Below are positions 1-64,000 of a stretch of 64,000 nt of DNA, piece after piece. The position numbers and the translations under genes are program-made. Below the pieces are notes generated by a model that searched no databases, was not told where the DNA came from, and saw only the letters and a list, made by a program, of their open reading frames with translations. How positions within the stretch are numbered: position 1 is the first letter of the stretch; every line of letters begins with the position of its first letter. This stretch comes from Candidatus Parvarchaeota archaeon (GTDB lineage Archaea; Nanobdellota; Nanobdellia; Parvarchaeales; Parvarchaeaceae). The stretch covers positions 1,706 through 65,705 of the forward strand of contig JAMCRO010000019.1 in assembly GCA_023380615.1 (NCBI GenBank). The letters are read 5' to 3'.

Positions 1-383
1 TTCGCATTTACAGCGGCTGCTGATAAGGTTAAAGTGTTTAGAGACGGAAAATATGATTTAACTGCAGATATCAAGGCTGAGTTGGCTGAGGAGTTTAATG
101 ATGTTGAATTTGAAGAATTTGTGATTGTAGTTGTAGTTTTGTGGTTTAATCCTAGTGTATTTCTTATTAGAGCTCTTACTCCCAATATATTAAAATGGTA
201 TAGCACATAAGCCAGTATAAGCAATAGTATTATGACTATTACTGCAATTACAACATATTTATTAATTTTTTTTGGATTATTACCAGTAGTTTCTAATTTT
301 TCATCAGAAGGAAACACGTTTATGTCTTTATCTCCCGCATTTATAGTCTCTTGATTTGTATTTTTGTCTTCAGGGTTATCCAT
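1..383 (-). CDS. membrane-anchored Ser/Thr/Asn-rich surface (glyco)protein, N-terminal part; gene runs off the window start
   Basis: Minus-strand translation from ATG (rc of cat 381-383) gives MDNPEDKNTNQETINAGDKDINVFPSDEKLETTGNNPKKINKYVVIAVIVIILLLILAYVLYHFNILGVRALIRNTLGL... This matches the 1955..3109 protein (KINKYIVIAVVVIIILLIIAYFLYHYNILGVRIFVRHTLGL) in sequence and architecture: acidic/polar N-tail, one TM, then a T/S/N-rich region. It is absent from the ORF track only because it is truncated by the window edge. Confidence 0.55.
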   Translation of the reverse strand, partial: MDNPEDKNTNQETINAGDKDINVFPSDEKLETTGNNPKKINKYVVIAVIVIILLLILAYVLYHFNILGVRALIRNTLGLNHKTTTTITNSSNSTSLNSSANSALISAVKSYFPSLNTLTLSAAAVNA

Positions 384-597
384 GACTATTAAATTTTGTT
401 TTGCTATTTAAAGTTTATTTTGATTTGTATTTTAAATTTTTTATGACAATATTAAACCCCTTTTCGTGTTTGAAAAATTATAGGATAATGAGATTATATT
501 TCATATAAGCTAATGATCTGTTTATATAAAACACTGCTGGAAGTAAAAACCAACTTATGATAAGAATTGACCTAAAAATTAACTATTTAACATAAAA

Positions 598-1401
598 ATG
601 TTTCATAACAAAATGGATGAAAAATCTGAATTAATTAAAATGTTTGATTTAACCGGAAAATCGGCTATAGTAACAGGGGCTTCAAGCGGCTTGGGCATAA
701 GTTTTACAGAGGCCTTAGCAGAGGCTGGTGCCGATGTTGTGATCTGTGCTAGAAGGGACGAAAAATTAATAGAAAACGCGGACAGAATAAGCAAGTACAC
801 AAATAGGAAAATAATACCTGTAAAGGCAGATTTGACAAAAGAAGAGGACATAATAAATGTTGTTAAGGTTGCTGAGGAAAAACTCCAGAAAATAGACATA
901 CTTATAAACAATGCCGGCTCCGCCGTAGCAGGCCCTTCTTTAAATCTAAAGAAAGAAGATTGGCAAAAAGTACTTGATGTCGATATCTCTGCAGTGTTTA
1001 TCTTTTCACAGAAAGTGATAGCAAGCATGATTGCTCACAATGTAAAAGGCAGCATAATAAACATAGCGTCCATTTATGGGTTGTTTGGTGACATAATACC
1101 TGCAGCACCGTACTACGCAAGTAAGGGCGCAGTGGTTAATCTTACAAGGGCAATGGCAGTTGAATTTGCCGGCCAGAATATACGGATAAATGCAATTGCC
1201 CCTGGCTTTTTCCCGAGTGAGATGACAAACGACTTATTAAAAGACAGAGCAGTTCTTGATCATATTACGCAGAGAACCCCGATGGGAAGAGTAGGTAATC
1301 CTAATGAACTTAAGGGCGCAGCAGTATTTCTTGCCTCAAATGCTTCTTCTTATGTTACAGGGCATATTCTCGCAGTTGACGGGGGATGGAGTTCGGTCTG
1401 A
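598..1401 (+). CDS. short-chain dehydrogenase/reductase (SDR) family oxidoreductase
   Basis: N-terminal Rossmann motif TGASSGLGIS, NNAG motif, catalytic YxxxK (YYASKGAV) and the length (267 aa) are typical of classical SDRs such as gluconate 5-dehydrogenase or 3-oxoacyl-ACP reductase. Confidence 0.85.
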   Translation: MFHNKMDEKSELIKMFDLTGKSAIVTGASSGLGISFTEALAEAGADVVICARRDEKLIENADRISKYTNRKIIPVKADLTKEEDIINVVKVAEEKLQKIDILINNAGSAVAGPSLNLKKEDWQKVLDVDISAVFIFSQKVIASMIAHNVKGSIINIASIYGLFGDIIPAAPYYASKGAVVNLTRAMAVEFAGQNIRINAIAPGFFPSEMTNDLLKDRAVLDHITQRTPMGRVGNPNELKGAAVFLASNASSYVTGHILAVDGGWSSV

Positions 1402-1509
1402 TCACATACGGCAGAGTCAAAAGATAAGAATTTAAAGTATTACATTGAAAATTACAGAAACTTAAGGGATGTAACTCTATGTTATCTTTTTGATAAAAAG
1501 ACAAATAAA

Positions 1510-1941
1510 GTGCTCATAGCAATGAAGAAAAGAGGATTCGGTGCCGGAAAGCTTAACGGTGTAGGCGGAAAAGTTGAAAAAGGAGAAAGCATAACCGATG
1601 CACTTGTTAGGGAAACAAAGGAAGAAATAAATGTAAATCTTAAGGAATTTGAAAAAGTTGCAGTAATAAATTTCTACTTTAAGAACAATCCAGTTGACAA
1701 GGACTTTAATCAGAGAGCACACGTATTTATTGCTTACAGATGGGATGGAGAGCCTGCTGAAAGTGAGGAAATGGCTCCGCAGTGGATAGATATCAAAAGA
1801 TTGCCGCTTGAAAAGATGTGGTCTGATGATAAATATTGGCTGCCTGAGATAATCTCGGGTAAAAAGCTTATTGCGTCTTTTTTATTCAACGATGAAAATG
1901 GTATAGCAGAGATGGATCTAAAGGAAGTAAAAGGCTTTTAA
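1510..1941 (+). CDS. NUDIX hydrolase (MutT-like)
   Basis: Nudix box GKVEKGESITDALVRETKEEINV (GX5EX7REUXEEXGU). The first codon at 1510 is GTG; an in-frame ATG follows 4 codons later. Confidence 0.8.
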   Translation: MLIAMKKRGFGAGKLNGVGGKVEKGESITDALVRETKEEINVNLKEFEKVAVINFYFKNNPVDKDFNQRAHVFIAYRWDGEPAESEEMAPQWIDIKRLPLEKMWSDDKYWLPEIISGKKLIASFLFNDENGIAEMDLKEVKGF

Positions 1942-1954
1942 TTCCTTTAATGCA

Positions 1955-3109
1955 TTATTTGGTAAACTCCTGAAGAGTAACGCCTTTAATGAAGTTATTG
2001 AATCCTGAATTGAGTTCATTTACATAGTTGTTTCCATCAGAAAGAGCCGATATTTCATAAAGACTGGAATTGTCTACCGCAAGGACTGTTATCACCTCTG
2101 ATTGATTGACTTTAACTAAATATGGGGAGAACTTTACTAGGCCTACAAACCCGCTAAGGCTGCTTATGCTATAATTCGTTCCTATGTTAAAATCATTTTC
2201 GTATTCACTTGCATTGCATTTTTCTTCCGGAAAAAGAACATTAAAGGTTTCATTTGGTTTTATGACTGCTATAGAAGAGTTGAATACTGTGCTGTTTAAA
2301 GGGGTCATATTAGCAATTGAATAGATCGAAGCATTTGTTATTTTAACTGTCTGATTCAATTTACTCCGTAGACTAGCATCAAATCCTGAACTATTGCATT
2401 TGTATCCCGTCAGATTAAATGCTCCATAAGATTCAGAAAGCGAGGAATTCGAAGGAGGAGTGGTATTCTCTATTGCCTCAACTGCAGGTATGCCTCCAAC
2501 AGTTATGTTATAAAGCTTTTGGGAATTGGACAAAGCATAATAGTAGTAGCTAAGGCTTTCGTTGTTTTTCAGGGTTCCCAGTAAAAGAAGCATTCCATTT
2601 AACCCCTCTGGAGAAGAGCCATTTTCAATTGCTGTTGCAGCATTTCCCGTGCCGAAAAGTACGTAGCTTTCAAAAGAAGTTGAATTAAGTCCTTCTGCGT
2701 TTTCAGCCTTCAATGAAAGGTTTATCCTATTAATACCAGCAAAATTACTTGAAATTAATGTATTTAGAGCTGAGTTTGCAGCAGTATTAGTAGTAGAGCT
2801 AGGCGTGCTTAAACCCAGAGTGTGTCTTACAAAGATCCTTACTCCTAATATGTTGTAGTGATAAAGGAAATATGCAATTATAAGAAGGATTATGATAACG
2901 ACTACTGCAATTACTATATATTTATTAATCTTGATTTCACTGCCAGGACTATTAGGTATGCTATCATCAGAAGGAAGCACATTGCTATTGGAAGATTTTT
3001 CCTCTTTATTATTTTGACCGTTATCTGCGGGAACATTTTTACTGTTGTTATCTGCAGGCGTACTTTCCTTCTCTGTTTTATTGGTTGGATTACTGGGTAC
3101 TTCGTCCAT
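1955..3109 (-). CDS. type-II membrane-anchored Ser/Thr/Asn-rich surface glycoprotein
   Basis: An 80-aa polar N-tail (NPTNKTEKESTPADNNSKN...) is followed by one hydrophobic TM (YIVIAVVVIIILLIIAYFLY) and about 300 aa of S/T/N-rich sequence with many N-x-S/T sequons. It is a paralog of the partial gene at 1..383. Confidence 0.7.
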   Translation of the reverse strand: MDEVPSNPTNKTEKESTPADNNSKNVPADNGQNNKEEKSSNSNVLPSDDSIPNSPGSEIKINKYIVIAVVVIIILLIIAYFLYHYNILGVRIFVRHTLGLSTPSSTTNTAANSALNTLISSNFAGINRINLSLKAENAEGLNSTSFESYVLFGTGNAATAIENGSSPEGLNGMLLLLGTLKNNESLSYYYYALSNSQKLYNITVGGIPAVEAIENTTPPSNSSLSESYGAFNLTGYKCNSSGFDASLRSKLNQTVKITNASIYSIANMTPLNSTVFNSSIAVIKPNETFNVLFPEEKCNASEYENDFNIGTNYSISSLSGFVGLVKFSPYLVKVNQSEVITVLAVDNSSLYEISALSDGNNYVNELNSGFNNFIKGVTLQEFTK

Positions 3110-3213
3110 TTTATATCAAAATTTTGGTGATATTTAAACGTTATCTATAACACTAGCAAGGATATTTTTAATACCAAATGATTTAAATATTCCGATTACT
3201 TAAAAAATATCTT

Positions 3214-3726
3214 ATGATGGATAAAATCAGAGAGATGAGCGGATTAACCGACAGAAATATAGTTGATTTTCTTGAAATTAAAAATGGATATAGCATTATT
3301 GATATCGGAGGAAGGGACGGCTTCTTCAGCAAAAAAATGCTGGAAAAAACCAATGATGTCAGTGTTTTGGATTTGAATGATATGTATTTTGACGAACTTA
3401 AACAAGCTGGCATAAAAACCATAAAGGCAGACATTTGTGATTACTCTTCTGGATCATTTGATTTAGTTTTCATGTCAAACGTTTACCATGATCTTGTGCA
3501 GGAATGCGGCAATAAAGCCTTGAAAAATATAAACAAAATTGCAAAGAGATACATAGCCATACTCGATTTCAAGCCGGAAGATACCATGTTCGGCCCTCCT
3601 GTAAGCATAAGACTAAGCAAGGAGAAGGTCATAGCTGATCTGGAAAGCATACACTTCAAACTATTAAAAGAGAAGGAGTTAAAATATCATTACTTTCTAT
3701 TTTTTGAGCGGGAAAACAAGGATTAA
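3214..3726 (+). CDS. small class I SAM-dependent methyltransferase
   Basis: Motif I-like IIDIGGRDGFF, followed by an acidic loop (VLDLNDMY) and a motif IV-like DLVFMSNVYHDL. 170 aa. Confidence 0.55.
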   Translation: MMDKIREMSGLTDRNIVDFLEIKNGYSIIDIGGRDGFFSKKMLEKTNDVSVLDLNDMYFDELKQAGIKTIKADICDYSSGSFDLVFMSNVYHDLVQECGNKALKNINKIAKRYIAILDFKPEDTMFGPPVSIRLSKEKVIADLESIHFKLLKEKELKYHYFLFFERENKD

Positions 3727-3759
3727 AGTTATAAATATATACTCTAATCTTTAAATTTA

Positions 3760-4401
3760 ATGGTCTTAAGCCAAGTATTGATCCAAGAAGAAAGGGACCG
3801 TAAGATAATCAAGAAAAAGTACAATGGATTTAATTCTTACAAGTGGATTTTATCCCCGTTATTCCAGCTATTTTACCCGTTTGCTGCTTTGTCAAAAAGC
3901 AGGCTTGAAAGGGAACTAGAGTTCCTGAATTCCAACAACGATATAAAAAAGCCAAAAGTCTACTCTTTTGATCTTAGCAATAAAGAGCTAAATAGAGAGT
4001 ACGTTGACGGAAAAGTAGATTACTGCGAGGGGTCGAAATTAGGAAAATTGTTTTCAGATATACACAAAGAAGGTTATTCTCTTGGAGATTCAAAGCTTGA
4101 TAACTTTATATGTAATTCCGAAGGAGCATATATAATAGATTCGGAACAGGCAATAAAAACCAATAAGGAAAGGTACAGGTATTGGGATGTATCTCTGTTA
4201 ATACTGTCGGCTGCATACTATAACTATTCAAATAAATCAGGTTTTAAGGGTTTTCTGGACGGCTTTTCAAAGGAATATAAATACTGGCAGGATTACCAGA
4301 AAAAAGCAATAAAAGGAGTGTATTCACTGCTGTTTATTTTTATGCCTGTTCAGCATATTCCTAGCTTAAAAAGTGCATTATACAAAGTAAATCCCAATTG
4401 A
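3760..4401 (+). CDS. divergent RIO/Bud32/Kdo-type small atypical protein kinase-like protein
   Basis: A catalytic-loop-like LGDSKLDNFI (xGDxxxxN) and IIDSEQA (compare IDFGQA/S of RIO kinases) are present. The size is right for this family. The call is by motif only. Confidence 0.4.
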   Translation: MVLSQVLIQEERDRKIIKKKYNGFNSYKWILSPLFQLFYPFAALSKSRLERELEFLNSNNDIKKPKVYSFDLSNKELNREYVDGKVDYCEGSKLGKLFSDIHKEGYSLGDSKLDNFICNSEGAYIIDSEQAIKTNKERYRYWDVSLLILSAAYYNYSNKSGFKGFLDGFSKEYKYWQDYQKKAIKGVYSLLFIFMPVQHIPSLKSALYKVNPN

Positions 4402-4409
4402 TAAATTTT

Positions 4410-4964
4410 CTATTTTTTCAACCTTATAGCCCATTCCGCAAGCTTTTGCACAAGGTCCTTTATTAATGTCACAGTATCTTCGTCAACAAACAGGCCGTTT
4501 TCAATCTTTTCGCCCGCTCCTCCTATAAAAATCTGAGGTCTTTCAAGGGGATGCGCATTGAGAAATGAAAATATCTGTCTTAGATGGTACTGTGCTACTG
4601 CAGTTCCGATTATAGCACCGCCGCTTGCTCCTATTGTTGCAACGGCTTTGTCATCAAACGAATTGTCACCGTAAGGCCTAGAAGCCCAATCTATTGCATT
4701 TTTTAGAACTCCGGGTATGGATCTATCATATTCAGGTGTAGCTATCAATACTGCATCTGCCTTCTTTATCTTTTCCTTGAAGATCTTTACGCTTTCAGGC
4801 ATTCCCTTTTCCTCATCTTGATTGAACAGAGGTATGTCTTTCAAGTCAAGTATCTCTATTTCTATGTTTTCAGGCGCGTATTTCTTAGCGGTGTTTATTA
4901 TTGCCTTGTTGAATGAGTCCTTTCTAAGGCTTCCAGCGATTGCTGCTATTCTTATTTTTTCCAT
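4410..4964 (-). CDS. NAD(P)H-dependent FMN reductase family flavoprotein
   Basis: The N-terminus MEKIRIAAIAGSLRKDSFNK and the overall flavodoxin-like pattern match NADPH-dependent FMN reductase / ChrR / SsuE-like proteins. Confidence 0.75.
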   Translation of the reverse strand: MEKIRIAAIAGSLRKDSFNKAIINTAKKYAPENIEIEILDLKDIPLFNQDEEKGMPESVKIFKEKIKKADAVLIATPEYDRSIPGVLKNAIDWASRPYGDNSFDDKAVATIGASGGAIIGTAVAQYHLRQIFSFLNAHPLERPQIFIGGAGEKIENGLFVDEDTVTLIKDLVQKLAEWAIRLKK

Positions 4965-5020
4965 TTTTTAATCATGCATTGAATGAATATAAATCTTTTG
5001 ATAATATCGTAGGAGCGATA

Positions 5021-6088
5021 TTACCTTGTAAAGGAAAGAATGTCTGTTCTTATGTTGTTAAGCCTGTCCAAAGGAAAGCTGTATAACTCATCAAATTTAA
5101 GGCCGAAGTCTGCAAAGAACTGCTTGTAAGAATCCAAAGCCTTTATGGAATGACGATAGGCTATGTATGATGAAGGCAATATGTGGTGTTTTATGCTAAG
5201 CGGTGAGAACACCAGTTTTCCGCCCGGATTAATTGAAGAAAGAATACTTTGTGCAAATAAGATATAAGAAGGCTGGTATATGAAAGAGTTCAATGCTACT
5301 ATGCCATTGTATCTTTTGTTTGAATGGAAACTCTCCGCTATTCCTCTGATGAAATGCACTTTACTGCCGAAATTTTTAATAAGATGGTATCTTGATTCGG
5401 GAGAAAGTTCAACAATGTCAACGCTGCCGAATTTTTCTATTAACCTTTTCGTTATTTCTCCAAATCCAGGGTTTATCTGCAGTATCGGTGCTTTAATCCT
5501 GTCTAAGATACTTCCAATTTTGTCTGCCAGTCTTTTATCAAGATAGTTTTTATACTTATAGAAAGGTGAGAGTTTTCCGGACCAATAGGAAAACTGCTCA
5601 AAGGAATAAACAGCGCGGTTGTCAAAGGCATTTTTTATCCTATAGTACTCTGCTTTTAATACTGGAAAACGAAGTGAAAGGAAATACATTGCATCTACTA
5701 CCCTCCAGCTTACGTTGAGCATTGTTTTTATATCACTTATTTTTACCCATTTTACTCCAAGCGTTTCCTTATCCTTCAAATCAGTTGCCTTTGGCTCACC
5801 GGAAAATGAAGTTGACAGGAAAAAATGGTTTATTTCCGTGTTTATCCAATGTATCCCCTGGTTCTTTGCACCCAGCCACATGGGGTTCTTTATGTCTATA
5901 TCTACTTCTTCCTTTGTTTCCCTTTTGACAGCTTCTTCAGGTGTTTCCCCCTCTTCCATTCCGCCGCCGGGAACCTCCCAAATACGGCCATGCTTTGCTT
6001 TTCTTAAATCAAGAAGTATGTAGTTTCCCTTTTTGACTATGCTTATTGCTGCCTGTCCTTCCAGCCGTTCCATATAATAACAGAACAT
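5021..6088 (-). CDS. NUDIX hydrolase domain fused to a KsgA/Erm-like (rRNA adenine dimethylase family) methyltransferase-like domain
   Basis: The N-terminal half carries a Nudix box (PGGGMEEGETPEEAVKRETKEEVDID). The C-terminal half carries ILQINPGFGEITKRL...VDIVELSPE, which resembles the KsgA/Erm SAM-binding motif (EIGPGxGxLT ... aiE.D). Confidence 0.55.
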   Translation of the reverse strand: MFCYYMERLEGQAAISIVKKGNYILLDLRKAKHGRIWEVPGGGMEEGETPEEAVKRETKEEVDIDIKNPMWLGAKNQGIHWINTEINHFFLSTSFSGEPKATDLKDKETLGVKWVKISDIKTMLNVSWRVVDAMYFLSLRFPVLKAEYYRIKNAFDNRAVYSFEQFSYWSGKLSPFYKYKNYLDKRLADKIGSILDRIKAPILQINPGFGEITKRLIEKFGSVDIVELSPESRYHLIKNFGSKVHFIRGIAESFHSNKRYNGIVALNSFIYQPSYILFAQSILSSINPGGKLVFSPLSIKHHILPSSYIAYRHSIKALDSYKQFFADFGLKFDELYSFPLDRLNNIRTDILSFTR

Positions 6089-6148
6089 ACAGTACTAATA
6101 TGTTTTATGGGTAAAAGGATATATAGAGTACGCTGCAATAATAAATGA

Positions 6149-7357
6149 ATGAATGACACAAGTAAAGAAGAAAAAACATTCAAATTCTTTTTATTATCAA
6201 GAGCATCCAGGAGTGTAGCCTTAATATTTGTCACATTATCCCTACCTCTTTACCTGTTTGCACTTCATTATAACATAATCTCAATAGGCATAATCTACTT
6301 CGTTATAATGGCGTTCAATGCCGGCCTGTCGGTTCTTCTTGGTGCATTAGGCGACAGGGTAGGGTATAAAAAATCACTAATAATCGGGGAGGTTTTTCCC
6401 CTTGCGGCTTTGGTATTGCTTGCCCTTTCAGTCAATTTCTTTGTCATAGTCATAGCCGCAATAATTGGAGGAATAGCAGGCGCTGCCGGTGGGATGCGCG
6501 GGACTTTCTCACCTGGATCTACGGCACTCATAGTAAGCAATTGGAAAGACGGCAAAGAGAGGGTAAAAAAACTGGCTTATACAACTTACGTTGGCTCTGC
6601 ATTTGCCATATTCGGCAGCCTAATGCTTTATCTTAAGTCTTTTTTTGTCAGTTCTGTCGGAATAATAGGCAGTTTCAGGTTGTTATTTGGATTCTCTGCT
6701 TTTATGGTTTTAATATCCCTGCTTGCACTGCTGTTTGTTGCAGAGGTAAAAAGACCAAAAAAGACGACCAGAGTGATGAAAAAAGGAAGCATGCACTATT
6801 CTCTTAAAGTTATTCTTGCCAATTCATTCAACGGCTTTGGATTAGGAATGGCACTGCCACTTCTTCCCTTATGGTTTGAACTGCGTTTCGGCGTAAACAG
6901 CAGCCTTATTGGTATAATATATACTATTTCATACGCGGCTACTGCAATTGCCGCATTCGCAGCATCAAAGAAAGCTTATTCCCCAAGATTTTCAATGCTT
7001 TTCACTGCTTCTTATACAAGGACCCTGCAGGGAGTAATGCTCATAATAATAGCATTTTCTCCACTGTTTATTATCTCATCCTTTTTCTTTGCTTTTCGTT
7101 CATTTATAGCAGGTTTTGGCTCCCCTTCCAGAAGTGCAGTAAACATGAGCGGAGTTGATTCTCAGGATTACGGCACTGCATCAAGTGTAATGGGCCTTGC
7201 GAACAGACTGGCGCAAACAAGCTCAGGTTTATCCGGTTACTTAATGGACATTTCCCTGCCATTTCCGGTTCTTTTCGGAGGTATACTTCAATCTGTTGGA
7301 GGGTTTATCTACTTCAAGGTATTGTCCTCCAATAAAAAAAGGGTTTATAAGCGATGA
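6149..7357 (+). CDS. MFS transporter
   Basis: 402 aa with about 12 predicted hydrophobic helices and a typical MFS loop (LGDRVGYKKS) between TM2 and TM3. Confidence 0.75.
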   Translation: MNDTSKEEKTFKFFLLSRASRSVALIFVTLSLPLYLFALHYNIISIGIIYFVIMAFNAGLSVLLGALGDRVGYKKSLIIGEVFPLAALVLLALSVNFFVIVIAAIIGGIAGAAGGMRGTFSPGSTALIVSNWKDGKERVKKLAYTTYVGSAFAIFGSLMLYLKSFFVSSVGIIGSFRLLFGFSAFMVLISLLALLFVAEVKRPKKTTRVMKKGSMHYSLKVILANSFNGFGLGMALPLLPLWFELRFGVNSSLIGIIYTISYAATAIAAFAASKKAYSPRFSMLFTASYTRTLQGVMLIIIAFSPLFIISSFFFAFRSFIAGFGSPSRSAVNMSGVDSQDYGTASSVMGLANRLAQTSSGLSGYLMDISLPFPVLFGGILQSVGGFIYFKVLSSNKKRVYKR

Positions 7358-7372
7358 TTTTTTTAAGGTATA

Positions 7373-7933
7373 ATGGGCTTAGATTCCATAATTGAAGATG
7401 AAAACAAAGAGATTCCTATAAAGAAAAATCTCAAATATTATGTTGGCAAGGCTTCTTCCGGCTTAAAAAGATTCTATAAAGACAACCTATCAGTTAAATT
7501 CAAGCTTCTTTATGAAAGTGCGGCCATGTTTTCTGATAGGATACTTACTTATTTTGGCCTTGAATACCAGAGTGGGCAGGAAGCCAACCCGATTATGGCA
7601 AAGCTGTTCAATTACATAGGAATAATCCCTGCTGCTATAAGCTCCTACATAATAGCGAACGTTTCTCTGTATGTTTTTTCTTCCAAAATGCATAAAAAAG
7701 TTGGTTTACAAAATAGGCAAATGCTCGGAAGCATATATTTAGGCATGGGTGGAGCGGAATCTCTGGTCTCGCTGCACAATTATCTTTCAATTAACAACTA
7801 CAATGATATAATAGCAAACATGGGCTATCTGCAATCGTTTATACCTCTTTCAGTAATCTGCGTTTCCCCTTTTTTATATTACTGGAGCAAGGAATACCTG
7901 CATAAAAAGAAAGAAGCTAAAACAAATCTTTAG
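7373..7933 (+). CDS. hypothetical protein with C-terminal hydrophobic segments
   Basis: The ORF is intact and starts 16 nt after the MFS gene. No family was recognised. Confidence 0.4.
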   Translation: MGLDSIIEDENKEIPIKKNLKYYVGKASSGLKRFYKDNLSVKFKLLYESAAMFSDRILTYFGLEYQSGQEANPIMAKLFNYIGIIPAAISSYIIANVSLYVFSSKMHKKVGLQNRQMLGSIYLGMGGAESLVSLHNYLSINNYNDIIANMGYLQSFIPLSVICVSPFLYYWSKEYLHKKKEAKTNL

Positions 7934-8805
7934 AGATCGAACTGTAAATTAAATACATGCAGGTCCTTTGATTTTTCTATCGGCCTTAACTTTGGTACAT
8001 ATTTGCCGGAAACCCTTATTTCTGCCTTTTTGAATCCATCAACGGCCGCAATGTACCCGTTATTGTTTATAGCACTCTCAGTAGAGGAATTACCGCATGA
8101 AGACAATATCTGGAGGTCTAAATTGTCTATGCCGTATTTTTTCAGTATGCCTGCATCGGCGCATATCTCAACCGAGGTGTTTATGCCGTTGAAGTTTATT
8201 ACAGGGTTTTTGCCATAGGATAATGAATAGTTTCTTTTTTCGTATTCTTTATATTTTGTTTCAGAGGGGTATAACTTTAATGCCCCTTCCAAATTAAAAT
8301 TTGAGCTAAGGCCATCGTTGAACTTATAAACGCTCTTTATCACCTCTCCGTTCCTTAATATGGGCATTACGTTGTACAGCGCCCTTTTTTCATCGTAAAA
8401 CATCGCGGTTCCTGGAAAAATGAGCATGTCCGAGCCTCTGCTTGCCAGTTTAAGCCCTTTTAGCAGTTTTTCATACTCTCTCTTTGAGTAAGGTATACTG
8501 GGAACATTTTCAAATACCGACCCATTATCTATTTGTTCTTCAAGGATTTTTCTTGCATCCCTTGGTGCATATTCACTGTAATCAGGCGCATTAAACAGCA
8601 CTTTAATTGCATCCTTTGCCTTGCTATTTCTGATAAATTTTCTAGGATATACTCCCGAAATGGATGTAAGACTCCATTCCGGCCCTACCAATATGTCTAT
8701 TTCTCTGTCTTTAGCATTATAGATGTTGCTAATTACTTCATAAGGATTTCCATTGTAATTAGTTTCAATGTTATTCATTGCCCCAAGAAGCATTTCTATT
8801 TTCAT
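7930..8805 (-). CDS. divergent carbon-nitrogen hydrolase (nitrilase superfamily)-like protein, paralog of 28391..29188
   Basis: It shares DI(L/I)VGPEWSL, EICAD(A/S)G(I/V)L and LDLQIL(S/V)S with the other copy. This is consistent with a Glu (PE) ... Lys ... Cys (ICxD) triad arrangement. The call is inference only. Confidence 0.4.
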   Translation of the reverse strand: MKIEMLLGAMNNIETNYNGNPYEVISNIYNAKDREIDILVGPEWSLTSISGVYPRKFIRNSKAKDAIKVLFNAPDYSEYAPRDARKILEEQIDNGSVFENVPSIPYSKREYEKLLKGLKLASRGSDMLIFPGTAMFYDEKRALYNVMPILRNGEVIKSVYKFNDGLSSNFNLEGALKLYPSETKYKEYEKRNYSLSYGKNPVINFNGINTSVEICADAGILKKYGIDNLDLQILSSCGNSSTESAINNNGYIAAVDGFKKAEIRVSGKYVPKLRPIEKSKDLHVFNLQFDL

Positions 8806-8866
8806 TTTCTCTATTAGAAAGTAAATAATATTAATAGTTTTTGCTTCCTTAGAAACTAAAAATTAA

Positions 8867-9508
8867 TTAAGGAGGAGCTGCGAGGTGGGCAGGAACCGCG
8901 GCTCCACCAATATAGGCTGCAAGTATCGAGCCTAAGGTTAAGAAAAGTAAAAAGAGTACTATGTAAATTATCCAGCTTTTATTCAATGGTTTATTGCTAC
9001 CATTTTCCCTATACCTATCCATTGCCAGTGTAGTCGGATAAGCGAATATGCCCGCAATACCGAAAGCAGTGTATAGTCCAAGAAGTGCTATTGGAGAACT
9101 GGTATACCCTAGATTATAGCCGGAAATGCCGTATTCTATCAGCACTAAGCCCATAAACAATGCAATAAGTCCAACATACTGCAGTTTTTGGTTATATTTA
9201 ACGGATAACACGAATCCAAGAGTAAGTATGCCTAACATTATAAATGGATCATAGAATAGTAAATCATATGCACCCGGTAAATTCCAAGTCATTTCTCCAT
9301 AAAAGCCCATTACAAGAATGAATACCGCTATGGCTGCAAACATAAATATTGAACCCTGTAAATGCGATTCTATGCTCAATTTTGAATTTGATTTATTTAC
9401 ATACCTTGCTCTGTAATCCCTGTAAATAGAAATTACAGTATAATCCATAAGAAATCCGATGAATGCAACGAAGAATAATGATAATGCCAATTCATCTATA
9501 AATCCCAT
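8867..9508 (-). CDS. polytopic membrane protein, function unknown
   Basis: Six hydrophobic helices. It lies directly downstream of the cytochrome b-like gene on the same strand. Confidence 0.45.
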   Translation of the reverse strand: MGFIDELALSLFFVAFIGFLMDYTVISIYRDYRARYVNKSNSKLSIESHLQGSIFMFAAIAVFILVMGFYGEMTWNLPGAYDLLFYDPFIMLGILTLGFVLSVKYNQKLQYVGLIALFMGLVLIEYGISGYNLGYTSSPIALLGLYTAFGIAGIFAYPTTLAMDRYRENGSNKPLNKSWIIYIVLFLLFLTLGSILAAYIGGAAVPAHLAAPP

Positions 9509-9578
9509 AGCTAATGAAGCATTTCTTTGATTATAAAGCCTTACTATTCATTTGGTTATTATTTAAGAGGCATAATTT

Positions 9579-10868
9579 TTATTTTTTCTTCCGCATTTCC
9601 GGATTTGTGTACTTATTCCAAAACAGCTTGTACATCTTCAATTTATCCGGTAGTTCATTCAAATATGGAATAAACGGAAACAGCATTAATATGAAAAAGA
9701 TGATTATGGCTATCAATCCGTTTTCAAGGTCATTCCACCATGAAATATTTGCGGTCGCTATTTCAAGTGCATCGTATGGTATCAACCAATATTGTATGGA
9801 CCATGGGGGAGCACCCACCTTTAGCATGCCCCACTGTGCAGTCCTTAAGCCGTAATGCGTTGCTGCAGTTGTCAATGCACCCGTATCATACAAAAATCTT
9901 AATACGTATGTTTCGTCTAATCCGCTGGAACTTTCATTTTGAACCACCAATTGATATTCTCCAGATTCAGCCATTTTAGTCAAACTGGCAGTCGCAACTA
10001 TCAGCGGATTTTGGGAGTTCATTGCATTTGAAATTGAGCCGTTATTGCTGAAGTAATTGTATGCCTGTATGAATTGCTCATTTTGCTGTGAAGGACTTTC
10101 ATTGAAAAACGTGGAAAGCTCATTGCTCTTGTTTTCAAAGCTTACATATGTAGAATACGGAACCGTGAAGTAAACTGCTCTTGTGCTGAATGTATACGGA
10201 TCAATAGTATCAAGATAGGTAGCAGTGCCGGATGAAAAGTTGAATTCCTGCAATAGAGTAGTTGCGACTCCGGAAGGATTCGAATTCGCTGCCTGACTGA
10301 TTGTCAAAGGCGCTATATATGGTGAGCTGAATACAAATGCAAACACCAGTACTATTACGAAAATATAAATCATTCTTCTGTACATTTTTTTATGATCCGC
10401 CTTTACCATTTTATATGGTATGTCATTCCTGTAAGGAGTGCTTAATCCGTCTTTTTTAACAAGAGAATAATGCATAAACATAAATAGAATCAGAAGTATG
10501 GGGATTATAGCCACATGCCAGCCTAAAACCGCTCCCTGATTCAAGGGATTTATCCAGAAGCCCAGACCCAGGCTGTTCCACAGGTCCGCACCCGCTTTGT
10601 CATTCCACTGCGAGAGCAGCCCTCCCTGGATTCCTACACCAAATGCAAATTCCAGTAGAACCAAAAGAAGAAGCACGCTGCCGATCATCCAAACAAGCTT
10701 TTTCTTCCTAAATGCAGACGTTGAAAAATTAACGAAAAGATGTATAAACATCAATGTTATGAATGCTTCTGCTGCCCACAGGTGCAGGCTACGAAAGAAA
10801 GTGCCCATAGCGGTAGTATCCCACCAGAATGGGCCAAAAATCAGCATTATCGTGCCGCTTATTGCCAA
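9579..10868 (-). CDS. cytochrome b N-terminal-domain-like dihaem membrane protein with a Ser/Thr/Asn-rich extracytoplasmic insert
   Basis: Helix B-like RSLHLWAAEAFITLMFIHLF and helix D-like WHVAIIPILLILFMFMHY each have two His 13 residues apart, which is the bis-haem ligand spacing of cytochrome b/b6. WMIGSVLLLLVLLEFAFGVGIQGG matches the W..G......aF.GY.L region. The first codon is TTG, and the in-frame upstream stretch has no ATG. Confidence 0.5.
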   Translation of the reverse strand: MAISGTIMLIFGPFWWDTTAMGTFFRSLHLWAAEAFITLMFIHLFVNFSTSAFRKKKLVWMIGSVLLLLVLLEFAFGVGIQGGLLSQWNDKAGADLWNSLGLGFWINPLNQGAVLGWHVAIIPILLILFMFMHYSLVKKDGLSTPYRNDIPYKMVKADHKKMYRRMIYIFVIVLVFAFVFSSPYIAPLTISQAANSNPSGVATTLLQEFNFSSGTATYLDTIDPYTFSTRAVYFTVPYSTYVSFENKSNELSTFFNESPSQQNEQFIQAYNYFSNNGSISNAMNSQNPLIVATASLTKMAESGEYQLVVQNESSSGLDETYVLRFLYDTGALTTAATHYGLRTAQWGMLKVGAPPWSIQYWLIPYDALEIATANISWWNDLENGLIAIIIFFILMLFPFIPYLNELPDKLKMYKLFWNKYTNPEMRKKK

Positions 10869-10986
10869 TATTACAAATAGCTCTAAAAGGTATATTCCTA
10901 TCGTGAAAAAGAAGCTGTTACGGATAAAATAAACAGTCTAGTTGTCAACTAAATGCAGCTTGACTATCCTATTTTAGAAAGGTATT

Positions 10987-11364
10987 TTATATTTTTATAG
11001 GAGTACTAACCTCAGGGTTATTACTGTTTGGTCCTTTTTTGCATTCTCTGCATTCTTTAACTTCTCCCGAATCGTTGCATTTAATGTTTTTAAACGATTC
11101 AAATGCAGAAATAAGCGATTTACCATTTTCAGTCATGCTGTATTCACTTCTTTTCATGTTATTGTTGTACGATATCTTCTTGGTTATCAACCCTCTCTTT
11201 ACCAAATCATTCAACGCTTTATTAAGCGTTTTTGGGTATATCTTAGGATTTAATGAAAGCAGTTTGTCGAAGTTTATACCCTCGTTTTTTGTTATTTCCT
11301 CCAGTACTGTTGCATCCCACTTTTTTCCAAGCACATTCAAAAGGTCTAAAGTACTGCATGCCAT
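10987..11364 (-). CDS. HxlR-family winged-helix transcriptional regulator
   Basis: The CSTLDLLNVLGKKWDATVLEEI ... RGLITKK ... SEYSMTENGKSL pattern is typical of HxlR/DUF24. A Cys-rich tail (CNDSGEVKECRECKK) follows. Confidence 0.7.
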   Translation of the reverse strand: MACSTLDLLNVLGKKWDATVLEEITKNEGINFDKLLSLNPKIYPKTLNKALNDLVKRGLITKKISYNNNMKRSEYSMTENGKSLISAFESFKNIKCNDSGEVKECRECKKGPNSNNPEVSTPIKI

Positions 11365-11396
11365 ATACGTTATTGATTTTCCGTATTTTAATGTAT

Positions 11397-12290
11397 TTAG
11401 TTTATCTTTTCTTCCTTGAAATTATAGCTGTTTATTTTATCCTCATTCTTTTTATGTTGTTTTGCTATCGGCTCAGTGTAATACTTGCTTTCCAAAGCCG
11501 AAAGGAAATCGATATCCTCCTTATCAAGCTTTACTTCCATAGCCTCAATATCCTCTTTCATGTGTGCAGGGTTACTGGCTTTTGGTATTGGAAATGTATT
11601 GTCCCTGTGCACAAGCCAGCTTAAAGCAATCTGGGCAGGAGTCTTTCCGTATTTATTTGATATTTTACCAATATCTGCAAGCAATTCACTGTTATTGAAT
11701 ATCTTTCCATGGGATAAAGGACTATAAGCTATTACAGCAATGTGATTTTCTTTGCAGTAATCAAACACCCCTGTCTTCTCTATGTCTCTTGTGACTATGC
11801 TGTACTCTACCTGATTAGACGCTATCTCATACTTTGACATGACGGACTGCGCCTCTTTCATCTCATCCAGCGAGAAATTGCTTATCCCTATGTTCTTTAT
11901 CTTTCCTTCCTCTGCTAGTTTTTCCATAGCCTGCATTGTCTCTTTTATTGGAACTGATTTGTTTGGCCAATGCAGCTGGTATAAGTCTAAGTAATTCGTG
12001 CCTATCTTCTTTAAGCTAGCCTCGCATGCCTTTATTACATCCTCATATTTAAAATGCGTGGGCCATACTTTGCTTGCAATGAATAGCTTTTCTCTTTCAT
12101 AACCCTTTATTGCTTCTCCGACAATATCTTCGGTGTTATACATTTCCGCAGTATCTATGAAATTTACCCCGTTGTCTATTGCATATTTTATTGCCTTCAT
12201 GTTATCTTCACGGTTACTGCTAAGCTGCCAAGTGCCAACGCCTATGACAGAAAGTTTATTGTTTGTTTTATTGAATTCCTTTGTTTCCAT
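11397..12290 (-). CDS. aldo/keto reductase
   Basis: LSVIGVGTWQL, IDTAEMY, the LHWP motif and a length of 297 aa are characteristic of the AKR family. Confidence 0.85.
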   Translation of the reverse strand: METKEFNKTNNKLSVIGVGTWQLSSNREDNMKAIKYAIDNGVNFIDTAEMYNTEDIVGEAIKGYEREKLFIASKVWPTHFKYEDVIKACEASLKKIGTNYLDLYQLHWPNKSVPIKETMQAMEKLAEEGKIKNIGISNFSLDEMKEAQSVMSKYEIASNQVEYSIVTRDIEKTGVFDYCKENHIAVIAYSPLSHGKIFNNSELLADIGKISNKYGKTPAQIALSWLVHRDNTFPIPKASNPAHMKEDIEAMEVKLDKEDIDFLSALESKYYTEPIAKQHKKNEDKINSYNFKEEKIN

Positions 12291-12310
12291 ATTTATTAAA
12301 GTGGTTGATT

Positions 12311-12562
12311 CTATTTATGGTTTTTTAATCTGAGCTGTATGTGTATATCCCTTGATATTTTTATAGTGGGAACCAGTAATATCTGGAAACTGCCCAAAAT
12401 AAAGAGGTAAACTCCTATAGTACTCAAGCGCCCTGGCAAGAATTCTATGCTGCCTATCAAAAACTCCATTCCTATCATGAAATCATTTATCAAACCTAAA
12501 ACCTTGTAATTTCTCTCTATCTCCTTTTTTATCTTATCTCTATCTTTCTTTAAAGCCATCAA
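12311..12562 (-). CDS. small two-TM membrane protein (possibly translationally coupled to the upstream isochorismatase-like gene)
   Basis: Its start ATG overlaps the stop of 12559..13158 (ATGA). The product is hydrophobic, with a K/R-rich N-terminus. Confidence 0.3.
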   Translation of the reverse strand: MMALKKDRDKIKKEIERNYKVLGLINDFMIGMEFLIGSIEFLPGRLSTIGVYLFILGSFQILLVPTIKISRDIHIQLRLKNHK

Positions 12563-13158
12563 AGCGCCTTTATTATCTCTTCAGTCGATAGAACATCAAA
12601 AAGCTTTTTCATGTTTTGTATGGATCTTTCATGAGCTTCTTTGTCACTAGATGAAGATGCATTAGAATCTACAACTACATAAAAGCCCCTGTTTGCTGCA
12701 TCTCTAGCCGTAGATTCAACCCCTATTTCGGTCGCTATTCCTGCTATTATCAACGTTTCAATGCCGGCATTTCTGCACATAAGCTCGAAATTTGTGCCTA
12801 TGAATATGCTTGCAGTGTTTTTGTTTATGACTATTTCGCCGTCTTTTGGCTCAATAGCTAGGTCAAACATTTCCTTTGGTAGTTGTGACAGGTTGAACTT
12901 CATTTTACTCGAAGAGTACTTTCTCGCAGGAGATTCAAATTCCTTTGGTAATGGAGTAATCTTTGTAAAGAATATTGGCATTCCTTTAGTTCTTGCGCTT
13001 TCTATAAGCCCATTAATGTTTTTAAGAAATTCTTCCCTGTTGAATATGTTTTTTACGAGCATTTTCTGTACATCCCAAACTATAAGTGCAGTATGTTCTG
13101 GATTTACTATTTCCCTGATTTCGGTATAAACTTTCCTTTCCATCTTTAAAAATAGCAT
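12559..13158 (-). CDS. isochorismatase-family cysteine hydrolase
   Basis: ALIVWDVQ ... IAGIATEIGVESTARDAANRGFYV matches the isochorismatase-like catalytic D-K-C region. Confidence 0.8.
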   Translation of the reverse strand: MLFLKMERKVYTEIREIVNPEHTALIVWDVQKMLVKNIFNREEFLKNINGLIESARTKGMPIFFTKITPLPKEFESPARKYSSSKMKFNLSQLPKEMFDLAIEPKDGEIVINKNTASIFIGTNFELMCRNAGIETLIIAGIATEIGVESTARDAANRGFYVVVDSNASSSSDKEAHERSIQNMKKLFDVLSTEEIIKAL

Positions 13159-13202
13159 TTTGTTAATTATAAACTTTTATCAAAAAAGAAATAAAAAACA
13201 AG

Positions 13203-13599
13203 AAACAAAATTCACTCAATCTTTATGTCATTGTCTTCTAGGAGCTGCTTAAGAAGAAAGGTGTAGGTTAGTACTCCATTCTTGAAGCTTGCCTTACTTC
13301 CTTCCTTTTGCACAGGCGCAGGCAAAGCAATCTCTGTAGTAACCTGCTGAGTTTCTTTCCACTCTTTGCGTATTTGCCCTTATTACAAGCAAGTCTTACT
13401 CTATCTTCGGTTTTATGTCTTCCTTGCCCACACCTGGCAGGTCTGCAATTACTTTAACCCTATTGTTTTCATCTAATATGTCAACCCCCTTGTAATTGAA
13501 ATTAAACCCAAAGCCTGAAATAAACCTGTCAAGCTGCTGGAAATGGTTTAAATCAATTGGTTCTGTAGGTTGCAAGTCTTTTATCCTCATATGCACCAC
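13203..13599 (-). pseudogene. Hsp20/alpha-crystallin small heat-shock protein gene disrupted by an in-frame TAA and a downstream deletion/frameshift
   Basis: The listed ORF 13396..13599 ends ...VIADLPGVGKEDIKPKIE-TAA. It continues in frame as DLLVIRANTQRVERNSAGYYR (the typical LxI.aer....gyyrrE motif). A different frame then gives EIALPAPVQKEGSKASFKNGVLTYTF, which matches the LP..vd.dkikAsykNGVLtitlPK C-terminus. About 10 residues (ERSFGSFSRSF) are missing in between. Confidence 0.55.
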
Positions 13600-13629
13600 C
13601 TCCTTTTTATTGGATTAAAAATTTAAGGC

Positions 13630-13643
13630 GGCCGTAACCGGCC
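13630..13643. other. GC-rich hairpin GGCCG-TAAC-CGGCC in an AT-rich intergenic region
   Basis: It has a perfect 5-bp GC stem and a 4-nt loop. It lies between the stop of a small SD-led ORF and the Hsp20 pseudogene start on the minus strand. Confidence 0.3.
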
Positions 13644-13649
13644 AATAAG

Positions 13650-13712
13650 CTATGTATTAAAACTCTCAAAGGAAACCAAAATTCTCGTTATAAAATCTTT
13701 TACGGAAGCCAT
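13650..13712 (-). CDS. 20-aa small ORF (MASVKDFITRILVSFESFNT) with a near-consensus Shine-Dalgarno
   Basis: On the minus strand, TAAGGAGGTGA-GTTGT-ATG gives a consensus SD with a 5-nt spacer. The stop TAG is at 13650-13652. The GC hairpin follows. Confidence 0.25.
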   Translation of the reverse strand: MASVKDFITRILVSFESFNT

Positions 13713-13786
13713 ACAACTCACCTCCTTAGATTTTATACACTACAATAATTATTATGTACTAACTAACTTATAAATTTTTCTATTTA

Positions 13787-16700
13787 CTAATGTTTATTTC
13801 GATAGCGTTTCTTATTTACTGCGCCTTTTCTTTTCTTTTTTACCTGTATTCCTCTTGTTTTTATCTTTCTTCTTTTTGAGTAAAACAGCATAATAAAGAT
13901 CAAAGCGACGATTAAAACCACAGCTATGATTATTTCACCCTTAAATTCAATAAGAGGCGTGTAAAAAGCAGGTTTTTGCCTGGCTATGCAAGCCGTTGAA
14001 ACGGAATAGTTAACAGTTACCGGTATGCCTGCTATGCCGAGAAGGGAAGAATTAGAAGGGATGTTAGGTGTGTACATGACATTACAGCTGTAGGTTGCAT
14101 TTGAGGTATGGCTGCTTAGGTTGTAGAATCTTATCTTGAATTGACCATAAGGGACCAATGTTAATATCGGAGAGCCTGAGATGGACTGCAGGGTAACATT
14201 GTTTATTGTTGCATTCCACCTGTAATTGCTGGGCAAGCCGTTTTCATATACATATTCTACGGTTAAACTTGAATTTTCAGCAGATGACAATGATGATCCC
14301 TCTGCTATAACGTACTGCGAAAATCCCGGCGAGACTGCCTTGTAATTTGCATTTGTGCTGTTTGCATTGACCAAAAACGTGGGGATCTCCTGCCAGTTGT
14401 GCTTTGTTTCTGAACACCTATACAGTGAAATATTCTTTATACCGATATTGTTTGCGGATAAAGCGTTTTTATGCAGGGAAAACAAGTAGGTAACCTCTCC
14501 GAAATTGCCTTCATTTGCAGTTACGGAATCATTGAAGCTGTATAAAACTCCAGATAGTGCGTTACCAAAACAACTGGAATTCTTGGTGGAGTATATTGTA
14601 AATACGCTTCCGTTCAAGTTAGATAAAACAGGCATTGAAAGCTCGTTTACAGGAGTTACATTATACGGCAGAGGGATACTCAGATTGTATGAAGGGAACA
14701 GCCTAAACGCCTGGACCTGCTCTTTATAATTCAACCTACTTACATTGAATACAGTATTCAATACAGACTGGTTGAAAAGCTTTGTTTTACTTGTCAGAAG
14801 AGATCTACTTGTTACATTCATTATAGTTAAATTAAAGTTTTCAAAGGCAGAAGAGTAGTTATCGTTTCCCAAGGTTTCAAATACTATACCGTATTTAATC
14901 GGAGCGCTGCTGGAATAATTAATGTTATATCCCTTTCCTTTCAGCTGATTGTTAATGTATAGGTTAGCTGATAGCTGGTTGTTAAAGCTGTAGGCTGTTC
15001 CATATAAATATAAGGGGGTGCCATTGTAATAGAAGCTTTTATCGGGGGTTAAGGCAAGCTTTAAAATAGGCTGGGCTTTTTCTATTTTCAATGCCGTACT
15101 TATTGATATGCCTGAATAGTTCTGATTGCCCGGGGAAAAAAGTTTGATATTATATGAGCCGGCAGACGCATTTGTAGTGTAAGTAACATTAGAGTTGTCA
15201 GTGAATGAGATCGCTGAATTTATATAAAGCTGATAATATAGCTGATTATTTACAGAAGATATGCTTAAATTAACGGGTATACCCGAGCCATCGTAAATTT
15301 GACTTGTATAATAAGGAGAAAGGACAAGTTTGGGTACTGCTTTATCAATCTTTTGGTAGAAGGACACATTGGCTATTCCGCTGCTATTTGTTGTTATTGT
15401 TATCTTATAGAAACCTGCCGCTAGATTCTTGAGGTAATGCAAAGAGCCGTTGCTGCTTGCTGTAAATGTATTGTTTATGTACAGGTTGATTGGCAATGTA
15501 GAAGGAGTTGAGTACGCTGAAACATTCAAGGATTTAGGGTAAGTAGTAGTCAAATTTGATTCAAAACCGTTTAAATAAAGGTATAATTTTCCAAGCTTTA
15601 TCTGCATTGTCTTTTGAATGGAAAACAAAGTGTAATTTTCATTCCCAGAGGTGTTAAGCTTTGCTACGAAAATATTTGGCTGGTATGAAGCATTGTAGGT
15701 TCCATTTATAACAGAGGTATTTTCAAGCGTATTGTTTATGTAGAAGTTGCTTAGTAATTGACTGTTAATAGTAGAAATCTTGAAATGGAATATCAAACTC
15801 GTTTCATTGTTTGAGTAATTTACAGATGGCGTTGTGTATATTGACAATATTGGATGTGCTTTGCTTATATTGACCATTATTTCAGAGGTGTTTATTATCG
15901 TATAGTTTTCATTGCCGTTTGAAATCACTTTGAATAGGTAATCGCCTGCAGATGCATACTTGCCGGATATGTTTGAAAAGTTTACTAAATTGTTTTTAGA
16001 CAGCAGTGAAGTTACATAAACAGAGCTGTTTAGAAGGCTGTAATTTATGATATTGCCATTTATTAAAGATTCATTTAATTTATCAGTTATAACTGGAGCA
16101 ATTCCGTCATAATAAAATGAACCATTCGGATAAACGGTTAAACTCTGGCTTATTGCCTTTTTGCTAATGTTTGCATAGTAAGTTACATTGATGTAATTAC
16201 TGGAGTTAGACAGGTTTTCTTCTACTGTTATCTTGTTTAAACCTCCTGAAATATAGTTAAAGTATGTTGTATTTTCTTTATGGTAAGAAGTAATTGCCTT
16301 GTTGTTTATAAGTATCCTAATACCGTTGCTGCTGTTATCGTTCGCAGTTATGTTTGATTTATTTCCATAAACCCCAGATATATTTCCGATTATGTTATTT
16401 ATAGATAACTTGGGAACATTAATTTCACTTCCAAATTCCACTAAGGGCATAACACCGTTTGGAGGGTAAGTACGAGTGCGAAGCCATTGAATTTTTAGAC
16501 CAGAAGTGCCTCCGCTACCTATCGCAATATAATAATTCCCAGACGGAGCTACATAATTTGTATCTGAATAAACTAGGTTATACCCATCATAACCATACGC
16601 CTCAGAACCTGTAGAAACCACACTTAAAATTCCGGAAGAAGCAGAACCAAATTCACTATCTGATCCAGATTTCACAGTCATAAAATTGTTACTATCCCCT

Positions 16701-19700
16701 AAATTGTCAATTATTCCTGAGTATGCATCACCACTTGAACTACCAACTTGTAACCAGAGGGTATCAATAGTATAAGAATTACTTGAAGTGCTAACGATAT
16801 AGCCAAACCCCATGTTAGCAGTTAGCCCTGTTGGATACATAGCATACCCTTCCAAAATATTATTTACTGGGTAAGTAGAAGTAGTTTCAATTAACTCATC
16901 AGGATTTGCAAAATCTAATCCATTGTTAATTGTTGGCTCTGCATTGTAATATGTCCATCCACTTGGCAGACTTGAACCTGCAAAATTCCAATAGTTATTG
17001 AATACATCAACCCCATTATCGTATTCTCCATAAGTTTTGGAGAGATTAGGGGCTTCACCAACGGTATTGCCATTGAAAAGATTTGTGGAATTAGGCGCAA
17101 TTGCAGCATAAATCGATTTACTTGAACCCGCAGGTATAGAACCTAATTTAATCCAATAAACTAGATCATTGCTTTTGTAATAAAATGCGCCTAAACTAAC
17201 ATAACCGGAACCAGAAAGACTACCTGATAATGTATAATTTCCGGGGTTTAACTGACATTCGGCCGCAAATACAGTTTCATAGTTATCACCCCCGCTTTTG
17301 AAAAATAATTCGCTGCAACCTGGTGGCAAATCAATTGAATTACATGAATAAAAACCACACGATCCAAGTAAAATAGTATCAGTAGAACCTATCGGAACTT
17401 TAAATTTCGAGCTGAATGATGTCACAGAACTATAATTGGTTGCTTGATAACTAATATACTTTTGGTCTAAAGCAATTCCTCCAACAATTATGTCAGAAGC
17501 ACCTGAAGAATCGCTACAAGTTGAAGAATTTTGGATTCCTAAGCTTGCATAATTATCTGCGGAAGTTAAATCTGTCCATGAATGAGAACTTAGTGCTCCA
17601 TTACCATCTCCCCCTGCACACAAGTAATAATCTGCTGACGGTAAATTAGTTGACGCTGATGTAGACCCGGTAGAGAAATTATAACCTGACAAAGATAAAG
17701 TATTATCTGATTCCAGCCAACTTGGTATTACTGTTCCATTTCCATATACAAATTCTAAGTTCTGACTAGTTGCTTGTCCAGAATGATTGATATAAGACCA
17801 TAATAAGTTTGAAGAATTTATATTGACCATTTGCTGAAAAGGTGAAGGAGCAGAAATCGATTGATAATTTGATATAGTTATGGGAAAGAAATACTTTATT
17901 AACGGAAGACTAAATGACAAGTTTCCTAGTATTGAATTGCTTAGGTTTATCTCTTTTTCAGAGTAATTTTCATTTCCTGCTTTGAAAATAAATGTATAGC
18001 TACCAACTTTATTATTTTTGTAGGAAACACTTGATTTAGAGGAGTTTATTGTTAAGTTGTTTAAATATAGGTTACCTAAAAGCTGATTGTTAAAGGAAGA
18101 GATATTACAAGTTAACTTAAAGTAAGATCCGTTATAAAGGAAAACCAAAGGGGAATCACTGCATTCCATACTCGGTTCCGCTTTTGAAATTGTGAAAGTC
18201 TCAATATAAGTAAATGAAGAATAATTTTCATTTCCACTAGACGTTAGCTCTGTAGAATAAGAGCCTGCAGTGGCATTTCTGTAAATACTTGAATCCTGAT
18301 TAAAGGTTGAAAAGGCAACACCTTTTACGTATAAAGTAGCTGACAGCTGGTTGTTTACAGTGCTGATGGTAGCTGAAATATTTGTAGTTTTGCCGTCATA
18401 TGTGAAACTTTGACCGCTAAGGCTATAACTGGGCGCTGCTTTTGAAATGATAACCTCTTTTGCAGTAGAATAAGCAGTATAGTTCTGATTACCAGTGGTG
18501 TTAAAAATCATCTTATATGTACCGGCAGTCGCATTTAAGTAGGATTTATGTGTATTTGTGGTTGCAAAAAACTTTCCGTTTATATAATCGTTAGCAGTCA
18601 ATTGACTGTTTAAAGTTGAGATCAAACCAGTTAAATTGAGCGAATCGCCATTATATGTAAAGTTACCTGTGCTTGATTCTATGGATATGGAAGGAACTGC
18701 CTTGTTTATCTTTTCATAAAAAGAGACGTTTTCTCCCCCGCTTAAATTTGTATTTGCAGTTATTTTGTACAAGCCTGCAGCCAAGTATTTTATGTACTGC
18801 GTTGAATTTTTAGAATAGTTTGTAACTTTTGTATTGTTTATGAAAAGCCTTACATATCCAACGGGCAACTTAGCAGTAAAATTGCTTTCTGTCCCGTATG
18901 TTATAGTAGAATTTGAATTTAATGCCCCATTCAAATAAAGGCTTACAGTATATATTTCCCTAGCCAAACTCAATGAATAAGCAGTGTAATTTTGATTGCC
19001 TGTTGTGTTTAAAACAGCAAGATAAGTATTCGGCAGATCAGAAACGTTATAATCAGAAGCAGTAGAGGTATTTACTTTATTTGTTTTATTGAGGTAAAAT
19101 TTGGCAGTAAGCTGGTTATTCAAAGAATAAATGGAAGAATTAAACCTAAGGTAGGTGCCGTTTTGCGTGTAATTATCACTAGGCAGAGAGTATAGCTGCA
19201 TATTTGGAACAGCTTTGTTTATCTCTTCATAATAAGTGCTATTTTGAACAGACGTGGAGTTGTACTGTGCAGTAACCTTGTACAGACCTGCACTAAAGTA
19301 CTTTAAGTAAGTAGTTGAATTTTTAGAGTAGTTTGTAACTTTTATGTTGTTTATGAAAAGTCTTACAAAAACCGAAGAGTTACGAGATAAAGCAGTGAAA
19401 TTGCTTTCTACTCCATAGATTATAGTAGAATTTGAATTTGCTACTTGATTCAAATTTAGAGTATAATTTATTTTTTGTATTTTACCAATTAATATAGAGG
19501 GCATAATACCTTTTGGAGGATAAGCTCTAGATAAAACCCACGTATAATAGGCATAACCTGTTCCAGTTCCACTTTTAACTCCTGCATATAACCCGACATA
19601 TGATTCAGAGTAAGGTATATTTGTAATTGTAGTTGAACCCATCTCTACATTATTATGATATCCGTATACATCTCCATTTGAAAGCCACCATAAACCAAAT

Positions 19701-20527
19701 ATGCCGTTAAGATAAACTGCTAAATTGGAATTTAAGTCCTCTTCCGTCCCTTGATAGATTCCATAAAGATTTCCGTGGCCCCAATAAGGCTGATTATTTT
19801 CTTGTATACTTGAATCATTAACTGATATCGGGACATACTCTAACCCATCACCACCGTCATTTGAGCTAACATCGGTATTGTTCTCTTCAAGAATTCCTGG
19901 AGTAACTAAAAATTTGCTCTGAATTGTTGAGCCATTTATTATTTCAAGCCCGTTATCAACAAATAAATTTGAGGGAGAGCCACTGACTATACTCCATTTA
20001 CTTGTATTCAAACTAGTTCCTTTAAAGTTATCATAGAAATTGAATACATTAGCACCATCATCATACTCCCCATAAGCTTGGGAAAGCTGCGGATCTTCAC
20101 CAGTTGTCTTATTGTTGAATAGATTAGTATCATTAGGTGCAAATCCTATCGCTATATCATTTAAAGTCGTGTTTGCAGGTATTCCGTTCGGCAATTTGAT
20201 CCAGAATATTGCATATTTAGCAGTGTAACTCTCCAGCCAGCTGTCTATTATCGCTCCACTAGTTGTATTAAAAAACTCCACGTTCTGGAAGGAATACTTC
20301 CCAGTTTGATTTATGTACTTGCTGTTTGTTGAATTTATCGTTAAATTAATCATCTGCTGGAAAGGACTGGTAGTAGATACATTTTGCGAATTAGTTATGT
20401 GAATAAGTGAAAAGTATAATATGGAAGAGGAAAAAGCATGGGAACTGCCAATAAAAATTAAGGATACGCAAAGAATGATGAAAAAAGCAATAATGGAGTA
20501 AATACTCTTTGTTTTTATCTGTACCAT
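13787..20527 (-). CDS. giant (2246 aa) Ser/Thr/Asn-rich surface glycoprotein with N-terminal signal/anchor and C-terminal TM plus basic tail
   Basis: N-terminus MVQIKTKSIYSIIAFFIILCVSLIFIGSSHA. C-terminus ...IIIAVVLIVALIFIMLFYSKRRKIKTRGIQVKKKRKGAVNKKRYRNKH. There are hundreds of N-x-S/T sequons. About 160-aa tandem Ig-like repeats (...KINKAVPS...NSQLTA...GNQNYTAYS) are present. Two copies of a lectin-like module (FQQM...SWLES...YAIFWIKLP...GE.PQLS..YGEYDDG..VFN.Y.NF.G.SL...W...YPPKGIMPS) are shared with the 3888-aa protein. Confidence 0.85.
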   Translation of the reverse strand: MVQIKTKSIYSIIAFFIILCVSLIFIGSSHAFSSSILYFSLIHITNSQNVSTTSPFQQMINLTINSTNSKYINQTGKYSFQNVEFFNTTSGAIIDSWLESYTAKYAIFWIKLPNGIPANTTLNDIAIGFAPNDTNLFNNKTTGEDPQLSQAYGEYDDGANVFNFYDNFKGTSLNTSKWSIVSGSPSNLFVDNGLEIINGSTIQSKFLVTPGILEENNTDVSSNDGGDGLEYVPISVNDSSIQENNQPYWGHGNLYGIYQGTEEDLNSNLAVYLNGIFGLWWLSNGDVYGYHNNVEMGSTTITNIPYSESYVGLYAGVKSGTGTGYAYYTWVLSRAYPPKGIMPSILIGKIQKINYTLNLNQVANSNSTIIYGVESNFTALSRNSSVFVRLFINNIKVTNYSKNSTTYLKYFSAGLYKVTAQYNSTSVQNSTYYEEINKAVPNMQLYSLPSDNYTQNGTYLRFNSSIYSLNNQLTAKFYLNKTNKVNTSTASDYNVSDLPNTYLAVLNTTGNQNYTAYSLSLAREIYTVSLYLNGALNSNSTITYGTESNFTAKLPVGYVRLFINNTKVTNYSKNSTQYIKYLAAGLYKITANTNLSGGENVSFYEKINKAVPSISIESSTGNFTYNGDSLNLTGLISTLNSQLTANDYINGKFFATTNTHKSYLNATAGTYKMIFNTTGNQNYTAYSTAKEVIISKAAPSYSLSGQSFTYDGKTTNISATISTVNNQLSATLYVKGVAFSTFNQDSSIYRNATAGSYSTELTSSGNENYSSFTYIETFTISKAEPSMECSDSPLVFLYNGSYFKLTCNISSFNNQLLGNLYLNNLTINSSKSSVSYKNNKVGSYTFIFKAGNENYSEKEINLSNSILGNLSFSLPLIKYFFPITISNYQSISAPSPFQQMVNINSSNLLWSYINHSGQATSQNLEFVYGNGTVIPSWLESDNTLSLSGYNFSTGSTSASTNLPSADYYLCAGGDGNGALSSHSWTDLTSADNYASLGIQNSSTCSDSSGASDIIVGGIALDQKYISYQATNYSSVTSFSSKFKVPIGSTDTILLGSCGFYSCNSIDLPPGCSELFFKSGGDNYETVFAAECQLNPGNYTLSGSLSGSGYVSLGAFYYKSNDLVYWIKLGSIPAGSSKSIYAAIAPNSTNLFNGNTVGEAPNLSKTYGEYDNGVDVFNNYWNFAGSSLPSGWTYYNAEPTINNGLDFANPDELIETTSTYPVNNILEGYAMYPTGLTANMGFGYIVSTSSNSYTIDTLWLQVGSSSGDAYSGIIDNLGDSNNFMTVKSGSDSEFGSASSGILSVVSTGSEAYGYDGYNLVYSDTNYVAPSGNYYIAIGSGGTSGLKIQWLRTRTYPPNGVMPLVEFGSEINVPKLSINNIIGNISGVYGNKSNITANDNSSNGIRILINNKAITSYHKENTTYFNYISGGLNKITVEENLSNSSNYINVTYYANISKKAISQSLTVYPNGSFYYDGIAPVITDKLNESLINGNIINYSLLNSSVYVTSLLSKNNLVNFSNISGKYASAGDYLFKVISNGNENYTIINTSEIMVNISKAHPILSIYTTPSVNYSNNETSLIFHFKISTINSQLLSNFYINNTLENTSVINGTYNASYQPNIFVAKLNTSGNENYTLFSIQKTMQIKLGKLYLYLNGFESNLTTTYPKSLNVSAYSTPSTLPINLYINNTFTASSNGSLHYLKNLAAGFYKITITTNSSGIANVSFYQKIDKAVPKLVLSPYYTSQIYDGSGIPVNLSISSVNNQLYYQLYINSAISFTDNSNVTYTTNASAGSYNIKLFSPGNQNYSGISISTALKIEKAQPILKLALTPDKSFYYNGTPLYLYGTAYSFNNQLSANLYINNQLKGKGYNINYSSSAPIKYGIVFETLGNDNYSSAFENFNLTIMNVTSRSLLTSKTKLFNQSVLNTVFNVSRLNYKEQVQAFRLFPSYNLSIPLPYNVTPVNELSMPVLSNLNGSVFTIYSTKNSSCFGNALSGVLYSFNDSVTANEGNFGEVTYLFSLHKNALSANNIGIKNISLYRCSETKHNWQEIPTFLVNANSTNANYKAVSPGFSQYVIAEGSSLSSAENSSLTVEYVYENGLPSNYRWNATINNVTLQSISGSPILTLVPYGQFKIRFYNLSSHTSNATYSCNVMYTPNIPSNSSLLGIAGIPVTVNYSVSTACIARQKPAFYTPLIEFKGEIIIAVVLIVALIFIMLFYSKRRKIKTRGIQVKKKRKGAVNKKRYRNKH
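18700..19440. repeat. tandem intragenic DNA repeat (period about 480 nt) inside the 2246-aa gene
   Basis: 18700-18930 and 19210-19440 are highly similar by eye (e.g. ttgaatttttagaatagtttgtaacttttgtattgtttatgaaaag vs ttgaatttttagagtagtttgtaacttttatgttgtttatgaaaag). The encoded segments NSTITYGTESNFTAK...VRLFINNTKVTNYSKNSTQYIKY and NSTIIYGVESNFTAL...VRLFINNIKVTNYSKNSTTYLKY correspond. Confidence 0.7.
20161..20400. repeat. copy of the lectin-like-module DNA repeat shared with the 3888-aa gene (52.4 kb and 54.0 kb copies)
   Basis: ttgcaggtattccgttcggcaatttgatccagaatattgc... ttaaattaatcatctgctggaaaggac is clearly similar to 52430-52620 and 53995-54190. Confidence 0.6.
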
Positions 20528-20610
20528 ATTACTATTAATAATACTCTCACAAATAAGTAAAGAAAATTAACTATTTAACGTTATAATATTCAAACTTCCA
20601 TAATTAATAT

Positions 20611-20618
20611 TTTTATAA
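20611..20618 (+). promoter_or_regulatory. putative archaeal TATA box (TTTTATAA) for the helicase-nuclease gene, leaderless configuration
   Basis: TTTTATAA is centred about 25 nt upstream of the ATG at 20639. No SD is present, which suggests a leaderless transcript. Confidence 0.35.
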
Positions 20619-20638
20619 TAAGCTATACAATTATTAGA

Positions 20639-23359
20639 ATGGACCTAAGTAAAAACATACTGATAAAAGCCAATCCAGGCACAGGAAAAACTACTTCGTT
20701 GGCCGACAGAGTCATAGATCTTATAAAAAATGGTGTGAGTGAAAATGATATACTTTGTTTAACCTTTACCAATAAAGCGGTAGATGAAATGTTTGAAAAA
20801 ATCAGCCAAAAACTAAAGGAAAACAATTTAGAAGTTTCAAGGATAAACAGTATAACAATTTCTACCTTCCACAGTTTCTGCAATTCATATTTTTCAGAGC
20901 AGGGCAAGGAATTCAAACTTGTTAAGAACAATTTTATAAGGTTTTCAATATTCAAGAGTTTTGAAAACAACAATGCCTTCAATTATGACAGGGATTACGT
21001 GATACAGGAATTAGTTCCGAAAGTAGAGAATGCAATAAGGTACATAAAAAGCTTCGGAATAACTCCCGATGAAATAAACGTAAAAATGACCAAAGAAGAA
21101 CTGATAAACAAGTCATTTTTAGAGAACATGAGCAGTGTAACCGTAGAAGAAATCCTGGCTTTCCTTGGCTATTTCGTAACGGCTTTCAAGGATTATGAAA
21201 TGGAAAAAGGAGAAACGAACATTGATTACAATGATCTTTTGAAGAGGTTTTTACTAGAGTATGATCCATTGAAAAAGCATTACAGATATGTTCTTGTTGA
21301 CGAATTACAGGATCTAAACGATGTAGAGGCAGAAATAGCTAGGCTTTTGGGGGATTACCTGTTCCTTGTTGGAGACAGAAAACAGGCTATCTTTGGTTTT
21401 CAAGGGGGCAGCCTAAAAAATTTCATTGAATTCCAGAAACTAAGCAATTTAGAGCAGCTGACAAAAGGCCTTAACTACAGAAGTTACAGCGAAATCCTTG
21501 GCTATTCAAAGCAGTATTTTCTCAGTAAAACGAAGGATAAAAGCTATGAGGATGAGTTAAGTGACTTTAAAAGCAATAAAGGCTCCGGCGGCAGCGTAAA
21601 ACAGCTGATAGGAAACAACACGGATGACATAGCCGTAAAACTTGCCATGGATCTTGTCTCTCAAGGTAAGAATACAGCAATAATAACAAGAACTAATGAA
21701 CAAATAATAAGCATTTCCCGTATTTTGGACTCTAAAAACGTGAAATACGCAACGACCGCAAGCGCTTCTGTCTCAACAAGGGCAAAGAATTCCATAATTG
21801 ATTATTTGAAGGGGATATTCAATGCCGATGAAAAAGACATTCTAAAGGCCCTGTTTACTCCATTTTCTGGCGTTTCTCTAAAGACTGCATTTGAAATCGA
21901 AGAAAAGTACAGGAAAAAGGAAATAGGCATGAATGAGGTAAAGAGACTTGCAAAGCCTTTTTTTGACAGGAAGGCCGCTGCAGAGCTGAATATCTTCAAT
22001 GTAAACAAGCTTTTCAATGAAACTATATTTCCGATATCCGTTGCCTTAGACAATGACTATTACATAAGCGCAGCGGCAATATTTGAAAACATAAACCAGT
22101 ACATGGACGGCAATGAACTACCGAGCCTTTCAGACATGCTTGTGTACCTCTACACTGCAGAAGACAGTTACGAATCAAATGATAAACAGGAAAAGCTGGT
22201 ACTTACAACCGTTCATAAGGCAAAAGGGCTAGAATTCGACAATGTCATATACATTCCAAAAAAACAGAACAATAAAACAAGCTTCATTGATTTGGTAACT
22301 AATTCTATAATCAAACAGACAAAGGAGATAGATGTTAGGGAGGAATTGGCGGAAGAAAGCATAAGGGTGGATTTTGTTGCGTTTACAAGGGCAAAGGAGA
22401 ATCTCTTTGTTGTAACCCCACCTGCACTTTCTGAGGATTACTATATTGAAGGTTTCATTGAAAAAAGCATTGCAGAAATGGAAGACGAACCTGCTCCTTT
22501 CAAGAAAAAATACGCTGAAGCGTATTCTCTTTTTGTTAACAAGGAATATGATGCAGCAAAGGCTTTACTTGAAGAAAATGATAAATGGCTAGTAAATAAG
22601 ATAAACGGCTATTTCAGCCAGCTTAAAAGCATATCATTTTCACTGCTGGATGCAATGTCAGATCCATTAAACTTTATAAAAACAAAGGTTTTGAAAATAA
22701 GCGAAGTGACAGAAAGCACAAAATTTGGTTCGAAAGCACATAAAATAGCGGAGGACTACTTCAAACACACATTAAAAGAAGAGGAATTGGATGAAACCCA
22801 GAAAAAAATCCTGCAGAACATAATAAGCATTATGGAAGAGATAAAAAGGAAATACAATGCAGTAGAAGTAGATGCTGAAAAAACGGTTGAAATGCCACTT
22901 GAAGCCGTATTTTCTGACATAAAAATCGATTTAAGGGTCTCTGCAAAGCTTGATGCCGTGTTCCTTAACAAGGAAAAGAACAAATTCCTGATAATAGACT
23001 TTAAAACGGATAGATCTGATGACCAGGGATCAAAGCACAGAAGACAGCTTGCTCTTTACCGCAGGCTTTTTGCAATAGAAAAGAAGATTAATGAAAAAGA
23101 CATAGATACTGCAATAGCATACATAAACTTAACAGGAAAGATAAACACCGGAAAATTTGAATATGAATTGGACACACAGAAAATAAAGGATATGCAGATA
23201 GATACTGTCAAGAAGCACATTATGCAGCTTTTGGAATACAAAAGTAATCCAGAGAAATTGATCGAGAAGGCAACTGAAAAGTATTATTATTCTGACAGTT
23301 TAAACGATGAAATATTCAAGAAGTTAAAGGAAGAGTACGAACATTCTAAAGCAGTATGA
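20639..23359 (+). CDS. UvrD/Rep-type SF1 DNA helicase fused to a C-terminal PD-(D/E)xK RecB/Cas4-like nuclease domain
   Basis: Walker A ANPGTGKTTSLADRV, motif Ia TFTNKAVDEM, motif II VLVDELQDLN, motif III GDRKQAIFGFQGG, and a motif VI-like TTVHKAKGLEFDNV are present. The C-terminus carries AKLDAV...LIIDFKTD (D...D/ExK) and the QLALYRRLF (QxxxY) signature of RecB-family nucleases. Confidence 0.7.
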   Translation: MDLSKNILIKANPGTGKTTSLADRVIDLIKNGVSENDILCLTFTNKAVDEMFEKISQKLKENNLEVSRINSITISTFHSFCNSYFSEQGKEFKLVKNNFIRFSIFKSFENNNAFNYDRDYVIQELVPKVENAIRYIKSFGITPDEINVKMTKEELINKSFLENMSSVTVEEILAFLGYFVTAFKDYEMEKGETNIDYNDLLKRFLLEYDPLKKHYRYVLVDELQDLNDVEAEIARLLGDYLFLVGDRKQAIFGFQGGSLKNFIEFQKLSNLEQLTKGLNYRSYSEILGYSKQYFLSKTKDKSYEDELSDFKSNKGSGGSVKQLIGNNTDDIAVKLAMDLVSQGKNTAIITRTNEQIISISRILDSKNVKYATTASASVSTRAKNSIIDYLKGIFNADEKDILKALFTPFSGVSLKTAFEIEEKYRKKEIGMNEVKRLAKPFFDRKAAAELNIFNVNKLFNETIFPISVALDNDYYISAAAIFENINQYMDGNELPSLSDMLVYLYTAEDSYESNDKQEKLVLTTVHKAKGLEFDNVIYIPKKQNNKTSFIDLVTNSIIKQTKEIDVREELAEESIRVDFVAFTRAKENLFVVTPPALSEDYYIEGFIEKSIAEMEDEPAPFKKKYAEAYSLFVNKEYDAAKALLEENDKWLVNKINGYFSQLKSISFSLLDAMSDPLNFIKTKVLKISEVTESTKFGSKAHKIAEDYFKHTLKEEELDETQKKILQNIISIMEEIKRKYNAVEVDAEKTVEMPLEAVFSDIKIDLRVSAKLDAVFLNKEKNKFLIIDFKTDRSDDQGSKHRRQLALYRRLFAIEKKINEKDIDTAIAYINLTGKINTGKFEYELDTQKIKDMQIDTVKKHIMQLLEYKSNPEKLIEKATEKYYYSDSLNDEIFKKLKEEYEHSKAV

Positions 23360-23550
23360 TAGGAAGAGAGGATATATTTTATGCCTTCTTTGCAGGGATT
23401 GCTTCGCTTGTAGCTGCATTCATAATAATCTTTCTTGTCGCTCCAAGCCGGTTCGAAAACAATCCGTCCTTGCTTTCCATATCTTTTATAATAGTAATCG
23501 AAGTAGTTGTTTTCTTTTCCTTCTTTTTTGCGATGCGCAGATACAGTTAA
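23356..23550 (+). CDS. small 2-TM membrane protein, start overlapping the helicase stop (ATGA)
   Basis: The product is hydrophobic. The coupling geometry is the only supporting evidence. Confidence 0.25.
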   Translation: MIGREDIFYAFFAGIASLVAAFIIIFLVAPSRFENNPSLLSISFIIVIEVVVFFSFFFAMRRYS

Positions 23551-24035
23551 TCCTTTTCACTGTAATTCATTTTTAATCCGTTGTTTCTTTCACTGTAATC
23601 ATCATTTCCTTTGAGTTTAGATGCGTATTTGTTTATGGAGGTATACAAACTATCTGACACTTTGTCGTATTTATCAAGCAGGTAATCCTTTATCCTTGAA
23701 AGATAGCTTACTTTTCCGGATTCAAAGAACTTGTCCATCCTATATTTCTCTGCTATGTTGTTCCATGCTGCTTTGTTGTATATGCTTAAAAGCTTCTTTT
23801 CTTCATCTGAATTTGCCTCTCCTATCTTTGTGCCAACAAAGTAAATCAACTCTCTCGGGGTATAACCGTCTATCTGTTTGACCATATAACTGGCGTATTT
23901 ATCCAGCTGGTTTTCCTTTATCCTGCTGTTCTTGAGTTTTTCAAATGTGTTGTAAAGTCCGTAATAACCGCTGTTTCCTATGCTTTTTGGTCCTTTTTCA
24001 TTTTTTAAAATATCATTTAGTTTCATATTTTTCAC
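23547..24035 (-). CDS. hypothetical soluble lysine-rich protein
   Basis: The ORF is intact (162 aa). No family was recognised. Confidence 0.4.
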   Translation of the reverse strand: MKNMKLNDILKNEKGPKSIGNSGYYGLYNTFEKLKNSRIKENQLDKYASYMVKQIDGYTPRELIYFVGTKIGEANSDEEKKLLSIYNKAAWNNIAEKYRMDKFFESGKVSYLSRIKDYLLDKYDKVSDSLYTSINKYASKLKGNDDYSERNNGLKMNYSEKD

Positions 24036-24080
24036 CTTTCTTTATTTAGATGATAACTAGTATTTAAAGCTTTGTATCAC

Positions 24081-25550
24081 TTAAGAGTGGCTATTTTTAA
24101 CTTTCTCTGCCATATTCTCATTTCCTCTTGTAAGAGAAAGAACAGCCGCTATTATAAGCATCGCTATAAGAAATACAAATGAAAAGTGCATACCCGTTAC
24201 AAATCCCTTTGTTATTCCGCCTATTAATTTAGATGTCCCTACAAATATTTCAAATGCTAGATACCTGGGAATTGCCAAAGTTGCAGCTACTATTACTATT
24301 ATAAAACTACCCATTATCCCCATGCTTCCAAATAGCCTTAAAACACCGGAGGCTGTGCCGAACCTGCCTGCTTCACTGCTTTTCATTACCGCACTGTTGT
24401 TAGCTGGCCAGAACATGGCGCCTCCAAAACCGGTTATTGCAGAACCGATAAGTACTATATACACGCTGGATGTAGCAGTCAGTGCAAAATAGACTGTTAT
24501 GCCTGCTATCATTATCAAAAGGCCAAGAGTTGCAAGCAGTCTTGCACCGTACTTATCGGAATACCGTCCCATAAATGGAGAAAGCACTCCGCTTAGTACG
24601 TAACCTGGAAGAAGTAGCAAGGAAGCATCAAATGGACTTAACCCCCTAACACCCTGCAAATACATTATAAGCATAAATGCCACACCCATAAATCCAAGGC
24701 CCTGAAACATGGATGCTAAAACAGAATTCTTGAATACTTTGTTCTTGAACATTGAAAACTTTATTACAGGATTTACAAAGATCTTTTCCCTGAAATAAAA
24801 CGGAATCAGAAGTATGAAACCTACTACAAGAATTGAAGTATTTATGTAATTTATTCCAACGGATGCTATCCTTACGCCCGCGTACAATATCATTGAAAGC
24901 GTTATCCCTAAAAGGCCCATTCCTGCCATATCAAGCTTTTCATGCTCTCTTTTATCGTCTTTTATGTATTTGAGAGCAAGAACCAAAAGAACTATCCCTA
25001 TTGGGACATTAATGAAAAAGATGTATCTATACCCTATGAAGGTGGTTATGATTCCTCCGAGGACTATTCCAAGCATTGCACCGACATTCCAGCCCATACC
25101 TGTAAAGCCGTATGCCTTGCCAAGTCTTTCCCTTCTGAATGTATCGGCTATTATTGCCCCGCTGTTTGCAGTCATCATTGCACCGCCTATGGCCTGAAAA
25201 CCCCTGAATATGATTAAAGTAATGTCTGTCGGGGCAATTCCGCACATAAAGGAAAAAACAGTAAATATCGCTATGCCGGAATTAAATACTCTTGACCTCC
25301 CGAAAATATCCCCTATCCTACCAAGCTGGGTGGCTGCGACTGCAGTAACAAGAAGGTATATAAGGATTACCCAGATTATGGTCGAAAGGTTAGAGTGGAG
25401 GGTCTGAGTTATTGCCGGAAAAGCAAGCAGAACTATTGTAGAGTCTATGGAGGCCATCAATACGCTTATTACGAGAACGGAAAGAATCAGGTTCTCGTTT
25501 TTAAAACTGCCATTTATGTCTAAATCTTTGACAGCTCCATTGGATTTCAT
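24081..25550 (-). CDS. MFS transporter, 14-TM drug:H+ antiporter (DHA2)-like
   Basis: 489 aa, about 14 hydrophobic helices, with the MFS motif LGRIGDIFGRSRV after TM2. Confidence 0.8.
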   Translation of the reverse strand: MKSNGAVKDLDINGSFKNENLILSVLVISVLMASIDSTIVLLAFPAITQTLHSNLSTIIWVILIYLLVTAVAATQLGRIGDIFGRSRVFNSGIAIFTVFSFMCGIAPTDITLIIFRGFQAIGGAMMTANSGAIIADTFRRERLGKAYGFTGMGWNVGAMLGIVLGGIITTFIGYRYIFFINVPIGIVLLVLALKYIKDDKREHEKLDMAGMGLLGITLSMILYAGVRIASVGINYINTSILVVGFILLIPFYFREKIFVNPVIKFSMFKNKVFKNSVLASMFQGLGFMGVAFMLIMYLQGVRGLSPFDASLLLLPGYVLSGVLSPFMGRYSDKYGARLLATLGLLIMIAGITVYFALTATSSVYIVLIGSAITGFGGAMFWPANNSAVMKSSEAGRFGTASGVLRLFGSMGIMGSFIIVIVAATLAIPRYLAFEIFVGTSKLIGGITKGFVTGMHFSFVFLIAMLIIAAVLSLTRGNENMAEKVKNSHS

Positions 25551-25602
25551 GTGTTACACCATCTTAATATTGATATATAAACTATTCTATTCGTCATTAA
25601 AT

Positions 25603-26067
25603 TTATTTAAGCAGAGCCTTCAAATTATCTATGGTCTGGTTTACTACATCGGTTACTGCCTGGTTTACTACATCTTCCCCGAAAAGCTTTGCCATCCTGC
25701 CAAGTTCTATCTCAGCTTTCCAGTCTATTTTAGTAGATGAATCCTGTGCGCTTAAATCAATGTAAAGAGCAAGGGAAAACTTCAAGCCGATTGTGGAACC
25801 GTCTCCCTGTATTAGTATATGCTTATTTTCCTGCTTTTCCTTCAATTGTGCTGAAAATTTGATGTTAAGATTAGAAAGATAGCTGGCGCCAAGGAACTTT
25901 GAAGTGTATTTTTTTGCATCTGCCTTGAATGACAGCTGAAAGTTATCCCCGTTCACTTCCGTGGAAACTACATTAGGCAGGCATTTTGCAAATTTGTTTG
26001 CGTCTGAAACTATACCCCAAACCTTCTCAGCATTATAATCTACAGTAAAACTTCCCTTCATTTCCAT
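25603..26067 (-). CDS. SRPBCC-superfamily CoxG-like protein
   Basis: MEMKGSFTVDYNAEKVWGIVSDANKFAKCLPNVVSTEVNGDNFQLSFKADAK... matches the CoxG pattern (MkmsGef.v.a..e.vw..L.Dpe.l..ciPG). The start is placed at the internal ATG that abuts the stop of the upstream gene. Confidence 0.6.
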   Translation of the reverse strand: MEMKGSFTVDYNAEKVWGIVSDANKFAKCLPNVVSTEVNGDNFQLSFKADAKKYTSKFLGASYLSNLNIKFSAQLKEKQENKHILIQGDGSTIGLKFSLALYIDLSAQDSSTKIDWKAEIELGRMAKLFGEDVVNQAVTDVVNQTIDNLKALLK

Positions 26068-26068
26068 A

Positions 26069-27373
26069 TCAGCTAAACAACCCCCTTGAATACAGCAAAT
26101 CCATTGCATTCGAATACATGTCAGAATAGGTTTTACCCGCGGATTCGCTTATAATTTCGGAAAGAAAACCTTTGCTTAACGATAACGACTTTGCCATATC
26201 ATCAATGTTTTCGCTGTTAATCTGCGGCCAGTAAAGCTTTATCTTATCAGTCTTTGATTCGGTTTTGTTACCCATCTTATTTCCGATAAAATCGCCGATT
26301 TCCTTTGCCATTATCCTTGAAGTACTTAATTTCCCTCCGACTATGCTTATTATTCCGTTTACATTGTCTGTAGCAGAATGATCGAATATCTTGAAGTCCC
26401 TGCTTGCCTTCCTGCTGTCATCGTTTTCTCCTGCGGCTATCAACGGCCTTACACCTGCATAGTACCTATAAACGGGATAATTTGCAAGAATTGGCAGCAT
26501 TTCGCTTCCTGCCTTCTGAAGAAAACTTATATCCTCTTTATCGACGTCAAATTTCTCAGGGTCATCAACGATAAATGCAGTGGTTCCTATAATTGAATCG
26601 TTGAAGAAAGGCACGACTATATCGCCATCGGAAGGCTCCCTTAACCTGTTCATTATGTGCTTTGTGAACCTTCTGTTTATTACTGCCATTGTACCTGCTG
26701 AAAGTATCATTTCTATGCTTTTTATTCCCAATTTTTCATCTATAAGTTTTGATGCCCATGCTCCGCTTGCATTTACAACCAAATCTGCTTTCAGTTCACT
26801 GCTTTGTCCGGTAGTGTTATTTTTTATTTTAACGCCCTTTACGTCATTTCCTTCTTTTATAAATTCAGATACCTCTGTGTTCAACAAAACCTTTGCAGAT
26901 TCCCTTTTTGCAGTCAGAAGTAAACTTGTTATGAATCTGAATGAGTTTATCACCTTATCAGGTACTCTGTAGGCTGCTTTCACTGAACTGTTGAGAAAAG
27001 GCTCTTCTTTCAAAACGGATTCTATGCTTAGCGGTTCTATAGGGATATTAGATTGTTTGCATCCATTTTCAAATTTGCTTTGAAAAGAAAGGTCTTCTTC
27101 GTTCAAAGCCACGAATAGGCCGCCAGTATTTTCTATGCAGAACGGAGCTATATCAGAAATAACTTTGTTATCCGCTATGCTTTCCTGCGCTGCCTTAACG
27201 TCATTCATTGCATACCTTGCACCGCTGTGAAGCATTCCATGAAATCTTCCGCTTGTTCCCCCGATGATATTGCCTTTTTCTACCACTGTAACGTCGAAGC
27301 CGCGACTAGCAAGATCATGTGTAATGAAAGAACCTGTTGCGCCTGCACCTATTACTATTACTTTGCTCGTCAT
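26069..27373 (-). CDS. FAD-dependent glycerol-3-phosphate dehydrogenase (GlpA-like)
   Basis: The dinucleotide fold VIVIGAGATGSFITHDLASRGFDVTVVEK and GTSGRFHGMLHSGARY are typical of the GlpA/GlpD family. 434 aa. Confidence 0.65.
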   Translation of the reverse strand: MTSKVIVIGAGATGSFITHDLASRGFDVTVVEKGNIIGGTSGRFHGMLHSGARYAMNDVKAAQESIADNKVISDIAPFCIENTGGLFVALNEEDLSFQSKFENGCKQSNIPIEPLSIESVLKEEPFLNSSVKAAYRVPDKVINSFRFITSLLLTAKRESAKVLLNTEVSEFIKEGNDVKGVKIKNNTTGQSSELKADLVVNASGAWASKLIDEKLGIKSIEMILSAGTMAVINRRFTKHIMNRLREPSDGDIVVPFFNDSIIGTTAFIVDDPEKFDVDKEDISFLQKAGSEMLPILANYPVYRYYAGVRPLIAAGENDDSRKASRDFKIFDHSATDNVNGIISIVGGKLSTSRIMAKEIGDFIGNKMGNKTESKTDKIKLYWPQINSENIDDMAKSLSLSKGFLSEIISESAGKTYSDMYSNAMDLLYSRGLFS

Positions 27374-27466
27374 AATTAATCAATAAACAGTGATAGCTTA
27401 AATATTTGAATCATTTTAAGAAAGACAGGTTATAGTTTAGTAAAAACTTTTTTCTGTAAAGCCCAG

Positions 27467-28183
27467 TTAATCAACTAATTTAATGTAAAGACGTTTATTC
27501 TGTTTTCCCTTGTTTTCAAAGCTTTCCAATGTGATATGCCCGACTTCTTTTGTGTTTTTAACATGTGTTCCGCCATCCATCTGCTCGTCAAGTCCAGAAA
27601 TCTCTATTACGCGTATAATGTCCAGCGTATTCATCAATTCCTTACCGGGCTGTGTTCTAACAAGATTCTTATTTGATGCTTCTTCCTTCGTTAGGAACTT
27701 TACGTTTACTTCATGACCTTCATTTATAACAGAATTTGCCTTTTCTATAATACCGGATGCCAGTTCTTTTGTCAAGCCATCCATGCTTATGTCAATCCTT
27801 GCCCTGTCATCGTATATCTGATTGCCGGTTATAAGGCTTGAATTATAATCCCGTTCTAGCACACCGTCGATTATATGAATGGCGGTATGCAGCTTCATGT
27901 GTTCATACCTTTTGGCCCAGTCAATGATTTCTTTTACGTCATCCCCTTCATTTGCATCTATTGGCCTGTCCAACAGCAAAACTATGTTTTCTCCGTCTTT
28001 TTTAATACCATTGACAAGATATTCATTTTCATTGTGCAGTACCTTTCCGCTGTCGGCAGGTTGGCCCCCTCCATTGGGATAAAAAACGTCAACATCTACT
28101 GTAATTTCACTGCCGTTTATGTTTGTTATTTTTGCGTTTGCTTCTCTTAAATAAGAATCCTTAAGATACAATTTTTCTGTCAT
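27467..28183 (-). CDS. alaX: alanyl-tRNA editing protein AlaX-M type
   Basis: HTAIHIIDGV (HxxxH) and GGTHVKNTKEVGHITL (the zinc-binding editing-domain motifs of the AlaRS/ThrRS second additional domain) are present. 238 aa. Confidence 0.75.
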   Translation of the reverse strand: MTEKLYLKDSYLREANAKITNINGSEITVDVDVFYPNGGGQPADSGKVLHNENEYLVNGIKKDGENIVLLLDRPIDANEGDDVKEIIDWAKRYEHMKLHTAIHIIDGVLERDYNSSLITGNQIYDDRARIDISMDGLTKELASGIIEKANSVINEGHEVNVKFLTKEEASNKNLVRTQPGKELMNTLDIIRVIEISGLDEQMDGGTHVKNTKEVGHITLESFENKGKQNKRLYIKLVD

Positions 28184-28390
28184 AGCATCAAAATAAGACT
28201 TAATTCTATAAATAATTGAAAATAACGGAATTTTTACATTTAGTTTTACTAATTATATCAATCAAAAATGTTTAAAAGTAAAAAAAGAAGCTTCTTAGCA
28301 GTAAAAAATGGAAGTTATTGGATAAACATTTATTCGAAGAACCGATAGTAATACTAAACGTATTAATATCTGTTAAATTCTAGATTAAAT

Positions 28391-29188
28391 ATGTCAAAAT
28401 CGTTGAAAGTGGGTATAATAGACATAAACACAAACAAGCCAAAGTATTCCAGTCTGGAAAAAACGCTAGATGTGCTTGAAAAGGCAAGAAAATTCGATTT
28501 AGACATAATAGTCGGGCCGGAATGGAGCCTCATGGATAACCGATTTAGTAATGAACTTCCTTATTCCTCTAAGGAACTAGAGAAAATATTTTGTAGACTG
28601 AAAAACGCAACAAATGAAACTAAAGAACTTACATTGGCAGGCACTGCCGTAATCTCCACGAATAACAGGAAAATGTACAATTTTCTGCCCGTAATTTATG
28701 ATGGAAAGGTAATATTTTCGACGATAAAGATGACTGATGGTGGAACGTCCTTCTTTAACAATGGGAATTATGAAATTATTGGCAGAGATTATTCTATGAC
28801 TAATGACTTTGAATGGAAAAAGCTTAAGATAGGAATAGAGATATGTGCAGACTCTGGAGTATTATATAGAAAGGGGAAAAGAGATCTTGATCTGCAGATA
28901 CTAGTTTCCAGCGGAATCAGGATAACAAACCTTGCCGTGAAAAAAGGAGGTTATCTAATATGCTCCGACGGCATTCCAAAGGGAAAGAAAACCTATGTTA
29001 TAAAAACAAACGAAAATTATGATCCTGATTCCAGTGTAGACCTTGCAGATTTCAGGGGTTTATTCAAAAGAAAGGAAATTAATTACCAAGCAATGGAAAG
29101 TAATAACGTAGAAATGCCGTTTGAATTTGTTAAACCGGATTCAAGGCATAAAAACCTGAGCATATACCAATTAATTATTGATGATTAA
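28391..29188 (+). CDS. divergent carbon-nitrogen hydrolase (nitrilase superfamily)-like protein, paralog of 7930..8805
   Basis: DIIVGPEWSL (Glu), STIKMTDGG (Lys) and IGIEICADSGVL (Cys) have E-to-K and K-to-C spacing of about 69 and 40, as in nitrilase-superfamily triads. Confidence 0.45.
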   Translation: MSKSLKVGIIDINTNKPKYSSLEKTLDVLEKARKFDLDIIVGPEWSLMDNRFSNELPYSSKELEKIFCRLKNATNETKELTLAGTAVISTNNRKMYNFLPVIYDGKVIFSTIKMTDGGTSFFNNGNYEIIGRDYSMTNDFEWKKLKIGIEICADSGVLYRKGKRDLDLQILVSSGIRITNLAVKKGGYLICSDGIPKGKKTYVIKTNENYDPDSSVDLADFRGLFKRKEINYQAMESNNVEMPFEFVKPDSRHKNLSIYQLIIDD

Positions 29189-29928
29189 ACGATTATATCC
29201 CTTAGATCCTTTATTTTCCCAAAATTCAGATTCTCCCCCTCTGATATGCATATTGCGTTTAACTCATTAACGTCGCACATTTCCCTTAAAAACGGCGAGA
29301 GAAGTTCTTCTTTTTTCTCCTCGTTTATATTACTGCCGGGTGCAAATATGCTAGAAGCAGGCAAAACCAGCAGCTTTTTTCCATTGTTTGTATCGCCGTA
29401 AAGGAAGGCCTTCATTTTTTCTCCAGATCCTACGTATCTATAGATTATTACGCTAGGGTGTTCATGGCCTATAATGTAGGTTTCTGCTTCGCATTTAGGC
29501 AACTCATCCCCGTGCGCAATGTAAAATTCCTTTTCGAGTAGATAATCCCGTATTATCTCAACGTCATAGCTGTTTTTTATCCTGTCAAGGTAATTGTCAT
29601 GGTTTCCCTTTATCAGAAGCAGCTTTATAGACAGGTTTTTACAGAACTCTATAAGTTCTCCTATCTCTTTTCTTTCATAGTACTTCAAGTCCGAAAAGTC
29701 GTTCTTTAAATCACCAGTCACTATAAGCCTGTCTGCTCCCGTAGCCATTGCGGCATTTCTTACTATGTTTTCTATAAACTGCAGGTTTCTGCTAGGTATC
29801 AAAGTGCCTGATGCTGACATCTGCCCCTCATAACCCAGATGGGTATCAGATATAATAAGTGAATTAAGCGGCTTGATATAAGCTATCGGCACCCCTTCCA
29901 AAAGTTCTATCGATTCATTTATTTGCAT
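29185..29928 (-). CDS. calcineurin-like metallophosphoesterase (MPE-type DNA repair phosphoesterase partnered with Lhr)
   Basis: ISDTHLG (DxH), VTGDLKND (GDxxD), IKGNHDN (GNHD) and YIIGHEHP (GHxH) are present. The start overlaps the Lhr stop by 14 nt. Confidence 0.7.
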   Translation of the reverse strand: MQINESIELLEGVPIAYIKPLNSLIISDTHLGYEGQMSASGTLIPSRNLQFIENIVRNAAMATGADRLIVTGDLKNDFSDLKYYERKEIGELIEFCKNLSIKLLLIKGNHDNYLDRIKNSYDVEIIRDYLLEKEFYIAHGDELPKCEAETYIIGHEHPSVIIYRYVGSGEKMKAFLYGDTNNGKKLLVLPASSIFAPGSNINEEKKEELLSPFLREMCDVNELNAICISEGENLNFGKIKDLRDIIV

Positions 29929-32551
29929 TTTGATTCTCCCTTATTTTTTCCAATACCAGTTTATGCAGCCTTCTAACGTATTCCTTCTTGTTTTTTATCG
30001 AAACGACATCGCTTTCCCCCATCGTTACAAGGCTGTGTGAAAATGGAGAAGGCACGGAAGTGTCTATTATTGAATACCTTATATTTTTTGTTTTTATCGC
30101 TTTTAATATCTTAGATGCATTGCTCATATCCATTACATCCTCTTCTATCTCCCTGTAGGCTTCCTTTAATATGGGAAAGTTCTCATCCATCTCGCTTATT
30201 ATCCTCAAGAGTGCCTGTGCATTTATCTGCTGCCTTTCTACCCTTATCCTATGCCCCTTGTAATTCCTAAGTATCATCAATCCCCTAGCAGCTGCATGCC
30301 TAAATCTCCTCCTTAGTATCTCCGTTCTTTTTATGTTTTCCGTTATTATCTTCTGTATGTCTGCTTTAGCAGCCGATTCTATGATGCTTTTGATAATAAC
30401 GTCATTCATTTTTTCATTTGAAATCAACGAAAACCCGTTGTCGTTTATCACCAAACCGACCTCTTCTCCAAGTCTGTCGCTTAGGATGAATGCAAATACC
30501 CTTGACAGTGCATCGTTTACCCTCCTGCCAAACAGAGAGTGGAATATCGTGTACTCTTTGTCGTTGTATCTGGTCCTTTCTATAAGAATAAGCTTATCCG
30601 AAGGCACTTTTCCCGTAAAATACACCTGTTCTTTTATATATTCATATATCGAAGCTATTGAATTTTTGTCAGCAGGCATTGAGGCAAGGTATTTACCTGC
30701 CTGTTCAGGCATGTTTTTCTGGTTTTTATAAACAAACTTCTCTCTTGGAAGCCTGCTTATAATCGATGAAAACTCCCTCCTGAATTTGCCTATATCCAAT
30801 GCTAGCTCATAGCTTAGAGGGAGCTGCTCTGAAAACCAAGGGGGTATGTTTGGTTTTTCCCCGATTGCCGGCAAAACAAAGCAGTCCGCGGCACTGGATC
30901 TTTGGAATTTATAGACCTTGCCGCCCAATACAAAAACGTCCCCTTTTTTCAGTTTTTCCAAGAACTCTTCTTCGATGTTTCCTATTTTTTTCTTTGTACC
31001 CCAGATATAAACGTTTATTGCAACTTCATCGGGTATAGTCCCTATGTTTGTATAATATATAAGTCTCGTAAGCCTTCCCCTCTTCCCGAATTTGTTTGAG
31101 CTGTTGTCAAACCAGATTTTTCCATAAACGGATCTTTCACGCAACGGAACGTACTCTCCCGCAAGGTATTTTATAAGGCCCAGAAAATCTTTTTTATCCA
31201 GGTTTCTAAAAGGGTAAGCCTTCTTTATCAATGAGTATGCCTCATTAACGCCCCATATCCTGTTCAGGGCCATGCCGACTATGTGCTGTGCCAATACATC
31301 CAATGGATTTTCAGGCATAGTAAAAGAATCCAATTTCCTTTTTAAGCCATCGTAAAGCATAACAGTGCATTCAACCAAATCATCTCTGTTATTTATTATC
31401 AAATCACCGTTTGCAGTGTCCTTGAAGCCATGCCCGCTCCTTCCTATTCTTTGCAGCGCTCTTGTTATGCTTTTTGGTGAGTTTATCTGTATGACATTGT
31501 CTATGCTGCCTATGTCAATCCCTAATTCCAGACTGGTTGAGGAAACAACACATTTCAGCTTTCCATTCTTTAATTTCTCTTCAACGGAAAATCTCTCTTC
31601 CCTGGAAAGAGAGCCATGGTGTGCGGACACTTCTTCATCGGTATAACCGAATCTTCTTTTAAGGTTAAAAACCAGCCTTTCCGTACCGCTCCGTGTGTTT
31701 GTAAATATCAGTGTTGTCCTGTTCTTTTTTACTATGTTGTTGATTATATTATACATTGATTCGTCTATTTCTGATTCTTTTGAATATATAAGATCCTTGA
31801 CTGGAGAAATGACTTTGGCGTTTATTTTCTTGCTCCACGATGCATCTACTACTACGCAGCTCCTTTTTGTGCCTACAAGAAAACTTGCCGCTCTGTCCAG
31901 AGGGAATATTGTTGCACTCAACCCTATCCGTATGAAATCATGTTTTATTGAATCTGCCAGCCTTTCCAATGAAATTGAAAGATGCGAACCCCTCTTGCTG
32001 TTCGCAAGTTCATGCAGCTCATCCACTATTACATACTCCAAATTGACAAATTTCTGTATGAATTTGGGGGAATTCAACATTATTGCAAGAGATTCCGGTG
32101 TGGTGACAAATATATTTGGAGGGTGGACAAACTGCTTCCTGCGTTCGTTTTGTGGAGTATCCCCTGTCCTAACGCCGATTGTTATCTTTCTTTTATCGGT
32201 TAATTCCGGACTTTTATATATGTCTTCAATCGGTAGAATAATGTTTTTGTAGATATCATTGTTTAATGCTCTCAATGGAGAGATATAAAGACACTTTATC
32301 TCATCATTTAGTTTGCCCTCAACTGAAAGATCTACCAGTTCATTTATTATGGGTATAAATGCCGACAGGGTTTTGCCGCTGCCTGTAGGCGCAGTTATCA
32401 GCACATTTTTTCTATCACTTATTACCTTAAAAGAAAACTTCTGTGGAGGAGTCAACTCTTTAAACCTAGATACAAACCATTTTCTCATCACGGGATTTAA
32501 GGTCTTAATACTCTTATCATCAGGGTATTGCTCGTTCAGTATTGTTATCAT
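29915..32551 (-). CDS. lhr: Lhr-family (Lhr-core) ATP-dependent SF2 DNA helicase
   Basis: Motif I ITAPTGSGKTLSAF, motif II VIVDELHELANSKRG, III LSAT, IV IFTNTRSGTE, V/VI HHGSLSREER...SSTSLELGIDIG...QRIGRSGH are present. A long C-terminal Lhr-core extension follows. 878 aa. Confidence 0.8.
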   Translation of the reverse strand: MITILNEQYPDDKSIKTLNPVMRKWFVSRFKELTPPQKFSFKVISDRKNVLITAPTGSGKTLSAFIPIINELVDLSVEGKLNDEIKCLYISPLRALNNDIYKNIILPIEDIYKSPELTDKRKITIGVRTGDTPQNERRKQFVHPPNIFVTTPESLAIMLNSPKFIQKFVNLEYVIVDELHELANSKRGSHLSISLERLADSIKHDFIRIGLSATIFPLDRAASFLVGTKRSCVVVDASWSKKINAKVISPVKDLIYSKESEIDESMYNIINNIVKKNRTTLIFTNTRSGTERLVFNLKRRFGYTDEEVSAHHGSLSREERFSVEEKLKNGKLKCVVSSTSLELGIDIGSIDNVIQINSPKSITRALQRIGRSGHGFKDTANGDLIINNRDDLVECTVMLYDGLKRKLDSFTMPENPLDVLAQHIVGMALNRIWGVNEAYSLIKKAYPFRNLDKKDFLGLIKYLAGEYVPLRERSVYGKIWFDNSSNKFGKRGRLTRLIYYTNIGTIPDEVAINVYIWGTKKKIGNIEEEFLEKLKKGDVFVLGGKVYKFQRSSAADCFVLPAIGEKPNIPPWFSEQLPLSYELALDIGKFRREFSSIISRLPREKFVYKNQKNMPEQAGKYLASMPADKNSIASIYEYIKEQVYFTGKVPSDKLILIERTRYNDKEYTIFHSLFGRRVNDALSRVFAFILSDRLGEEVGLVINDNGFSLISNEKMNDVIIKSIIESAAKADIQKIITENIKRTEILRRRFRHAAARGLMILRNYKGHRIRVERQQINAQALLRIISEMDENFPILKEAYREIEEDVMDMSNASKILKAIKTKNIRYSIIDTSVPSPFSHSLVTMGESDVVSIKNKKEYVRRLHKLVLEKIRENQNANK

Positions 32552-32592
32552 CCTTTTTATAGATAGTTACAGTATTTAATTTTTATTGTAGC

Positions 32593-33348
32593 CTATTTCC
32601 TACATTTGAATATAATAGTTGGAGCTATCCTGTTTACAAGCGCCCTTCTATAGCCTATGCCCCATATTTTGTCTTCCTTGTCGAAGGGTTCTATTATTCT
32701 TTCTAGTTTTAAACCCGAATCGATTATTATGTTCACAATGTCACTTATTTTCATGTCATAATGTGCAAAGTAATGAATGCTCTTATCCGGCCATTTTTCT
32801 TTTTTAACTTTTAAACCGGAATTAAAGTAGCTTTCCTTTATTTTCATGTCTTTTGGATCAATAAGCAGGTAAAAGGGATGCTCTATGCTGAAAACAAAAA
32901 TGCCGTCCTTTGAAAGCAAATCTCTTATGTTCTTTAATAAAACCCGAAGGTCTGTACAGTACTGCAGCGCCATTATTGATATTATGACATCGAATTTCCT
33001 TGGCTTTAATCTATTTATTTGAGAAAAAGGAAGCTCTAGAAATTCAACGTTTACCCGTTCTTTTTTGGCGTTTTTATTGGCAAATTCTATCTGTTTATTA
33101 GAGATGTCCATTCCAGTGCACACAGCCCCTTTCTTTGCAAGAGATATGGATACCTGTCCACCCCCGCACCCAAGTTCTAGGACTGTTTTACCATTTATTT
33201 TTCCAAGTAACTTTAATTTTCCTTCACTGGAACCAAAAGGGCCGTATTGAACATCGGTCATCTTATCCGCAGAAATTTCCTTTTGATAGTATTCAGAAGC
33301 AGAATTCCACCATTCTTTTATGATTTCTTCGCTGTTTTTCCCAGACAT
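32593..33348 (-). CDS. class I SAM-dependent methyltransferase
   Basis: Motif I VLELGCGGGQVSISLAKKG, post-I CTGMDIS and motif IV-like VIISIMALQY are present. Confidence 0.8.
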   Translation of the reverse strand: MSGKNSEEIIKEWWNSASEYYQKEISADKMTDVQYGPFGSSEGKLKLLGKINGKTVLELGCGGGQVSISLAKKGAVCTGMDISNKQIEFANKNAKKERVNVEFLELPFSQINRLKPRKFDVIISIMALQYCTDLRVLLKNIRDLLSKDGIFVFSIEHPFYLLIDPKDMKIKESYFNSGLKVKKEKWPDKSIHYFAHYDMKISDIVNIIIDSGLKLERIIEPFDKEDKIWGIGYRRALVNRIAPTIIFKCRK

Positions 33349-33354
33349 AGTGTA

Positions 33355-33360
33355 TTTATA
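33355..33360 (+). promoter_or_regulatory. putative TATA element (TTTATA) upstream of the DEAD-box helicase gene
   Basis: It lies about 35 nt upstream of the ATG at 33392. Confidence 0.25.
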
Positions 33361-33391
33361 TCAAAAGATCAATATAAAACTGTAAATAGAT

Positions 33392-34699
33392 ATGTTTGAT
33401 TCGATGAATTTAAAAAAAGAGATATTAACTGCATTGCATGAAATGAAGTTTGATGAACCAACTGAAGTGCAAAAACAGGCTATTCCACTGGAATTGGAAG
33501 GCAAAGATGTAGTTGTAAAATCCAAAACAGGAAGCGGAAAAACCGCTGCTTTTGTGATACCAATACTAAACAGCTTGGAAAAAGGCGAAAAACAGGCTGC
33601 GATGATAATAACCCCCACTAGAGAGCTTGCACTACAGGTAACGGATGTTGTTAGGGATATTGGAAAGCATCTTCAACTGAAGGCAGTTACAATTTATGGG
33701 GGGGCTTCGATAAATTACCAGATAAGAGAGATAAGAAACGGAGCTAATATAATTATAGGAACTCCTGGAAGGATAATAGATCTAATGAAAAGAGGTGAAC
33801 TTCTTACAAATTCGATAAGATTTCTTGTTTTGGATGAGGTAGACATCATGCTGGATATGGGCTTCATAGATGACATCAAATATATATTATCAAAACTGCC
33901 TAAGAAAAGACAGACTATGTTCTTTTCTGCAACGATTCCAGAAGAAATAAAACATATAACAGTAAACTACGCTAACAATCCAATAAATGTCAACATAGAC
34001 GGGGGAGAAGTAACTGTAAGTACAATACAACATTTTTATTCAATCGCAAACGGTAGCGATAAATTTGCGACATTACTTGCCTATTTGGATGAAAAAAAGC
34101 CTGAAAAGGCAATAATATTCTGTAAGACTCAGAGAAACGCGGAAAGAATACATTCTATGATGCAAAATATGGATATAAATGCCGTTTTGATGCATGGGGG
34201 CTTAAGCCAGAACAGAAGAGAGCACTCCCTTAATATGTTTAAGATCGGAAGAGCACACGTAATAGCCACAAACGTAGCTTCGCGTGGATTAGATATAGAC
34301 AACGTTTCCGACATAATAAATTTTGATGCTGAGACCGATCCGAAGGCATACGTTCACAGAGTAGGCAGAAGTGCAAGAATGGGAAAAAGCGGAAGGGCTT
34401 TTACAATATTCACTCCTTCGGAAAAATATCTAGTTTATGAAATAGAAAACTATGCTAAGGTAAAGCTTTCTTACATAGAATTTAACCTTGCTACATACAG
34501 AGAAAAGATAAATGAATTGTACAAGGGAGATTCTAGACATGATATTGAAAGCGCATTACGAAGAAGTAATTTCAACTCAAATAGGGGTTTCAGTAGGAAT
34601 AAACCTTATAGAAAAGAATTCGGGAGCAACAACAATGATAGACATTATTCCGGATTCAAAAGGAATAAATTCAAACGCAATTATTTCAAGGAAGATTAA
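33392..34699 (+). CDS. DEAD-box ATP-dependent RNA helicase
   Basis: The Q-motif region (FDEPTEVQ), SKTGSGKT, PTRELA, DEVD, SAT, HGGLSQNRR, ARGLD and HRVGRSAR are present. A basic C-terminal tail follows. Confidence 0.9.
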   Translation: MFDSMNLKKEILTALHEMKFDEPTEVQKQAIPLELEGKDVVVKSKTGSGKTAAFVIPILNSLEKGEKQAAMIITPTRELALQVTDVVRDIGKHLQLKAVTIYGGASINYQIREIRNGANIIIGTPGRIIDLMKRGELLTNSIRFLVLDEVDIMLDMGFIDDIKYILSKLPKKRQTMFFSATIPEEIKHITVNYANNPINVNIDGGEVTVSTIQHFYSIANGSDKFATLLAYLDEKKPEKAIIFCKTQRNAERIHSMMQNMDINAVLMHGGLSQNRREHSLNMFKIGRAHVIATNVASRGLDIDNVSDIINFDAETDPKAYVHRVGRSARMGKSGRAFTIFTPSEKYLVYEIENYAKVKLSYIEFNLATYREKINELYKGDSRHDIESALRRSNFNSNRGFSRNKPYRKEFGSNNNDRHYSGFKRNKFKRNYFKED

Positions 34700-34784
34700 G
34701 CAGTGTATCTTTATGTATTAATAGACTAATAAGCAATGTCTTTGGAACAGAAGGATTAATAAAGCTACTTTTTATATTATAATA

Positions 34785-35393
34785 ATGATATTTAAAAGAA
34801 AAGAAAAGCCAAAAGTAGATGATGACATCCTTTTAAGAGCAAACATTGCACAGGGAATAAAGATTCTTTATCTAGACAGAAAACGGCTTTTTTACCCTGA
34901 AAATAACCATTATGACAAGTTAAAGGATACATTTACGCATATAATCAAAAATCTAAAAGACTTGGAAGATAAGAAGCCAAGAATGCTTGTAATGACAAAC
35001 AGTGGATTTGAATATGAAGTTCTTAACAGCAAGATGGTTGATACGTTACAAAGTTATTTTGAATTTCTGCTTCTAATACCTCCCCCCAGCTCAATATTCA
35101 CAAAGTGGAAAAAATCCGTGGAAGTGGGCAAAATGCACATACCTACGCTTTCCTACATGTTGCATTCCATCCTCACGTATAAATTGCCGGATTATTGGAA
35201 AGATAAGATGGACGAGTATACGGATATAGCAGGTGCGATAATAGAGGTAATGAACAAGAGCTCCAGTAACGAAAAACTAATAAACCTCACAAAAGAAGCG
35301 GAAAAAAACATAGCTAATGCAGTAGACAAGGAAAGAGAAAAAGCTTATAAGAAAAAAATACTTGAATGGGTAAGACTAAATCTTATAATTTAG
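34785..35393 (+). CDS. hypothetical protein
   Basis: The ORF is intact (202 aa). No family was recognised. Confidence 0.4.
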   Translation: MIFKRKEKPKVDDDILLRANIAQGIKILYLDRKRLFYPENNHYDKLKDTFTHIIKNLKDLEDKKPRMLVMTNSGFEYEVLNSKMVDTLQSYFEFLLLIPPPSSIFTKWKKSVEVGKMHIPTLSYMLHSILTYKLPDYWKDKMDEYTDIAGAIIEVMNKSSSNEKLINLTKEAEKNIANAVDKEREKAYKKKILEWVRLNLII

Positions 35394-35457
35394 GGTATTT
35401 ATAAGACTTTAAAAAATTAAACACTACTTTTTTAATTTTAAAAATTTAAATAATAAA

Positions 35458-36891
35458 TCACTTTTTAGCCTTGCCTTTGTTAGGCAGCACTAATTTTGGA
35501 ACTCCATGTACATGCTTGTAGGAAGCTATTGCTATCTCTTCCAATGTCAAGCCCTTTGTCTCTGGTGTGAAAAATATCGTGAAGAAGAACACGAATACCA
35601 TCAGTGACAAAAGTACAAAGAAGAAGCCCGATTTACCTATCGTAAGCGTCAAATAAGGAAACAGGAAAGCTGAAGCGAATGATGCAATCCGGGTTATTCC
35701 AGTAGCACTCCCCATTGATGAGGACCTTAATTTTGTAGGCAAAAGCTCTATTGCGTACAAACCCATTGTGTTTCCAGGTCCTAAATTACCAAGTCCGTAA
35801 TCAAACACGAATGCTATTATACCTATGGTTATGGCTATTGAAGCGGCTGCTGTTGCAGCTATAAAGAATAAAAGCATGGCTACGGCCATCCCTGCAAAGC
35901 CCAATGCCTGCAGCGGCCTTCTTCCTATTCTATCATTAAGCATTACTGCACCGAACGCTCCCAAGAAGCCTATCGGCATGTAAAATACGAATGAATATAA
36001 AAGAGATGTTGAACCCGCTACACCAAGACTTTTAAGTATCAATGGTGCATACAAACCTATTCCGTAGCCTGCTAAATCATATATTATCCACTGAGTCCAG
36101 ACAACTGCCGTTCTTTTACCAAATTCGCCCTTAAACAGCGCTGCGAATGAACCAGCTGCAATATTCGCTTCTTTCTGCCTTTCAGACAGTATGGCTTTAA
36201 TGTCCTGTGGTGTCATTCCTATCTTCTGAGCTACAGTTCTTACGTTCTTATCATTTACATTTCCTTCGTCCATCATCTTCCATCTTGCGGATTCAGGCAT
36301 TCTTGTCCTAAGTATTACAGTTATTATTGCAGGTATCGCACCCAATGCTAAAACCCATCTCCAGCTTGTTAATGGATCATGTAAGAAGAATACGTATCCC
36401 AAAATGAATGCTGATGCTGCACCTATGCTCCAGAATGTCCATACCCAGCCGTAACCTGCTCCCCTTTTCTTGTCAGGATACATCTCTGTAGTGTAAACCG
36501 GGCTTAATGCATAGTCTGCTCCTACTCCCCAGCCGACGAAGAACCTAAAGATTATCATTTCTGTTATATTTGTTGATACCGCAGATAATATTGCAAAGAC
36601 TGCAAAGAATATAAGGTCAAAGATATACAGGTATCTTCTACCTATTCTGTCTGCGTAATGACCGAAAATTACCGCTCCTACAAATGCCCCAAGAAGAGCA
36701 GAGCCTGAAACGAATGACTCTGTAAATGCAGAATACTGAAATATTTTATAAGTGACTAAAACAAGGGTGAAAACAGATATTACACTAAGGTCATAACCGT
36801 CAAGAAAATAACCCATCGCTGAAAGAGTAGTTATTACAGAACGTCTCGGTACATGGACGGTTTCAGCGTTACTTTGCATATTTGAATTCAT
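35458..36891 (-). CDS. MFS transporter (sugar/phosphate porter-like) downstream of glpK
   Basis: 12 TM helices, the motif GHYADRIGRRYL after TM2, and a PESARW-like motif. It is in an operon-like arrangement with glpQ and glpK. Confidence 0.75.
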   Translation of the reverse strand: MNSNMQSNAETVHVPRRSVITTLSAMGYFLDGYDLSVISVFTLVLVTYKIFQYSAFTESFVSGSALLGAFVGAVIFGHYADRIGRRYLYIFDLIFFAVFAILSAVSTNITEMIIFRFFVGWGVGADYALSPVYTTEMYPDKKRGAGYGWVWTFWSIGAASAFILGYVFFLHDPLTSWRWVLALGAIPAIITVILRTRMPESARWKMMDEGNVNDKNVRTVAQKIGMTPQDIKAILSERQKEANIAAGSFAALFKGEFGKRTAVVWTQWIIYDLAGYGIGLYAPLILKSLGVAGSTSLLYSFVFYMPIGFLGAFGAVMLNDRIGRRPLQALGFAGMAVAMLLFFIAATAAASIAITIGIIAFVFDYGLGNLGPGNTMGLYAIELLPTKLRSSSMGSATGITRIASFASAFLFPYLTLTIGKSGFFFVLLSLMVFVFFFTIFFTPETKGLTLEEIAIASYKHVHGVPKLVLPNKGKAKK

Positions 36892-36918
36892 ATTTTTATT
36901 ATATTTAAAGCTTTTGTT

Positions 36919-38388
36919 TTAATTTCTAGATCTTTTAACCGCATCAACCCATTTATTATATATAGTGTTATTGGCTTTACTGTCCTTTTTTGGATGAAAA
37001 TACCTGCCAGATCTATTTAAATTTTTTATGCTGTTGAAATCCCATATTCCTGAGGACATACCTGCTGACAATGCTGCACCAAATGCGCTTTCTTCCACTA
37101 AATCCGACCTGTAGATCCGTTTTTCCAATAGATTCGCCTGCAACTGCATTATGTAATCATTGCTTGCAACCCCGCCATCGACATTTATTTTATTATTGAA
37201 GTTTTCCATTCTTTTTATTATGTCAACGACCTGCATGCATATTGAGTATGCTGCAGCTTTTATGAAAGCAAGTTTATTGGATTTCCTTGTTAAGCCTATT
37301 ATTATACCTCTTGCAGATTCATCCCAGTAAGGGGAAAACAACCCGCTAAATGCAGGCACTAAGATAAGGTTGGTATCTGCATTGGCAGTTATTGCGTCTT
37401 TAATCTCTGAGAATGATTTCATTATGCCCAGCTCTTCTAGCCAGTCAAATATTTCTCCAGATATCGGTACAGAGCCTTCTAACGCATATATACAGTCATT
37501 TTTGCTAGTACCATAAGCACATGTAGTCAAAAGGCCCCTTTCTCTTTTTATCTTCCTGCCCGTGTTTTGAAGTATGAAGCTGCCCGTCCCATATGTAACC
37601 TTTATATCGGAATCAGAAACGGCTCTTTCTCCAAGCAAAGCTGCCTGCTGATCCCCGAGTACTCCCATTATCTTAACACCCTTAAAATTACCATAATTAA
37701 CGGTTCCAAATCCCTCGTTGTTTATAGAAGGCTTTATTTCCGGCAATATGCCTTCGGGTATTTTGAAAATATCCAGCATATCTGAATCCCATTCCTTTGT
37801 TCTTAAATTCATCAACGATGTTCTTGATGCATTTGTATAATCCGTTAAATGGTTCTTTTCAGTCGTTAATTTCCATATAAGCCAGCTGTCAATATTCCCT
37901 GCCAATACGCGCTTTTCTCTAATTAATCCCTTGATTTTATCTGAGTTATCAATTAACCACTTTATCTTGGAAGCAGAGAAATAGGTACTCAGTTTTAGAC
38001 CAGTTTTCTGCTCTATTTCCCTTTCACCGTAGTTATCTTTTATCTTTTTTATCAGATCCTGCGTACGCATATCCTGCCATACTATTGCATTGCTTAATGG
38101 CATCCCGGTTTTCTTGTCCCACAGTATTGTTGTTTCCCTTTGATTGCTTATTCCCACCGCAATAATGTTTTTAGCTTCTAGCTTTGCAGAATTAACAGCA
38201 GAATTTAAAACAAATTTAACATTGTTTAGTATCTCCAAAGGATTGTGCTCTACCCAGCCTTCTTTTGGCAGGATTTGTCTATGTCTCTTATATGCTTTAC
38301 TTATGACCTTTCCGTTTATATCAAATATTAAACATTTTGTACCTGTTGTTCCCTGGTCTACTGCTGCAATATATCTATCATTTTGCAT
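36919..38388 (-). CDS. glpK: glycerol kinase
   Basis: YIAAVDQGTTGTKCLIFD (FGGY N-terminal motif) is present. 489 aa from the second Met. The ORF-track start (38412) is 8 codons upstream and overlaps glpQ. Confidence 0.85.
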   Translation of the reverse strand: MQNDRYIAAVDQGTTGTKCLIFDINGKVISKAYKRHRQILPKEGWVEHNPLEILNNVKFVLNSAVNSAKLEAKNIIAVGISNQRETTILWDKKTGMPLSNAIVWQDMRTQDLIKKIKDNYGEREIEQKTGLKLSTYFSASKIKWLIDNSDKIKGLIREKRVLAGNIDSWLIWKLTTEKNHLTDYTNASRTSLMNLRTKEWDSDMLDIFKIPEGILPEIKPSINNEGFGTVNYGNFKGVKIMGVLGDQQAALLGERAVSDSDIKVTYGTGSFILQNTGRKIKRERGLLTTCAYGTSKNDCIYALEGSVPISGEIFDWLEELGIMKSFSEIKDAITANADTNLILVPAFSGLFSPYWDESARGIIIGLTRKSNKLAFIKAAAYSICMQVVDIIKRMENFNNKINVDGGVASNDYIMQLQANLLEKRIYRSDLVEESAFGAALSAGMSSGIWDFNSIKNLNRSGRYFHPKKDSKANNTIYNKWVDAVKRSRN

Positions 38389-39109
38389 ACTTTTTAAGTG
38401 TACGCAGTACAAGTCTTGGATTGTTTGAAGTTATGCTGTCAACCCCCAAATCTATTGCTCTTTTTATGTCTTCTGGGTTATCTACAGTCCAAGCCGCCAC
38501 TTTAAAGCCATTTTTTCTGGCAATTTCGATGTCATCACCGTAAACTAGGTAAAATGCCGGCTGCAAAAAATTTATTTTAAGGTTTTTAGCGATATCGATA
38601 AACCAGGAGGATTTACCAGTATAGAGCAAACCTGTTCTAATTGTTTTGTCCAACTTCCTCACGATTTCCAAAGAATCAAAGTCGAAGGATATTATTTGAA
38701 CGTTATTCTTTAGATTAAACTCGTCTATTAAATCTAACATTTTTTCTTCTATGCCAGGATAAACCTTTGAACTTTGTTTTATTTCAAGGTAATAATTTAT
38801 TCTTCCCAATCCTTCAAATACTTCCCTTAACGTGGAAACCCTTGTTCCCTTCCATTTCTTACCGAACTTAAAACCCGCATCAAGCTTTTTAATCTCTTCA
38901 AGGGTATGCGAATGAATCAAACCCTTGCCATTGGTTGTTCTATCCAATGTCTCATCATGCATTACAATTAATTCACCGTCCTTGCTAGTGTGTAAGTCCA
39001 TTTCTACGCCGTAAACTCCTAGCTTTTTAGCAAGTTTAAACGAAGGCAATGTATTTTCAGGAGCTTCTATTGCTGCCCCCCTGTGTCCATAAACTAATGG
39101 CATTTCCAT
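38378..39109 (-). CDS. glpQ: glycerophosphodiester phosphodiesterase
   Basis: YGHRGAAIEAPENTLPSF (HR...EN motif), HDETLDRTT, and a GDPD TIM-barrel size of 243 aa. Confidence 0.85.
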   Translation of the reverse strand: MEMPLVYGHRGAAIEAPENTLPSFKLAKKLGVYGVEMDLHTSKDGELIVMHDETLDRTTNGKGLIHSHTLEEIKKLDAGFKFGKKWKGTRVSTLREVFEGLGRINYYLEIKQSSKVYPGIEEKMLDLIDEFNLKNNVQIISFDFDSLEIVRKLDKTIRTGLLYTGKSSWFIDIAKNLKINFLQPAFYLVYGDDIEIARKNGFKVAAWTVDNPEDIKRAIDLGVDSITSNNPRLVLRTLKKYAK

Positions 39110-39168
39110 TTCAATCTTAGTACTTTAACGAATTTAACGCTATCTAACTGTTGCTATAAAACGAAAAA

Positions 39169-39564
39169 TTACTTATTTTTCTTTTTTGTTTTAAGAAATT
39201 TTATATAGCTAAGAAAGGATTTTGGATGATCTATACTTGTAAACGTTACAAAAAAGCAAGCAAGTGCCAAAATTGCGATGCCACTTAAAAGCTCCCAAAT
39301 ACTCAAAGGATTAATAAAAAAACTGACTATAAAAGCAGATATGAAGCCTATAGCCAGAGAACTGCCTGCTATCACAAGAAACAAAAATGCAAGTATGTAC
39401 CTTTTTGGATTATTAAACATGTACGTACCAAAAAACTTGTTTGCTTCTTCTCTGGAACCATATTTATAAGAAGATAACATAAAATAAACAAAGCCTAAAG
39501 TAGACACTAAAATTATTGCTCCTGAAATAATCCCAACTAAGCCAAATACTTCGTTTTCTATCAT
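39169..39564 (-). CDS. small polytopic membrane protein (second gene of membrane cassette copy A)
   Basis: Four hydrophobic helices. The start overlaps the stop of 39561..39926. It resembles 47809..48126 and 49026..49331 in size and position. Confidence 0.45.
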   Translation of the reverse strand: MIENEVFGLVGIISGAIILVSTLGFVYFMLSSYKYGSREEANKFFGTYMFNNPKRYILAFLFLVIAGSSLAIGFISAFIVSFFINPLSIWELLSGIAILALACFFVTFTSIDHPKSFLSYIKFLKTKKKNK

Positions 39565-39926
39565 ATAAATCTTTTAAACCTCGTATACCAAAAATGCATA
39601 TCCAATATAATGAAAACCGAAGCAATTACAGCAAAAATAAAACCCAAAAAGAATGTGGAATACTGCAAAATCGTTGTTGGATTAAACCCTCCGTCAAGAA
39701 AATCCGAAAAAGCCATTAAACCTGTAAGAAAGGCAAATAAACCGGCAAATACAAAGTAAGGAGTTCTTATTTTTTCCGGATTTAAAAGATAACTTAACAA
39801 GGGGGCCTTGTCCTTTTTATGTTTTATCAGCGCTCTTAATATTATCATGCCGTAGTAAACCGCAAAAATGCCCAGTACGCTTAGTAGTCCGAAAATTACT
39901 TCATCTGCTGTTTTAAGGTATAACAT
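39561..39926 (-). CDS. small membrane protein of the KH(K/R)KDKAPL family (cassette copy A)
   Basis: ALIKHKKDKAPLLSYLLNPEK aligns with VLYKHKRDKAPLVSWALNEKD (48123..48470) and AIFKHRKDKAPLTSFFLNKDS (49328..49693). All three have a TM helix on either side of this motif. Confidence 0.5.
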   Translation of the reverse strand: MLYLKTADEVIFGLLSVLGIFAVYYGMIILRALIKHKKDKAPLLSYLLNPEKIRTPYFVFAGLFAFLTGLMAFSDFLDGGFNPTTILQYSTFFLGFIFAVIASVFIILDMHFWYTRFKRFI

Positions 39927-40327
39927 TAAATCACCATATAATAAGCAATTAAGGTAAGGATTATTGTAAGCGCCGCTGCAGATATTAGTGAATAAGCAAT
40001 TAAAATTCCTGCTTTCTTTAAGTCTATACTATGCGAGAGTTTATTCTTTATTGAACCTTTTTTAGTATCGGAAAATACATAAATCCCTGCAATGGCATTT
40101 GCAACACAGAATCTTTTGTATCCCTGATAAAAGCCGATAAACCCCAAAAAAAGCGGAAATATCAATAGAATAAAAAACAGATAGTCCGCTTTAAATAACG
40201 AAAAAAATGCAGAGAGTATTGCAGCCACAACGAAACCGACAAGCCCTGCCAGGTACCTTTTTCTTACCTCGTTAGGTCCGATATTACACCTTCCTGGAGA
40301 ATACTTGTTCATTTCGGTTTCTTTCAT
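39926..40327 (-). CDS. small membrane protein (YSPGRCNIGPNE N-terminus, 3 TM)
   Basis: It abuts cassette copy A, with a 1-nt overlap. The product is hydrophobic. Confidence 0.4.
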   Translation of the reverse strand: MKETEMNKYSPGRCNIGPNEVRKRYLAGLVGFVVAAILSAFFSLFKADYLFFILLIFPLFLGFIGFYQGYKRFCVANAIAGIYVFSDTKKGSIKNKLSHSIDLKKAGILIAYSLISAAALTIILTLIAYYMVI

Positions 40328-40421
40328 AATAATACTAATGTTTAGAGGTTAATAAACTGTTTGAAGTCTTGAATAAAGAAAACTAGCTTTTATAGCGAAG
40401 TGACTCATGATATAAGATAAG

Positions 40422-41222
40422 TTATAAATTCTTTATTTCATTGTAAAGAGCATCAATTGAATGCGCTTTTTCATTTGATCTGTACTGCTCTTCTGTTTTT
40501 TTATCCTGGTTGTTCATTATCCAAATGGAATCTATTCTATTTTCATTGGCCATTTTTATATCGGTATTTATCCTGTCTCCTATTATCAGCATTTTATCCC
40601 GTTTAATTTTATATTTTTTGATAATATAATCTACGGTAGACTTAAACGGTTTTCCGAATGTATAATCTGGGCCCTTCTTTACGGCCTGCGTTATAAGATT
40701 TATTATCAGGCCTGCATCAGGTATCTCCTTTCCTCCTTTGTAAGGACACAAAGGGTCATTATGTGTAAGCAGAAATTTAATTCCATTGTTTATATGATCT
40801 ATGTTTCTTCTTAATTTTTCATAAGTTAAATCTACGTCGAATCCGACTATCACTATTTCCGGCCTTTCCTTATCAAATACAAATCCTTTCGATAAAAGTT
40901 CCCCCAAAAAGTCATTGGAGATTACGCCATCAAATCTTTTTATCCCTTTTTTAATTAAAAAAGCCTCCACCAAATCATTTGGAAGCAGCAGCTGCTCTTC
41001 CTTTAGCTTAATTTTGAACATCTTACCCAGAAACCTTAACCTTTTTTCCTTGCTTTCCGAATCATTGTTGCTTAGAATTATGAACTTCTTGTTCATTTGT
41101 ATCAATTTACTTAAAAAAGCAGAAGAGGATGAAAATGGCTTGTCCCAAAGATATAAAGTACCATCTCCGTCCAAAAGGAATAGCTCTTTGCCTTTTATAA
41201 GCTCTTTTAGGTTGTTGTCCAT
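40422..41222 (-). CDS. HAD-superfamily hydrolase, subfamily IIA (NagD-like)
   Basis: FLLDGDGTLY (motif I DxDGT) and a late motif IIGDRINTDI (GDxxxTD) are present. Confidence 0.7.
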   Translation of the reverse strand: MDNNLKELIKGKELFLLDGDGTLYLWDKPFSSSSAFLSKLIQMNKKFIILSNNDSESKEKRLRFLGKMFKIKLKEEQLLLPNDLVEAFLIKKGIKRFDGVISNDFLGELLSKGFVFDKERPEIVIVGFDVDLTYEKLRRNIDHINNGIKFLLTHNDPLCPYKGGKEIPDAGLIINLITQAVKKGPDYTFGKPFKSTVDYIIKKYKIKRDKMLIIGDRINTDIKMANENRIDSIWIMNNQDKKTEEQYRSNEKAHSIDALYNEIKNL

Positions 41223-41259
41223 TTATTTTAACATCTCAGTCCGTACTTTTATAATTATT

Positions 41260-42459
41260 CTAATTGCCACTACCTTTCTTTAAAAGAAACACCGGAACTG
41301 CAATTCCAAGTGACACTGCTCCGAATAAAAATAGTATGAGCATTGACGGCCATACAGAACTTATGGGCGCATTGAAAATCACTACCTGCCTGAAAGCCTG
41401 AACTCCATAAGTCAAAGGAAGAGCCCTCGCTATGTCTGCTATTACCCCGGGCAATTCTTGTAAAGGATAAAGAACTCCGCTTAAAAACAGCATTGGAAAG
41501 AAAACTAGGTTTAGCAATAACTGCGAGGTTTCCTGATCTTTTGTCAGCGCTGTTACTAAAAGCCCTAAACCAAGAAAACCGAATATCCCCAGTATAAGTA
41601 TAACGGCAGTAAGCAAGATATTTCCGTTAAAACTCATGTGGAATAAAAGGATTACGAGTATTACTATCACGGCAGACTGTATCAAGCTTCTTATCAACTG
41701 TGAAAGCATCTTTCCTGTAAGAAAAGAACCGGTTCTTATAGGAGAAAGCATAACAGCCGTTATTGTGCCGTCTTCCTTTTCCCTGCTTAATGCAGAACCT
41801 AAAGCGGTTAACCCCGCCATCATGCTCAGCAGCATTATCAAACCAGGGCCTATAAAATCGAAATAATTACCTGAAAGTATGGGAAGAGAGCTTACAACTA
41901 CCGGAGAAATAACAAATTCAGGGTTTATTTTAGGTAAGCCAACCAGCTCTGAATTTAATTTATACACTGTTCCGTTGACGATTTCAGCAGAGAGAACACT
42001 TGACGCTGCCGATACCTTAGCATCTATATACTCCTCTAATGTCGGGGAAGTAGGATTTGTATTTGATAAGGAAAGGGTAGGCTGTCCGGAAAGGCTCGTG
42101 CTTGTGAAATTTTGGGGAAAGTACAGTATGGAATCGATTGTGCCGCTCCTTAAGGCGGATTCTGCCAAAGCCAAAGAAGAATAATTATCGAATGAAATGC
42201 TGGAATTGTACTTTACAAGAGACATGAAGGAATTACTTAAGTAAACTGTCTGACCGTTCAAAGTAAAGCCGCTGTCATTGTTTACTATGCCTATGTGAAC
42301 GCCATTGAAGCTGGAAGAAGACGGAAACATGAACCCAAAAAGCATGATTATAAGTATTGGAAATACAAACATCATTGCAAGCCTAAACGGCGTTCTGTAA
42401 AGCTCAGTTAAATCTCTTTTGGCTATAATAAACGCATCGGTTAACGCCTTTAATACCAT
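41260..42459 (-). CDS. ABC-2 type exporter permease
   Basis: An N-terminal TM is followed by a large extracytoplasmic S/T-rich loop and five C-terminal TMs (the ABC-2 topology). It lies immediately downstream of the ABC ATPase. Confidence 0.7.
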   Translation of the reverse strand: MVLKALTDAFIIAKRDLTELYRTPFRLAMMFVFPILIIMLFGFMFPSSSSFNGVHIGIVNNDSGFTLNGQTVYLSNSFMSLVKYNSSISFDNYSSLALAESALRSGTIDSILYFPQNFTSTSLSGQPTLSLSNTNPTSPTLEEYIDAKVSAASSVLSAEIVNGTVYKLNSELVGLPKINPEFVISPVVVSSLPILSGNYFDFIGPGLIMLLSMMAGLTALGSALSREKEDGTITAVMLSPIRTGSFLTGKMLSQLIRSLIQSAVIVILVILLFHMSFNGNILLTAVILILGIFGFLGLGLLVTALTKDQETSQLLLNLVFFPMLFLSGVLYPLQELPGVIADIARALPLTYGVQAFRQVVIFNAPISSVWPSMLILFLFGAVSLGIAVPVFLLKKGSGN

Positions 42460-43238
42460 TACATGCCCCTCCTCGGTGCGAGACTCATCTTTTCAGTCTC
42501 ATCTCTCAATTCAGCACCTGCATAGTGTATGAACACGTTTTCTAATGTTGCATTTCTCCCAAGTTTTTTCTTCAGATTCCTAGGAGTATCACAGGCCATT
42601 AAATTGCCGTGATCTATCAATGCGACCCTGTCGGAAAGTTCGTCCGCATCCTGCATTATATGCGTCGTAAGTATTATCGTGCTTCCCCTTTTGTTTATGT
42701 CCCTTATTTTTTTCTTTATAAATGAAACAGTTATCGGGTCTAAGCCAACAGTAGGTTCATCCAAAAAGAATACCTTTGGCTCGTTCAACAGCACTCTAAC
42801 CAAATCTAATCTCCTTTTCATACCCAAAGAAAATGTACCTACTGGCCTTTTTCTGAATTTTGACAGCTGGAACTCTTCTAAGCCTTCATTTATCCTCTGT
42901 TCAAGATCCTTCTTGTTTATTCCGTATAACCTTCCAAAAAACATCAAGTTCTCCTCTGCAGTAAGCGGTGGATACATAGTGACTTTTTCTGTTATAACCC
43001 CTATGGACTTTCTAACTTCCAATGCCTCTTTTATTACGTCATGTCCGAGTACAGATGCATGTCCGCTTGTCGGCTTTATCAAAGTAGTAAGCATGCTTAT
43101 CAAAGTGGTTTTTCCCGCTCCATTGGGGCCGAGAATACCAAATATCTCTCCCTCTTTCACCTTTAAACTTATCGCATTATCGGCAGTAAAATCTCCGAAT
43201 TTTTTTGTCAATTTGTCTGCGATTATAGAGTATTCCAT
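42459..43238 (-). CDS. ABC transporter ATP-binding protein
   Basis: Walker [11 protein letters not shown]-loop, signature LSLGMKRRL, Walker B FFLDEPTVGLD and an H-loop TTHIM are present. Confidence 0.9.
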   Translation of the reverse strand: MEYSIIADKLTKKFGDFTADNAISLKVKEGEIFGILGPNGAGKTTLISMLTTLIKPTSGHASVLGHDVIKEALEVRKSIGVITEKVTMYPPLTAEENLMFFGRLYGINKKDLEQRINEGLEEFQLSKFRKRPVGTFSLGMKRRLDLVRVLLNEPKVFFLDEPTVGLDPITVSFIKKKIRDINKRGSTIILTTHIMQDADELSDRVALIDHGNLMACDTPRNLKKKLGRNATLENVFIHYAGAELRDETEKMSLAPRRGM

Positions 43239-43240
43239 GA

Positions 43241-43495
43241 TTATTCTGCTTTAAGCCATTTCCTAGATAAAAATGCTCCTACCCCTAAAAATAAAAAGCA
43301 AAAAATGACCAAATACGGGAGAAACAGGAAGTTTGTAGGAGTAAGCAGCTTTATAGTGGTGGTTTTTCCTGCCCCATTCGGGCCAAGCAAGCCGAATATT
43401 TCACCTTTCTTAACAGTAAATGAAATGTCATCTACGGCCTTAAAATTGCCGTAACTTTTGCTAAGATTTCTTACATCTACTGTTATTTCATCCAT
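43241..43495 (-). pseudogene. truncated duplicate of an ABC ATPase N-terminus (Walker A only) fused to unrelated hydrophobic sequence
   Basis: The first about 52 aa ([46 protein letters not shown]) parallel the start of the adjacent ATPase ([42 protein letters not shown]). The sequence then diverges into [19 protein letters not shown]... Confidence 0.45.
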
Positions 43496-43496
43496 A

Positions 43497-44087
43497 TCAC
43501 TTTAGTAAACTATGCAACCTGTCCTCTATCATCTTTAATGCTTTCTTGTTTTCCTTGCTGAGAATCTTTTCCTTTTCCGATATAAACTCAGATAAGTTAT
43601 CTAAAGTTTCTATGGTCTCATCTATGCTTGTTCCCTCATCTTTATTCATGAAGGAAGAAGCGGATCTCCATGGGAACCAGGAGCTGTCCAGATACTCTTT
43701 TCCTTTTTCAGTAACTGAGTAATATTTTTTATTGTCCTTCTGTTCTACTTTCACAAAACCGCTTTCTGATAGGTATTTTAATATAGAGTATATACTTCCG
43801 GGAGAAGGCCTCCAGAAACCAAAGCTCATTTCATATATCTTGTCTATCATCTGTGCACCGGTCATTTTTTCCTTTGAAACCAGCATCAATATCCAATATT
43901 TTATACCGAAACCGCGGCTTATGCCGTGCATTGAGTGTGCAAGTTTATGTACCATATTCGGGTCTATATTGAATCCAAAGTTTACTTCATTAAAATCATC
44001 TTCTTTGTTTTTCATATTTTCCACCTTTAATATCGTTTTACGATATCTATTAAAGATATCTTTTATATTTAAATACTTTTCTGCCAC
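43497..44087 (-). CDS. PadR-family transcriptional regulator with N-terminal extension
   Basis: [50 protein letters not shown] matches the PadR winged-helix signature (W.PSPGTLYP.L..LE). Confidence 0.65.
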
Positions 44088-44100
44088 AATATTTAAAAAA

Positions 44101-44108
44101 TTTATATA
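44101..44108 (+). promoter_or_regulatory. putative TATA box (TTTATATA) plus SD (GGTGA at 44132-44136) for the sod gene
   Basis: The TATA-like octamer is about 37 nt upstream of the ATG. GGTGA lies 5 nt upstream of the ATG. Confidence 0.35.
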
Positions 44109-44140
44109 CTATAACTGTGTTATAACTACTGGGTGATTTT

Positions 44141-44761
44141 ATGGCAAACTACGATGATCAGTATGAAGTGCAAAAATTAAATTATAAATCCTTAGAGGGA
44201 TTTTCTGAGAAACAGATAAGTTTCCACCATGATGTACATTATGCAGGCTACGTTAAAAAGAGAAACGAAGTACACAGCAAGCTAAAAACCGTTGATAAAG
44301 CGGCCGCAAATGCAAATTACAGCGAGTTTAGATCATTGAAAAAGGAGGAGACATTCAATGCAAGCGGACAGCTGCTCCATGAACTGTATTTTGAAATGTT
44401 TGGCGGAGACGGAAAATATTCTGAGGATATGCCGCTTATAAAAAAGATAAATGAAGACTTCGGCAGCTTTGAAAATTTCAAGTTAGATATGATGGCAACG
44501 GCCAAGGCGGCTAGAGGTTGGGCTATACTTTCAATAGACCCTACTGATAACAAGCTTAGGAATTTTTTGGCAGATGTACATAATGACGGAGCCGTATGGG
44601 GCTCAATACCTATAATAGCTTTAGACGTTTATGAACACGCTTTTTACGTCGATTATGGTCCTGACAAAGCCAAGTATTTGGAGCCGTTTTTCAATAATTT
44701 GGACTGGAAAAAGCTAAATGAAAGGTTTGTTAAATTCCAGAACGTTTACAAAAAGCAGTAA
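44141..44761 (+). CDS. sod: Fe/Mn superoxide dismutase
   Basis: HHDVHYAGYV (metal-ligand His pair) and DVYEHAFY (the D-x-W/Y-E-H-A-Y-Y motif) are present. 206 aa. Confidence 0.9.
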   Translation: MANYDDQYEVQKLNYKSLEGFSEKQISFHHDVHYAGYVKKRNEVHSKLKTVDKAAANANYSEFRSLKKEETFNASGQLLHELYFEMFGGDGKYSEDMPLIKKINEDFGSFENFKLDMMATAKAARGWAILSIDPTDNKLRNFLADVHNDGAVWGSIPIIALDVYEHAFYVDYGPDKAKYLEPFFNNLDWKKLNERFVKFQNVYKKQ

Positions 44762-44783
44762 TTAATGAAGATTGCTTAGGGGT

Positions 44784-45453
44784 TTACTCTTCAAGTCCGT
44801 GTATTCTATAAGACAAACTTAAGGAATACTTGTTTGCAAGGTCACTAAGCTTAGTTTTTAATTCGTATTTGTTTGAAAGCGTATAAAAATTAATATCAAT
44901 TGCAACCATTTTAGGATTAAAAACCTTGTAGCTTGAAGAGTAAACCAATGAATCCTTCTCCAAAAAGCTTTTAAAATCATTGGCTTTCGAAAAAACATCC
45001 AAATTCGGTTTTCCAAACAAAGTTAAACTGCAATCAAAGAGTAGCTCTTCCAGCCGCTCATTTTTTGGGTTTTGTACCATTGTCCTGCTTAAAAAGAATT
45101 TTGTATACATGAGCTACAGTATAGCCATATATCCCTGTTTTGACCTGCCTTTTGTCGTTAAAGTCTATGCTAAAACGGCTGTATTCTACTTTTTTAAGGC
45201 CTTTTTCGAAAATAGAATGCATATACTCCTTAGTAACTCCTTTCAGCTCTTCGGTGTTGAGAATATAAGAATAATCCAATACACTTTTATGGCCGTTTTC
45301 AAGGATATACGAAAGCTCCTCTAAAATCTTGGAATATTGCCTGCCAAATACTTTTTTAGACATCTCTTCAGTGGAAACACTGCACAGCTCCTCTAAAGCA
45401 TGCCCGTATTTGCTGTTATTTGCCTGCCCCCTGCTTGCTTTTTTATTTTGCAT
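44784..45453 (-). pseudogene. hypothetical gene apparently split by a frameshift (ORFs 45058..45453 and 44784..45110 overlap by 53 nt in different frames)
   Basis: Two same-strand ORFs of 131 and 108 aa overlap and are in an operon-like arrangement with the three hypothetical genes upstream. No family was recognised. This could be an authentic frameshift, a sequencing error or two overlapping genes. Confidence 0.3.
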
Positions 45454-45493
45454 AAAGCTCTATTAGATAAACGCTCTTATTAATACTTTTTTG

Positions 45494-46219
45494 TTATGAC
45501 ATGGGTTTTATGTTACTGCCCTTCCCCTTATTAAAGGAGTAATCAATTGAATTAAACATGTCCATAAAATCCGTAAATTCTATGGCCCTGCCATAAAATG
45601 CTATTGCAATGCTTGCTTTGTCTCTTAAAGAGAAAAGATTAAAATCGGTGTATGCCTTTGGATCCTGTCCGCTTTTCAACGTTTTCTTATACAGCAAGGA
45701 CTTTGCCTTTCTCGGGTCTAAGTACTTTTTGAAGCCATATGAAAAAAGACATGCATAATTTGCGTTTACAGAATGGACATAATCAAGCTTTGGAAGTCTG
45801 TTTGAAAGACTCACTTCATCTTTTAGTATCTTGTTTCTTGTATTGATAATGCTGTCATATTTTTTCCCCCACACATTACTTGCGCATAGGTCTTTCCCTG
45901 AATCCAATACTTTGTATATAGCTTCAAGCTCGTAGTCCTTCATTGCCTGAAGTTCTTTGTAGCTATTACTTACCATAAAAGACAAGTTCTTTTCAAGCGA
46001 ATTGAAATGATTGATATAACCGGAGAAAAATGGGCGCTTTTTCTTGTCTATTACCTGCTTGTATACACTTTTGTCTCCGCTTTTTGCATAAAAATTAAGT
46101 AATGATTCGGACATTATAGGCCCGAGCTCGGATAACAATTTATACAGATTAGAATCTTGATCTACCTCTTTGTAAGTTTCAACGTAGTTTGCTTCTTTTT
46201 TAGGGAATAAAACCTTCAT
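45494..46219 (-). CDS. hypothetical lysine-rich soluble protein
   Basis: The ORF is intact (241 aa). It sits 6 nt downstream of the 302-aa hypothetical. Confidence 0.4.
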   Translation of the reverse strand: MKVLFPKKEANYVETYKEVDQDSNLYKLLSELGPIMSESLLNFYAKSGDKSVYKQVIDKKKRPFFSGYINHFNSLEKNLSFMVSNSYKELQAMKDYELEAIYKVLDSGKDLCASNVWGKKYDSIINTRNKILKDEVSLSNRLPKLDYVHSVNANYACLFSYGFKKYLDPRKAKSLLYKKTLKSGQDPKAYTDFNLFSLRDKASIAIAFYGRAIEFTDFMDMFNSIDYSFNKGKGSNIKPMS

Positions 46220-46225
46220 ATGGAG

Positions 46226-47134
46226 TTACCTTATCCTGAATCCCGGATAAAGCGATTTGTATTTTTCAGTATACTTGTTAATTAGCATGCCCTGTTTAAA
46301 CTCTGCTAATTTTATACTGCGGTTTATTGACTTAACCCTGTGCTCGTCAGATGCAAAAAAGTGTGATTTTACATCTTGCTTGTTGATTGGATTTATGAAC
46401 CCTATTTTTGCTTTCTTATTTTCATCCCAATAAACGGTTATATTTTCAACGTAAAGATTATTATGCGATAATCCGTTCTGATTTATGTAGTTTACGGTCT
46501 CATTAATCTGATTCTTTATGTCTTTTAGTTCTTCCATCCTTTTTTTGTAAACATCTATCCTTGCCTGGTACTCTTTAAGGTACCTTTCACCATATGCAAG
46601 CCTTCTAATACCCTTCTTGAGTATAAACTTATTAAGTTCATCTCTTGGAATCAAATCCTGAAGAGAGGTTACCCTGCTTATGCTTTCAGCTATCAATTTT
46701 TCATCCCAGTCCTTGTAATTATTAAGATAATCCTGCAGAGAAACGGCCTTTGGAATGTAGCTTCTTACTTCACCACCCTCAAAAGACGTATTTATATAAC
46801 CAACTCTCCTGGATGAATCATCTACAATTAATGCAACAGGTTTTGGAAAGTTCTCGGGTTTCGCAGTGTAAAGGTCATTTAACAGTTTGTACTGCCTTGC
46901 AAAATAATCATCAAAAAAGCCAGTGTTATATAGGTTATTAAACTGAAGGTATTCTCTGCTTTTTACCTTTGGGAAGGAATCTGCTACACATCTTTCATTT
47001 ACTGACAGACCAGAATCATTGAAGTAATTTGAGCTCTTTACAAATTCCCTTTTCAAAGTTGGATTACCATCTGCATCGCTTTTATATGGTAGTGACTTAA
47101 GTAATTTTTCAATATCCGACGATTTCTTTGCCAT
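46226..47134 (-). CDS. hypothetical protein (weak kinase-catalytic-loop-like segment)
   Basis: The ORF is intact (302 aa). LSHNNLYVENITVYWDENKKAKIGFIN loosely resembles the HxDxxxxN ... DFG region with substitutions. This is speculative. Confidence 0.4.
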   Translation of the reverse strand: MAKKSSDIEKLLKSLPYKSDADGNPTLKREFVKSSNYFNDSGLSVNERCVADSFPKVKSREYLQFNNLYNTGFFDDYFARQYKLLNDLYTAKPENFPKPVALIVDDSSRRVGYINTSFEGGEVRSYIPKAVSLQDYLNNYKDWDEKLIAESISRVTSLQDLIPRDELNKFILKKGIRRLAYGERYLKEYQARIDVYKKRMEELKDIKNQINETVNYINQNGLSHNNLYVENITVYWDENKKAKIGFINPINKQDVKSHFFASDEHRVKSINRSIKLAEFKQGMLINKYTEKYKSLYPGFRIR

Positions 47135-47241
47135 ATCATTAATTTAATTACTTTTTAATTGTAAATCATAGATGATTTCTAATATAAATAGTTAACTGTT
47201 ATCGATATTTGACAAAGAATCATGGCTTTCAAAAAAGCAGC

Positions 47242-47757
47242 TCATCTAAAATAAGAGGCACTCTTGTAATCTGATAATCTAATACTAGTTGCCGCAACAA
47301 GTTTTTTAAAGGATTCTTTATCTAGATCTTTTATAACATCATAATTTAAGTATACTTTGTAATCACCTGAATTCAAAGGCTTTATGTAGGCGGCAGGCCT
47401 AACATTCCCATTAACTTTTACACCAAAGTATTCTCTCTCCAAATCAGGGTACCTTGTCCTGTAAACCCCTGACATGTAAAACAGAGGAACGCTGTCGTTC
47501 ATAGCATTACTACCATAGTCAGATACGCTACCGCTCTTTATTATATAATCACTTGATTTCCCTGGAAACTTTGAATCTTCCTTTCTTTTTCTTACGAGTT
47601 CAATTTTTATGTTCTTGAAATAATCCGATAAATCATTATAAGGAAATTTCAATATCTTTTCAGGATCTTCATTATTTAAATCATCAAGGATTACGTCTAG
47701 ATTTTTCCTCAATTTATCAAGGCCTTTGAACGCTTTATTTATATTTTTTCCTAACAT
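47242..47757 (-). CDS. hypothetical lysine-rich soluble protein
   Basis: The ORF is intact (171 aa) and is the first gene of the co-directional block 47757 to 44784. Confidence 0.4.
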   Translation of the reverse strand: MLGKNINKAFKGLDKLRKNLDVILDDLNNEDPEKILKFPYNDLSDYFKNIKIELVRKRKEDSKFPGKSSDYIIKSGSVSDYGSNAMNDSVPLFYMSGVYRTRYPDLEREYFGVKVNGNVRPAAYIKPLNSGDYKVYLNYDVIKDLDKESFKKLVAATSIRLSDYKSASYFR

Positions 47758-47808
47758 GCTTTTAAAAGAATACTAATCTTATAAAAGCTTTTCCATTTTA
47801 AATTAAAA

Positions 47809-48126
47809 TTAGTCCAGTTTATATTTCTTTGATATAATGCGGGTAATAGCAAAAAAGAAAAATGAAGTGCCTAAAGCATAAATTAATATGCCAAATAAAT
47901 CAGAAGTATTTGAAGAACTGAAGAACTGAAATATATAACCTATTAAAAATACAAAGTTCATCGACAGAAATATTATGAATACGTTAACAGAGTTCTTGTT
48001 AAGCCTTATCAGCTGAACTGCTTTCAAAGGATTTTTATAAAAGACAGATGTAAATCTTATTACAGATACTGCTATTAGTATACCTACAACCACAATAGTA
48101 ATTGCTTCATAAAGTTCGATGCTCAT
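47809..48126 (-). CDS. small polytopic membrane protein (second gene of cassette copy B)
   Basis: MSIELYEAITIVVVGILIAVSVIRFTSVFYKNPLK is homologous to MSIDFIYGVISLILGALMLLFILMLRKKLNKNPTL of 49026..49331. The start overlaps the stop of 48123..48470. Confidence 0.5.
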   Translation of the reverse strand: MSIELYEAITIVVVGILIAVSVIRFTSVFYKNPLKAVQLIRLNKNSVNVFIIFLSMNFVFLIGYIFQFFSSSNTSDLFGILIYALGTSFFFFAITRIISKKYKLD

Positions 48127-48470
48127 ATGTACCTAAGAAAAATTTTAGACCATCCCACTATTACGTAGCTAACCAAAAGATAAGTAACGGTCCCTAAAAG
48201 CTCTGCAGCCATCTTGATGTAGTCACTGCTGGTAAATGAACCAACGGAATAAACCGTAAAGACAACAATAAATAAAATAGAAGCGAATAAAAGAATTGAG
48301 AAATTATTCTTTGAATCCTTCTCATTTAATGCCCAACTAACCAAGGGGGCTTTGTCCCGCTTATGTTTGTAGAGTACATAGATGTTTATTCCACTTAGAA
48401 CAGAGATGATTAGTCCGTTTACTACTTCAAAGATTACCCAATACAAATGAAAATCTTGGTATAAAGCCAT
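48123..48470 (-). CDS. small membrane protein of the KH(K/R)KDKAPL family (cassette copy B)
   Basis: VLYKHKRDKAPLVSWALNEKD is flanked by TM helices. Confidence 0.5.
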   Translation of the reverse strand: MALYQDFHLYWVIFEVVNGLIISVLSGINIYVLYKHKRDKAPLVSWALNEKDSKNNFSILLFASILFIVVFTVYSVGSFTSSDYIKMAAELLGTVTYLLVSYVIVGWSKIFLRYI

Positions 48471-48582
48471 AGAGTATAGATTTAATGCAAGTATAAAAGT
48501 ATTTTTGTTTTGACAGTTTTGAAAAAAAATTTAGCTACTCTGAATAGATAATTATTTAAATAGAATTGTTCAATAATAATCA

Positions 48583-49029
48583 ATGAGAAAAAGCAGAAAA
48601 AAATTGGGTTTGTTCGAAGGTAACCTGGTTCCAGTAACTGGAAAGCATATTTTCGGCAACCTATATGACGTGGATGATTCTATTCTGAAAAACCTTGAAT
48701 ACCTGAAAGAATCGGTAATATCTGCGGCAAATGCTGGCAATCTTCATATAATAGACATAATGGAAAGACAGTTCAATACAATAAACTCTCCGGATATAGG
48801 TGGAGTATCAATAATTGCATTGATAGTTGAAAGCCACATATCATTGCATACCTGGCCTGAAAGCAGATATGCTACAGTAGATATATACTCTTGCGGGAAT
48901 GAAAGCAACCCTTCACTTGCATTTGATTACATTGTTTCGATGATGAAACCCAAAAGCTACAGAGTTTTCAGCGCGGACAGAAGCAATCCTTCAAGCGAAA
49001 ATGAAGCTAAGGTATTCAACGATTTTTAA
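48583..49029 (+). CDS. speH: pyruvoyl-dependent S-adenosylmethionine decarboxylase proenzyme (class 1b)
   Basis: ESHISLHTWPE carries the Glu-Ser self-cleavage / pyruvoyl site. The length of 148 aa is typical of archaeal and bacterial SpeH. An arginine decarboxylase of the same fold cannot be excluded. Confidence 0.8.
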   Translation: MRKSRKKLGLFEGNLVPVTGKHIFGNLYDVDDSILKNLEYLKESVISAANAGNLHIIDIMERQFNTINSPDIGGVSIIALIVESHISLHTWPESRYATVDIYSCGNESNPSLAFDYIVSMMKPKSYRVFSADRSNPSSENEAKVFNDF

Positions 49030-49331
49030 GACAGGGACATAAACAGGAAAAACAGGGCAAGAGTAGTAAACAATACAATATTCCCATATTCCCAGATAAG
49101 AGTTGTTGGATTGCTCAATGAAACAAATGTAGTTATCCCATAATTTATTACCAAAACCAAGGTAGTCACAAAGAAGAATACAAATGCAAACTGCTTGTAC
49201 TTTTTAATGTAAAACGAAGATAAAAACAAAGTTGGATTTTTATTTAGCTTCTTTCTTAGCATCAGTATAAACAACAGCATTAACGCACCCAAAATCAATG
49301 ATATAACTCCATATATAAAGTCAATGCTCAT
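49026..49331 (-). CDS. small polytopic membrane protein (second gene of cassette copy C)
   Basis: It is homologous to 47809..48126. The start overlaps the stop of 49328..49693. Confidence 0.5.
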   Translation of the reverse strand: MSIDFIYGVISLILGALMLLFILMLRKKLNKNPTLFLSSFYIKKYKQFAFVFFFVTTLVLVINYGITTFVSLSNPTTLIWEYGNIVLFTTLALFFLFMSLS

Positions 49332-49693
49332 ACAAACCTCCTAAAAAGCTTGAACCAGCGGAAAGATATGTATACGACAATAAACAATGCAGCTATCCCA
49401 AACAGATAAGCAAGGTAAAATAAAACTTGATCTATGGTGAATAATGAAGGGTAGTTATTAAGTAACTTTTGAATGAACGTAAACAATCCTGTCAAAAAAA
49501 GCATTAATGCTGGATAAATAAACATGTTTAACTCTTTTGTAGCCGAATCTTTGTTTAGAAAGAAAGAAGTCAAAGGTGCCTTGTCTTTTCTGTGCTTGAA
49601 AATGGCAAAGAAAGTTATACCTGAAAAAACTGAACTGACAATCCCACCTATAAAAAGCACAGCGAATATCACTGTGTAAGCTATATTCAGCAT
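49328..49693 (-). CDS. small membrane protein of the KH(K/R)KDKAPL family (cassette copy C)
   Basis: AIFKHRKDKAPLTSFFLNKDS. The overall layout is collinear with 39561..39926. Confidence 0.5.
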   Translation of the reverse strand: MLNIAYTVIFAVLFIGGIVSSVFSGITFFAIFKHRKDKAPLTSFFLNKDSATKELNMFIYPALMLFLTGLFTFIQKLLNNYPSLFTIDQVLFYLAYLFGIAALFIVVYISFRWFKLFRRFV

Positions 49694-49739
49694 AATATCT
49701 CTAGTAATTAAGTTTATTTATAGTTTTATCAAACTTTTA

Positions 49740-50186
49740 TCAGTTTTTAAGAAATGCCAATATCTCTTCTGCGTGTTTGTCAGGAGAAACCTTTGGGTAT
49801 ACTTTCAGGATTTTACCATCCTCATCCAATATGAATGTAACCCTTGAAGCAACACCTAACATGGATTTTATTCCAAGCTTTGCAACGATTTTTTTATCAG
49901 AATCACTTAATAATGTGAATGGGATAGAATATTTACTTTTGAATTTCTTGTGTGATTCTATGCTGTCAACGCTTATTCCAAACACAGGAATTCCTAGAGA
50001 TTTAAAGGACTTGATATTGTCCCTGAAACTGCATGCCTCTTTTGTGCATCCTGGAGTATCATCCTTCGGATAAAAGTATACAACACTTTTCTTGCCCTTT
50101 AAATCAGATAAAGAAACTTCTTTTCCGTCATCTGCTTTAAGCCTGAAATCGGGAAACATATCTCCTTCTTTGACTTCCATATGCAT
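49740..50186 (-). CDS. bcp: peroxiredoxin, Bcp-type thiol peroxidase
   Basis: FPDFRLKADDGKEVSLSDLKGKKSVVYFYPKDDTPGCTKEACSFRD carries the PxxxTxxC peroxidatic motif. The start is set at an internal ATG (MHMEV...). The ORF-track start 50261 would overlap nth. Confidence 0.8.
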   Translation of the reverse strand: MHMEVKEGDMFPDFRLKADDGKEVSLSDLKGKKSVVYFYPKDDTPGCTKEACSFRDNIKSFKSLGIPVFGISVDSIESHKKFKSKYSIPFTLLSDSDKKIVAKLGIKSMLGVASRVTFILDEDGKILKVYPKVSPDKHAEEILAFLKN

Positions 50187-50215
50187 ATAAAGAAAAACAA
50201 GTATATAAGGTTTAT

Positions 50216-50866
50216 ATGCCAGAATTCGTTTTACTTGAGCAGAAAAAAGCAGAAAAAGCAATAGATATACTTGAAAACAGATACAGAAACGTAGGCTATT
50301 ACCTTAATTTCAGCGGACCATTGCAACTTTTAGTTGCTGCAATACTGTCCGCACAGACAAAGGATACGGTTGTAAATGAACTAACTCCTGGGCTTTTCAA
50401 AAAATACAAGACTTTAGAAGAATTTGCAGAAGCAGATCCACATGAGCTGCTAAACTACGTAAAAAGAGTCAGCTTTGCAGAAAACAAAGTAACGCACATA
50501 ATAAACTGCTGTAGTATAATAAAAGAAAAGTACGGAGGAGAAGTGCCGGATAAGATGAATGATCTACTTTCATTGCCCGGTGTCGGAAGAAAAACAGCAA
50601 ATACCATTTTGATAAATGCATTCAACATAGTGGAAGGCATACCTGTAGATACATGGGTGATGAAGCTCTCTTATAGGATAGGGCTAAGCAAAAGCAAGAA
50701 ACCAGATGAGATAGAAAATGACCTTAAAGGCCTTGTTAATAAAAACTACTGGAAAAACTTTGCTTATGTGCTTAAGGAGCACGGTCATCAGATCTGCCAG
50801 TCTGTGAAGCCAAAATGCGAGATATGCCCTATAAAGGAGATATGTCCAAAAAACGGAGTTAACTAA
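50216..50866 (+). CDS. nth: endonuclease III (HhH-GPD DNA glycosylase with 4Fe-4S cluster)
   Basis: The HhH LPGVGRKTANTIL and the C-terminal CQSVKPKCEICPIKEIC (C-x6-C-x2-C-x5-C) are present. Confidence 0.85.
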   Translation: MPEFVLLEQKKAEKAIDILENRYRNVGYYLNFSGPLQLLVAAILSAQTKDTVVNELTPGLFKKYKTLEEFAEADPHELLNYVKRVSFAENKVTHIINCCSIIKEKYGGEVPDKMNDLLSLPGVGRKTANTILINAFNIVEGIPVDTWVMKLSYRIGLSKSKKPDEIENDLKGLVNKNYWKNFAYVLKEHGHQICQSVKPKCEICPIKEICPKNGVN

Positions 50867-50993
50867 ATAATATTTTTCACTTTATAATTTAGTGAATAAG
50901 TTAAAATATATAATTTCATCATGCAAAAGAGAGAAAAAAAGCAAAAAGTATTTATGTAAGTTGTCTTCTAATATAGATTGAGGGGATGAAAAT

Positions 50994-51089
50994 ATGTCAA
51001 GCATAGTTTTGGTAGGTGCAGCGGTTTTGTACTTATTGATACTTATAGCCATAATACTTAGAAACAATTCCCTTGCCGCAAAGGTTTGA
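50994..51089 (+). CDS. 31-aa single-TM peptide (MSSIVLVGAAVLYLLILIAIILRNNSLAAKV) with SD-like GAGGGGATGA upstream
   Basis: It lies in an intergenic space between nth and dcd. The purine-rich GGGGATGA sits 6 nt before the ATG. Confidence 0.2.
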   Translation: MSSIVLVGAAVLYLLILIAIILRNNSLAAKV

Positions 51090-51129
51090 GAATTGAAAAA
51101 ATAGGCTTGGTATCAATTATTTGTACTTA

Positions 51130-51648
51130 TTAAGGTCTGATTTGATTCGTAAATTTGCCGGAGTATTTTGCCTTTCCTTTTAACTCCTCAAATACTATCT
51201 GACAGATCTTAGTATTCGGTTTTATAGCCAGTGCTATCGGCGATAAATTGGCCATTTCCAATACTATTTTACCGGAAGTACCTGGCTGCATGAAACCACT
51301 GCTTATGTGTGTTAACAGCCCCAACCTTGCAAATCTTGACCTTCCGTCTATCCTGGCAGAGATGTTCTGCGGAAGAGATACCTTTTCTATTGTTATGGCA
51401 TGAACAAGTTCTCCAGGCTGAATAAGAAAGCTTTCCCCTTTTTTTATCTTTATTTCTTCCGTCAGTTCCTTATAATCTGTAGAATCATCCACTATAACCA
51501 TCTTGTTTATCTTTTTGAATACTCTGAAAACATAGCCCAATCTAAGATCAACCGAGCCTGGCCCTATCTGTTTCCTGTCCAATGGGCTTATCTTTAATTC
51601 CTTAGAATCTAGAAGCTTTATTATTTCATCATGTGATAATACCGACAT
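51130..51648 (-). CDS. dcd: dCTP deaminase
   Basis: GPGSVDLRLG and IDGRSRFARLGLLTHISSGFMQPG are typical of the Dcd/dUTPase fold. The start is set at the internal MSVLSHDEII. Confidence 0.85.
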   Translation of the reverse strand: MSVLSHDEIIKLLDSKELKISPLDRKQIGPGSVDLRLGYVFRVFKKINKMVIVDDSTDYKELTEEIKIKKGESFLIQPGELVHAITIEKVSLPQNISARIDGRSRFARLGLLTHISSGFMQPGTSGKIVLEMANLSPIALAIKPNTKICQIVFEELKGKAKYSGKFTNQIRP

Positions 51649-51696
51649 AATTACTTGAATACGCCTATTCATTAAAAACATTTATTTTTATAGGCT

Positions 51697-54600
51697 TTAG
51701 GGTAGTACACTGCCCAAGCTAACGGAAGGCATTACGCCGTCTGGAGGATATACACGAATTCTAAACCAATATATTGGTCCTATTTGCGGTGAAGTAGTAC
51801 TTTGTTCTCCTATTATACCAATCTTTAGGGAGGATGAAGGATTAGTAGTTATTTTCCCCTTTGAACCGTAATTATAGGAGAAATAAGATGCAGAAGAATT
51901 CGGCCAATAAATCTGCCATAAATTAGTTCCTGAGGTCGTTGGTGAACTTAAAGCTGTTCTTGTTCCTCCATCTGTTTGTATTGTCTGCGGGTAAGCTGTA
52001 GATATAGAAAGACTTCCTGTTCCACTGTAATCTAACATAGTCCAAGCAACTTGCATATCATAGGAAGTAGTGCCTGTGATAAAGCCTATAGCTGACTGAT
52101 CTGCAGAGGTTGATGAAGGGATATCCCCGTAAAATTCAAGTAGAGTATCTGAACTTGGGCCGTAAGTATCGTTTGTTTCAATAGCCCCTGTTCCGCTTGA
52201 GGGGTTTATGGTTACGCCATTATTTATGCTCACTGTTCCAGAAGATGTCCATCCAGATGGAACTGTAGTTCCAGCGAAATTCCAGTATTCAGTGAATACA
52301 TCTACCCCATCGTCATATTCCCCATACGTTGAAGAAAGCTGTGGAGCTTCGCCAGTATTGTTGGTATTAAACAGATTTGTATCATTTGATGCAAAGCCTA
52401 TTGCAACGTCTTGTATGGTCGTATCTGCAGGTATGCCGTTCGGCAATTTGATCCAGAATATGGCGTACTTTGAAGTGTAGCTCTCAAGCCATGAATCTAG
52501 TACCTTGCCGGTTGCAATGTTAAAGAACTCAACGTTTTGTAAGGAATATTTGCCAGTCTGGTTTATGTATTGGCTATCTGATGAAGTTATAGTCAAATTA
52601 ATCATCTGCTGGAATGGCACTGAAGTAGGAATAGACTGAGCATTGGTTATATTTATCGGCATATAATAAATTAAGGAAGAAGACAACTGTGGGTATATAT
52701 CTCTTGTTATTGTAATAGAATTTGCAGTATAATTCTGATTTCCACTAGTATTTAGAACTATAGTATAGTTTCCTACACGACTACTTAAATTTAATGTTGT
52801 ACTTTTGTTTATAGTTTTATTAAAAATGCCATTTATATACAATGTTGCATTTAACTGGTTGTTAATAGTAGATATCGATACGTTTATTATGAGACTTGTT
52901 CCATTATATAGATAATTTTTGTTAGGATTTGACACCAGATTAAGTACGGGAGTTGCTTTGTTTATTGTATTATAATAGGACACATTTTTTATGCTCGTGG
53001 AATTGGATCCTCCGATTACTTTTATTTTCCCTGCAGCAAAAAGATTAGAATATGTTGAAATATTGCCAGATAAATTGGTTAAAGATACTACTGAATTATT
53101 TAACTCCTTCCAAAGTTTGACATAGTGATTATCAGACTCAACTGTAAAATTACTATCTTTACCATAAATCATTGTAATATTATTGTTCGAGATGCCGTTT
53201 ATAAACAGAGTTATTGGTTTCGTAACTAATGTATTTAATTTAACAGAAGGCATTACGCCGTCTGGAGGGTAAGCACGAACATTAACCCAATAAACAGATA
53301 TGGGATTAGTATACTCATTAGTTAAAGATAAACCAATCGATGATGAATATGCTGGAATAGTAGTTGTTATGGTTTGTCCTGAACTTCCTAATGTTGAATA
53401 GGTATTTGGATTATAAAATAAAACTTGCGTGTCCGTAGCGGCTATACTCCATATAACGGAAGTATTTGCTAAAGAACTCCAAGAACCTATCTCATTTTGT
53501 GTTCCTGATGAGCCAGCATCTGTATTTGCATACCAATTTCCATTATCATATATCTGTTCGCCAAAAGATTGTGTAGATGAACCTCCAAAGTAAGTTGGAT
53601 TTGAATTTGTAAATCCCCATCTAAATGTTGTATTAGTTGAGGGGCTATTTTCATAAACATCTGCCACTACAGATCCATCGAAACTTCCAGAACTTAAAGA
53701 GGTTTTAATCCAAGTTTGATGAGAAAGCCCTCCTGTTCCGCCACCTGTTAAAGTTAATTTATTACTCACTATAATATCTGAGGTAGAACCACTTGTTCCT
53801 GAACTGCCAAAGCTGCTCCACTTTGTAGTATTTAAACTAGTTCCTTTAAAGTTATCGTAAAAATTGAATACATTGGCTCCATCGTCGTATTCTGCATATG
53901 TAGGGGATAGCTGAGGTGCTTCACCAGTATTATTAATGTTAAACAGATTTGTATCATTGGATGCAAAGCCTATTGCAACGTCTTGTATGGTCGTATCTGC
54001 AGGTATTCCGTTCGGCAATTTAATCCAGAATATGGCGTACTTTGAAGTGTAGCTCTCAAGCCATGAATCTAGTACCTTGCCGGTTGTAGTGTTAAAAAAC
54101 TCAATATTTTGGAAGGAATGTTTGCCAGTCTGGTTTATGTATTTGTTATATGATGAGTTTAACGTTAAATTAATCATCTGCTGGAAAGGCTGTTTAGTAG
54201 CAGAAGTTTGAGAGTTGGTAATGTTCAACACTGCGTATTTGTAAATACTTTGAGGAGTAACTAAGCTATGTTTAGAGAAGTTTATCGTAAGTTTTCCAAA
54301 TGAAACCGTATAACCGGAAGAAGAATTTGGTACATAAATTTCACTTGAAAAGGTTATATTGTTGATACTGTAACTGTAATTGCCAAAATTACTTGCAAGT
54401 GTTATCAAGTTTGAGATTGAAGAGTTCACTTTATTGTCGTATTTCACAGTCCAATTGGTACCCGAAGGAAGCCCTTCTTCAACAAATTGCTTAATGCATG
54501 CCCAGCTAGATATGTTGTTAGAAGTTCCTGGGTCTGCAATGCCATTGGACGAACAACTTATGTTTGACCCCGCAGAATAAGTATAAATAATCGAATTAGA

Positions 54601-57600
54601 GGAATTAAAGTTTATTTTTATCGCACTCCCAGTTTTATTGCTATTGTTTACCCCGTTGTAATCAACCCACCAATTATTGCCTTTAGGCAGTGTACTCTGA
54701 TTGAAAGTAGTGGTGCAGTCCCAATTAGAAAAGACATACGTAGAACCTGCCTCAACGGATGCGGGCTTTACCCTGCACGACATATTAGTTGACGCCGTTG
54801 CAGTATAATTACCATACGGAATATTGTGAATTATTATCGTATTATTCGAATTATTTAAAGAGGTCTTTGGCGCAATAAATGACACTGTTGGCATAACACC
54901 GTTAGGATATGAAAGTGCTATAGTTGGAGCTGTCAAAATGAATCCTCCTGGACCACAGCTCCCCCCGCCGTTTCCTCTAGAAGTGCCCAAGAGATACTGC
55001 CCAGGGGGTAAATTGACTGAACCGTAGGATGATAGACAGTAGGGTGTGTTAAAGAAATCGTTGAAATATGATTTGCCGGTTGAAACGCTGATTATACTCA
55101 ATCCAGAGTAACCCCCGCTTCCACCTGCCATGTAAATATTAACATCTCCCCCTCCCCATGAACATATCATTTCATTATTTCCTCCAGGATAGTTCTCCAT
55201 GTTAAAGAAATCGCCACATGATGTGTAATTTTCACTTAGCTTTACGGGAAGCTGGGAACCTGTTGAGGGTTGAGGGTACGGGCCTAACTTTGGAGATACA
55301 CTTGAATTAAGGCTATTAAGTACATCTGTAGAATTCGATGCAAACCCTATATAAACATATGTAAACGAATTGGCAGGTATCTCCCCCAAATCTAACCAGT
55401 ATACCGCATCGTTACTGTAGCCGTAGTTTTCAAGCCAACTGGAAATTATTGTTCCGTTTGGATAGAAAAATTCAACATTTTGGAAATTGGATGCTGCGAG
55501 ACCCCCGTAAACTGTATTATTTACAGTTACCATTTGCTGGAAAGAAGACGCTGTGGAAACATTCTGAAAATTGCTTATTTTTAAAAGCTTATATTTTGTT
55601 ATGTTACTTAAATCTGAAGTTTGGGATGCAGAAGTACTTCCATTTTTGCCATCGAAAGCAACAGACCAGTTACCTATAAGACCCTTCTCTGAGAAAACAG
55701 TTGTACAGAGATCAGACGATAATGAAAAGTGAATATTAATAATAGCCCCTGCATTTTCTTTGGAATCAGTAACGTTTGAAGTATATGTAGATATACAGTT
55801 TAAGGTTGATGATTTATTTGAAGAAGTATAAACTGATAAATTATAACGGCCTGGAACGGTACTAAAAGTCATATAATCAGCTGTTGCGGATTTATTTATT
55901 CCATCAAATGAAGCGTACCAGCGGTACCCTTGCGGTAAACCGGTCTCTGTTAAATTTGTTGTTACCAGCGTAAGATTAATAAAAACAGAAGGCATTACTC
56001 CATTTGGAGGATAGGCACGTACACGAATCCATTGATATTGCTGATCAAATGACGCCCCATTACCTGTGTTATAATCCCCCAAATTAATATAAAGAGGTGC
56101 AGAAGGATTATCGGAAGTAGTTGAAGATGTGGATCCGTAATTAAGAAAAGTAGTTACTCCATTAACTGAAGATAATGAAACGGAATAGATGTTCCAGTTC
56201 AAATTATAGGATGTTGATTGGAGATATGTATATGCCCCATTAAGAACACTTTCGGATTGGATAATATCCCCTAAATTGTCCTTTCCTGCCGACCACCCTG
56301 CAATTGTATCTCCAGTTCCACCATTATTATCCCAAACAGGCTCTGAATTGCTGACAGTAGATATCCCTATAAGTCCTCTTTCATTTCCAGTATTTCCCTT
56401 ATTTTGATTAATGTAACCTTCCAATATCTCATTATTACTAAATACCTGATGAGTAGTTGCAACATATGTCGAACCAGACGTGCTTCCATCTCCACTTATG
56501 GTAAGACCGTTATCTACGGAAACTTTTGACCCTGAAACCGCACCAGAATTCCATATATTTGTATTTAAACTTGTTCCGTTGAAGTTAGCATAGAAGTTAA
56601 ATACATTTGCCCCATCATCATATTCCGCATATGTTGAAGATAACTGTGGTGCCTCTCCTGTTGTGTTGATATTGAAATTATTGGAATAAGCTAGGAGGGT
56701 CTGATTGAATATCATGTCAATGGCTATGCTGCTTTCCGCCGGAATGCTTTTAATTTTTAGCCAGTATACAGTATCATTTGAGGTATTCGAATTACCAGAT
56801 TCCAACCATGAAGGAATAACTGTTCCATTCTGATATGTAAACATTATGTTTGTTAATTTGGAGTTTTCATCTTTTGAATATTTTGAAGAGTTAAAAACAA
56901 GCATCTGCTGGAAGGGTTGTGAAGTTGCTGTTGACTGGTTATTATAAAACGAAATAGGGATTATAACGGGCTTTTTATAAGCAGAAGTATCATTTGAAAA
57001 TACAAATGTTGCATTAGATCCGGATGCAATGAATCCACCAGATATATTAGACAAAAAGCCAGAGTTGTAGTCTACTGATGGATAAACCTTGAAAGTATAA
57101 TTATCACTATAAGAAGTTGTAAATTCCATAATATTTGACTTAGAAGAACCATTTTTACCGTTTAAATTTACTATCCAGGTATAACCTGATGGAAGCCCTT
57201 CTTCTTTAAAGTAGGTATGACAAACGCTACTGAAATTGATCATTTCTGTAGAGCCTGAAGTGACACTGCCAGAAGAAGGGACTGGAATAAAATTACACTG
57301 CGATTGGTTTTCAGCTTGTACCGAAAAACCAAAAGAAGACAAAGCAGAGGTATTGAAAGTAATATTGCTGGAGATGGAAGAATTCTTTATACTGTTATAT
57401 GTAACTGACCAATTATCTTTTAAAGGCAAGCCGGTTTCATTAAATGTAGTTATACAAAAGGAAACTGAAAAACTTACATCTGTATCTGAACCTGCAGCAA
57501 TACCGCCGTTTGCAGGAGTAGCAATGTATCTACAGCCTGCAATATTCACTGCAGGCACTGTAAAGTTATACAGCCCTTTGGTGGTATTTAAAGAAATATA

Positions 57601-60600
57601 TTTTTTGGTAGATGAATTTGACATATTTGCAAAGGTTACGCCCCATTTTGTACTGCTAGGTAAACCGGATTCGGTGAAATTAGAGATACAATAATCTTCC
57701 GTAAACTTTACATAGGTATAATGGCCTGCTTGTGCATAACCATTTGATTCATTGGAAACAAAATAACAATTATGGTAATCAATAGATGGCACAGAAAATG
57801 AATAATTACCACTTATAATATTGAAACTTATGTCCGATAAAGAAGATGAATTAGTCAGATTATCGTACTTTACAGCCCAGCTAATTCCGGACGGTAAGCC
57901 GGTTTCTATAAATTCGGAATAACAGTAATTTGAAAAGCTAATAATTGTGCTTGATCCAGCAGTTAAATAGCCGCTGCTTGGATCTGGCGTAAGATAACAG
58001 TTTGTTGATACTTGTATCCTTGGCACTGAAAAAGAGAAGTTTCCATAAATAGAGTCCACATCCAATGAACTATTAGAAGAATAATTTGTTATACCGTCGA
58101 ATTTAACACTCCAAGTTATTCCTTTTGACAAACCTGTTTCATTAAATAAAGTTATACAAGAAGAAGAAAAAGAAAGAAGTAAAGAAGAGCCTGCAGCAAT
58201 GTGACCGTCGCTTGGATTTGGAGTAAAGACACAGCCACCATCTTTTATGCTGTATGCAGTAAAGTTAAAAGTACCCGGAATCGTTGATAGCTCTAATGAA
58301 GTTTTATTTGAACTGTAATTGATATTATTATAAGTTAACGTCCATTTTGTATTAGAAGGAAGGTTACCCTCTGTAAATGTAGTGTAGCATCTTGTCTGAT
58401 TGAATATTAGATATAAAGTTGACCCAGCAGCAAGTTCTGAAGAGCCATTCTTGGCAACATACAGACAGTTATTTAAAGTTAAGTTTTCTACAGTGTACTT
58501 AAAAGTGCCTGGAGGAGTCACAAACTGGATGCTTGTACTTGTAGACGCACTGCTCTGATTATCATATGTTAAATTCCATTCACTTCCCGGTGGCAGCCCG
58601 TTCTCATAGAATACGGTTGTGCATCCTCCACTGTAACTTACGCTAACCCTTGAACCCGCTATCGTATTTCCAGAAGAAGGATTTGGTCGGTATGAACAGC
58701 TGGAATTGCCTATAAATGGCAGACTATACGCATAAGTACCGTTTATTGATGGCACTTTTATTACAGAGGCATTTGATGAAACCGTAGTGCCGTTATATGT
58801 AACAAACCAGTATGTGTTTTTTGGCAAGCCGGTTTCATTGAAAGAAGTAAGGCATGATGCAGTAAAATGAACTGTGAAATAACCTCCTGCTGCGGTACTA
58901 CTAGACAAAGGTTCCGGAGAAAATACACAATTAGATAGATTTATTGGATAAAATTTTGCCGTAAAAATTCCGGGAGGGGTGGTTATTGTAACGTTATTAT
59001 TAGAGGGACTCTCTGTTATCCCGTCAAAGGTAAGCTTCCACTGCGTATTAGCCGGCAAACCCCTCCCTATAAAGGTAGTATTGCAGGTATTTTCAATAAA
59101 TGATATATTTATATTTCCACCTGCGATGAGATAGCCTGAAGCGGGGGAGGGCAAAAAGGAACAATATGAAGAATCAACCGTATTCAAAGAAAAAGAGAAA
59201 TTACCCGGAGTTGTTATAAAGCTTATATTGGATAGGCTGGAAGAATTAAGAATTCCGTCATATTTAACAGACCAAGTAGCACCTGAAGGCAATCCATCCT
59301 GAGAAAATGTGGATAAGCATTCCTTTGTATATGAAATACTGGCAGATTCTCCTGCCACTAAATAGGAAGATTCAGGTTTAGGATAATAAAAGCACCCAGG
59401 CCCTGCATTTATGATTTCGGAAGTATAAGAGTGATTTCCGGGTAAAGCGTATATTATTACTGATTTATTGAAAGAACTTCCAGACACTCCATCAAAATTC
59501 ACATCCCACTCTGTATCATTTGGCAAGCCGGTTTCATTAAAAATAGTCTTGCAAGTGTTTATATAAGTAGCATTGACATACGAGCCTACTTCTGTAGTTC
59601 CACTTGGTGAAGTTAAATTTATATGGCAACCGTCCTCTGAAATGCTTTTAGGCTTTATATGATAATTATAAGAGTTATTCGAGAAAGAGTCATTAAATAT
59701 TATTTTTGAAGTATTGGATGCTTTTGATAAAACATTGAAGGTAACATTCCATTCACTATCGCTTGGTAAGCCAGTTTCCTTAAAAGTAGTAAGACAGAAT
59801 ATTCCTGTGAATTTAATATTCAAAATAGATGATGTGTTGAGTGTACCCTGTGTTACGTTTGAAGTATAGAAACAGCCGCTACTTTCAGCAGTGAATACTT
59901 TAAAGTTATACGATCCTTCGTTTGTTAAGAATGAAATTTGATTGGAGTTGGAGGAAGCGTTTATATTATTAAAGGACACATACCAGTCTGTCCCTTTCGG
60001 AAGACCGGTTTCCTTAAAAGAGGTTATACAGTTATCTCCAAAGATTATAGAAAGGTTATTACCGGGAGCTATTGATCCGGAAGAGGGCTGTGGGTCATAT
60101 GCACAGAATGTATTTATTGGTACGCTCTCTACGGAATACGGATTGGCGGATGAATTTGAGGAACTAACTATTATTTTATTTGAGGTAGAAGAATATAATT
60201 TGTAGGAATATATTTCAGATGGATTTGGCAAATTATAATCAAAATAAGAGGGAAAAGAATCATTTACTTCCCACTTTGTACCGTTAGGTAAGCCAGTTTC
60301 TGTAAAAATAGTCTTGCATGCAGCACTAAAATGAACCGTAATATGAGAACCTGCAACTAATATCTCATTATAACTTGTAGAAAAAACACAGCCGTTTATA
60401 CTTACAGTAGGGATATGAACAGAGTAGTTTCCTGGATCCGTTGTGACTACGGTAAAATTCCTTGTTGAATAATTAGTTATATTGTCTATCGAAACGCTCC
60501 AATTTACATTTTTGGGCAGGCCTGTTTCAGTAATATTAGAAGTACATGAGCTTGGAGAGAAATAAACGCTGGCATTTCCACCTGAAACAAGATTACCGCT

Positions 60601-63363
60601 AGAATTAAGTGATTTAAAAATACAGCCTTTACCAAAGGTGTTTGGCACGTTGTAAGAATAATTTCCAGGCGGGTTTAATATAGACAAATTGTCTTTGTAT
60701 GTTGAAATGGTATTTCCATCGTAAGTTACGGACCATTGCACATTGTTGTAAAGCCCAGCCTCATAAAAGGTTGATATGCACTTCTCAACATAATTTACTG
60801 TGAGTCCTGTTCCAGCCGTATCGTTCCCAACGGCAGGCTGTGGTATGTAGTAACATGAACTTCCCGCACTAACATTACTTATTGAGTATGGAAAAGTACC
60901 GTAACTGGTCTTTATAGCTATTAATGTACCTATGGAAGAGTTAGACTTACTGTTATAACTAACACTCCAAAGACTGTTTACTGGAAGACCTTTTTCATTA
61001 AAATCCGTATAGCATAAGCTGCTGAAGCCTATGACCGAAGAAGAACCTGCATATATAAATCCACTAGATTCATTTGGTGAGAACACGCATGTTCCAAGGG
61101 TTATCTTTCCAACCGAAAAAGAATAGTTTCCTGGAAAGCTGCTGAAAGAAATTGAATTTGTCTGGGAATCTGAAGTTGAACCATTAAAAATTACCTGCCA
61201 AGAAGCCCCTTGCGGCAAGCCAACTTCCGAAAAAACTGTATCGCATGTTGTAAGATTAAACGTTACATGTACATCGTTACCAACACTTGTAGATCCGGAA
61301 GTTTGATTTGGCGCATAGTTACAGCCATTGTAGCTTGTCTGCGGTACTTGATAGTAGTACTTACCCTGCGGAAGCAGAAACGATACATTCTGATTTATAG
61401 AATGCTTTGTTATTCCTGCAAATGTTACCGTCCAATTCGCCCCGGATGGCAAACCAGGATCTATAAAATCTGTCGTACAATCATCTGTAAATCCTACTGT
61501 TTCGTTTGAACCTGCCGTTATACTACCAGAAGACGGAGAAGGTACATAATAACACCCCCTACTTATCGGTTGCGAAGCAATTGAAAAAGGATAGGAACCG
61601 TTTACCGTATCAAAATAAATTCCTGTTGACGTTGATAATTTTGTTTTATTATCAAAAGTAGCATTCCATTCAGTGTCATTCGGCAGACCTGTTTCACTGA
61701 AGGTTGTAGTACATTCTCCCGAAAATGTTATAAGTTGGAGTTCTCCCGCAAGTATGGTTCCATTTTTAGGAGAAGGGGTAAATATGCAGTTTCCAACCTT
61801 CAGTACTGACACATTATAATAAAAAGTTTTTCCCTTATAGTAAGGGAATTCTATCGAGGAATTAAACGCTCCGTCTCTTGTCTGATTGTCATAATCCACT
61901 GACCAAGACACCCCTATAGGTAACCCTTTGGAAACAAAAACAGTATGACATGTTTGAGCAAAAGATATAATGAGAGAGGAACCTGCTGTTAAATTTCCAG
62001 TAGAAGGAGTAGGAGAGTATATGCACCCCCCTTGAGTCGCATTTGGAACAGAAAAACCAGCGAATACATTAGATGTATTGAATCTTATTGTATCATAAGT
62101 GGACTGTTGGATTTTATTGTCATACCTTACTGTCCAATTCAAACCTACCGGCAGATTTTTCTCTAAAAAGGATGTTATGCAACTTCCAGAAAAATCAACT
62201 AAAATAGAAGAACCGGCAGCTACTGGATTGCTAGAATTTGCAATTGGACTAAATGTGCAATTCCCAGATATTATTGGCTTTAATTTTAAGTTACTAACCG
62301 TGTAATTAGAACTTATCACCAAGGATGAATCAGAAGAGTGTGCAGTTATGTTATCAAAGGTCGCATTCCACTTTGTACCCACTGGCAAACCTTCTTCACT
62401 TACTGAAGTATTGCATACGGAATTAAAGGTTATCAAAACAGTTTGGCCTACCGTAGCGTTTCCATTTTCTGGATCTGGAGTAAAGATGCAGTTGTTTTTG
62501 TTAATTACTGAGACATTAAATATTGGAATCAAAGAAGCCGAATTGGTGGGAATGAAAACTATCTGAGTAGAATTTGAACTATTTGTTAGATTATCATACC
62601 TTATGGTCCAGGTATATCCTTGCGGTAAACCTGTCTCTAAAAATGTAACTGTATTTGATTTAGAACTGCATGTTGTGAAAAAGATGATATATTCAGATGA
62701 ACCTGCATTAACAGATCCTGATTGGGGATAAGGGTAATAAGGACAACCATTATAGGCTGAATCAGATACTGAAAAAGGGTAATTTCCATAAGAAGAAATG
62801 AAATACGTAGAATTCGTGTTAACATTTCTAGAAACATTGCCATACAAAACTGTCCAGTTTACTTTATTAGGTAAACCATACCTAACAAATGTCGTATTGC
62901 ATACTGCCGAAAACGAAATATGAACGGAATTTCCGGCAGAGGTATTACCTGATTCTGGAGAAGGCAAGAAAGTACAGCCGTTTAAAAAGACTTTATTTAC
63001 ACTAAATGAAAAGCTTTTGAGAAAAGAAGAATAATTTAGATAATTTACATTAGAATAGGATGTACCGGATGGAAGCGAAATAGACCAAAGTGTATTTAAA
63101 GGCAGCCCAGATTCATAGAAAATTGTGTACTTTGGTGCAGGAATGGTGGTATTTGTAATATTTGTAGGAGGAGTAACACTTATATTTTTAGGAGCGGTTA
63201 TTGTTATTGGTTTTAATCCAAACAATTTTGCAATGTTTAAGCCTAGGAAACTATTGAGCGTGCTCAAAAAAAACAAGATTATAAATAGTATGATTATCGC
63301 AATTAAAAACGCTGTAAAGTGTACACTATGGCTTTTCTTTTGAGATTGCGTAGTAGATTTCAT
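51697..63363 (-). CDS. giant (3888 aa) Ser/Thr/Asn-rich surface glycoprotein: N-terminal signal-anchor, more than 20 tandem about 100-aa two-Cys repeats, then at least 4 lectin-like modules
   Basis: N-terminus MKSTTQSQKKSHSVHFTAFLIAIIILFIILFFLSTL. Repeats of the form E.GLP.G..W.V.YDN.T..S......F....G.Y.F.V........C.F.P.P.SG...AGS...I.F...C.T.F fill the first roughly 2300 aa. The C-terminal half carries modules with FQQM(I/V)..N.T, SWLESY..KYAIFWIKLPNGIPADTTIQDVAIGFASNDTNLFN, GEAPQLS.TY(A/G)EYDDG(A/V)(N/D)VF..Y.NF.GT and W.R.R(A/V)YPP(N/D)GVMPS. Sequon density is very high. No C-terminal TM is present. Confidence 0.85.
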   Translation of the reverse strand: MKSTTQSQKKSHSVHFTAFLIAIIILFIILFFLSTLNSFLGLNIAKLFGLKPITITAPKNISVTPPTNITNTTIPAPKYTIFYESGLPLNTLWSISLPSGTSYSNVNYLNYSSFLKSFSFSVNKVFLNGCTFLPSPESGNTSAGNSVHISFSAVCNTTFVRYGLPNKVNWTVLYGNVSRNVNTNSTYFISSYGNYPFSVSDSAYNGCPYYPYPQSGSVNAGSSEYIIFFTTCSSKSNTVTFLETGLPQGYTWTIRYDNLTNSSNSTQIVFIPTNSASLIPIFNVSVINKNNCIFTPDPENGNATVGQTVLITFNSVCNTSVSEEGLPVGTKWNATFDNITAHSSDSSLVISSNYTVSNLKLKPIISGNCTFSPIANSSNPVAAGSSILVDFSGSCITSFLEKNLPVGLNWTVRYDNKIQQSTYDTIRFNTSNVFAGFSVPNATQGGCIYSPTPSTGNLTAGSSLIISFAQTCHTVFVSKGLPIGVSWSVDYDNQTRDGAFNSSIEFPYYKGKTFYYNVSVLKVGNCIFTPSPKNGTILAGELQLITFSGECTTTFSETGLPNDTEWNATFDNKTKLSTSTGIYFDTVNGSYPFSIASQPISRGCYYVPSPSSGSITAGSNETVGFTDDCTTDFIDPGLPSGANWTVTFAGITKHSINQNVSFLLPQGKYYYQVPQTSYNGCNYAPNQTSGSTSVGNDVHVTFNLTTCDTVFSEVGLPQGASWQVIFNGSTSDSQTNSISFSSFPGNYSFSVGKITLGTCVFSPNESSGFIYAGSSSVIGFSSLCYTDFNEKGLPVNSLWSVSYNSKSNSSIGTLIAIKTSYGTFPYSISNVSAGSSCYYIPQPAVGNDTAGTGLTVNYVEKCISTFYEAGLYNNVQWSVTYDGNTISTYKDNLSILNPPGNYSYNVPNTFGKGCIFKSLNSSGNLVSGGNASVYFSPSSCTSNITETGLPKNVNWSVSIDNITNYSTRNFTVVTTDPGNYSVHIPTVSINGCVFSTSYNEILVAGSHITVHFSAACKTIFTETGLPNGTKWEVNDSFPSYFDYNLPNPSEIYSYKLYSSTSNKIIVSSSNSSANPYSVESVPINTFCAYDPQPSSGSIAPGNNLSIIFGDNCITSFKETGLPKGTDWYVSFNNINASSNSNQISFLTNEGSYNFKVFTAESSGCFYTSNVTQGTLNTSSILNIKFTGIFCLTTFKETGLPSDSEWNVTFNVLSKASNTSKIIFNDSFSNNSYNYHIKPKSISEDGCHINLTSPSGTTEVGSYVNATYINTCKTIFNETGLPNDTEWDVNFDGVSGSSFNKSVIIYALPGNHSYTSEIINAGPGCFYYPKPESSYLVAGESASISYTKECLSTFSQDGLPSGATWSVKYDGILNSSSLSNISFITTPGNFSFSLNTVDSSYCSFLPSPASGYLIAGGNINISFIENTCNTTFIGRGLPANTQWKLTFDGITESPSNNNVTITTPPGIFTAKFYPINLSNCVFSPEPLSSSTAAGGYFTVHFTASCLTSFNETGLPKNTYWFVTYNGTTVSSNASVIKVPSINGTYAYSLPFIGNSSCSYRPNPSSGNTIAGSRVSVSYSGGCTTVFYENGLPPGSEWNLTYDNQSSASTSTSIQFVTPPGTFKYTVENLTLNNCLYVAKNGSSELAAGSTLYLIFNQTRCYTTFTEGNLPSNTKWTLTYNNINYSSNKTSLELSTIPGTFNFTAYSIKDGGCVFTPNPSDGHIAAGSSLLLSFSSSCITLFNETGLSKGITWSVKFDGITNYSSNSSLDVDSIYGNFSFSVPRIQVSTNCYLTPDPSSGYLTAGSSTIISFSNYCYSEFIETGLPSGISWAVKYDNLTNSSSLSDISFNIISGNYSFSVPSIDYHNCYFVSNESNGYAQAGHYTYVKFTEDYCISNFTESGLPSSTKWGVTFANMSNSSTKKYISLNTTKGLYNFTVPAVNIAGCRYIATPANGGIAAGSDTDVSFSVSFCITTFNETGLPLKDNWSVTYNSIKNSSISSNITFNTSALSSFGFSVQAENQSQCNFIPVPSSGSVTSGSTEMINFSSVCHTYFKEEGLPSGYTWIVNLNGKNGSSKSNIMEFTTSYSDNYTFKVYPSVDYNSGFLSNISGGFIASGSNATFVFSNDTSAYKKPVIIPISFYNNQSTATSQPFQQMLVFNSSKYSKDENSKLTNIMFTYQNGTVIPSWLESGNSNTSNDTVYWLKIKSIPAESSIAIDMIFNQTLLAYSNNFNINTTGEAPQLSSTYAEYDDGANVFNFYANFNGTSLNTNIWNSGAVSGSKVSVDNGLTISGDGSTSGSTYVATTHQVFSNNEILEGYINQNKGNTGNERGLIGISTVSNSEPVWDNNGGTGDTIAGWSAGKDNLGDIIQSESVLNGAYTYLQSTSYNLNWNIYSVSLSSVNGVTTFLNYGSTSSTTSDNPSAPLYINLGDYNTGNGASFDQQYQWIRVRAYPPNGVMPSVFINLTLVTTNLTETGLPQGYRWYASFDGINKSATADYMTFSTVPGRYNLSVYTSSNKSSTLNCISTYTSNVTDSKENAGAIINIHFSLSSDLCTTVFSEKGLIGNWSVAFDGKNGSTSASQTSDLSNITKYKLLKISNFQNVSTASSFQQMVTVNNTVYGGLAASNFQNVEFFYPNGTIISSWLENYGYSNDAVYWLDLGEIPANSFTYVYIGFASNSTDVLNSLNSSVSPKLGPYPQPSTGSQLPVKLSENYTSCGDFFNMENYPGGNNEMICSWGGGDVNIYMAGGSGGYSGLSIISVSTGKSYFNDFFNTPYCLSSYGSVNLPPGQYLLGTSRGNGGGSCGPGGFILTAPTIALSYPNGVMPTVSFIAPKTSLNNSNNTIIIHNIPYGNYTATASTNMSCRVKPASVEAGSTYVFSNWDCTTTFNQSTLPKGNNWWVDYNGVNNSNKTGSAIKINFNSSNSIIYTYSAGSNISCSSNGIADPGTSNNISSWACIKQFVEEGLPSGTNWTVKYDNKVNSSISNLITLASNFGNYSYSINNITFSSEIYVPNSSSGYTVSFGKLTINFSKHSLVTPQSIYKYAVLNITNSQTSATKQPFQQMINLTLNSSYNKYINQTGKHSFQNIEFFNTTTGKVLDSWLESYTSKYAIFWIKLPNGIPADTTIQDVAIGFASNDTNLFNINNTGEAPQLSPTYAEYDDGANVFNFYDNFKGTSLNTTKWSSFGSSGTSGSTSDIIVSNKLTLTGGGTGGLSHQTWIKTSLSSGSFDGSVVADVYENSPSTNTTFRWGFTNSNPTYFGGSSTQSFGEQIYDNGNWYANTDAGSSGTQNEIGSWSSLANTSVIWSIAATDTQVLFYNPNTYSTLGSSGQTITTTIPAYSSSIGLSLTNEYTNPISVYWVNVRAYPPDGVMPSVKLNTLVTKPITLFINGISNNNITMIYGKDSNFTVESDNHYVKLWKELNNSVVSLTNLSGNISTYSNLFAAGKIKVIGGSNSTSIKNVSYYNTINKATPVLNLVSNPNKNYLYNGTSLIINVSISTINNQLNATLYINGIFNKTINKSTTLNLSSRVGNYTIVLNTSGNQNYTANSITITRDIYPQLSSSLIYYMPINITNAQSIPTSVPFQQMINLTITSSDSQYINQTGKYSLQNVEFFNIATGKVLDSWLESYTSKYAIFWIKLPNGIPADTTIQDVAIGFASNDTNLFNTNNTGEAPQLSSTYGEYDDGVDVFTEYWNFAGTTVPSGWTSSGTVSINNGVTINPSSGTGAIETNDTYGPSSDTLLEFYGDIPSSTSADQSAIGFITGTTSYDMQVAWTMLDYSGTGSLSISTAYPQTIQTDGGTRTALSSPTTSGTNLWQIYWPNSSASYFSYNYGSKGKITTNPSSSLKIGIIGEQSTTSPQIGPIYWFRIRVYPPDGVMPSVSLGSVLP
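52381..52620. repeat. near-identical direct repeat copy 1 (inside 3888-aa gene)
   Basis: tatcatttgatgcaaagcctattgcaacgtcttgtatggtcgtatctgcaggtatgccgttcggcaatttgatccagaatatggcgtactttgaagtgtagctctcaagccatgaatctagtaccttgccggttg... is almost base-for-base the same as 53941-54190. Confidence 0.75.
53941..54190. repeat. near-identical direct repeat copy 2 (inside 3888-aa gene), about 1.56 kb from copy 1
   Basis: See the 52381..52620 entry. Only a handful of mismatches are visible by eye over about 240 nt. Confidence 0.75.
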
Positions 63364-63382
63364 AATACCTTTTTAGACTATA

Positions 63383-63396
63383 ATATCTACAGATAT
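63383..63396. promoter_or_regulatory. perfect inverted repeat ATATCT-AC-AGATAT in the divergent promoter region between the 3888-aa gene and xth
   Basis: The arms are 6 bp with a 2-bp spacer. It lies 20 nt upstream of the giant-gene start codon (minus strand) and 35 nt upstream of the xth ATG. Confidence 0.25.
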
Positions 63397-63430
63397 TCAT
63401 ATAAATACTATATATAGAATATAATAGACT

Positions 63431-64000
63431 ATGAAATTATTTTCCTGGAATGTAAACGGGCTAAGAAGCGTAGTAAGAAAAAACGAGATTCAGAAGATAA
63501 TAAACAGCAGTGAATATGATGTTATTTTATTGCAGGAAACAAAAATCGAAGGGATAAACGGCATAATAAAAACAGACCCATACATTTCATACATAATGCC
63601 TTCAAGGGTAAAAAAAGGGTACAGCGGGGTTATGGCGCTCTGCAAGGAAAAGCCGATGGATGTGATTTATGGCATTGGAAACGAAAGGTATGACAGTGAA
63701 GGCCGGGTAATAACTCTTGAATTCAAGGACTACTTCGTAATAAACAGCTATTTCCCTAATTCAAGGAGGGATTTAAGCAGGCTTTCTTATAAGCTAGAAT
63801 TCAATAAAAGCATACTTGAATTTATGGAAAACCTGAGAAAGAAAAAACCCATAGCGATAGGGGGGGACTTCAACGTTGCACACACTGAATTGGACATAGC
63901 TAGGCCTAAACAGAATGAAGGAAACGCAGGTTTTACTGTACAGGAAAGGAAGTTCGTAGACGAACTTATAGATAATGGATATATGGATACCTTCAGGTTA
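63431..64000 (+). CDS. xth: exodeoxyribonuclease III / AP endonuclease (EEP family), N-terminal 190 aa; gene continues beyond the window
   Basis: MKLFSWNVNGLRSVVRK...VILLQETK... matches the ExoIII/APE1 start (SWNVNG, QETK). The frame stays open to the window end. Confidence 0.85.
   Translation, partial: MKLFSWNVNGLRSVVRKNEIQKIINSSEYDVILLQETKIEGINGIIKTDPYISYIMPSRVKKGYSGVMALCKEKPMDVIYGIGNERYDSEGRVITLEFKDYFVINSYFPNSRRDLSRLSYKLEFNKSILEFMENLRKKKPIAIGGDFNVAHTELDIARPKQNEGNAGFTVQERKFVDELIDNGYMDTFRL

Follow-up and report, generated by a model that had tools for sequence, protein, structure and literature searches.

What does an archaeon with a small genome do with a single gene coding for a protein of 2246 amino acids? 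The gene (Table 1) lies in the window, that is, the whole 64-kb stretch of DNA analysed here. The open reading frame reported in a preliminary description of this stretch is real: its product is 100% identical to P0001, annotated at NCBI as "DUF2341 domain-containing protein" from a Candidatus Parvarchaeota archaeon, and the length of the frame (6.7 kb), a syntenic orthologue and conserved domains rule out a gene-calling artefact. The adjacent genes encode an isochorismatase and a UvrD-like helicase; all the neighbours that were scanned are housekeeping genes, with no host-interaction gene adjoining. The region shared with the helicase gene has TATA-like runs, is 96.7% identical at the nucleotide level in contig L013 and presumably holds the promoter. 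Relatives of the protein are present in metagenome-assembled genomes of ARMAN-5, Parvarchaeota/'Nanoarchaeota', Micrarchaeia and Marsarchaeota. We propose, with a probability of about 0.6, that this is a type-I anchored, heavily N-glycosylated surface protein of a tiny, acid-loving DPANN archaeon of the ARMAN lineage, whose glycan-binding heads are diversified by cassette exchange. Its function would most likely be that of a variable glycan-binding adhesin or host-recognition protein.

Table 1. Features of the 2246-aa protein gene, its surroundings and its giant paralogue (positions in the window; aa, residues of the 2246-aa protein)
Feature	Residues	Window positions	Strand	Remarks
Whole gene		13787..20527	-	2246 codons plus stop, ATG start; P0001
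Divergent intergenic region		20528..20638	-	111 nt, AT-rich; between the 2246-aa gene and the UvrD-like helicase gene
Predicted signal peptide	aa 1-31	20435..20527	-	n-region MVQIKTK; h-region aa 9-27; c-region SSHA, followed by F
Lectin module 1	aa 36-352	19472..20422	-	Pfam PF10102, HMM, AF2, Foldseek
Lectin module 1, variable core	aa 165-335	19523-20035	-	
Repeat block 1	aa 356-868	17924..19462	-	six ~86-aa units; beta-rich, putatively MBG/Ig-like; 7.0 sequons per 100 aa
Two-copy direct duplication		18693-18943 and 19206-19462		in repeat block 1; spacing 513-519 nt
Lectin module 2	aa 877-1370	16418..17899	-	window-built HMM
Inserted domain	aa 965-1130	17138..17635	-	~165 aa, Cys-rich (6 Cys); within the DUF2341 part of lectin module 2
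Lectin module 2, variable core	aa 1183-1345	16493-16981	-	
Repeat block 2	aa 1371-1905	14813..16417	-	six ~86-aa units; putatively MBG/Ig-like; 7.7 sequons per 100 aa
PGF-pre-PGF domain		14258..14812	-	TIGR04213 match aa 1956-2075 (14303-14662)
Single GLP beta-sandwich unit	aa 2091-2190	13958..14257	-	E.GLP..Y.WN..., conserved Cys pair
Predicted C-terminal TM helix	aa 2199-2217	13877..13933	-	Kyte-Doolittle 19-aa mean 3.16
Predicted cytoplasmic polybasic tail	29 aa	13790..13876	-	16 K/R, no D/E, pI 12, without sequons
Giant paralogue gene (3888 aa)		51697..63363	-	three module types in common with the 2246-aa protein

The protein has only two hydrophobic segments, one per end, and they correspond to the N-terminal signal and to the C-terminal membrane helix with polybasic tail that had been claimed for it (Table 1). 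The N-terminus reads MVQIKTKSIYSIIAFF...SSHA before the F that follows; the SHA motif is kept in P0002, P0003, P0004 and P0007, and we infer that the signal peptide is cleaved after SHA31. The protein contains 116 N-X-S/T sequons, about twice the 57 expected from its composition, while the density in the other open reading frames is 0.9 per 100 aa. All of them lie between the two hydrophobic segments, with none in the signal peptide, the helix or the tail, and they are densest in the stalks. The number of Cys is even in each extracellular domain and Cys pairs are conserved; the AF2 model of the C-terminal part consists of all-beta domains followed by one long helix. From these features of the sequence we infer surface exposure and a type-I membrane topology, and the protein is probably heavily N-glycosylated.

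Concerning the heads, both of the lectin-like modules that had been suggested were found, ending in WVLSRAYPPKGIMPS (aa 330) and WLRTRTYPPNGVMP (aa 1348), and the evidence for them extends to the level of the fold. Module 1 consists of a DUF2341 beta-sandwich (PF10102 in Pfam, 27.0 bits against a cut-off of 23.4, aa 80-180) followed by a ConA/LamG-like jelly roll, while the second DUF2341 copy is split by an insert, and it took a window-built HMM to detect it. This interruption of module 2 by a domain of ~165 aa was overlooked in the preliminary description; the inserted domain is related to repeated modules of P0027, P0028 and P0047. The AF2 model of the lectin module has a pLDDT of 75.8 and a pTM of 0.76, its lowest-confidence part being the variable core (pLDDT 40-50, model residues 190-240). 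When the model was compared with the PDB using Foldseek, the significant matches were all ConA-like jelly rolls (probability 1.00, E from 8e-5 to 5e-3), namely GH16 enzymes (porphyranases, agarases and glucanases), the calreticulin lectin domain and PL7/alginate lyases; the two-domain make-up of the query and its low-confidence loops keep the TM-scores modest (0.3-0.46). In BFVD the matches were DUF2341/LamG proteins of archaeal viruses, with Sulfolobales Beppu rod-shaped virus 1 at E 1e-19 and TM 0.63, and further SEV1, SPV2, the acid-mine-drainage viruses AMDV3/4 and a lipothrixvirus LamG protein. The modelled structure thus supports a ConA/LamG-like jelly-roll fold. At the sequence level, LamG family models (e.g. 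PF13385, Laminin_G_3) gave no match at E<=0.1 in the 2246-aa protein, PF13385 being recorded for some homologues only, and a profile of the module found no significant match among PDB sequences.

The protein was compared with P0003, a positional orthologue that has the same neighbours on both sides, with flanking proteins 80-96% identical. Its scaffold is 75-90% identical to that of the 2246-aa protein in amino acids and 76-80% in nucleotides, but both lectin cores are only 8-20% identical and so unalignable, and the inserted domain is missing in P0003 as it is in another orthologue, P0002. The relatives of the cores are found elsewhere: the core of module 1 is 55% identical to P0145 (frame, 48%) and that of module 2 is 65% identical to P0214 (frame, 48%), a Parvarchaeota protein with a pilin-type signal. 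A third case is P0144, which is 96.9% identical over aa 1-162 and whose core, beyond this point, is 76.7% identical to a core of P0018 (P0018 frame, 49.6%), although its contig, L013, of 1.46 kb and assembled with MEGAHIT, is possibly an assembly chimera. The frame of the head runs from DUF2341 through ...EYDDGxNVF on one side and consists of WxRxRAYPPNGVMPS on the other, and it is the core between them that is replaced wholesale from one close relative to another. In comparisons with small secreted or pilin-type lectin proteins, then, cores are more alike than frames, and this mismatch in the sequences points to cassette exchange. A diversity-generating retroelement was considered as the source of the variable cores and rejected, since the cores are replaced wholesale, with indels, and not by point changes; no reverse transcriptase was found among the scanned genes, which cover part of the ORFs of the window. 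We did not find in-situ core replacement between positional orthologues described in the DPANN LamG literature consulted for comparison. It is also conceivable, although we consider it unlikely, that the two parts of the frame serve as homology arms of a cassette-exchange system. In acid-mine communities, such a system would draw on a common pool of glycan-binding cores and reshuffle them among anchored giants, lectins of the small secreted and of the pilin type, and perhaps archaeal viruses as well. If this were true, archaea would have in cassette exchange a counterpart of the recombinational surface variation of bacterial pathogens, by which host range would be tuned or viruses evaded.

The stalks that would carry the heads are repetitive, as the preliminary description had noticed, but the unit is not of about 160 aa: there are 12 copies of ~86 aa, in two blocks of six. 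Units of block 1 belong to two alternating sub-types, and a period of ~171 aa appears only in its first four units, where the two sub-types alternate. The motifs used to mark the repeats do recur (INKA-xP seven times, N[NS]QL eight times, GN.NY eight times). The "obvious tandem DNA repeat" placed at 18.7-19.45 kb is a single, diverged, two-copy direct duplication, with sub-blocks 80-83% identical and 73% identity overall across 251 nt. Tandem Repeats Finder, run on 13-21 kb, reported trivial micro-repeats only, its period limit of 500 being the reason why the 513-nt duplication is missed. Concerning the fold of the units, 14 were scanned, 12 of the 2246-aa protein and two of the 3888-aa protein, and a single one matched the MBG family (PF17883), below the threshold: aa 698-783 scored 22.1 bits where the cut-off is 23.3 (E 2e-4), covering positions 7 to 73 of a model 97 positions long. 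The remaining units gave weak Ig-type matches; a profile of the repeats found no significant match among PDB sequences. These sub-threshold family matches suggest that the repeats may be Ig-like.

The same modules build the giant paralogue, whose orthologue lies in L003. HMMs built from the window found two lectin frames in the 2246-aa protein and five in the 3888-aa protein, 12 and two copies of the ~86-aa repeat, and one and about 30 copies of the ~78-aa GLP repeat. The DUF2341 part is 77.6% identical in DNA between the two genes over 410 nt. Composition-adjusted BLASTP gave two alignments of the proteins, one of 344 aa with 42% identity (E 9e-61) and one at E 6e-38, so they are not unrelated sequences with a coincidental likeness of composition. 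Together the genes occupy 18,408 nt, 28.8% of the window, in agreement with the 18.4 kb first given. The difference in anchoring also holds at the sequence level: the 3888-aa protein has an N-terminal hydrophobic segment only, and its C-terminal end is a lectin module instead of a membrane helix with a basic tail. Across 61 homologues these modules are arranged in many different orders, and there are three different C-terminal endings. Since three module types are shared and the BLASTP match survives the composition correction, the earlier reading of a shuffled family holds, and the many orders among the homologues agree with it.

On these grounds the following picture can be proposed. The protein would be exported by the Sec pathway, with the signal peptide cut after SHA31, and the C-terminal helix would hold an ectodomain of ~2170 residues in the membrane, leaving the 29-residue tail in the cytoplasm. 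From the membrane outward, the ectodomain would consist of the conserved, membrane-proximal PGF-pre-PGF and GLP cassette, six stalk units and the insert-bearing lectin head, and beyond this of six further MBG/Ig-like units and the distal lectin head. N-glycans may shield the sequon-dense stalk in acid, while the heads would recognise glycans of another cell or surface, most plausibly the glycocalyx of the Thermoplasmatales hosts to which ARMAN cells attach. The binding specificity would then be diversified as cassettes are exchanged by recombination among the members of a large family of paralogues.

The protein could instead be a structural component of the envelope, either an S-layer protein or a stalk like the membrane-anchored SlaB of Sulfolobales, building and spacing the cell wall instead of binding a partner. 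A large, sequon-rich ectodomain of repeated beta-domains with a predicted C-terminal anchor and a pI of 5.67 would suit this role, and so would the PGF-pre-PGF domain, which is typical of archaeal surface glycoproteins; a glycosylated S-layer is also reported in ARMAN-related Micrarchaeota (bioRxiv 10.1101/2021.04.28.441871). However, TIGR04213 was the sole NCBIfam match when the protein was scanned over its full length, with no S-layer family (e.g. TIGR01564 or TIGR01567), Pfam gave no S-layer family either, and the molecular mass of 243 kDa exceeds the usual range of 40-200 kDa. The swapping of lectin cores between close relatives that keep the scaffold fits a recognition surface and not a lattice contact, and there are many paralogues with shuffled architectures. 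For these reasons we regard a structural role as rather improbable.

It should be noted that the ConA-like fold, on which the adhesin reading draws, is also that of glycoside hydrolases and lyases, and that the best PDB matches of the model are enzymes. The modules could then be catalytic, GH16-like glycanases or PL7-like lyases, and the protein a cell-bound polysaccharide-degrading enzyme. Yet a regular-expression search for the GH16 motif (ExDxxE or E[ILV]D[ILV]xE) found it nowhere in the protein, no glycoside-hydrolase family was matched in Pfam, and the profile search of PDB sequences was empty. In 30 aligned lectin modules every invariant residue lies in the frame and none in the cleft-forming core, which is not conserved even between orthologues. 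An enzymatic function is accordingly very improbable. Members of the ConA-like superfamily bind carbohydrate and often Ca2+, and the EYDDGxNVF segment, nearly invariant among the modules, is a candidate metal or sugar site.

A further possibility concerns the anchor itself: the helix and basic tail might be an archaeosortase signal of the PGF-CTERM type, cleaved and replaced by a lipid anchor. The arrangement looks tripartite, with a transmembrane helix followed by basic residues, and the PGF-pre-PGF domain upstream scores 39.1 and 43.8 bits in two scans against a cut-off of 28. However, no CTERM model reached its cut-off (Heimdall-CTERM, the best, 13.1 bits against 24; PGF-CTERM unreported even at E<=10), an alignment of 16 cassettes revealed no conserved motif ahead of the helix, the helix is set apart from the PGF-pre-PGF domain by an entire GLP domain, and no exosortase or archaeosortase family was found among the genes scanned in the 64-kb window and the 26-kb syntenic locus. 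Typical sorting signals (TIGR04126) are also far shorter than the 29-aa tail. A cleaved signal is therefore hardly to be expected here. The PGF-pre-PGF domain is modelled with 13 beta-strands and one short helix; a pair of Cys is conserved in it and a Trp is invariant. That it may be GAIN-like is a second lead, weaker than that of the homology arms. A profile of the C-terminal cassette gave no significant match among PDB sequences, and a motif match to 9fq7 (E 1.6), a eukaryotic mitochondrial complex, was dropped as chance.

Least credible of all is a pilus-associated tip adhesin: DUF2341 proteins of archaeal type IV pilus loci have been proposed as such by analogy to PilY (PMC4858521), and P0012, P0018 and P0214 begin with a class III pilin-type signal (QSA[LI]EY..TYGWA), but the N-terminus of the 2246-aa protein does not fit this prepilin motif and bears a Sec-type signal ending in SHA, its C-terminus is predicted to be membrane-anchored, and no pilus genes occur in its neighbourhood.

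Returning to the reading as a variable glycan-binding surface protein, its closest known counterparts are LamG/ConA-like surface proteins of DPANN archaea. An expansion of LamG-like proteins, with a proposed role in host interaction, is described for ARMAN Mia14 and for DPANN as a whole (PMC5498576), and nanohaloarchaeal multi-LamG and giant surface proteins (SVXNc_0801-0831 and others) have been proposed as host-recognition factors (PMC10266531). Like the 2246-aa protein, they come from the same type of lineage, are secreted or membrane-bound, contain one to several jelly-roll modules, are strain-specific and fill much of a small genome, with recognition of and attachment to the host as their proposed role. 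The 2246-aa protein differs from them in the DUF2341...YPPNGVMPS frame, in the two blocks of six putatively MBG-like repeats and in the C-terminal cassette of PGF-pre-PGF domain, GLP unit, TM helix and polybasic tail. SPEARE-type giants of Nanohaloarchaeota (8,880-9,409 aa) resemble it in their Sec signal, in a giant ectodomain whose repeats are Ig-like (putatively so in the 2246-aa protein), and in being anchored close to a C-terminus that ends in the cytoplasm; however, they are four times larger, carry a cytoplasmic VirB4/TraG-like ATPase and are linked to secretion ATPase genes, whereas here only a basic tail follows the anchor, Pfam finds no ATPase domain and the neighbours are housekeeping genes.

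Other families share single parts with the protein. With DUF2341 proteins it shares the Pfam match above cut-off and the two-domain fold of the viral proteins, and some of its cores are in common with pilin-signal proteins of Parvarchaeota, but it lacks the class III signal and any virus or pilus context, and its modules are built into a giant with a predicted membrane anchor. The units of ~86 aa, with an early Y-[ND]-G, a mid AG-Y and terminal GN-NY and I-x-K-A, may resemble those of bacterial MBG-repeat adhesins; the present protein is archaeal and probably rich in N-glycans, and its single MBG match stays below the cut-off. Finally, PGF-CTERM surface glycoproteins (e.g. the Haloferax S-layer glycoprotein) resemble this putative surface glycoprotein in having a PGF-pre-PGF domain near a C-terminal helix, while the latter has no PGF-CTERM signal, an extra domain before the helix and a long basic tail.

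For ARMAN-type DPANN archaea, contact with Thermoplasmatales hosts is a necessity. In the small genome studied here, two giant genes account for 29% of 64 kb, and their family swaps its binding heads and keeps its scaffold; since heads are exchanged between close relatives on a constant scaffold, they are concrete candidates for determinants of host specificity. The two lectin modules and the inserted domain are, moreover, defined and expressible. The fold-level DUF2341 link, based on modelled structures, suggests that symbionts and archaeal viruses may have a common means of holding on to the surfaces of archaeal cells. Giant LamG-rich surface proteins were already known in DPANN archaea, and the accepted picture of them is sharpened by this finding, not changed.

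The two giant ORFs cover 18,408 nt, or 28.8% of the window, as the preliminary description had estimated (18.4 kb). In the 2246-aa protein, a Kyte-Doolittle scan found hydrophobic segments only at aa 9-27 and at the C-terminal helix, which is followed by KRRKIKTRGIQVKKKRKGAVNKKRYRNKH, a run of 29 aa that includes 16 K/R and lacks acidic residues. The N-terminus consists of MVQIKTK, 19 hydrophobic residues and SSHA-F, with the SHA tripeptide conserved in the homologues P0002, P0003, P0004 and P0007; we infer a cleavable Sec signal at this end. The difference in anchoring previously proposed for the two proteins is real at the sequence level, because the 3888-aa protein has its only hydrophobic segment at the N-terminus (aa 18-36) and a lectin module at the opposite end.

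The domain layout (see table) was obtained with HMMs built iteratively on the window's own sequences, plus Pfam and NCBIfam scans. Lectin modules combine a DUF2341 part with a ConA/LamG-like jelly roll, and stalk units are repeats that may be MBG/Ig-like. Judging from this layout, one block, a lectin module with six stalk units, is duplicated within the 2246-aa protein. The repeat, first described as about 160 aa long, is in fact a unit of ~86 aa, and a ~171-aa period appears only through the alternation of two sub-types among stalk units 1-4. Against Pfam MBG (cut-off 23.3) the best unit reached 22.1 bits, and the others gave weak Ig-type matches. Of the tandem DNA repeat reported at 18.7-19.45 kb, a duplication does exist, but only one two-copy event, 18693-18943 versus 19206-19462, with a spacing of 513-519 nt and an identity of 80-83% in sub-blocks and 73% over the whole; Tandem Repeats Finder (longest period 500) reported no tandem repeat there.

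Giant ORFs of the window and domain layout of the 2246-aa protein
Feature	Position	Strand	Remarks
2246-codon ORF	13787-20527	minus	ATG start
3888-codon ORF	51697-63363	minus	second giant gene
Signal peptide	aa 1-31		
Lectin module 1	aa 36-352		Pfam DUF2341 27 bits (cut-off 23.4); ending WVLSRAYPPKGIMPS
Stalk repeats 1-6	aa 356-868		~86-aa units
Lectin module 2	aa 877-1370		ending WLRTRTYPPNGVMP
Inserted domain in lectin module 2	aa 965-1130		~165 aa, 6 Cys; interrupts DUF2341 part
Stalk repeats 7-12	aa 1371-1905		
PGF-pre-PGF domain	aa 1956-2075		TIGR04213, 39-44 bits (cut-off 28)
GLP unit	aa 2093-2190		single copy
TM helix	aa 2199-2217		
Polybasic tail	aa 2218-2246		

The two giant proteins are related beyond low-complexity composition, since composition-adjusted BLASTP aligned them with E-values of 9e-61, 6e-38 and 2e-33, the best alignment having 42% identity over 344 aa. 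Nucleotide identity between the DUF2341 part of the first lectin module and the part of the 3888-aa gene encoding aa 3047-3182 is 77.6% over 410 nt. According to the HMMs, the 2246-aa and 3888-aa proteins carry, respectively, 2 and 5 lectin modules, 12 and 2 stalk units, and 1 and ~30 copies of the ~78-aa GLP repeat. Among 61 homologues the same modules occur in many orders and with three kinds of C-terminus, and the idea of a shuffled family of envelope proteins is thus supported. Contig L003 (JAJZBD010000002.1, 'Nanoarchaeota archaeon' HSP2.bin18) carries, at 121-10110, an ORF of at least 3329 aa that is orthologous to the 3888-aa gene. It is followed by a 183-aa ORF, the length of the dCTP deaminase that adjoins the window's 3888-aa gene; should this ORF be the dCTP deaminase, the 3888-aa gene would also hold its genomic position across genomes.

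The 2246-aa protein is 100% identical to NCBI entry P0001, annotated as a DUF2341 domain-containing protein of a Candidatus Parvarchaeota archaeon, and relatives in species-representative genomes were found in Parvarchaeota, 'Nanoarchaeota' MAGs, Ca. Parvarchaeum acidophilus ARMAN-5, Micrarchaeia and Marsarchaeota. Its gene has housekeeping neighbours: a divergent UvrD/PD-(D/E)XK helicase gene 111 nt upstream, and isochorismatase, aldo-keto reductase, HxlR and cytochrome b genes downstream, with transporters and glycerol metabolism genes at greater distance. Among the genes scanned, none was recognised as encoding a pilus component, archaeosortase, oligosaccharyltransferase or reverse transcriptase. 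A pilus-tip reading fails on the lack of pilus genes among these neighbours, on the Sec-type signal found in place of a class III motif, and on the C-terminal anchor. A degraded small heat-shock (HSP20) gene (13215-13590, minus strand) separates the giant gene from that of the isochorismatase; tblastn detects it as two pieces whose frames differ (55% and 75% identity), and no ORF of at least 80 aa is left. The gene is intact (137 aa) at 16303-16716 of the syntenic contig L001. Just 3' of the giant gene's stop (13650-13730, minus strand), a strong Shine-Dalgarno-like AAGGAGGTGA precedes a 20-codon ORF (MASVKDFITRILVSFESFNT).

Gene order on either side is preserved in the positional orthologue P0003 (2077 aa, GCA_027449465.1), with flanking proteins 80-96% and flanking DNA ~85% identical. 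The scaffold of the gene keeps 75-90% aa and 76-80% nt identity, while in the lectin cores, the variable inner parts (aa ~165-335 and ~1183-1345), identity goes down to 8-20%. The inserted domain is missing in P0002 and P0003. Among the first 61 homologues the cores had no close relative, and a search with the first 360 residues retrieved many one-module proteins of 350-600 aa from Parvarchaeota (including ARMAN-4 BJBARM4_0839) and Micrarchaeia. The best relative of the first core, P0145, is 55% identical in the core versus 48% in the conserved outer frame; for the second, P0214 (Parvarchaeota, class III pilin-type signal), the values are 65% and 48%. A third protein, P0144, is 96.9% identical to aa 1-162 of the 2246-aa protein and then switches to a different core, whose best relative is P0018 (aa 836-1040; core 76.7% versus frame 49.6%). 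Taken together, these identities indicate that cores move independently of frames. P0144 stops after 375 aa and one module on a 1.46-kb contig (L013 1-1458, ENA ERZ27237514 k141_414833), so it may be a different allele (population variant), a paralogue or an assembly chimera. This contig matches window 20043-20581 at 96.7% nt identity, over 54 nt of presumed promoter and the first 485 nt of the gene, and beyond P0144 holds the 3' end of a convergent gene terminating in a stalk-type repeat.

Class III (type IV pilin-like) signals, QSA[LI]EY..TYGWA, start the relatives P0012, P0018 and P0214, so pilin-type proteins display the same modules too. In P0031 (aa 469-804) and P0025 (aa 354-685) a core with PA14/GLEYA-like signatures (NQGLxYQxY ... 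DYxEDGGGSYT) takes the place of the usual one inside the DUF2341...PPNGVMPS frame. Binding domains of more than one kind may thus be accommodated in this frame.

The AF2 model of lectin module 1, built on a 30-sequence alignment (pLDDT 75.8, pTM 0.76), shows an N-terminal and a larger beta-sandwich, with low-confidence loops in the central core. Foldseek against PDB matched it to ConA-like jelly rolls only (E 8e-5 to 5e-3): GH16 enzymes, the calreticulin lectin domain, PL7 lyases and TtX122A. An enzyme reading fails, as the GH16 catalytic motif was not found in the 2246-aa protein and the invariant residues of the same alignment sit in the frame. Viral matches (BFVD) were archaeal-virus DUF2341/LamG proteins, from Sulfolobales Beppu rod-shaped virus 1 (E 1e-19, TM 0.63), SEV1, SPV2 and AMD viruses (AMDV3/4), together with TTV1 TPX and a betalipothrixvirus LamG protein. 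The presence of these predicted two-domain modules in several archaeal viruses suggests a common means by which viruses and DPANN symbionts bind to the surfaces of archaeal cells.

When 1.84 billion representatives were searched exhaustively with the C-terminal cassette, 79 proteins matched at E<=1e-3, only ~20 of which span the whole PGF-pre-PGF, GLP and TM arrangement; in the tails of homologues, the final 30 residues include between 2 and 16 K/R. We treat the helix as a permanent anchor, because no conserved motif precedes it in 16 aligned cassettes and no CTERM sorting model reached its cut-off for the 2246-aa protein; an archaeosortase-substrate reading fails on the same two points. The cassette model (pLDDT 81) comprises a 13-strand domain, a ~95-aa sandwich and one long helix; the first of these, the PGF-pre-PGF domain (aa 1906-2080, from a model of window 13790-14812, minus strand), also has a short helix. 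No PDB match was significant. Those of lowest rmsd were GAIN domains of adhesion GPCRs, 4dlo and 9mqr (E 0.05); for 4dlo_A the rmsd is 5.2 A, with 184 columns superposed (prob 0.99). Homologues share the pattern S-x-x-[FML]-S-x-Y-x-[IV]-[AG] at the turn preceding the last strand, where the His found in the GAIN cleavage site is missing, and a GAIN-like nature of this domain is only a lead.

The 2246-aa protein contains 116 N-X-S/T sequons (5.2 per 100 aa), versus 57 expected from composition and 0.9 per 100 aa in the other 35 ORFs of the window. The signal peptide, the TM helix and the tail are free of them; density peaks at 7.0 and 7.7 per 100 aa in the two stalk blocks and is lowest in the lectin modules. 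Cys counts are even in each domain (2, 6, 2, 2), and the pairs of the cassette are kept across 16 aligned homologues. The pattern is consistent with, rather than proof of, an extracellular N-glycosylated ectodomain. Elsewhere in the window, a 384-aa ORF (1955-3109, minus strand) probably encodes a further surface glycoprotein: its N-terminal region is rich in Ser/Asn, a single TM helix lies near residue 65-85, and there are 21 sequons (5.5 per 100 aa). This ORF has no relation to the three module HMMs.

The main rival reading is a role in an S-layer or as a stalk. The best-supported one, from sequence and models, is that the protein would serve an ARMAN-lineage symbiont as an adhesin or in host recognition, with a type-I anchored stalk, shielded by glycans, displaying two exchangeable ConA/LamG-type binding heads. 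This agrees with published proposals on LamG-rich and giant DPANN surface proteins (PMC5498576; PMC10266531) and on DUF2341 adhesins (PMC4858521). Public databases already list the protein under a generic name, and proteins of this kind are known; what is worth following up is the measured replacement of cores in situ, together with the common pool of cores.

Follow-up and report, generated by a model that had tools for sequence, protein, structure and literature searches.

The window analyzed here, a 64,000-nucleotide stretch of DNA from an ARMAN-type archaeon (Candidatus Parvarchaeota), encodes a polypeptide in which a UvrD-type helicase is followed by a RecB-type nuclease, and it raises the question of whether such a protein processes DNA ends by itself, serves as one half of a two-subunit machine, or acts against foreign DNA. 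Archaeal DNA-end resection is attributed to Mre11–Rad50 together with HerA–NurA. If a UvrD–RecB enzyme encoded by one gene is active alone, a bacterial-style minimal end-processing enzyme would be added to archaeal genome maintenance, and its relevance would be greatest for the small DPANN genomes with their reduced repair repertoires.

The reading frame starts at an ATG and cannot be extended in the 5' direction (Table 1). Because its product has 1319 homologues at E ≤ 1e-5 and its dN/dS amounts to 0.04, it is a real and strongly conserved gene, far beyond what chance would produce. The dN/dS values (0.041 for the full gene, 0.037 for the motor half, and 0.043 for the nuclease half) indicate purifying selection on both halves; they were derived from a 90%-identical orthologue, the relative at 67% identity being unusable owing to its saturated synonymous sites. 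In every close relative the frame is undisrupted.

Table 1. Positions of the helicase–nuclease gene, its protein segments, and its flanking elements in the window
Feature	Position	Strand	Description and basis
Surface-protein gene	13787..20527	-	2246 aa; divergent from the helicase–nuclease gene
Divergent intergenic region	20528..20638	.	111 bp, AT-rich; between surface-protein gene and helicase–nuclease gene
Helicase–nuclease gene	20639..23359	+	ATG start, 906 codons and TGA stop
SF1A UvrD/Rep/PcrA-like motor, residues 1–595	20639..22423	+	Domains 1A/1B/2A/2B; PF00580, PF13361, PF13245; invariant motifs; Foldseek
Linker and helical pre-nuclease segment, residues 596–690	22424..22708	+	Alignment, model
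RecB-family PD-(D/E)xK nuclease core, residues 691–870	22709..23248	+	PF12705, motifs, profile match
C-terminal helical tail, residues 871–906	23249..23356	+	'NPxxFI' motif, then helix; from the modeled secondary structure and the aligned C-termini of archaeal and bacterial proteins
64-aa ORF	23356..23550	+	Contains a pair of hydrophobic segments, each about 22 residues long; start overlaps the helicase–nuclease stop (ATGA)
Convergent hypothetical ORF	23547..24035	-	162 aa

Motor and nuclease within one chain

The N-terminal part is an SF1A helicase motor of the UvrD/Rep/PcrA-like type, in which Pfam recognizes UvrD-helicase (PF00580, residues 4–267, E 1e-42, 147.1 bits vs. a cutoff of 23) and UvrD_C (PF13361, residues 497–592, E 7.5e-18, 65.5 bits vs. 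a cutoff of 25.6). Conservation of the motifs was judged in an alignment of 30 sequences with 38–90% identity, and the following elements are invariant in all 30: motif I or Walker A (GTGKT, G14–T18), motif Ia (TFTNKA, 42–47), motif II (DELQD, 221–225), motif III (GDRKQAIFGFQGG, 245–257, invariant as G245-D-x-K-Q-x-I-F-G-F-Q-G-G257), R281 of motif IV, motif V (HKAKGLEF, H526–F533), and FTRAK (582–586) with R584 in motif VI. The initial annotation was right that all SF1A motifs are present, but its confinement of them to the N-terminal 560 residues has to be revised: Motif VI spans residues 578–586 and the motor about 595 residues.

Among solved structures, the motor is nearest in sequence to Rep (2e-17), UvrD1 (7e-17), and PcrA (4e-16), ahead of AddA (1e-9) and AdnB (1e-8), and Foldseek superimposes it on UvrD, PcrA, and Rep with TM scores of about 0.55–0.58 on the target. 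It shares the four-subdomain SF1A fold with these three helicases, which themselves carry no nuclease domain; compared with them, the protein has only 12 residues ahead of its Walker A loop, and its match to the Pfam profile starts at profile position 13. The top-scoring NCBIfam model is PcrA and the second is the epsilonproteobacterial 'RecB-like helicase' PRK13909, whose alignment runs on through the nuclease domain. We rejected the identities PcrA, Rep, UvrD, AddA, RecB, and HelIV, all of which score far under their cutoffs. Membership in the SF1A family predicts ATP-dependent 3'–5' translocation and unwinding.

The C-terminal part matches PDDEXK_1 (PF12705) over residues 676–866 (E 6e-10, 39.9 bits for the whole protein vs. 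a cutoff of 22); on its own, the nuclease domain scores 43.5 bits against the same cutoff, and the homologous C-terminal domains match in eight of eight cases. The nuclease motifs G697-x3-H701, D772, D787-F-K789, and Q803-L-A-L-Y807 are again invariant throughout the 30 sequences, and the latter two correspond to the 'IIDFK' and 'QLALY' elements that had been pointed out as hallmarks of RecB-family nucleases. In a profile search, the check proposed beforehand, these motifs do align with PD-(D/E)xK nucleases: The best match is AdnB residues 924–1060 (E 6e-6), which makes mycobacterial AdnAB (PDB 6ppj, 6ppr, 7sjr) the source of the closest solved nuclease domain by profile. Here, the GxxxH, D, DxK, and QxxxY motifs of both proteins coincide and D787 falls on the catalytic D1014, the residue changed in the AdnB(D1014A) structures. 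Cas4 SSO0001 (PDB 4ic1), likewise built on a PD-(D/E)xK core, is matched with E 6e-4. Metal-dependent DNA cleavage by this domain is a prediction. Together with the fold match described below, Pfam, motifs, and profile bear out the original description of one continuous chain that combines an SF1A UvrD-type motor with a RecB-family nuclease at its C-terminus.

The invariance of the nuclease motifs bears directly on the idea that only the helicase is active, with a role in repair or as a replication accessory like that of UvrD/PcrA, and with the C-terminal domain reduced to a degenerate module for DNA binding or interaction or, in the extreme case, with the entire gene in decay. Inactivated RecB-like nuclease folds do exist, for example in RecC, and PcrA heads the list of NCBIfam models. 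Nevertheless, H701, D772, D787, K789, Q803, and Y807 are retained without exception, purifying selection on the nuclease half is as strong as on the motor, and all close relatives keep the frame intact; we regard this idea as highly improbable.

The initial annotation had labeled the nuclease RecB/Cas4-like. While RecB-type is apt, Cas4-like is misleading: Four conserved cysteines define the Cas4 family (PMC5704561), and both Cas4 and the AddB nuclease domain, with which the protein shares the PD-(D/E)xK core, hold an Fe-S cluster by four such residues. The whole protein has only two cysteines, C40 and C81. The signature C...CX2CX5C is absent; the C-terminal 300 residues are Cys-free in the window protein as well as in most archaeal homologues, and none of the cysteines found there is conserved. 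Since the nuclease half is devoid of cysteines, the domain is by its sequence of the RecB/AddA/AdnB type without an iron–sulfur cluster and not strictly Cas4-like. The bacterial sister fusions differ in this respect: Four of them (L025, L034, L085, and L060) possess the complete signature, whose N-terminal cysteine lies in 'CPLKY' and is replaced by 'DPLNF' in the archaeal clade, while their CX2CX5C occupies the place at which the archaeal proteins have the C-terminal tail. Family-specific conservation is also seen in the linker (Y629, F632, W650, and F659).

The AlphaFold model of the 906-residue protein (pLDDT 86.7, pTM 0.80) has a sole low-confidence loop, residues 616–622 of the linker. 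Compared by Foldseek, it is matched best over the full length by B. subtilis AddA (4ceh_A, E 7e-25), with UvrD, RecB, and AdnA/AdnB next. As in AddA of the AddAB complex (PDB 4ceh, 3u44), an SF1A motor precedes an Fe-S-free RecB-type nuclease; however, AddA comprises about 1230 residues and has its AddB partner in the same operon, the protein described here is shorter and has no linked partner, and the structural alignment shows 16% sequence identity. RecB of RecBCD agrees in domain order, nuclease motifs, and structure, but is about 1180 residues long and accompanied by RecC and RecD, genes for which are not found nearby. The AdnAB subunits, each a UvrD-like motor joined to a RecB-like nuclease in about 1050–1100 residues, match the architecture as well, yet they form a heterodimer of two paralogues encoded together, whereas here a single gene lacks an adjacent paralogue at every locus.

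From these likenesses, one may ask whether the protein takes the place of AddA or AdnB in a two-subunit end-resection machine of the AddAB/AdnAB type, the gene for its partner lying in another part of the genome. In Helicobacter, the partner genes addA and addB are indeed encoded apart. The rank of AddA among the full-length fold matches and the second place of PRK13909 among the NCBIfam models agree with this, and a partner would also solve the problem that a lone motor–nuclease has the wrong polarity for leaving a 3' tail. Against it stand the closer relationship of the motor to Rep, UvrD, and PcrA (E around 1e-17) and the equivalog scores: addA_Gpos and addA_alphas reach about a tenth of their cutoffs (78.7 vs. 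707.65 and 95.5 vs. 860.75), the RecB model TIGR00609 yields 77 vs. 696.05, and PRK13909.1-2 yields 107.7 vs. 650, each of which led us to reject the respective equivalog; recD gives a weak match to the Walker A region only. As the gene surroundings argue against a two-subunit machine, too (see below), we consider it quite unlikely.

Chromosomal setting and family distribution

Reading frames with 800 aa or more are limited, within the window, to the helicase–nuclease, an Lhr helicase, and two DUF2341 surface proteins, and Pfam assigns the 20 larger ORFs and both giant ORFs exclusively to metabolic, transport, Lhr, DEAD-box, and surface proteins. A partner gene of AddB/RecC size is hence missing from the window. 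For our context survey, we drew on 19 archaeal loci, distributed over six or more phylum-level groups, and compared their 539 flanking ORFs all-against-all by BLAST; window and survey together define the scope of the partner search. At none of the 19 loci does an AddB/RecC/AdnA-like gene lie next to the gene, in keeping with the earlier remark that no such partner is nearby. The universal linkage to recombination genes that had been considered as a counter-indication was not seen either: No neighbour recurs in the 19 loci, and we judge the generic flanking families that do repeat (SAM-methyltransferase, MFS, isochorismatase; three to four loci each) to be products of chance.

In Parvarchaeota relatives, the neighbours on both sides are unchanged, which identifies the region as conserved chromosomal backbone. 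The identity of the gene to its counterparts (89.7% and 67%) lies within the range of its neighbours (78–92% and 54–82%, respectively): The helicase–nuclease diverges at its neighbours' rate and behaves as a stable chromosomal gene in Parvarchaeota, and it is the surface-protein gene that forms the variable adjacent segment. Neither Pfam nor PADLOC finds defence genes around it in the window, and Rfam and tRNA scans of the window revealed no RNA element; the surroundings are ordinary chromosome and not an anti-virus island. Full-length copies are absent from IMG/VR, which returned eight weak helicase-only matches, and from PLSDB in a tblastn search requiring at least 80% query coverage, and we rejected an origin from a mobile element on these grounds.

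These observations have to be held against a role as an anti-virus or anti-plasmid nuclease–helicase which, alone or as an accessory of restriction-modification (R-M), would load on foreign ends or nicks and shred the DNA. UvrD–PF12705 fusions were described computationally as 'Cas4-like' by Hudaiberdiev, Makarova & Koonin in 2017, who suggested that they act in defence, having encountered them most often beside Type III R-M or Dcm/Vsr genes (PMC5704561). Such contexts, stressed in that study, do not occur at the archaeal loci examined here: Type III R-M or Dcm/Vsr genes adjoin the gene in 0 of 19 archaeal members and are not present in the window. Among about 12 annotated archaeal contexts, 4 do have R-M, AbiEii, or Csa3-like genes within 2–10 kb, and these few loci speak for defence and against a plain repair role. 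PADLOC helicase models (GajB, DRT-associated helicase) also match the motor, with E-values down to 1e-38 for Gabija GajB and other UvrD-like helicases, but this reflects the generic helicase core, as none of the matches extends into the nuclease. Gabija itself, in which the gene for the OLD-family nuclease GajA adjoins that for a GajB helicase of about 500–600 aa, was rejected: The GajB matches cover residues 2–596 only, GajB lacks a nuclease domain of its own and depends on GajA, and the neighbours show no PADLOC or Pfam match of the GajA type. Nhi is not among the best 25 of 33 PADLOC families (PADLOC 2.0.0, from which an Nhi model may be absent). Given the fixed chromosomal position in Parvarchaeota, neighbour-like divergence, very low dN/dS, and missing viral or plasmid copies, a role of the gene in defence, while possible, is unlikely, and our results do not support it.

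The archaeal clade is small, comprising about 90 clusters at 50% identity. Taxa named here from the species-genome scan are examples among the matches listed and not a phyletic census. The family also occurs in Acidiplasma (Ferroplasmaceae), the sister genus of Ferroplasma, and fusions from Aminicenantes rank among the closest full-length relatives in bacteria within the matches listed. The gene is likewise carried by the complete genomes of Oxyplasma meridianum (CP133772) and a Micrarchaeota member (AP024486), and by Parvarchaeota MAGs such as GCA_027369915. In the 2017 tree, which also holds 'Cas4-UvrD' sequences of Marine Group I and Methanosarcina, a Ferroplasma acidarmanus leaf is sister to Aminicenantes, and the fusions of that study likewise consist of an N-terminal UvrD-like SF1 helicase and a C-terminal PF12705 nuclease, occurring in bacteria and mesophilic archaea, with the archaeal ones stand-alone or in non-conserved contexts (PMC5704561). 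Judging from these taxa and architectures, our archaeal clade may correspond to the archaeal leaves of 2017. The class is thus already known from comparative genomics, and the gene described here is a well-behaved member of it. Our literature search for a characterized archaeal member or a 'UvrD–Cas4' protein yielded this comparative paper only and no biochemical or genetic study of any member, and the published Parvarchaeota metabolism paper does not mention repair.

The bacterial relatives were also considered as AddA proteins with an AddB partner; this was rejected, as the genes that flank the fusions in Aminicenantes, Saccharibacteria, and Omnitrophota have housekeeping functions. In a distant Bacillota relative, the fusion gene is followed by co-directional SbcD-like and SbcC-like genes. 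The family is patchily distributed, its taxa are intermixed in a neighbour-joining tree without support values, and in Acidiplasma cupricumulans the gene is fragmented in one assembly. These three features favor defence and would suit accessory or defence genes as well as they suit repair.

Predicted activity and cellular role

We consider it most likely, with moderate confidence, that the protein is a self-contained helicase–nuclease that works without a partner, moves 3'–5' on DNA at the expense of ATP, passes the strand it tracks on to its own nuclease, and processes DNA ends or flaps in repair. According to what is known of the families involved, from which ATPase activity, polarity, the strand that is cut, and the cellular role are all extrapolated, catalysis would be initiated by binding of the SF1A motor to a 3' single-stranded tail or a DNA end. 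ATP hydrolysis would then drive movement in the 3'–5' direction and unwind the duplex, and the tracked strand, on leaving the motor, would be cut by the tethered metal-dependent RecB-type nuclease as in AddA, RecB, and AdnB. In the cell, the enzyme would take part in recombinational repair by processing 3' flaps, DNA ends, or the structures formed at stalled forks, and degradation of linear DNA may be a further task.

The initial annotation had left the choice between AddA-like end resection and stand-alone defence undecided. Because of the conserved synteny, the neighbour-like divergence, the ordinary surroundings, and the missing viral and plasmid copies, the evidence leans toward such a chromosomal housekeeping or repair role over defence, without settling the question; we count the SbcD-/SbcC-like neighbours in Bacillota as a further link to break repair, if only in a distant relative. 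The assumed polarity has a consequence for the proposed role: A lone 3'–5' motor that cuts its own tracked strand would destroy the 3' tail needed by RadA, so that resection would require regulation, dimerization, or a partner.

A more far-reaching proposal, which we put forward tentatively and hold to be rather doubtful, is that the Cys-free archaeal clade constitutes a self-sufficient single-chain or homodimeric analogue of RecBCD/AddAB in DPANN and Thermoplasmatota that resects or destroys linear ends and supplements or replaces HerA–NurA. Were this analogue to exist, the archaeal lineage would have lost the Fe-S 'staple' by adaptation. With 906 residues, no cofactor cluster, and no partner found, the family is compact, and it is present in the cultured acidophiles Acidiplasma and Oxyplasma, which makes it well suited to biochemical work and perhaps of use as a reagent. 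For annotation, 'ATP-dependent helicase' can be refined to 'UvrD-type helicase / RecB-type nuclease, Fe-S-free, stand-alone'.

Flanking elements

On its 5' side, the gene is divergently oriented to the giant surface-protein gene, as had been noted at the outset. The intergenic region contains a TATA-like TTTATAA at 20612–20618, about 24 nt 5' of the ATG, a spacing that would suit an archaeal transcript with a short leader or none; as the region is AT-rich enough for a chance match, we infer no more than a putative promoter.

On the 3' side, the 64-aa hydrophobic ORF with its start/stop overlap is present as initially reported, and this overlap makes co-transcription with the helicase–nuclease gene probable. 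PADLOC found no match for the two small neighbour ORFs. The 64-aa ORF is 81% and 49% identical to its orthologues at L001 and L004 and has a dN/dS of 0.19; its conservation is limited to Parvarchaeota, it does not lie downstream of the gene in other phyla, and any functional tie to the helicase–nuclease is hypothetical. The convergent ORF beyond it was correctly located but probably assigned too great a length, for its relatives start at the fourth codon, which gives 159 aa.

Domain architecture, motifs and predicted structure

The helicase-nuclease gene is an uninterrupted open reading frame (ORF) of 906 codons that starts at the first possible start codon 3' of the upstream stop, and its product matches UvrD-type motor domains followed by a RecB-family nuclease module (see the table).

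Features of the helicase-nuclease locus, with positions in the window or, for domains, in the protein
Feature	Position	Strand	Remarks
Helicase-nuclease gene	20639-23359	+	906 aa
UvrD-helicase domain	residues 4-267		Pfam, E 1e-42
UvrD_C domain	residues 497-592		Pfam
AAA_19 domain	across motor		Pfam
PDDEXK_1 domain	residues 676-866		Pfam, 39.9 bits against a cutoff of 22
First surface-protein gene	13787-20527	-	2246 aa; divergent from helicase-nuclease gene
Second surface-protein gene	51697-63363	-	3888 aa
64-aa ORF	23356-23550	+	hydrophobic; ATG overlaps helicase-nuclease stop codon in ATGA
Convergent ORF			162 aa; 159 aa in relatives
HSP20 gene	13212-13590	-	matches in two frames, 13590-13327 and 13334-13212
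265-aa ORF	28391-29188	+	between AlaX and Metallophos genes; no Pfam match
291-aa hypothetical	7930-8805
Lhr-Metallophos gene pair	29185-32551	-	878 aa and 247 aa; 14-bp overlap

Alignment with 29 homologues (38-90% identity) shows that Walker A (G14-T18), motif Ia (T42-A47), motif II (D221/E222/Q224/D225), motif III (G245...G257), R281, motif V (H526-F533) and R584 of the helicase are invariant, as are G697/H701, D772, D787-x-K789 and Q803...Y807 of the nuclease. The initial annotation of a helicase-nuclease fusion is real and correct: The nuclease motifs that it had named, 'IIDFK' and 'QLALY', belong to the invariant set, the SF1A motor sits at the N-terminus with all its motifs fixed, and the divergent surface-protein gene, the ATGA-overlapping small ORF and the convergent ORF are all in place. 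Two details changed, as the motor extends over about 595 residues instead of 560 (motif VI lies at 578-586), and of the label 'RecB/Cas4-like' only the RecB type stands, with the PDDEXK_1 match; the sole cysteines of the protein are C40 and C81, leaving none in the nuclease half.

An AlphaFold2 model computed from the 30-sequence alignment reached a mean pLDDT of 86.7 and a pTM of 0.80, with only residues 616-622 below 50. In a Foldseek comparison with the PDB, its top match is B. subtilis AddA, which aligns along the full length (E 7e-25), followed by UvrD, PcrA and Rep (motor only) and then by RecB, AdnA/AdnB and AddB, which shows a predicted fold of the AddA kind. In sequence, the motor has its closer matches in Rep, UvrD1 and PcrA (E about 1e-17), with AddA (1e-9) and AdnB (1e-8) more distant. 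The best match of the C-terminal-module profile is the nuclease domain of AdnB (E 6e-6), whose GxxxH, D, DxK and QxxxY motifs align with those of the window protein and whose D1014, mutated in the AdnB(D1014A) structures, corresponds to D787; Cas4 SSO0001 follows (E 6e-4). In a single chain, the protein combines an SF1A motor and a RecB-type nuclease, both intact in their motifs. Relative to a 90%-identical orthologue, dN/dS is 0.041 overall, 0.037 in the motor and 0.043 in the nuclease (dS about 1.2), and these low values in both parts suggest that both activities have been maintained; an inactive nuclease is highly improbable.

Synteny, partner genes and probable role

Among Parvarchaeota relatives, the genes upstream of the helicase-nuclease gene (DUF981, cytochrome b, HxlR, aldo-keto reductase, isochorismatase) and downstream of it (64-aa ORF, MFS transporter, COXG, FAD oxidoreductase, AlaX, Metallophos-Lhr pair, methyltransferase, DEAD-box helicase) are kept, and its identity parallels that of its neighbours (89.7% vs 78-92%; 67% vs 54-82%). 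The variable part of the locus is the surface-protein gene, which encodes 1212 or 335 aa in close relatives and is missing in the 67%-identity relative. This is evidence that the gene is syntenic and chromosomal rather than part of an island. No full-length relative was found in IMG/VR or PLSDB. The window has a G+C content of about 36%, which does not vary between the gene and its flanks. We consider a role in defence unlikely. R-M, AbiEii or Csa3-like genes occur at a distance of 2-10 kb in four loci, in no case as direct neighbours and each time different ones. PADLOC matches, among the matches listed, are confined to the helicase core (GajB, DRT-associated helicase); the two small neighbours (64 and 162 aa) gave no PADLOC match.

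The claim that no AddB/RecC-like gene lies nearby was upheld: ORFs of 800 aa or more are limited, within the window, to the helicase-nuclease gene, one Lhr helicase and two DUF2341 surface proteins, and the remaining genes serve metabolism or transport. Eleven further annotated archaeal contexts show unrelated flanks (e.g., PEPCK, M48 peptidase, SMC, ribosomal proteins, tRNA synthetases, radical-SAM enzymes). When 539 flanking ORFs from 19 archaeal loci were compared all against all, no family recurred beyond 3-4 loci, and those seen in 3-4 are generic (SAM methyltransferase, MFS transporter, isochorismatase). Hence, there is no linked partner across phyla in these loci, and a hidden partner of the AddB/AdnA kind appears improbable.

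By analogy with AddA, RecB and AdnB, the motor would load on a 3' ssDNA tail or DNA end and move 3'-5' using ATP, and the tracked strand would pass to the tethered nuclease and be cut. A lone enzyme would thereby degrade the strand that ends 3', which makes the mere production of a RadA substrate less likely; likelier roles would be the trimming of 3' flaps or blocked ends, the processing of forks, the breakdown of linear DNA, or resection by a dimer or together with other factors. One piece of guilt-by-association to break processing comes from a distant Bacillota relative whose fusion gene is linked to SbcD-like and SbcC-like genes. On balance, we favor a stand-alone repair or DNA-end-processing helicase-nuclease as the probable function.

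In that Bacillota MAG (JAMDEM010000115.1, locus positions 1682-8435), the Fe-S-type UvrD-PDDEXK fusion (988 aa) is followed by co-directional Metallophos (SbcD/Mre11-like, 438 aa) and AAA_23/SMC_N (SbcC/Rad50-like, 825 aa) genes with overlapping stops and starts, and AddB is absent from the 1.7 kb available 5' of it. Separately, two contigs with orthologues of about 45% identity (L005 4323-9996 and L102 3128-6955) share an upstream block made up of a Csa3_N/HTH_5 regulator and of AAA ATPases that carry TPR or ankyrin repeats, then small hypothetical ORFs running straight into the helicase-nuclease gene; this arrangement was not seen in the other lineages examined.

Family membership and distribution

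The largest branch of pfam12705 is a monophyletic group of 'Cas4-like' nucleases fused to UvrD-like helicases from bacteria and mesophilic archaea (Hudaiberdiev, Makarova, Koonin 2017, PMC5704561). These fusions often adjoin Type III R-M or Dcm/Vsr genes and otherwise stand alone or in contexts that are not conserved; the authors proposed an ancillary function for them in defence or repair, and the archaeal leaves include Ferroplasma acidarmanus as sister to Aminicenantes (PMC5704561). Since our family occurs in Acidiplasma, the sister genus of Ferroplasma, and Aminicenantes fusions are among its nearest bacterial relatives (among the matches listed and in the NJ tree), the window gene very probably belongs to this class. 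It is an ordinary, well-conserved member of a class that comparative genomics had already described; no later paper using the term 'Cas4-UvrD' or characterizing an archaeal member was found in the literature searched. What we add is its lineage assignment, its chromosomal, non-island status, the lack of a linked partner across phyla, and a small archaeal clade lacking the Fe-S cysteines of its bacterial sisters.

Every protein in the Cas4 family carries four conserved cysteines that bind an Fe-S cluster (PMC5704561). The bacterial sister fusions (Aminicenantes, Bacillota, Omnitrophota, NC10) keep this signature as a cysteine in 'CPLKY' and a C-terminal C-x2-C-x5-C, whereas no cysteine is conserved in the archaeal clade: The first position reads 'DPxxF', and a helical 'NPxxFI...' tail stands where the C-terminal triad would be, a form which one Saccharibacteria relative resembles. 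This absence places the window nuclease with the cluster-free AddA/RecB/AdnB kind, and the helical tail, we infer, would take the structural place of the iron 'staple'.

Assemblies of Candidatus Parvarchaeota / Parvarchaeum supply the closest proteins, which share 93-67% identity and are all 904-915 aa long. Below 55% identity, the full-length architecture occurs, among the matches listed, in Micrarchaeota, Thermoplasmata (Oxyplasma meridianum, Thermoplasmataceae), Marsarchaeota, Altiarchaeota, Undinarchaeota, one Methanothrix MAG and one uncultured archaeon with a complete genome; cultured Acidiplasma species carry a homologue with 38% identity over the whole length. Searched against 1.84 billion cluster representatives, the C-terminal-module profile matched 91 clusters at E<=1e-30 and 142 at E<=1e-10, and full-length profile matches span 850-960 aa with the module always C-terminal, so that the family is small and architecturally uniform. 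In an NJ tree (without support values), the archaeal clade stands apart from the nearest bacterial full-length fusions with its phyla intermixed, which hints at transfer between archaea or at MAG binning errors. The annotation of one Acidiplasma cupricumulans assembly splits the orthologue into four fragments (61-219 aa) on a single 101-kb contig, while other Acidiplasma genomes encode an intact 888-aa protein; this suggests that the split copy is a pseudogene or an assembly error and that cells may do without the gene.

Neighboring genes

The 64-aa ORF, with two hydrophobic stretches, has Parvarchaeota orthologues at 81% and 49% identity (dN/dS 0.19), always with the 4-bp overlap, and is a real gene within Parvarchaeota; it matched nothing in Pfam, NCBIfam or PADLOC, and no counterpart was found 3' of the helicase-nuclease gene in other phyla. 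The two giant secreted or surface proteins are paralogous, each with DUF2341 as sole Pfam match. The first is hypervariable among strains (1212 aa at L001 and L002, 335 aa at L003, absent at L004, all loci of Parvarchaeota relatives); sharing 65.7% identity over 1100 aa plus weaker repeats with the 1212-aa form, the window protein looks like an internally duplicated expansion of it. Relatives have an intact HSP20 small heat-shock gene (137 aa at L001), and its matches in two frames of the window indicate either a pseudogene with a frameshift or a sequencing error near 13330. The 265-aa ORF looks like a strain-specific insertion, as the AlaX-Metallophos gap is only about 50 bp at L001-L003 and the ORF is distantly paralogous to the 291-aa hypothetical (about 30% identity). 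Finally, the Lhr-type SF2 helicase (DEAD, Helicase_C, WH_Lhr and DEAD_assoc domains) and the Metallophos phosphoesterase form a gene pair 6 kb from the helicase-nuclease gene; their linkage to it was not found in other phyla, and the pair, which is kept in all Parvarchaeota relatives, presumably resembles the bacterial Lhr-MPE operon.

Follow-up and report, generated by a model that had tools for sequence, protein, structure and literature searches.

Five genes, here called g1 to g5, lie on the minus strand between a two-gene membrane cassette (cassette B) and sod in the 64,000-nucleotide stretch of Candidatus Parvarchaeota DNA analysed here (the window). g1 (47242..47757) encodes a soluble, basic orphan protein of 171 aa with a pI of 9.3, g2 (46226..47134) encodes a 302-aa predicted pseudokinase with a divergent protein-kinase-like fold, g3 (45494..46219) and g4 (45058..45453) encode soluble, basic orphan proteins of 241 and 131 aa, and g5 (44784..45080) encodes a 98-aa orphan protein whose start we have revised from 45110. 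All five open reading frames of the original prediction were found in place, and they are as tightly spaced as it had described, with 51 nt between the second cassette gene and g1, 107 nt between g1 and g2, 6 nt between g2 and g3, and 40 nt between g3 and g4. They run in the same direction as the upstream cassette (48123-48470 and 47809-48126). Transmembrane segments are absent from the block, where the highest 19-residue Kyte-Doolittle mean is at most 0.87, versus 2.5 in the membrane cassette, and matches to Pfam, PHROGs, PADLOC, and NCBIfam all stayed below threshold for the five proteins, in line with the earlier statement that no family could be named. The description of the proteins as lysine rich does not set them apart, however, since their lysine content of 11.2 to 14.5% compares with 9.3 to 15.8% in soluble neighbours.

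Orthologues of the block lie between membrane cassette B and sod in about 10 to 12 Parvarchaeota-type DPANN genomes, and intact orthologues of each reading frame were found in about 10 species-level genomes. The dN/dS ratio across the five genes is 0.05 to 0.20 (g1, 0.07 to 0.15; g2, 0.05 to 0.08, the lowest in the block; g3, 0.06 to 0.20; g4, 0.06 to 0.19; g5, 0.12 to 0.18), compared to 0.01 for sod, and dN is 5- to 10-fold higher in the block genes than in sod, speH, and prx, which flank them. The five reading frames are genuine genes, subject to purifying selection and kept in synteny throughout the clade. With orthologues in relatives and ratios in this range, they do not look like spurious frames, which would have neither homologues nor a coding signal, and none of the five proteins falls into a housekeeping family. 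g2 was found in every locus examined and is the only block gene that is never lost; g1, g3, g4, and g5 have been lost or rearranged independently in lineages L006/L013, L016, L023, and L019. No hidden paralogy was detected among the five genes or against other reading frames of the window (hhalign probability of at most 2.3%), and each block-gene HMM matched only itself. DPANN archaea have tiny genomes in which most clade-wide conserved genes are unannotated, and with genomes this small, genes under clade-wide purifying selection are likely to matter for the unusual lifestyle of these organisms.

The block had been said to have the feel of an accessory island. This does not agree with its identical chromosomal position in all relatives, its normal GC3 and codon usage, or the lack of repeats, tRNA genes, and viral or plasmid homologues (none in IMG/VR, INPHARED, or PLSDB). 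A related explanation sees in the block either what is left of a mobile element or virus, domesticated or in decay, or a conflict system serving defence or symbiont-host antagonism, which would account for the orphan status of its proteins, their fast evolution relative to the flanking genes, and the patchy, independent gene losses. A TnpB/IS605 element is inserted at the block edge in L010. Viruses and secreted effectors characteristically feature minimal kinases; the small-kinase cousins of g2 described below match models of the Seadornavirus VP7 and OspG kinases, and one cousin was recovered from an ocean fraction of <0.22 µm. This explanation is nevertheless very unlikely, as it sits poorly with a position that is fixed in all species, with selection that is purifying and not diversifying (omega of at most 0.2), with the unremarkable base composition and codon usage, and with the absence of an integrase as well as of tRNA genes and flanking repeats. 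PADLOC, PHROGs, IMG/VR, and the phage and plasmid collections gave no matches, apart from an insignificant one to an antiphage defence model in PADLOC at an E value of 0.028. Local plasticity is indicated only by the independent gene losses and by the neighbouring TnpB insertion in one species. We conclude that the block is a vertically inherited cluster of five independent protein-coding genes with soluble products, syntenic in and confined to the tiny, acidophilic Parvarchaeota (ARMAN-type DPANN archaea).

At the end of the block, the stop of g4 and the start of g5 overlap (45058..45080, minus strand, ATGGTACAAAACCCAAAAAATGA). The overlap of 53 nt that had been reported holds for the longest reading frame but not for the conserved g5 start, an ATG at 45078-45080 that gives the 98-aa protein and an overlap of 23 nt. 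The start at 45110 is a nonconserved extension, and all g5 orthologues share an N terminus of the form M-(V/A)-x-N/K with a conserved ATG. The original prediction had taken 45058-45453 and 44784-45110 to be a single frameshifted gene of about 240 aa, which could reflect a sequencing error in an A6 run, a pseudogene, or programmed frameshifting. An A6 run does stand directly before the g4 stop, the downstream frame is open in +1, and the same junction sequence is present in three independent assemblies, an agreement that makes a random error less likely but leaves a real frameshift untouched. The relatives, however, leave practically no chance for this reading. The two-frame layout recurs without the A6 run in L004/L005 (…AGAAAATGA) and L008 (…ACTAAATAG), and the two genes are separated by a gap in L015 and L017. 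Three lineages have g5 but lack g4. g5 follows g2 in L006/L013 and g3 in L023, and a remote copy lies downstream of sod in L019 (E value of 3e-4). One lineage, L016, has g4 in inverted orientation and lacks g5. In every relative examined, the two genes are independent, in four different arrangements (separate, gapped, solitary, or inverted), and no fused homologue was found among them. These comparative sequence data refute the frameshift and identify g4 and g5 as separate overlapping genes, so that 45058..45080 is not a frameshift site. Because they are two genes, the pseudogene call was false and can be removed.

Of the suggestion that the block is an uncharacterised operon, the uncharacterised codirectional cluster stands, but a single operon is doubtful in view of conserved promoter-like boxes before g1, g2, and g4; there are none before g3 or g5. 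A BRE/TATA-like box (AAAAGCTTTTATAAG, 47778..47792, minus strand) 22 nt before the g1 ATG may be a leaderless-type promoter; it is conserved in seven species in the intergenic alignment, and the first cassette gene, g4, and speH have a box at the same spacing. Upstream of g2, a TATA-like element (ATTTATATTAG, 47179..47189, minus strand), conserved in all aligned species, is a putative promoter for g2 and g3, whose gap is 2 to 6 nt in all species. The window has a T6 run (47230-47238) after the g1 stop. A second BRE/TATA-like box (AAAAGTATTAATAAG, 45476..45490, minus strand) lies 24 nt before the g4 ATG, is conserved in the g3-g4 intergenic alignment with the same architecture as the g1 box, and is a putative promoter for g4 and g5. 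The conserved boxes thus suggest that the transcription units are probably g1, g2-g3, and g4-g5. A scan for bacterial-type promoters and terminators, a method that is not applicable to archaea, gave no enrichment over shuffled sequences, and no Rfam match to a noncoding RNA was found in the region at an E value of ≤0.1.

The remote-homology searches gave kinase-like matches for g2 (by hhalign, PDB, and Foldseek) and none for the other four proteins. Relatives of g1, g3, g4, and g5 outside the clade were undetected in any library searched, per-member Pfam scans of their orthologue sets gave no recurrent weak match, and PDB profile searches returned only noise (TFB4, SV2C, Rpp30, and Nop5, at E values of at least 0.1). 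The g1 orthologues at the same position share 39 to 77% identity, and the family comprises 16 clusters, all from Parvarchaeota, with a Pfam domain in none of the 16; a remote copy adjoins a g2-like gene in L019 (hmmsearch E value of 9e-10). g3 has 11 homologues with 49 to 100% identity, again only in Parvarchaeota, and is missing from L006/L013, L016, and L019. Its C-terminal half carries many invariant polar or charged residues (RLP, HS.N.NY, DPRK, and GRA.E.TDF). The AF2 model of g3 is poor (pLDDT of 52), with a helical N-terminal half and the conserved C-terminal half unmodelled, and the lack of Foldseek matches to this model is uninformative rather than negative. The g4 orthologues share 50 to 82% identity, and the gene is missing from L006/L013, L023, and L019. 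A sigma-70 region-4-like helix-turn-helix, suspected in g4 from VTKDYMRSIFEKGLKKV, was dropped when neither PDB nor Pfam searches supported it. The four genes define clade-restricted orphan families, each with its pattern of presence and absence.

The faint kinase-catalytic-loop-like stretch that had been noticed in the 302-aa protein is real: it is what is left of a protein-kinase-like catalytic loop. g2 has 12 homologues with 58 to 99% identity and only 10 matches at an E value of ≤1e-3 among 1.84e9 representative proteins. By hhalign, the g2 family (alignment A1) matched its cousins P0018-P0021 (alignment A3) with a probability of 98.4% and an E value of 6.8e-15 over 122 columns, in a test that is not fully independent, as the cousins were found with the g2 profile itself. 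The cousins are small canonical kinases with HGD and IDP motifs whose scores for Pkinase, Kdo, and Seadorna_VP7 reach or approach the gathering cutoff; P0021, for instance, scored 30.3 bits for Pkinase (cutoff, 31.7), 24.0 for Seadorna_VP7 (20.3), and 21.3 for Kdo (21.3). No curated model of a protein-kinase-like (PKL) family reached its gathering score on g2 itself, the best being Kdo with 15.8 bits against 21.3, and subthreshold matches were spread over the family (Kdo in 7 of 13 members and PK_Tyr_Ser-Thr in 5 of 13; best E value, 0.0012). With the g2 model, all top-50 PDB matches in Foldseek were kinases, as were most of the top BFVD matches, but these matches were weak, at E values of at least 0.026 and TM values of at most 0.3. 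The model is mediocre (pLDDT of 65, with N-lobe residues 48 to 99 below 50), and its order of secondary-structure elements fits a kinase. A match to P0017 was not counted as strong evidence, as its E value of 3.5e-12 adds up four nearly identical repeats, each contributing about 14 bits. Taken together, the profile comparisons identify g2 as a very divergent homologue of minimal PKL proteins.

The minimal PKL proteins (RIO/Bud32, Kdo/WaaP [PF06293], OspG/NleH-type kinases, Seadornavirus VP7 [PF07387], and P0018-P0021) have an order of elements like that of g2, with helix alpha-C, beta-4/beta-5 (K-P-v-a-L-v.DDs…GY), the hinge, and alpha-E, followed by a catalytic loop of the form H-x-x-L-x-x-x-N, beta-7/beta-8, I-x-P, and a short C-lobe. 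Unlike them, g2 has Asn, Asn, and Gln in place of the catalytic Asp, the metal-binding Asp, and the alpha-C Glu, and it is not the archaeal housekeeping RIO or Bud32. It also differs in a helical insertion of about 75 residues between the hinge and alpha-E (residues 128 to 205; 46520..46753, minus strand), which was unaligned in hhalign and in and around which the AF2 model predicts helices at 133 to 138, 140 to 154, 164 to 174, and 176 to 219. The N-terminal 75 or so residues could not be aligned to the cousins and have low pLDDT, so the position of the beta-3 Lys is not assignable there.

The catalytic-loop equivalent of g2 is HNNLYVEN (residues 224 to 231; 46442..46465, minus strand), which aligns with HGDLxxNN of the cousins and with HND/HRD of Pkinase domains. 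The HxD Asp has become Asn226 and the loop Asn is kept as Asn231; H224, N226, and N231 are invariant across the family, the most divergent members included. In the equivalent of the metal-binding DFG/IDP segment, GFINPINKQD (residues 245 to 254; 46373..46402, minus strand), I-N-P aligns with I-D-P of the cousins and the Asp is replaced by Asn248, a position that is Asn throughout the family except for His in two members; N251 and D254 are invariant in alignment A1. The invariant Gln81 (46892..46894, minus strand) would occupy the alpha-C Glu position, judging from the alignment of RQY with xE(F/Y) of the cousins, and residues 82 to 91 are helical in the AF2 model. Gln81, Asn226, and Asn or His at 248 are kept in every member, including P0016 and the L023 protein, where the cousins have Glu, Asp, and Asp.

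Prokaryotic pseudokinases are little studied. A working definition is a PKL fold that lacks the beta-3 Lys, the HRD Asp, and/or the DFG Asp (PMC12599244), and every member of the g2 family has lost two of these three residues. By this definition, g2 is a predicted pseudokinase that has probably lost phosphate transfer. That it is noncatalytic is something that we can only infer since a protein with Asn in place of Asp can retain nucleotide binding or catalyse some other reaction. Actinobacterial ActPs2 pseudokinases have a beta-3 Lys-to-Arg change, HRN in place of HRD, and a degraded DFG (PMC12599244), and g2 resembles them in its HxN catalytic loop, the lost DFG Asp, and the retained loop Asn. 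Speculatively, the Arg of an invariant E47-R48 pair in a predicted strand could replace the beta-3 Lys of g2, as in ActPs2. The two families differ in lineage (DPANN archaea versus Actinobacteria), their direct sequence relationship is undetectable, and g2 would derive from a minimal RIO/Kdo-like scaffold and not from Hanks-type bacterial Ser/Thr kinases; moreover, g2 is a stand-alone soluble protein without extra domains. The best matches of g2 in PDB sequence searches were eukaryotic, namely GCN2 D835N, Rad53, and JAK2 chains, over about 50 residues from alpha-E through the catalytic loop to beta-8, and were not significant (E values of 0.02 to 1). The top match, GCN2 D835N, carries the same Asp-to-Asn change as g2 (HRNL versus HNNL), and the likeness to this mutant and to the HxN pseudokinases of the JAK2 chains is an analogy limited to the state of the motif, with no evolutionary closeness. 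No pseudokinase from DPANN archaea was described in the literature searched, and neither the main Parvarchaeota genomics paper nor the DPANN and pseudokinase literature searched mentions the cluster. g2 would represent an undescribed and very narrow kinase-fold family marked by a large insertion and by an active site that is neutralised in all members, and a hypothetical protein has become testable.

Our best guess at its function is a noncatalytic scaffold or switch paired with g1, in which g2 would bind a nucleotide or another ligand instead of transferring phosphate. g1 is its most likely partner because in the most distant lineage (L019) no adjacency other than g1-g2 survives and because g2 alone has escaped loss; g3, g4, and g5 may be later, dispensable additions specific to the clade. 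With separate putative promoters and independent gene losses, the five proteins need not work together. We hold with moderate confidence the overall picture of a Parvarchaeota cluster with separate g4 and g5, a g2 pseudokinase with g1 as its likely partner, and the units g1, g2-g3, and g4-g5. A minimal stand-alone archaeal pseudokinase with a small, coinherited partner would be a simple system in which to study the role of a dead kinase fold, and the practical impact will be modest unless a function is found.

The strict conservation of the g2 active site could also be read as that of an atypical but active enzyme. SelO and SidJ are examples of how a kinase fold that looks inactive may carry out a different chemistry (PMC12599244), and g2, which shares with them a kinase fold with a noncanonical active site, might have been repurposed as they were for AMPylation and glutamylation, respectively. 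Its chemistry would then rely on invariant polar residues, Asn231 and Asp254 among them, and its neighbours, above all the strongly conserved g3, would act in a small clade-specific modification pathway, either as substrates or as additional enzymes. H224, N226, N231, N251, and D254 are all invariant in a gene with the lowest dN/dS of the block, and dead scaffolds often let such positions drift; g3, rich in invariant polar and charged residues in its C-terminal half, follows within 2 to 6 nt. However, all three acidic residues for ATP and metal positioning and for the base are amidated in g2, sequence and profile matches to SelO, SidJ, Fic, and other known families with alternative chemistry are absent, and g3 is missing in three lineages that keep g2. 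Furthermore, SelO keeps a DFG-type Asp (DYG/DFG; Table 1 of PMC12599244) that g2 lacks. We therefore consider an active enzyme unlikely and prefer the scaffold or switch.

A more far-reaching proposal places the triple-amidated g2 and an ancient partner g1 at the centre of a multiprotein module specific to the Parvarchaeota, whose other parts would be four folds not seen before. Such a module might, for example, sense or regulate the attachment of these ultrasmall symbionts to their Thermoplasmatales host. Adjacency is the only tie between the genes, and we regard the module as quite unlikely. Within it, the 23-nt leader before g2 (TTTACAATTAAAAAGTAATTAAA, 47143..47165, minus strand) would be a regulatory site. 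RNA structure prediction for this leader gave nothing notable (z = 0.34). The leader is nearly invariant, being kept across species with saturated synonymous sites, and occurs once in the window.

The five ORFs of the block all lie on the minus strand, g1 at 47242-47757 (171 aa), g2 at 46226-47134 (302 aa), g3 at 45494-46219 (241 aa), g4 at 45058-45453 (131 aa) and g5, in its longest-ORF form, at 44784-45110 (108 aa), and the ORF list of 40-52 kb reproduced the original prediction exactly. They are co-directional with the upstream membrane cassette (48123-48470 and 47809-48126) and tightly spaced, with spacers of 51, 107, 6 and 40 nt from the cassette down to g4. The predicted lack of TM helices was borne out by maximal 19-residue Kyte-Doolittle means of at most 0.87, compared to about 2.5 in the cassette proteins, and none of the five proteins has an above-threshold match in Pfam, PHROGs, PADLOC or NCBIfam, as expected from the claim that no family could be named. 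In contrast, a lysine content of 11.2-14.5% does not set the block apart from the neighbouring soluble proteins (sod, PadR, HAD, Prx, EndoIII and others), which range from 9.3 to 15.8%, so that "lysine-rich" describes the AT-rich genome and not the block.

The exact block proteins are present on three metagenome contigs, and every source-named protein among the 12 g2 homologues (58-99% identity) comes from Candidatus Parvarchaeota or Parvarchaeum. A scan of one genome per species gave ten loci, all in Parvarchaeota-type DPANN MAGs with varying labels (Parvarchaeota, Nanoarchaeota and one Woesearchaeota), and one further divergent locus came from a metagenome. Nine lineages have all five genes and share the order prx - memA1/2 - speH(-) - memB1/2 - g1 - g2 - g3 - g4 - g5 - sod(-) - padR - ABC in a tblastn/HMM synteny table, where memA1/2 and memB1/2 are the two-gene membrane cassettes A and B. 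Identity among relatives is 88-98% for sod, while the block proteins diverge much more (g1, 39-77%; g2, 58-86%; g3, 40-78%; g4, 50-82%; g5, 35-76%), evolving 5-10 times faster than their housekeeping neighbours at the protein level. The Nei-Gojobori dN/dS is 0.05-0.20 for all five genes, compared to controls of 0.01 for sod and 0.01-0.06 for speH and prx, which indicates that they are real, constrained coding sequences. Spurious ORFs are excluded by these ratios together with the synteny. Other relatives carry only parts of the block: g1, g2, g3 and g5 at locus L023; g2, g5 and a decayed g1 remnant at L006/L013; g1, g2 and an inverted g4 at L016; and, in the most distant lineage (L019), a g1-like gene adjoining a g2-like gene, with a g5-like gene after sod. 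g2 is kept in every lineage of the presence/absence table, and g1-g2 is the oldest adjacency of the block.

The kinase-catalytic-loop-like stretch noticed in g2 (LSHNNLYVENITV…KIGFIN) turned out to derive from a kinase catalytic core, and the protein very probably has a kinase fold. The g2 family profile was searched exhaustively with HMMER against 1.84 billion representative proteins, of which only ten reached E<=1e-3: the family's own fragments, the distant 242-aa g2 relative of L019 (P0016), a shrimp protein with four Pkinase domains (P0017, with an E-value that sums over four near-identical 14-bit domains) and four small proteins (P0018-P0021), here called cousins. Three of the cousins (P0018, P0020 and P0021) have canonical H-G-D…N and I-D-P motifs, and against the Pkinase, Kdo, Seadorna_VP7, RIO1 and OspG models the four score at the curated cut-offs or slightly below them. 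When the g2 family was compared with the cousins profile to profile, the probability was 98.4% (E 6.8e-15, 122 columns), although this test is not fully independent since it was the g2 profile that had found the cousins. The alignment covers alpha-C, beta-4/beta-5 (KPvaLivDDs..vGY), alpha-E, the catalytic loop and the DFG-equivalent segment, and about 75 residues of g2 (128-205) are unaligned and form an insertion. g2 itself reached no curated family cut-off; sub-threshold matches were to Kdo in 7 of 13 family members and to PK_Tyr_Ser-Thr in 5 of 13, and a PDB sequence search with g2 was topped by GCN2 D835N, Rad53 and JAK2 chains over the same ~50 residues. The AF2 model of g2 is mediocre (pLDDT 65), with a secondary-structure order consistent with a kinase, and in Foldseek searches kinases made up all of the top 50 PDB matches, at poor scores (E of at least 0.17, TM of at most 0.3), and most of the top BFVD matches (E of at least 0.026, TM of at most 0.3).

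The state of the active site was compared in an alignment of all g2 orthologues obtained and the cousins. The catalytic loop is H-N-N-L-x-x-x-N in the g2 family (HDN in one sequence) and H-G-D-L-x-x-N-N in the canonical cousins, the metal-binding segment is (I/L/V)-N-P (His in two sequences) and I-D-P, respectively, and alpha-C has R-Q-Y in place of x-E-F/Y. N226 and N231 are invariant across the family, including P0016 and L023. Of the three residues that define an active kinase, g2 thus lacks two, with the amide in place of both the HRD Asp and the DFG Asp; at alpha-C, Gln appears to stand in for the Glu as well. The loop Asn is the only one of these active-site residues that is kept, and the beta-3 Lys was not located in the alignment. 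Because these losses fit the pseudokinase working definition quoted in PMC12599244, g2 is predicted to be a pseudokinase. The pattern of degeneration (HxN loop, loss of the DFG Asp) is like that of the bacterial ActPs2 family, which has K->R, HRD->HRN and a degraded DFG (PMC12599244), but there is no direct relationship between the two. One cousin (P0019/P0033; L021/L022 6001-6756) has HGY for HGD and Gln at alpha-C but keeps IDP, and therefore the minimal-kinase group may have lost catalytic residues on more than one occasion; this cousin has no g1-like neighbour.

We have high confidence in the anatomy of the block as described here. The block is most likely a clade-specific, vertically inherited set of cytoplasmic proteins with g2 as its conserved core, a kinase fold that would have lost its phosphotransfer chemistry, and with g3-g5 as dispensable additions. 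Our tentative suggestion for the mechanism is that g2, probably together with g1, serves as a scaffold or switch that binds a ligand or a nucleotide. The altered motif of g2 is very strongly conserved and its dN/dS is the lowest within the block, so that it may still have a non-canonical activity. We consider it unlikely that g2 is an atypical but active enzyme like SelO or SidJ, partnered by g3. Pseudokinases and minimal kinases are already known, and DPANN genomes often have orphan clusters. The new elements are an undescribed and very narrow family of kinase-fold proteins with a large insertion and a uniformly amidated active site, and four clade-restricted orphan families. These four are orphans at the sensitivity used here: the 16 clusters of the g1 family and the 11 homologues of g3 are all from Parvarchaeota and have no precomputed Pfam domain, no Pfam family recurs among the members of the g1, g3, g4 and g5 families, and none of the four gave a match in NCBIfam or in PDB profile searches or is paralogous to another of them or to anything else in the window. 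The fold search with g3 was empty, its model being unusable (pLDDT 52).

A further new point is the correction of an apparent pseudogene call, since g4 and g5, originally taken for one frameshifted gene, are separate. Viewed alone, the junction in the window resembles an A-run error, as g4 ends in …ACA AAA CCC AAA AAA TGA, with an A6 run at 45061-45066, and is followed by a frame open at +1, but five comparative lines refute a single gene. L004/L005 (g2 86% identical) and L008 (73%) likewise have the two ORFs in different frames, with junctions, …AGAAAATGA and …ACTAAATAG, that both lack a homopolymer, and in L015 and L017 a gap separates the two genes. A 98-aa g5 with its own ATG directly follows g2 in L006/L013, where g3 and g4 are absent, g5 follows g3 in L023, where g4 is absent, and L016 has an inverted g4 without g5. 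Finally, the start ATG is conserved in every g5 orthologue, and the N-termini resemble M-V/A-x-N/K…L(E/D)E.L(F/L)DC. The true g5 is 44784-45080 (-), 98 aa, with a 23-nt overlap with g4. The only frameshift-like signal anywhere in the block is in L017 at 2887-3193 (+), where the match to the g4 orthologue is split into two pieces that differ in frame (2887-2985 and 2987-3193); a genuine frameshift, a pseudogene or an assembly error could account for it.

The impression of an accessory island was not upheld. That the block is a domesticated mobile-element or conflict module is quite improbable given its fixed chromosomal position among relatives in the synteny table, its GC3 and codon usage inside the range of the neighbours, the lack of tRNAs in the window and of repeats flanking the block, the lack of block relatives on IMG/VR contigs, phage records or plasmids, and the lack of a defence-system match for g1-g5 in PADLOC. 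The region is nevertheless plastic, with independent losses of block genes and the deletion, in the window lineage, of an ABC transporter pair beside the block. The 84-aa "ABC ATPase" ORF at 43241-43495 (-) is an in-frame deletion remnant, with residues 1-52 matching the N-terminus of a 322-aa ABC ATPase and residues 41-84 the C-terminus of the 255-aa ABC-2 permease encoded by the next gene. Both genes are intact in L005, L008, L012 and L016; the window lineage has lost about 1.6 kb, and a similar 70-aa remnant is found in L006/L013. In one species (L010, JAJZBD010000002.1, 5074-6279, -), a 401-aa TnpB/IS605 OrfB gene (OrfB_IS605, E 2e-25; Cas12f1-like TNB domain; HTH_OrfB) is inserted between memB2 and g1, setting the g1 promoter region 1.35 kb apart from the membrane cassette.

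Intergenic alignments revealed conserved putative promoter boxes 22 nt upstream of the g1 ATG (AAAAGCTTTTATAAG) and 24 nt upstream of the g4 ATG (AAAAGTATTAATAAG) and a TTTATAT box followed by a nearly invariant 23-nt leader upstream of g2; no such box was found upstream of g3 or g5. memB1 and speH have the same leaderless-type spacing, and from this and the box placement we infer separate transcription units, putatively memB1-memB2, g1, g2-g3 and g4-g5. Within the block, transcription is predicted to start near 47757, 47160 and 45453, and the g1 and g4 mRNAs would be leaderless. The g2 leader (47143-47165, -; TTTACAATTAAAAAGTAATTAAA) is almost invariant in species with saturated synonymous sites, and it occurs once in the window, with no predicted structure or Rfam match. 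It may serve as a protein-binding site or belong to the promoter/initiation region.

Small multi-TM proteins are encoded in the window by three two-gene cassettes that are paralogous (49026-49693, 47809-48470 and 39169-39926, all -), with first genes that are 25-37% identical; the proteins gave no family match. Two of the cassettes flank speH (48583-49029, +); cassette B is absent from L016, and only cassette A was found near speH in L019. The longest ORFs of padR (43497-44087, -; GTG start, 196 aa) and prx (49740-50261, -; TTG start, 173 aa) are probably over-extended, as the starts chosen by gene callers and in orthologues give 172 aa and 146-147 aa, respectively. A giant 3888-aa ORF at 51697-63363 (-), with an N-terminal TM segment, dozens of repeated modules that abound in N-x-S/T sequons and a weak DUF2341 match as its sole family match, presumably encodes a surface or S-layer-type protein, and its orthologue in GCA_025920205.1 is 4540 aa long.
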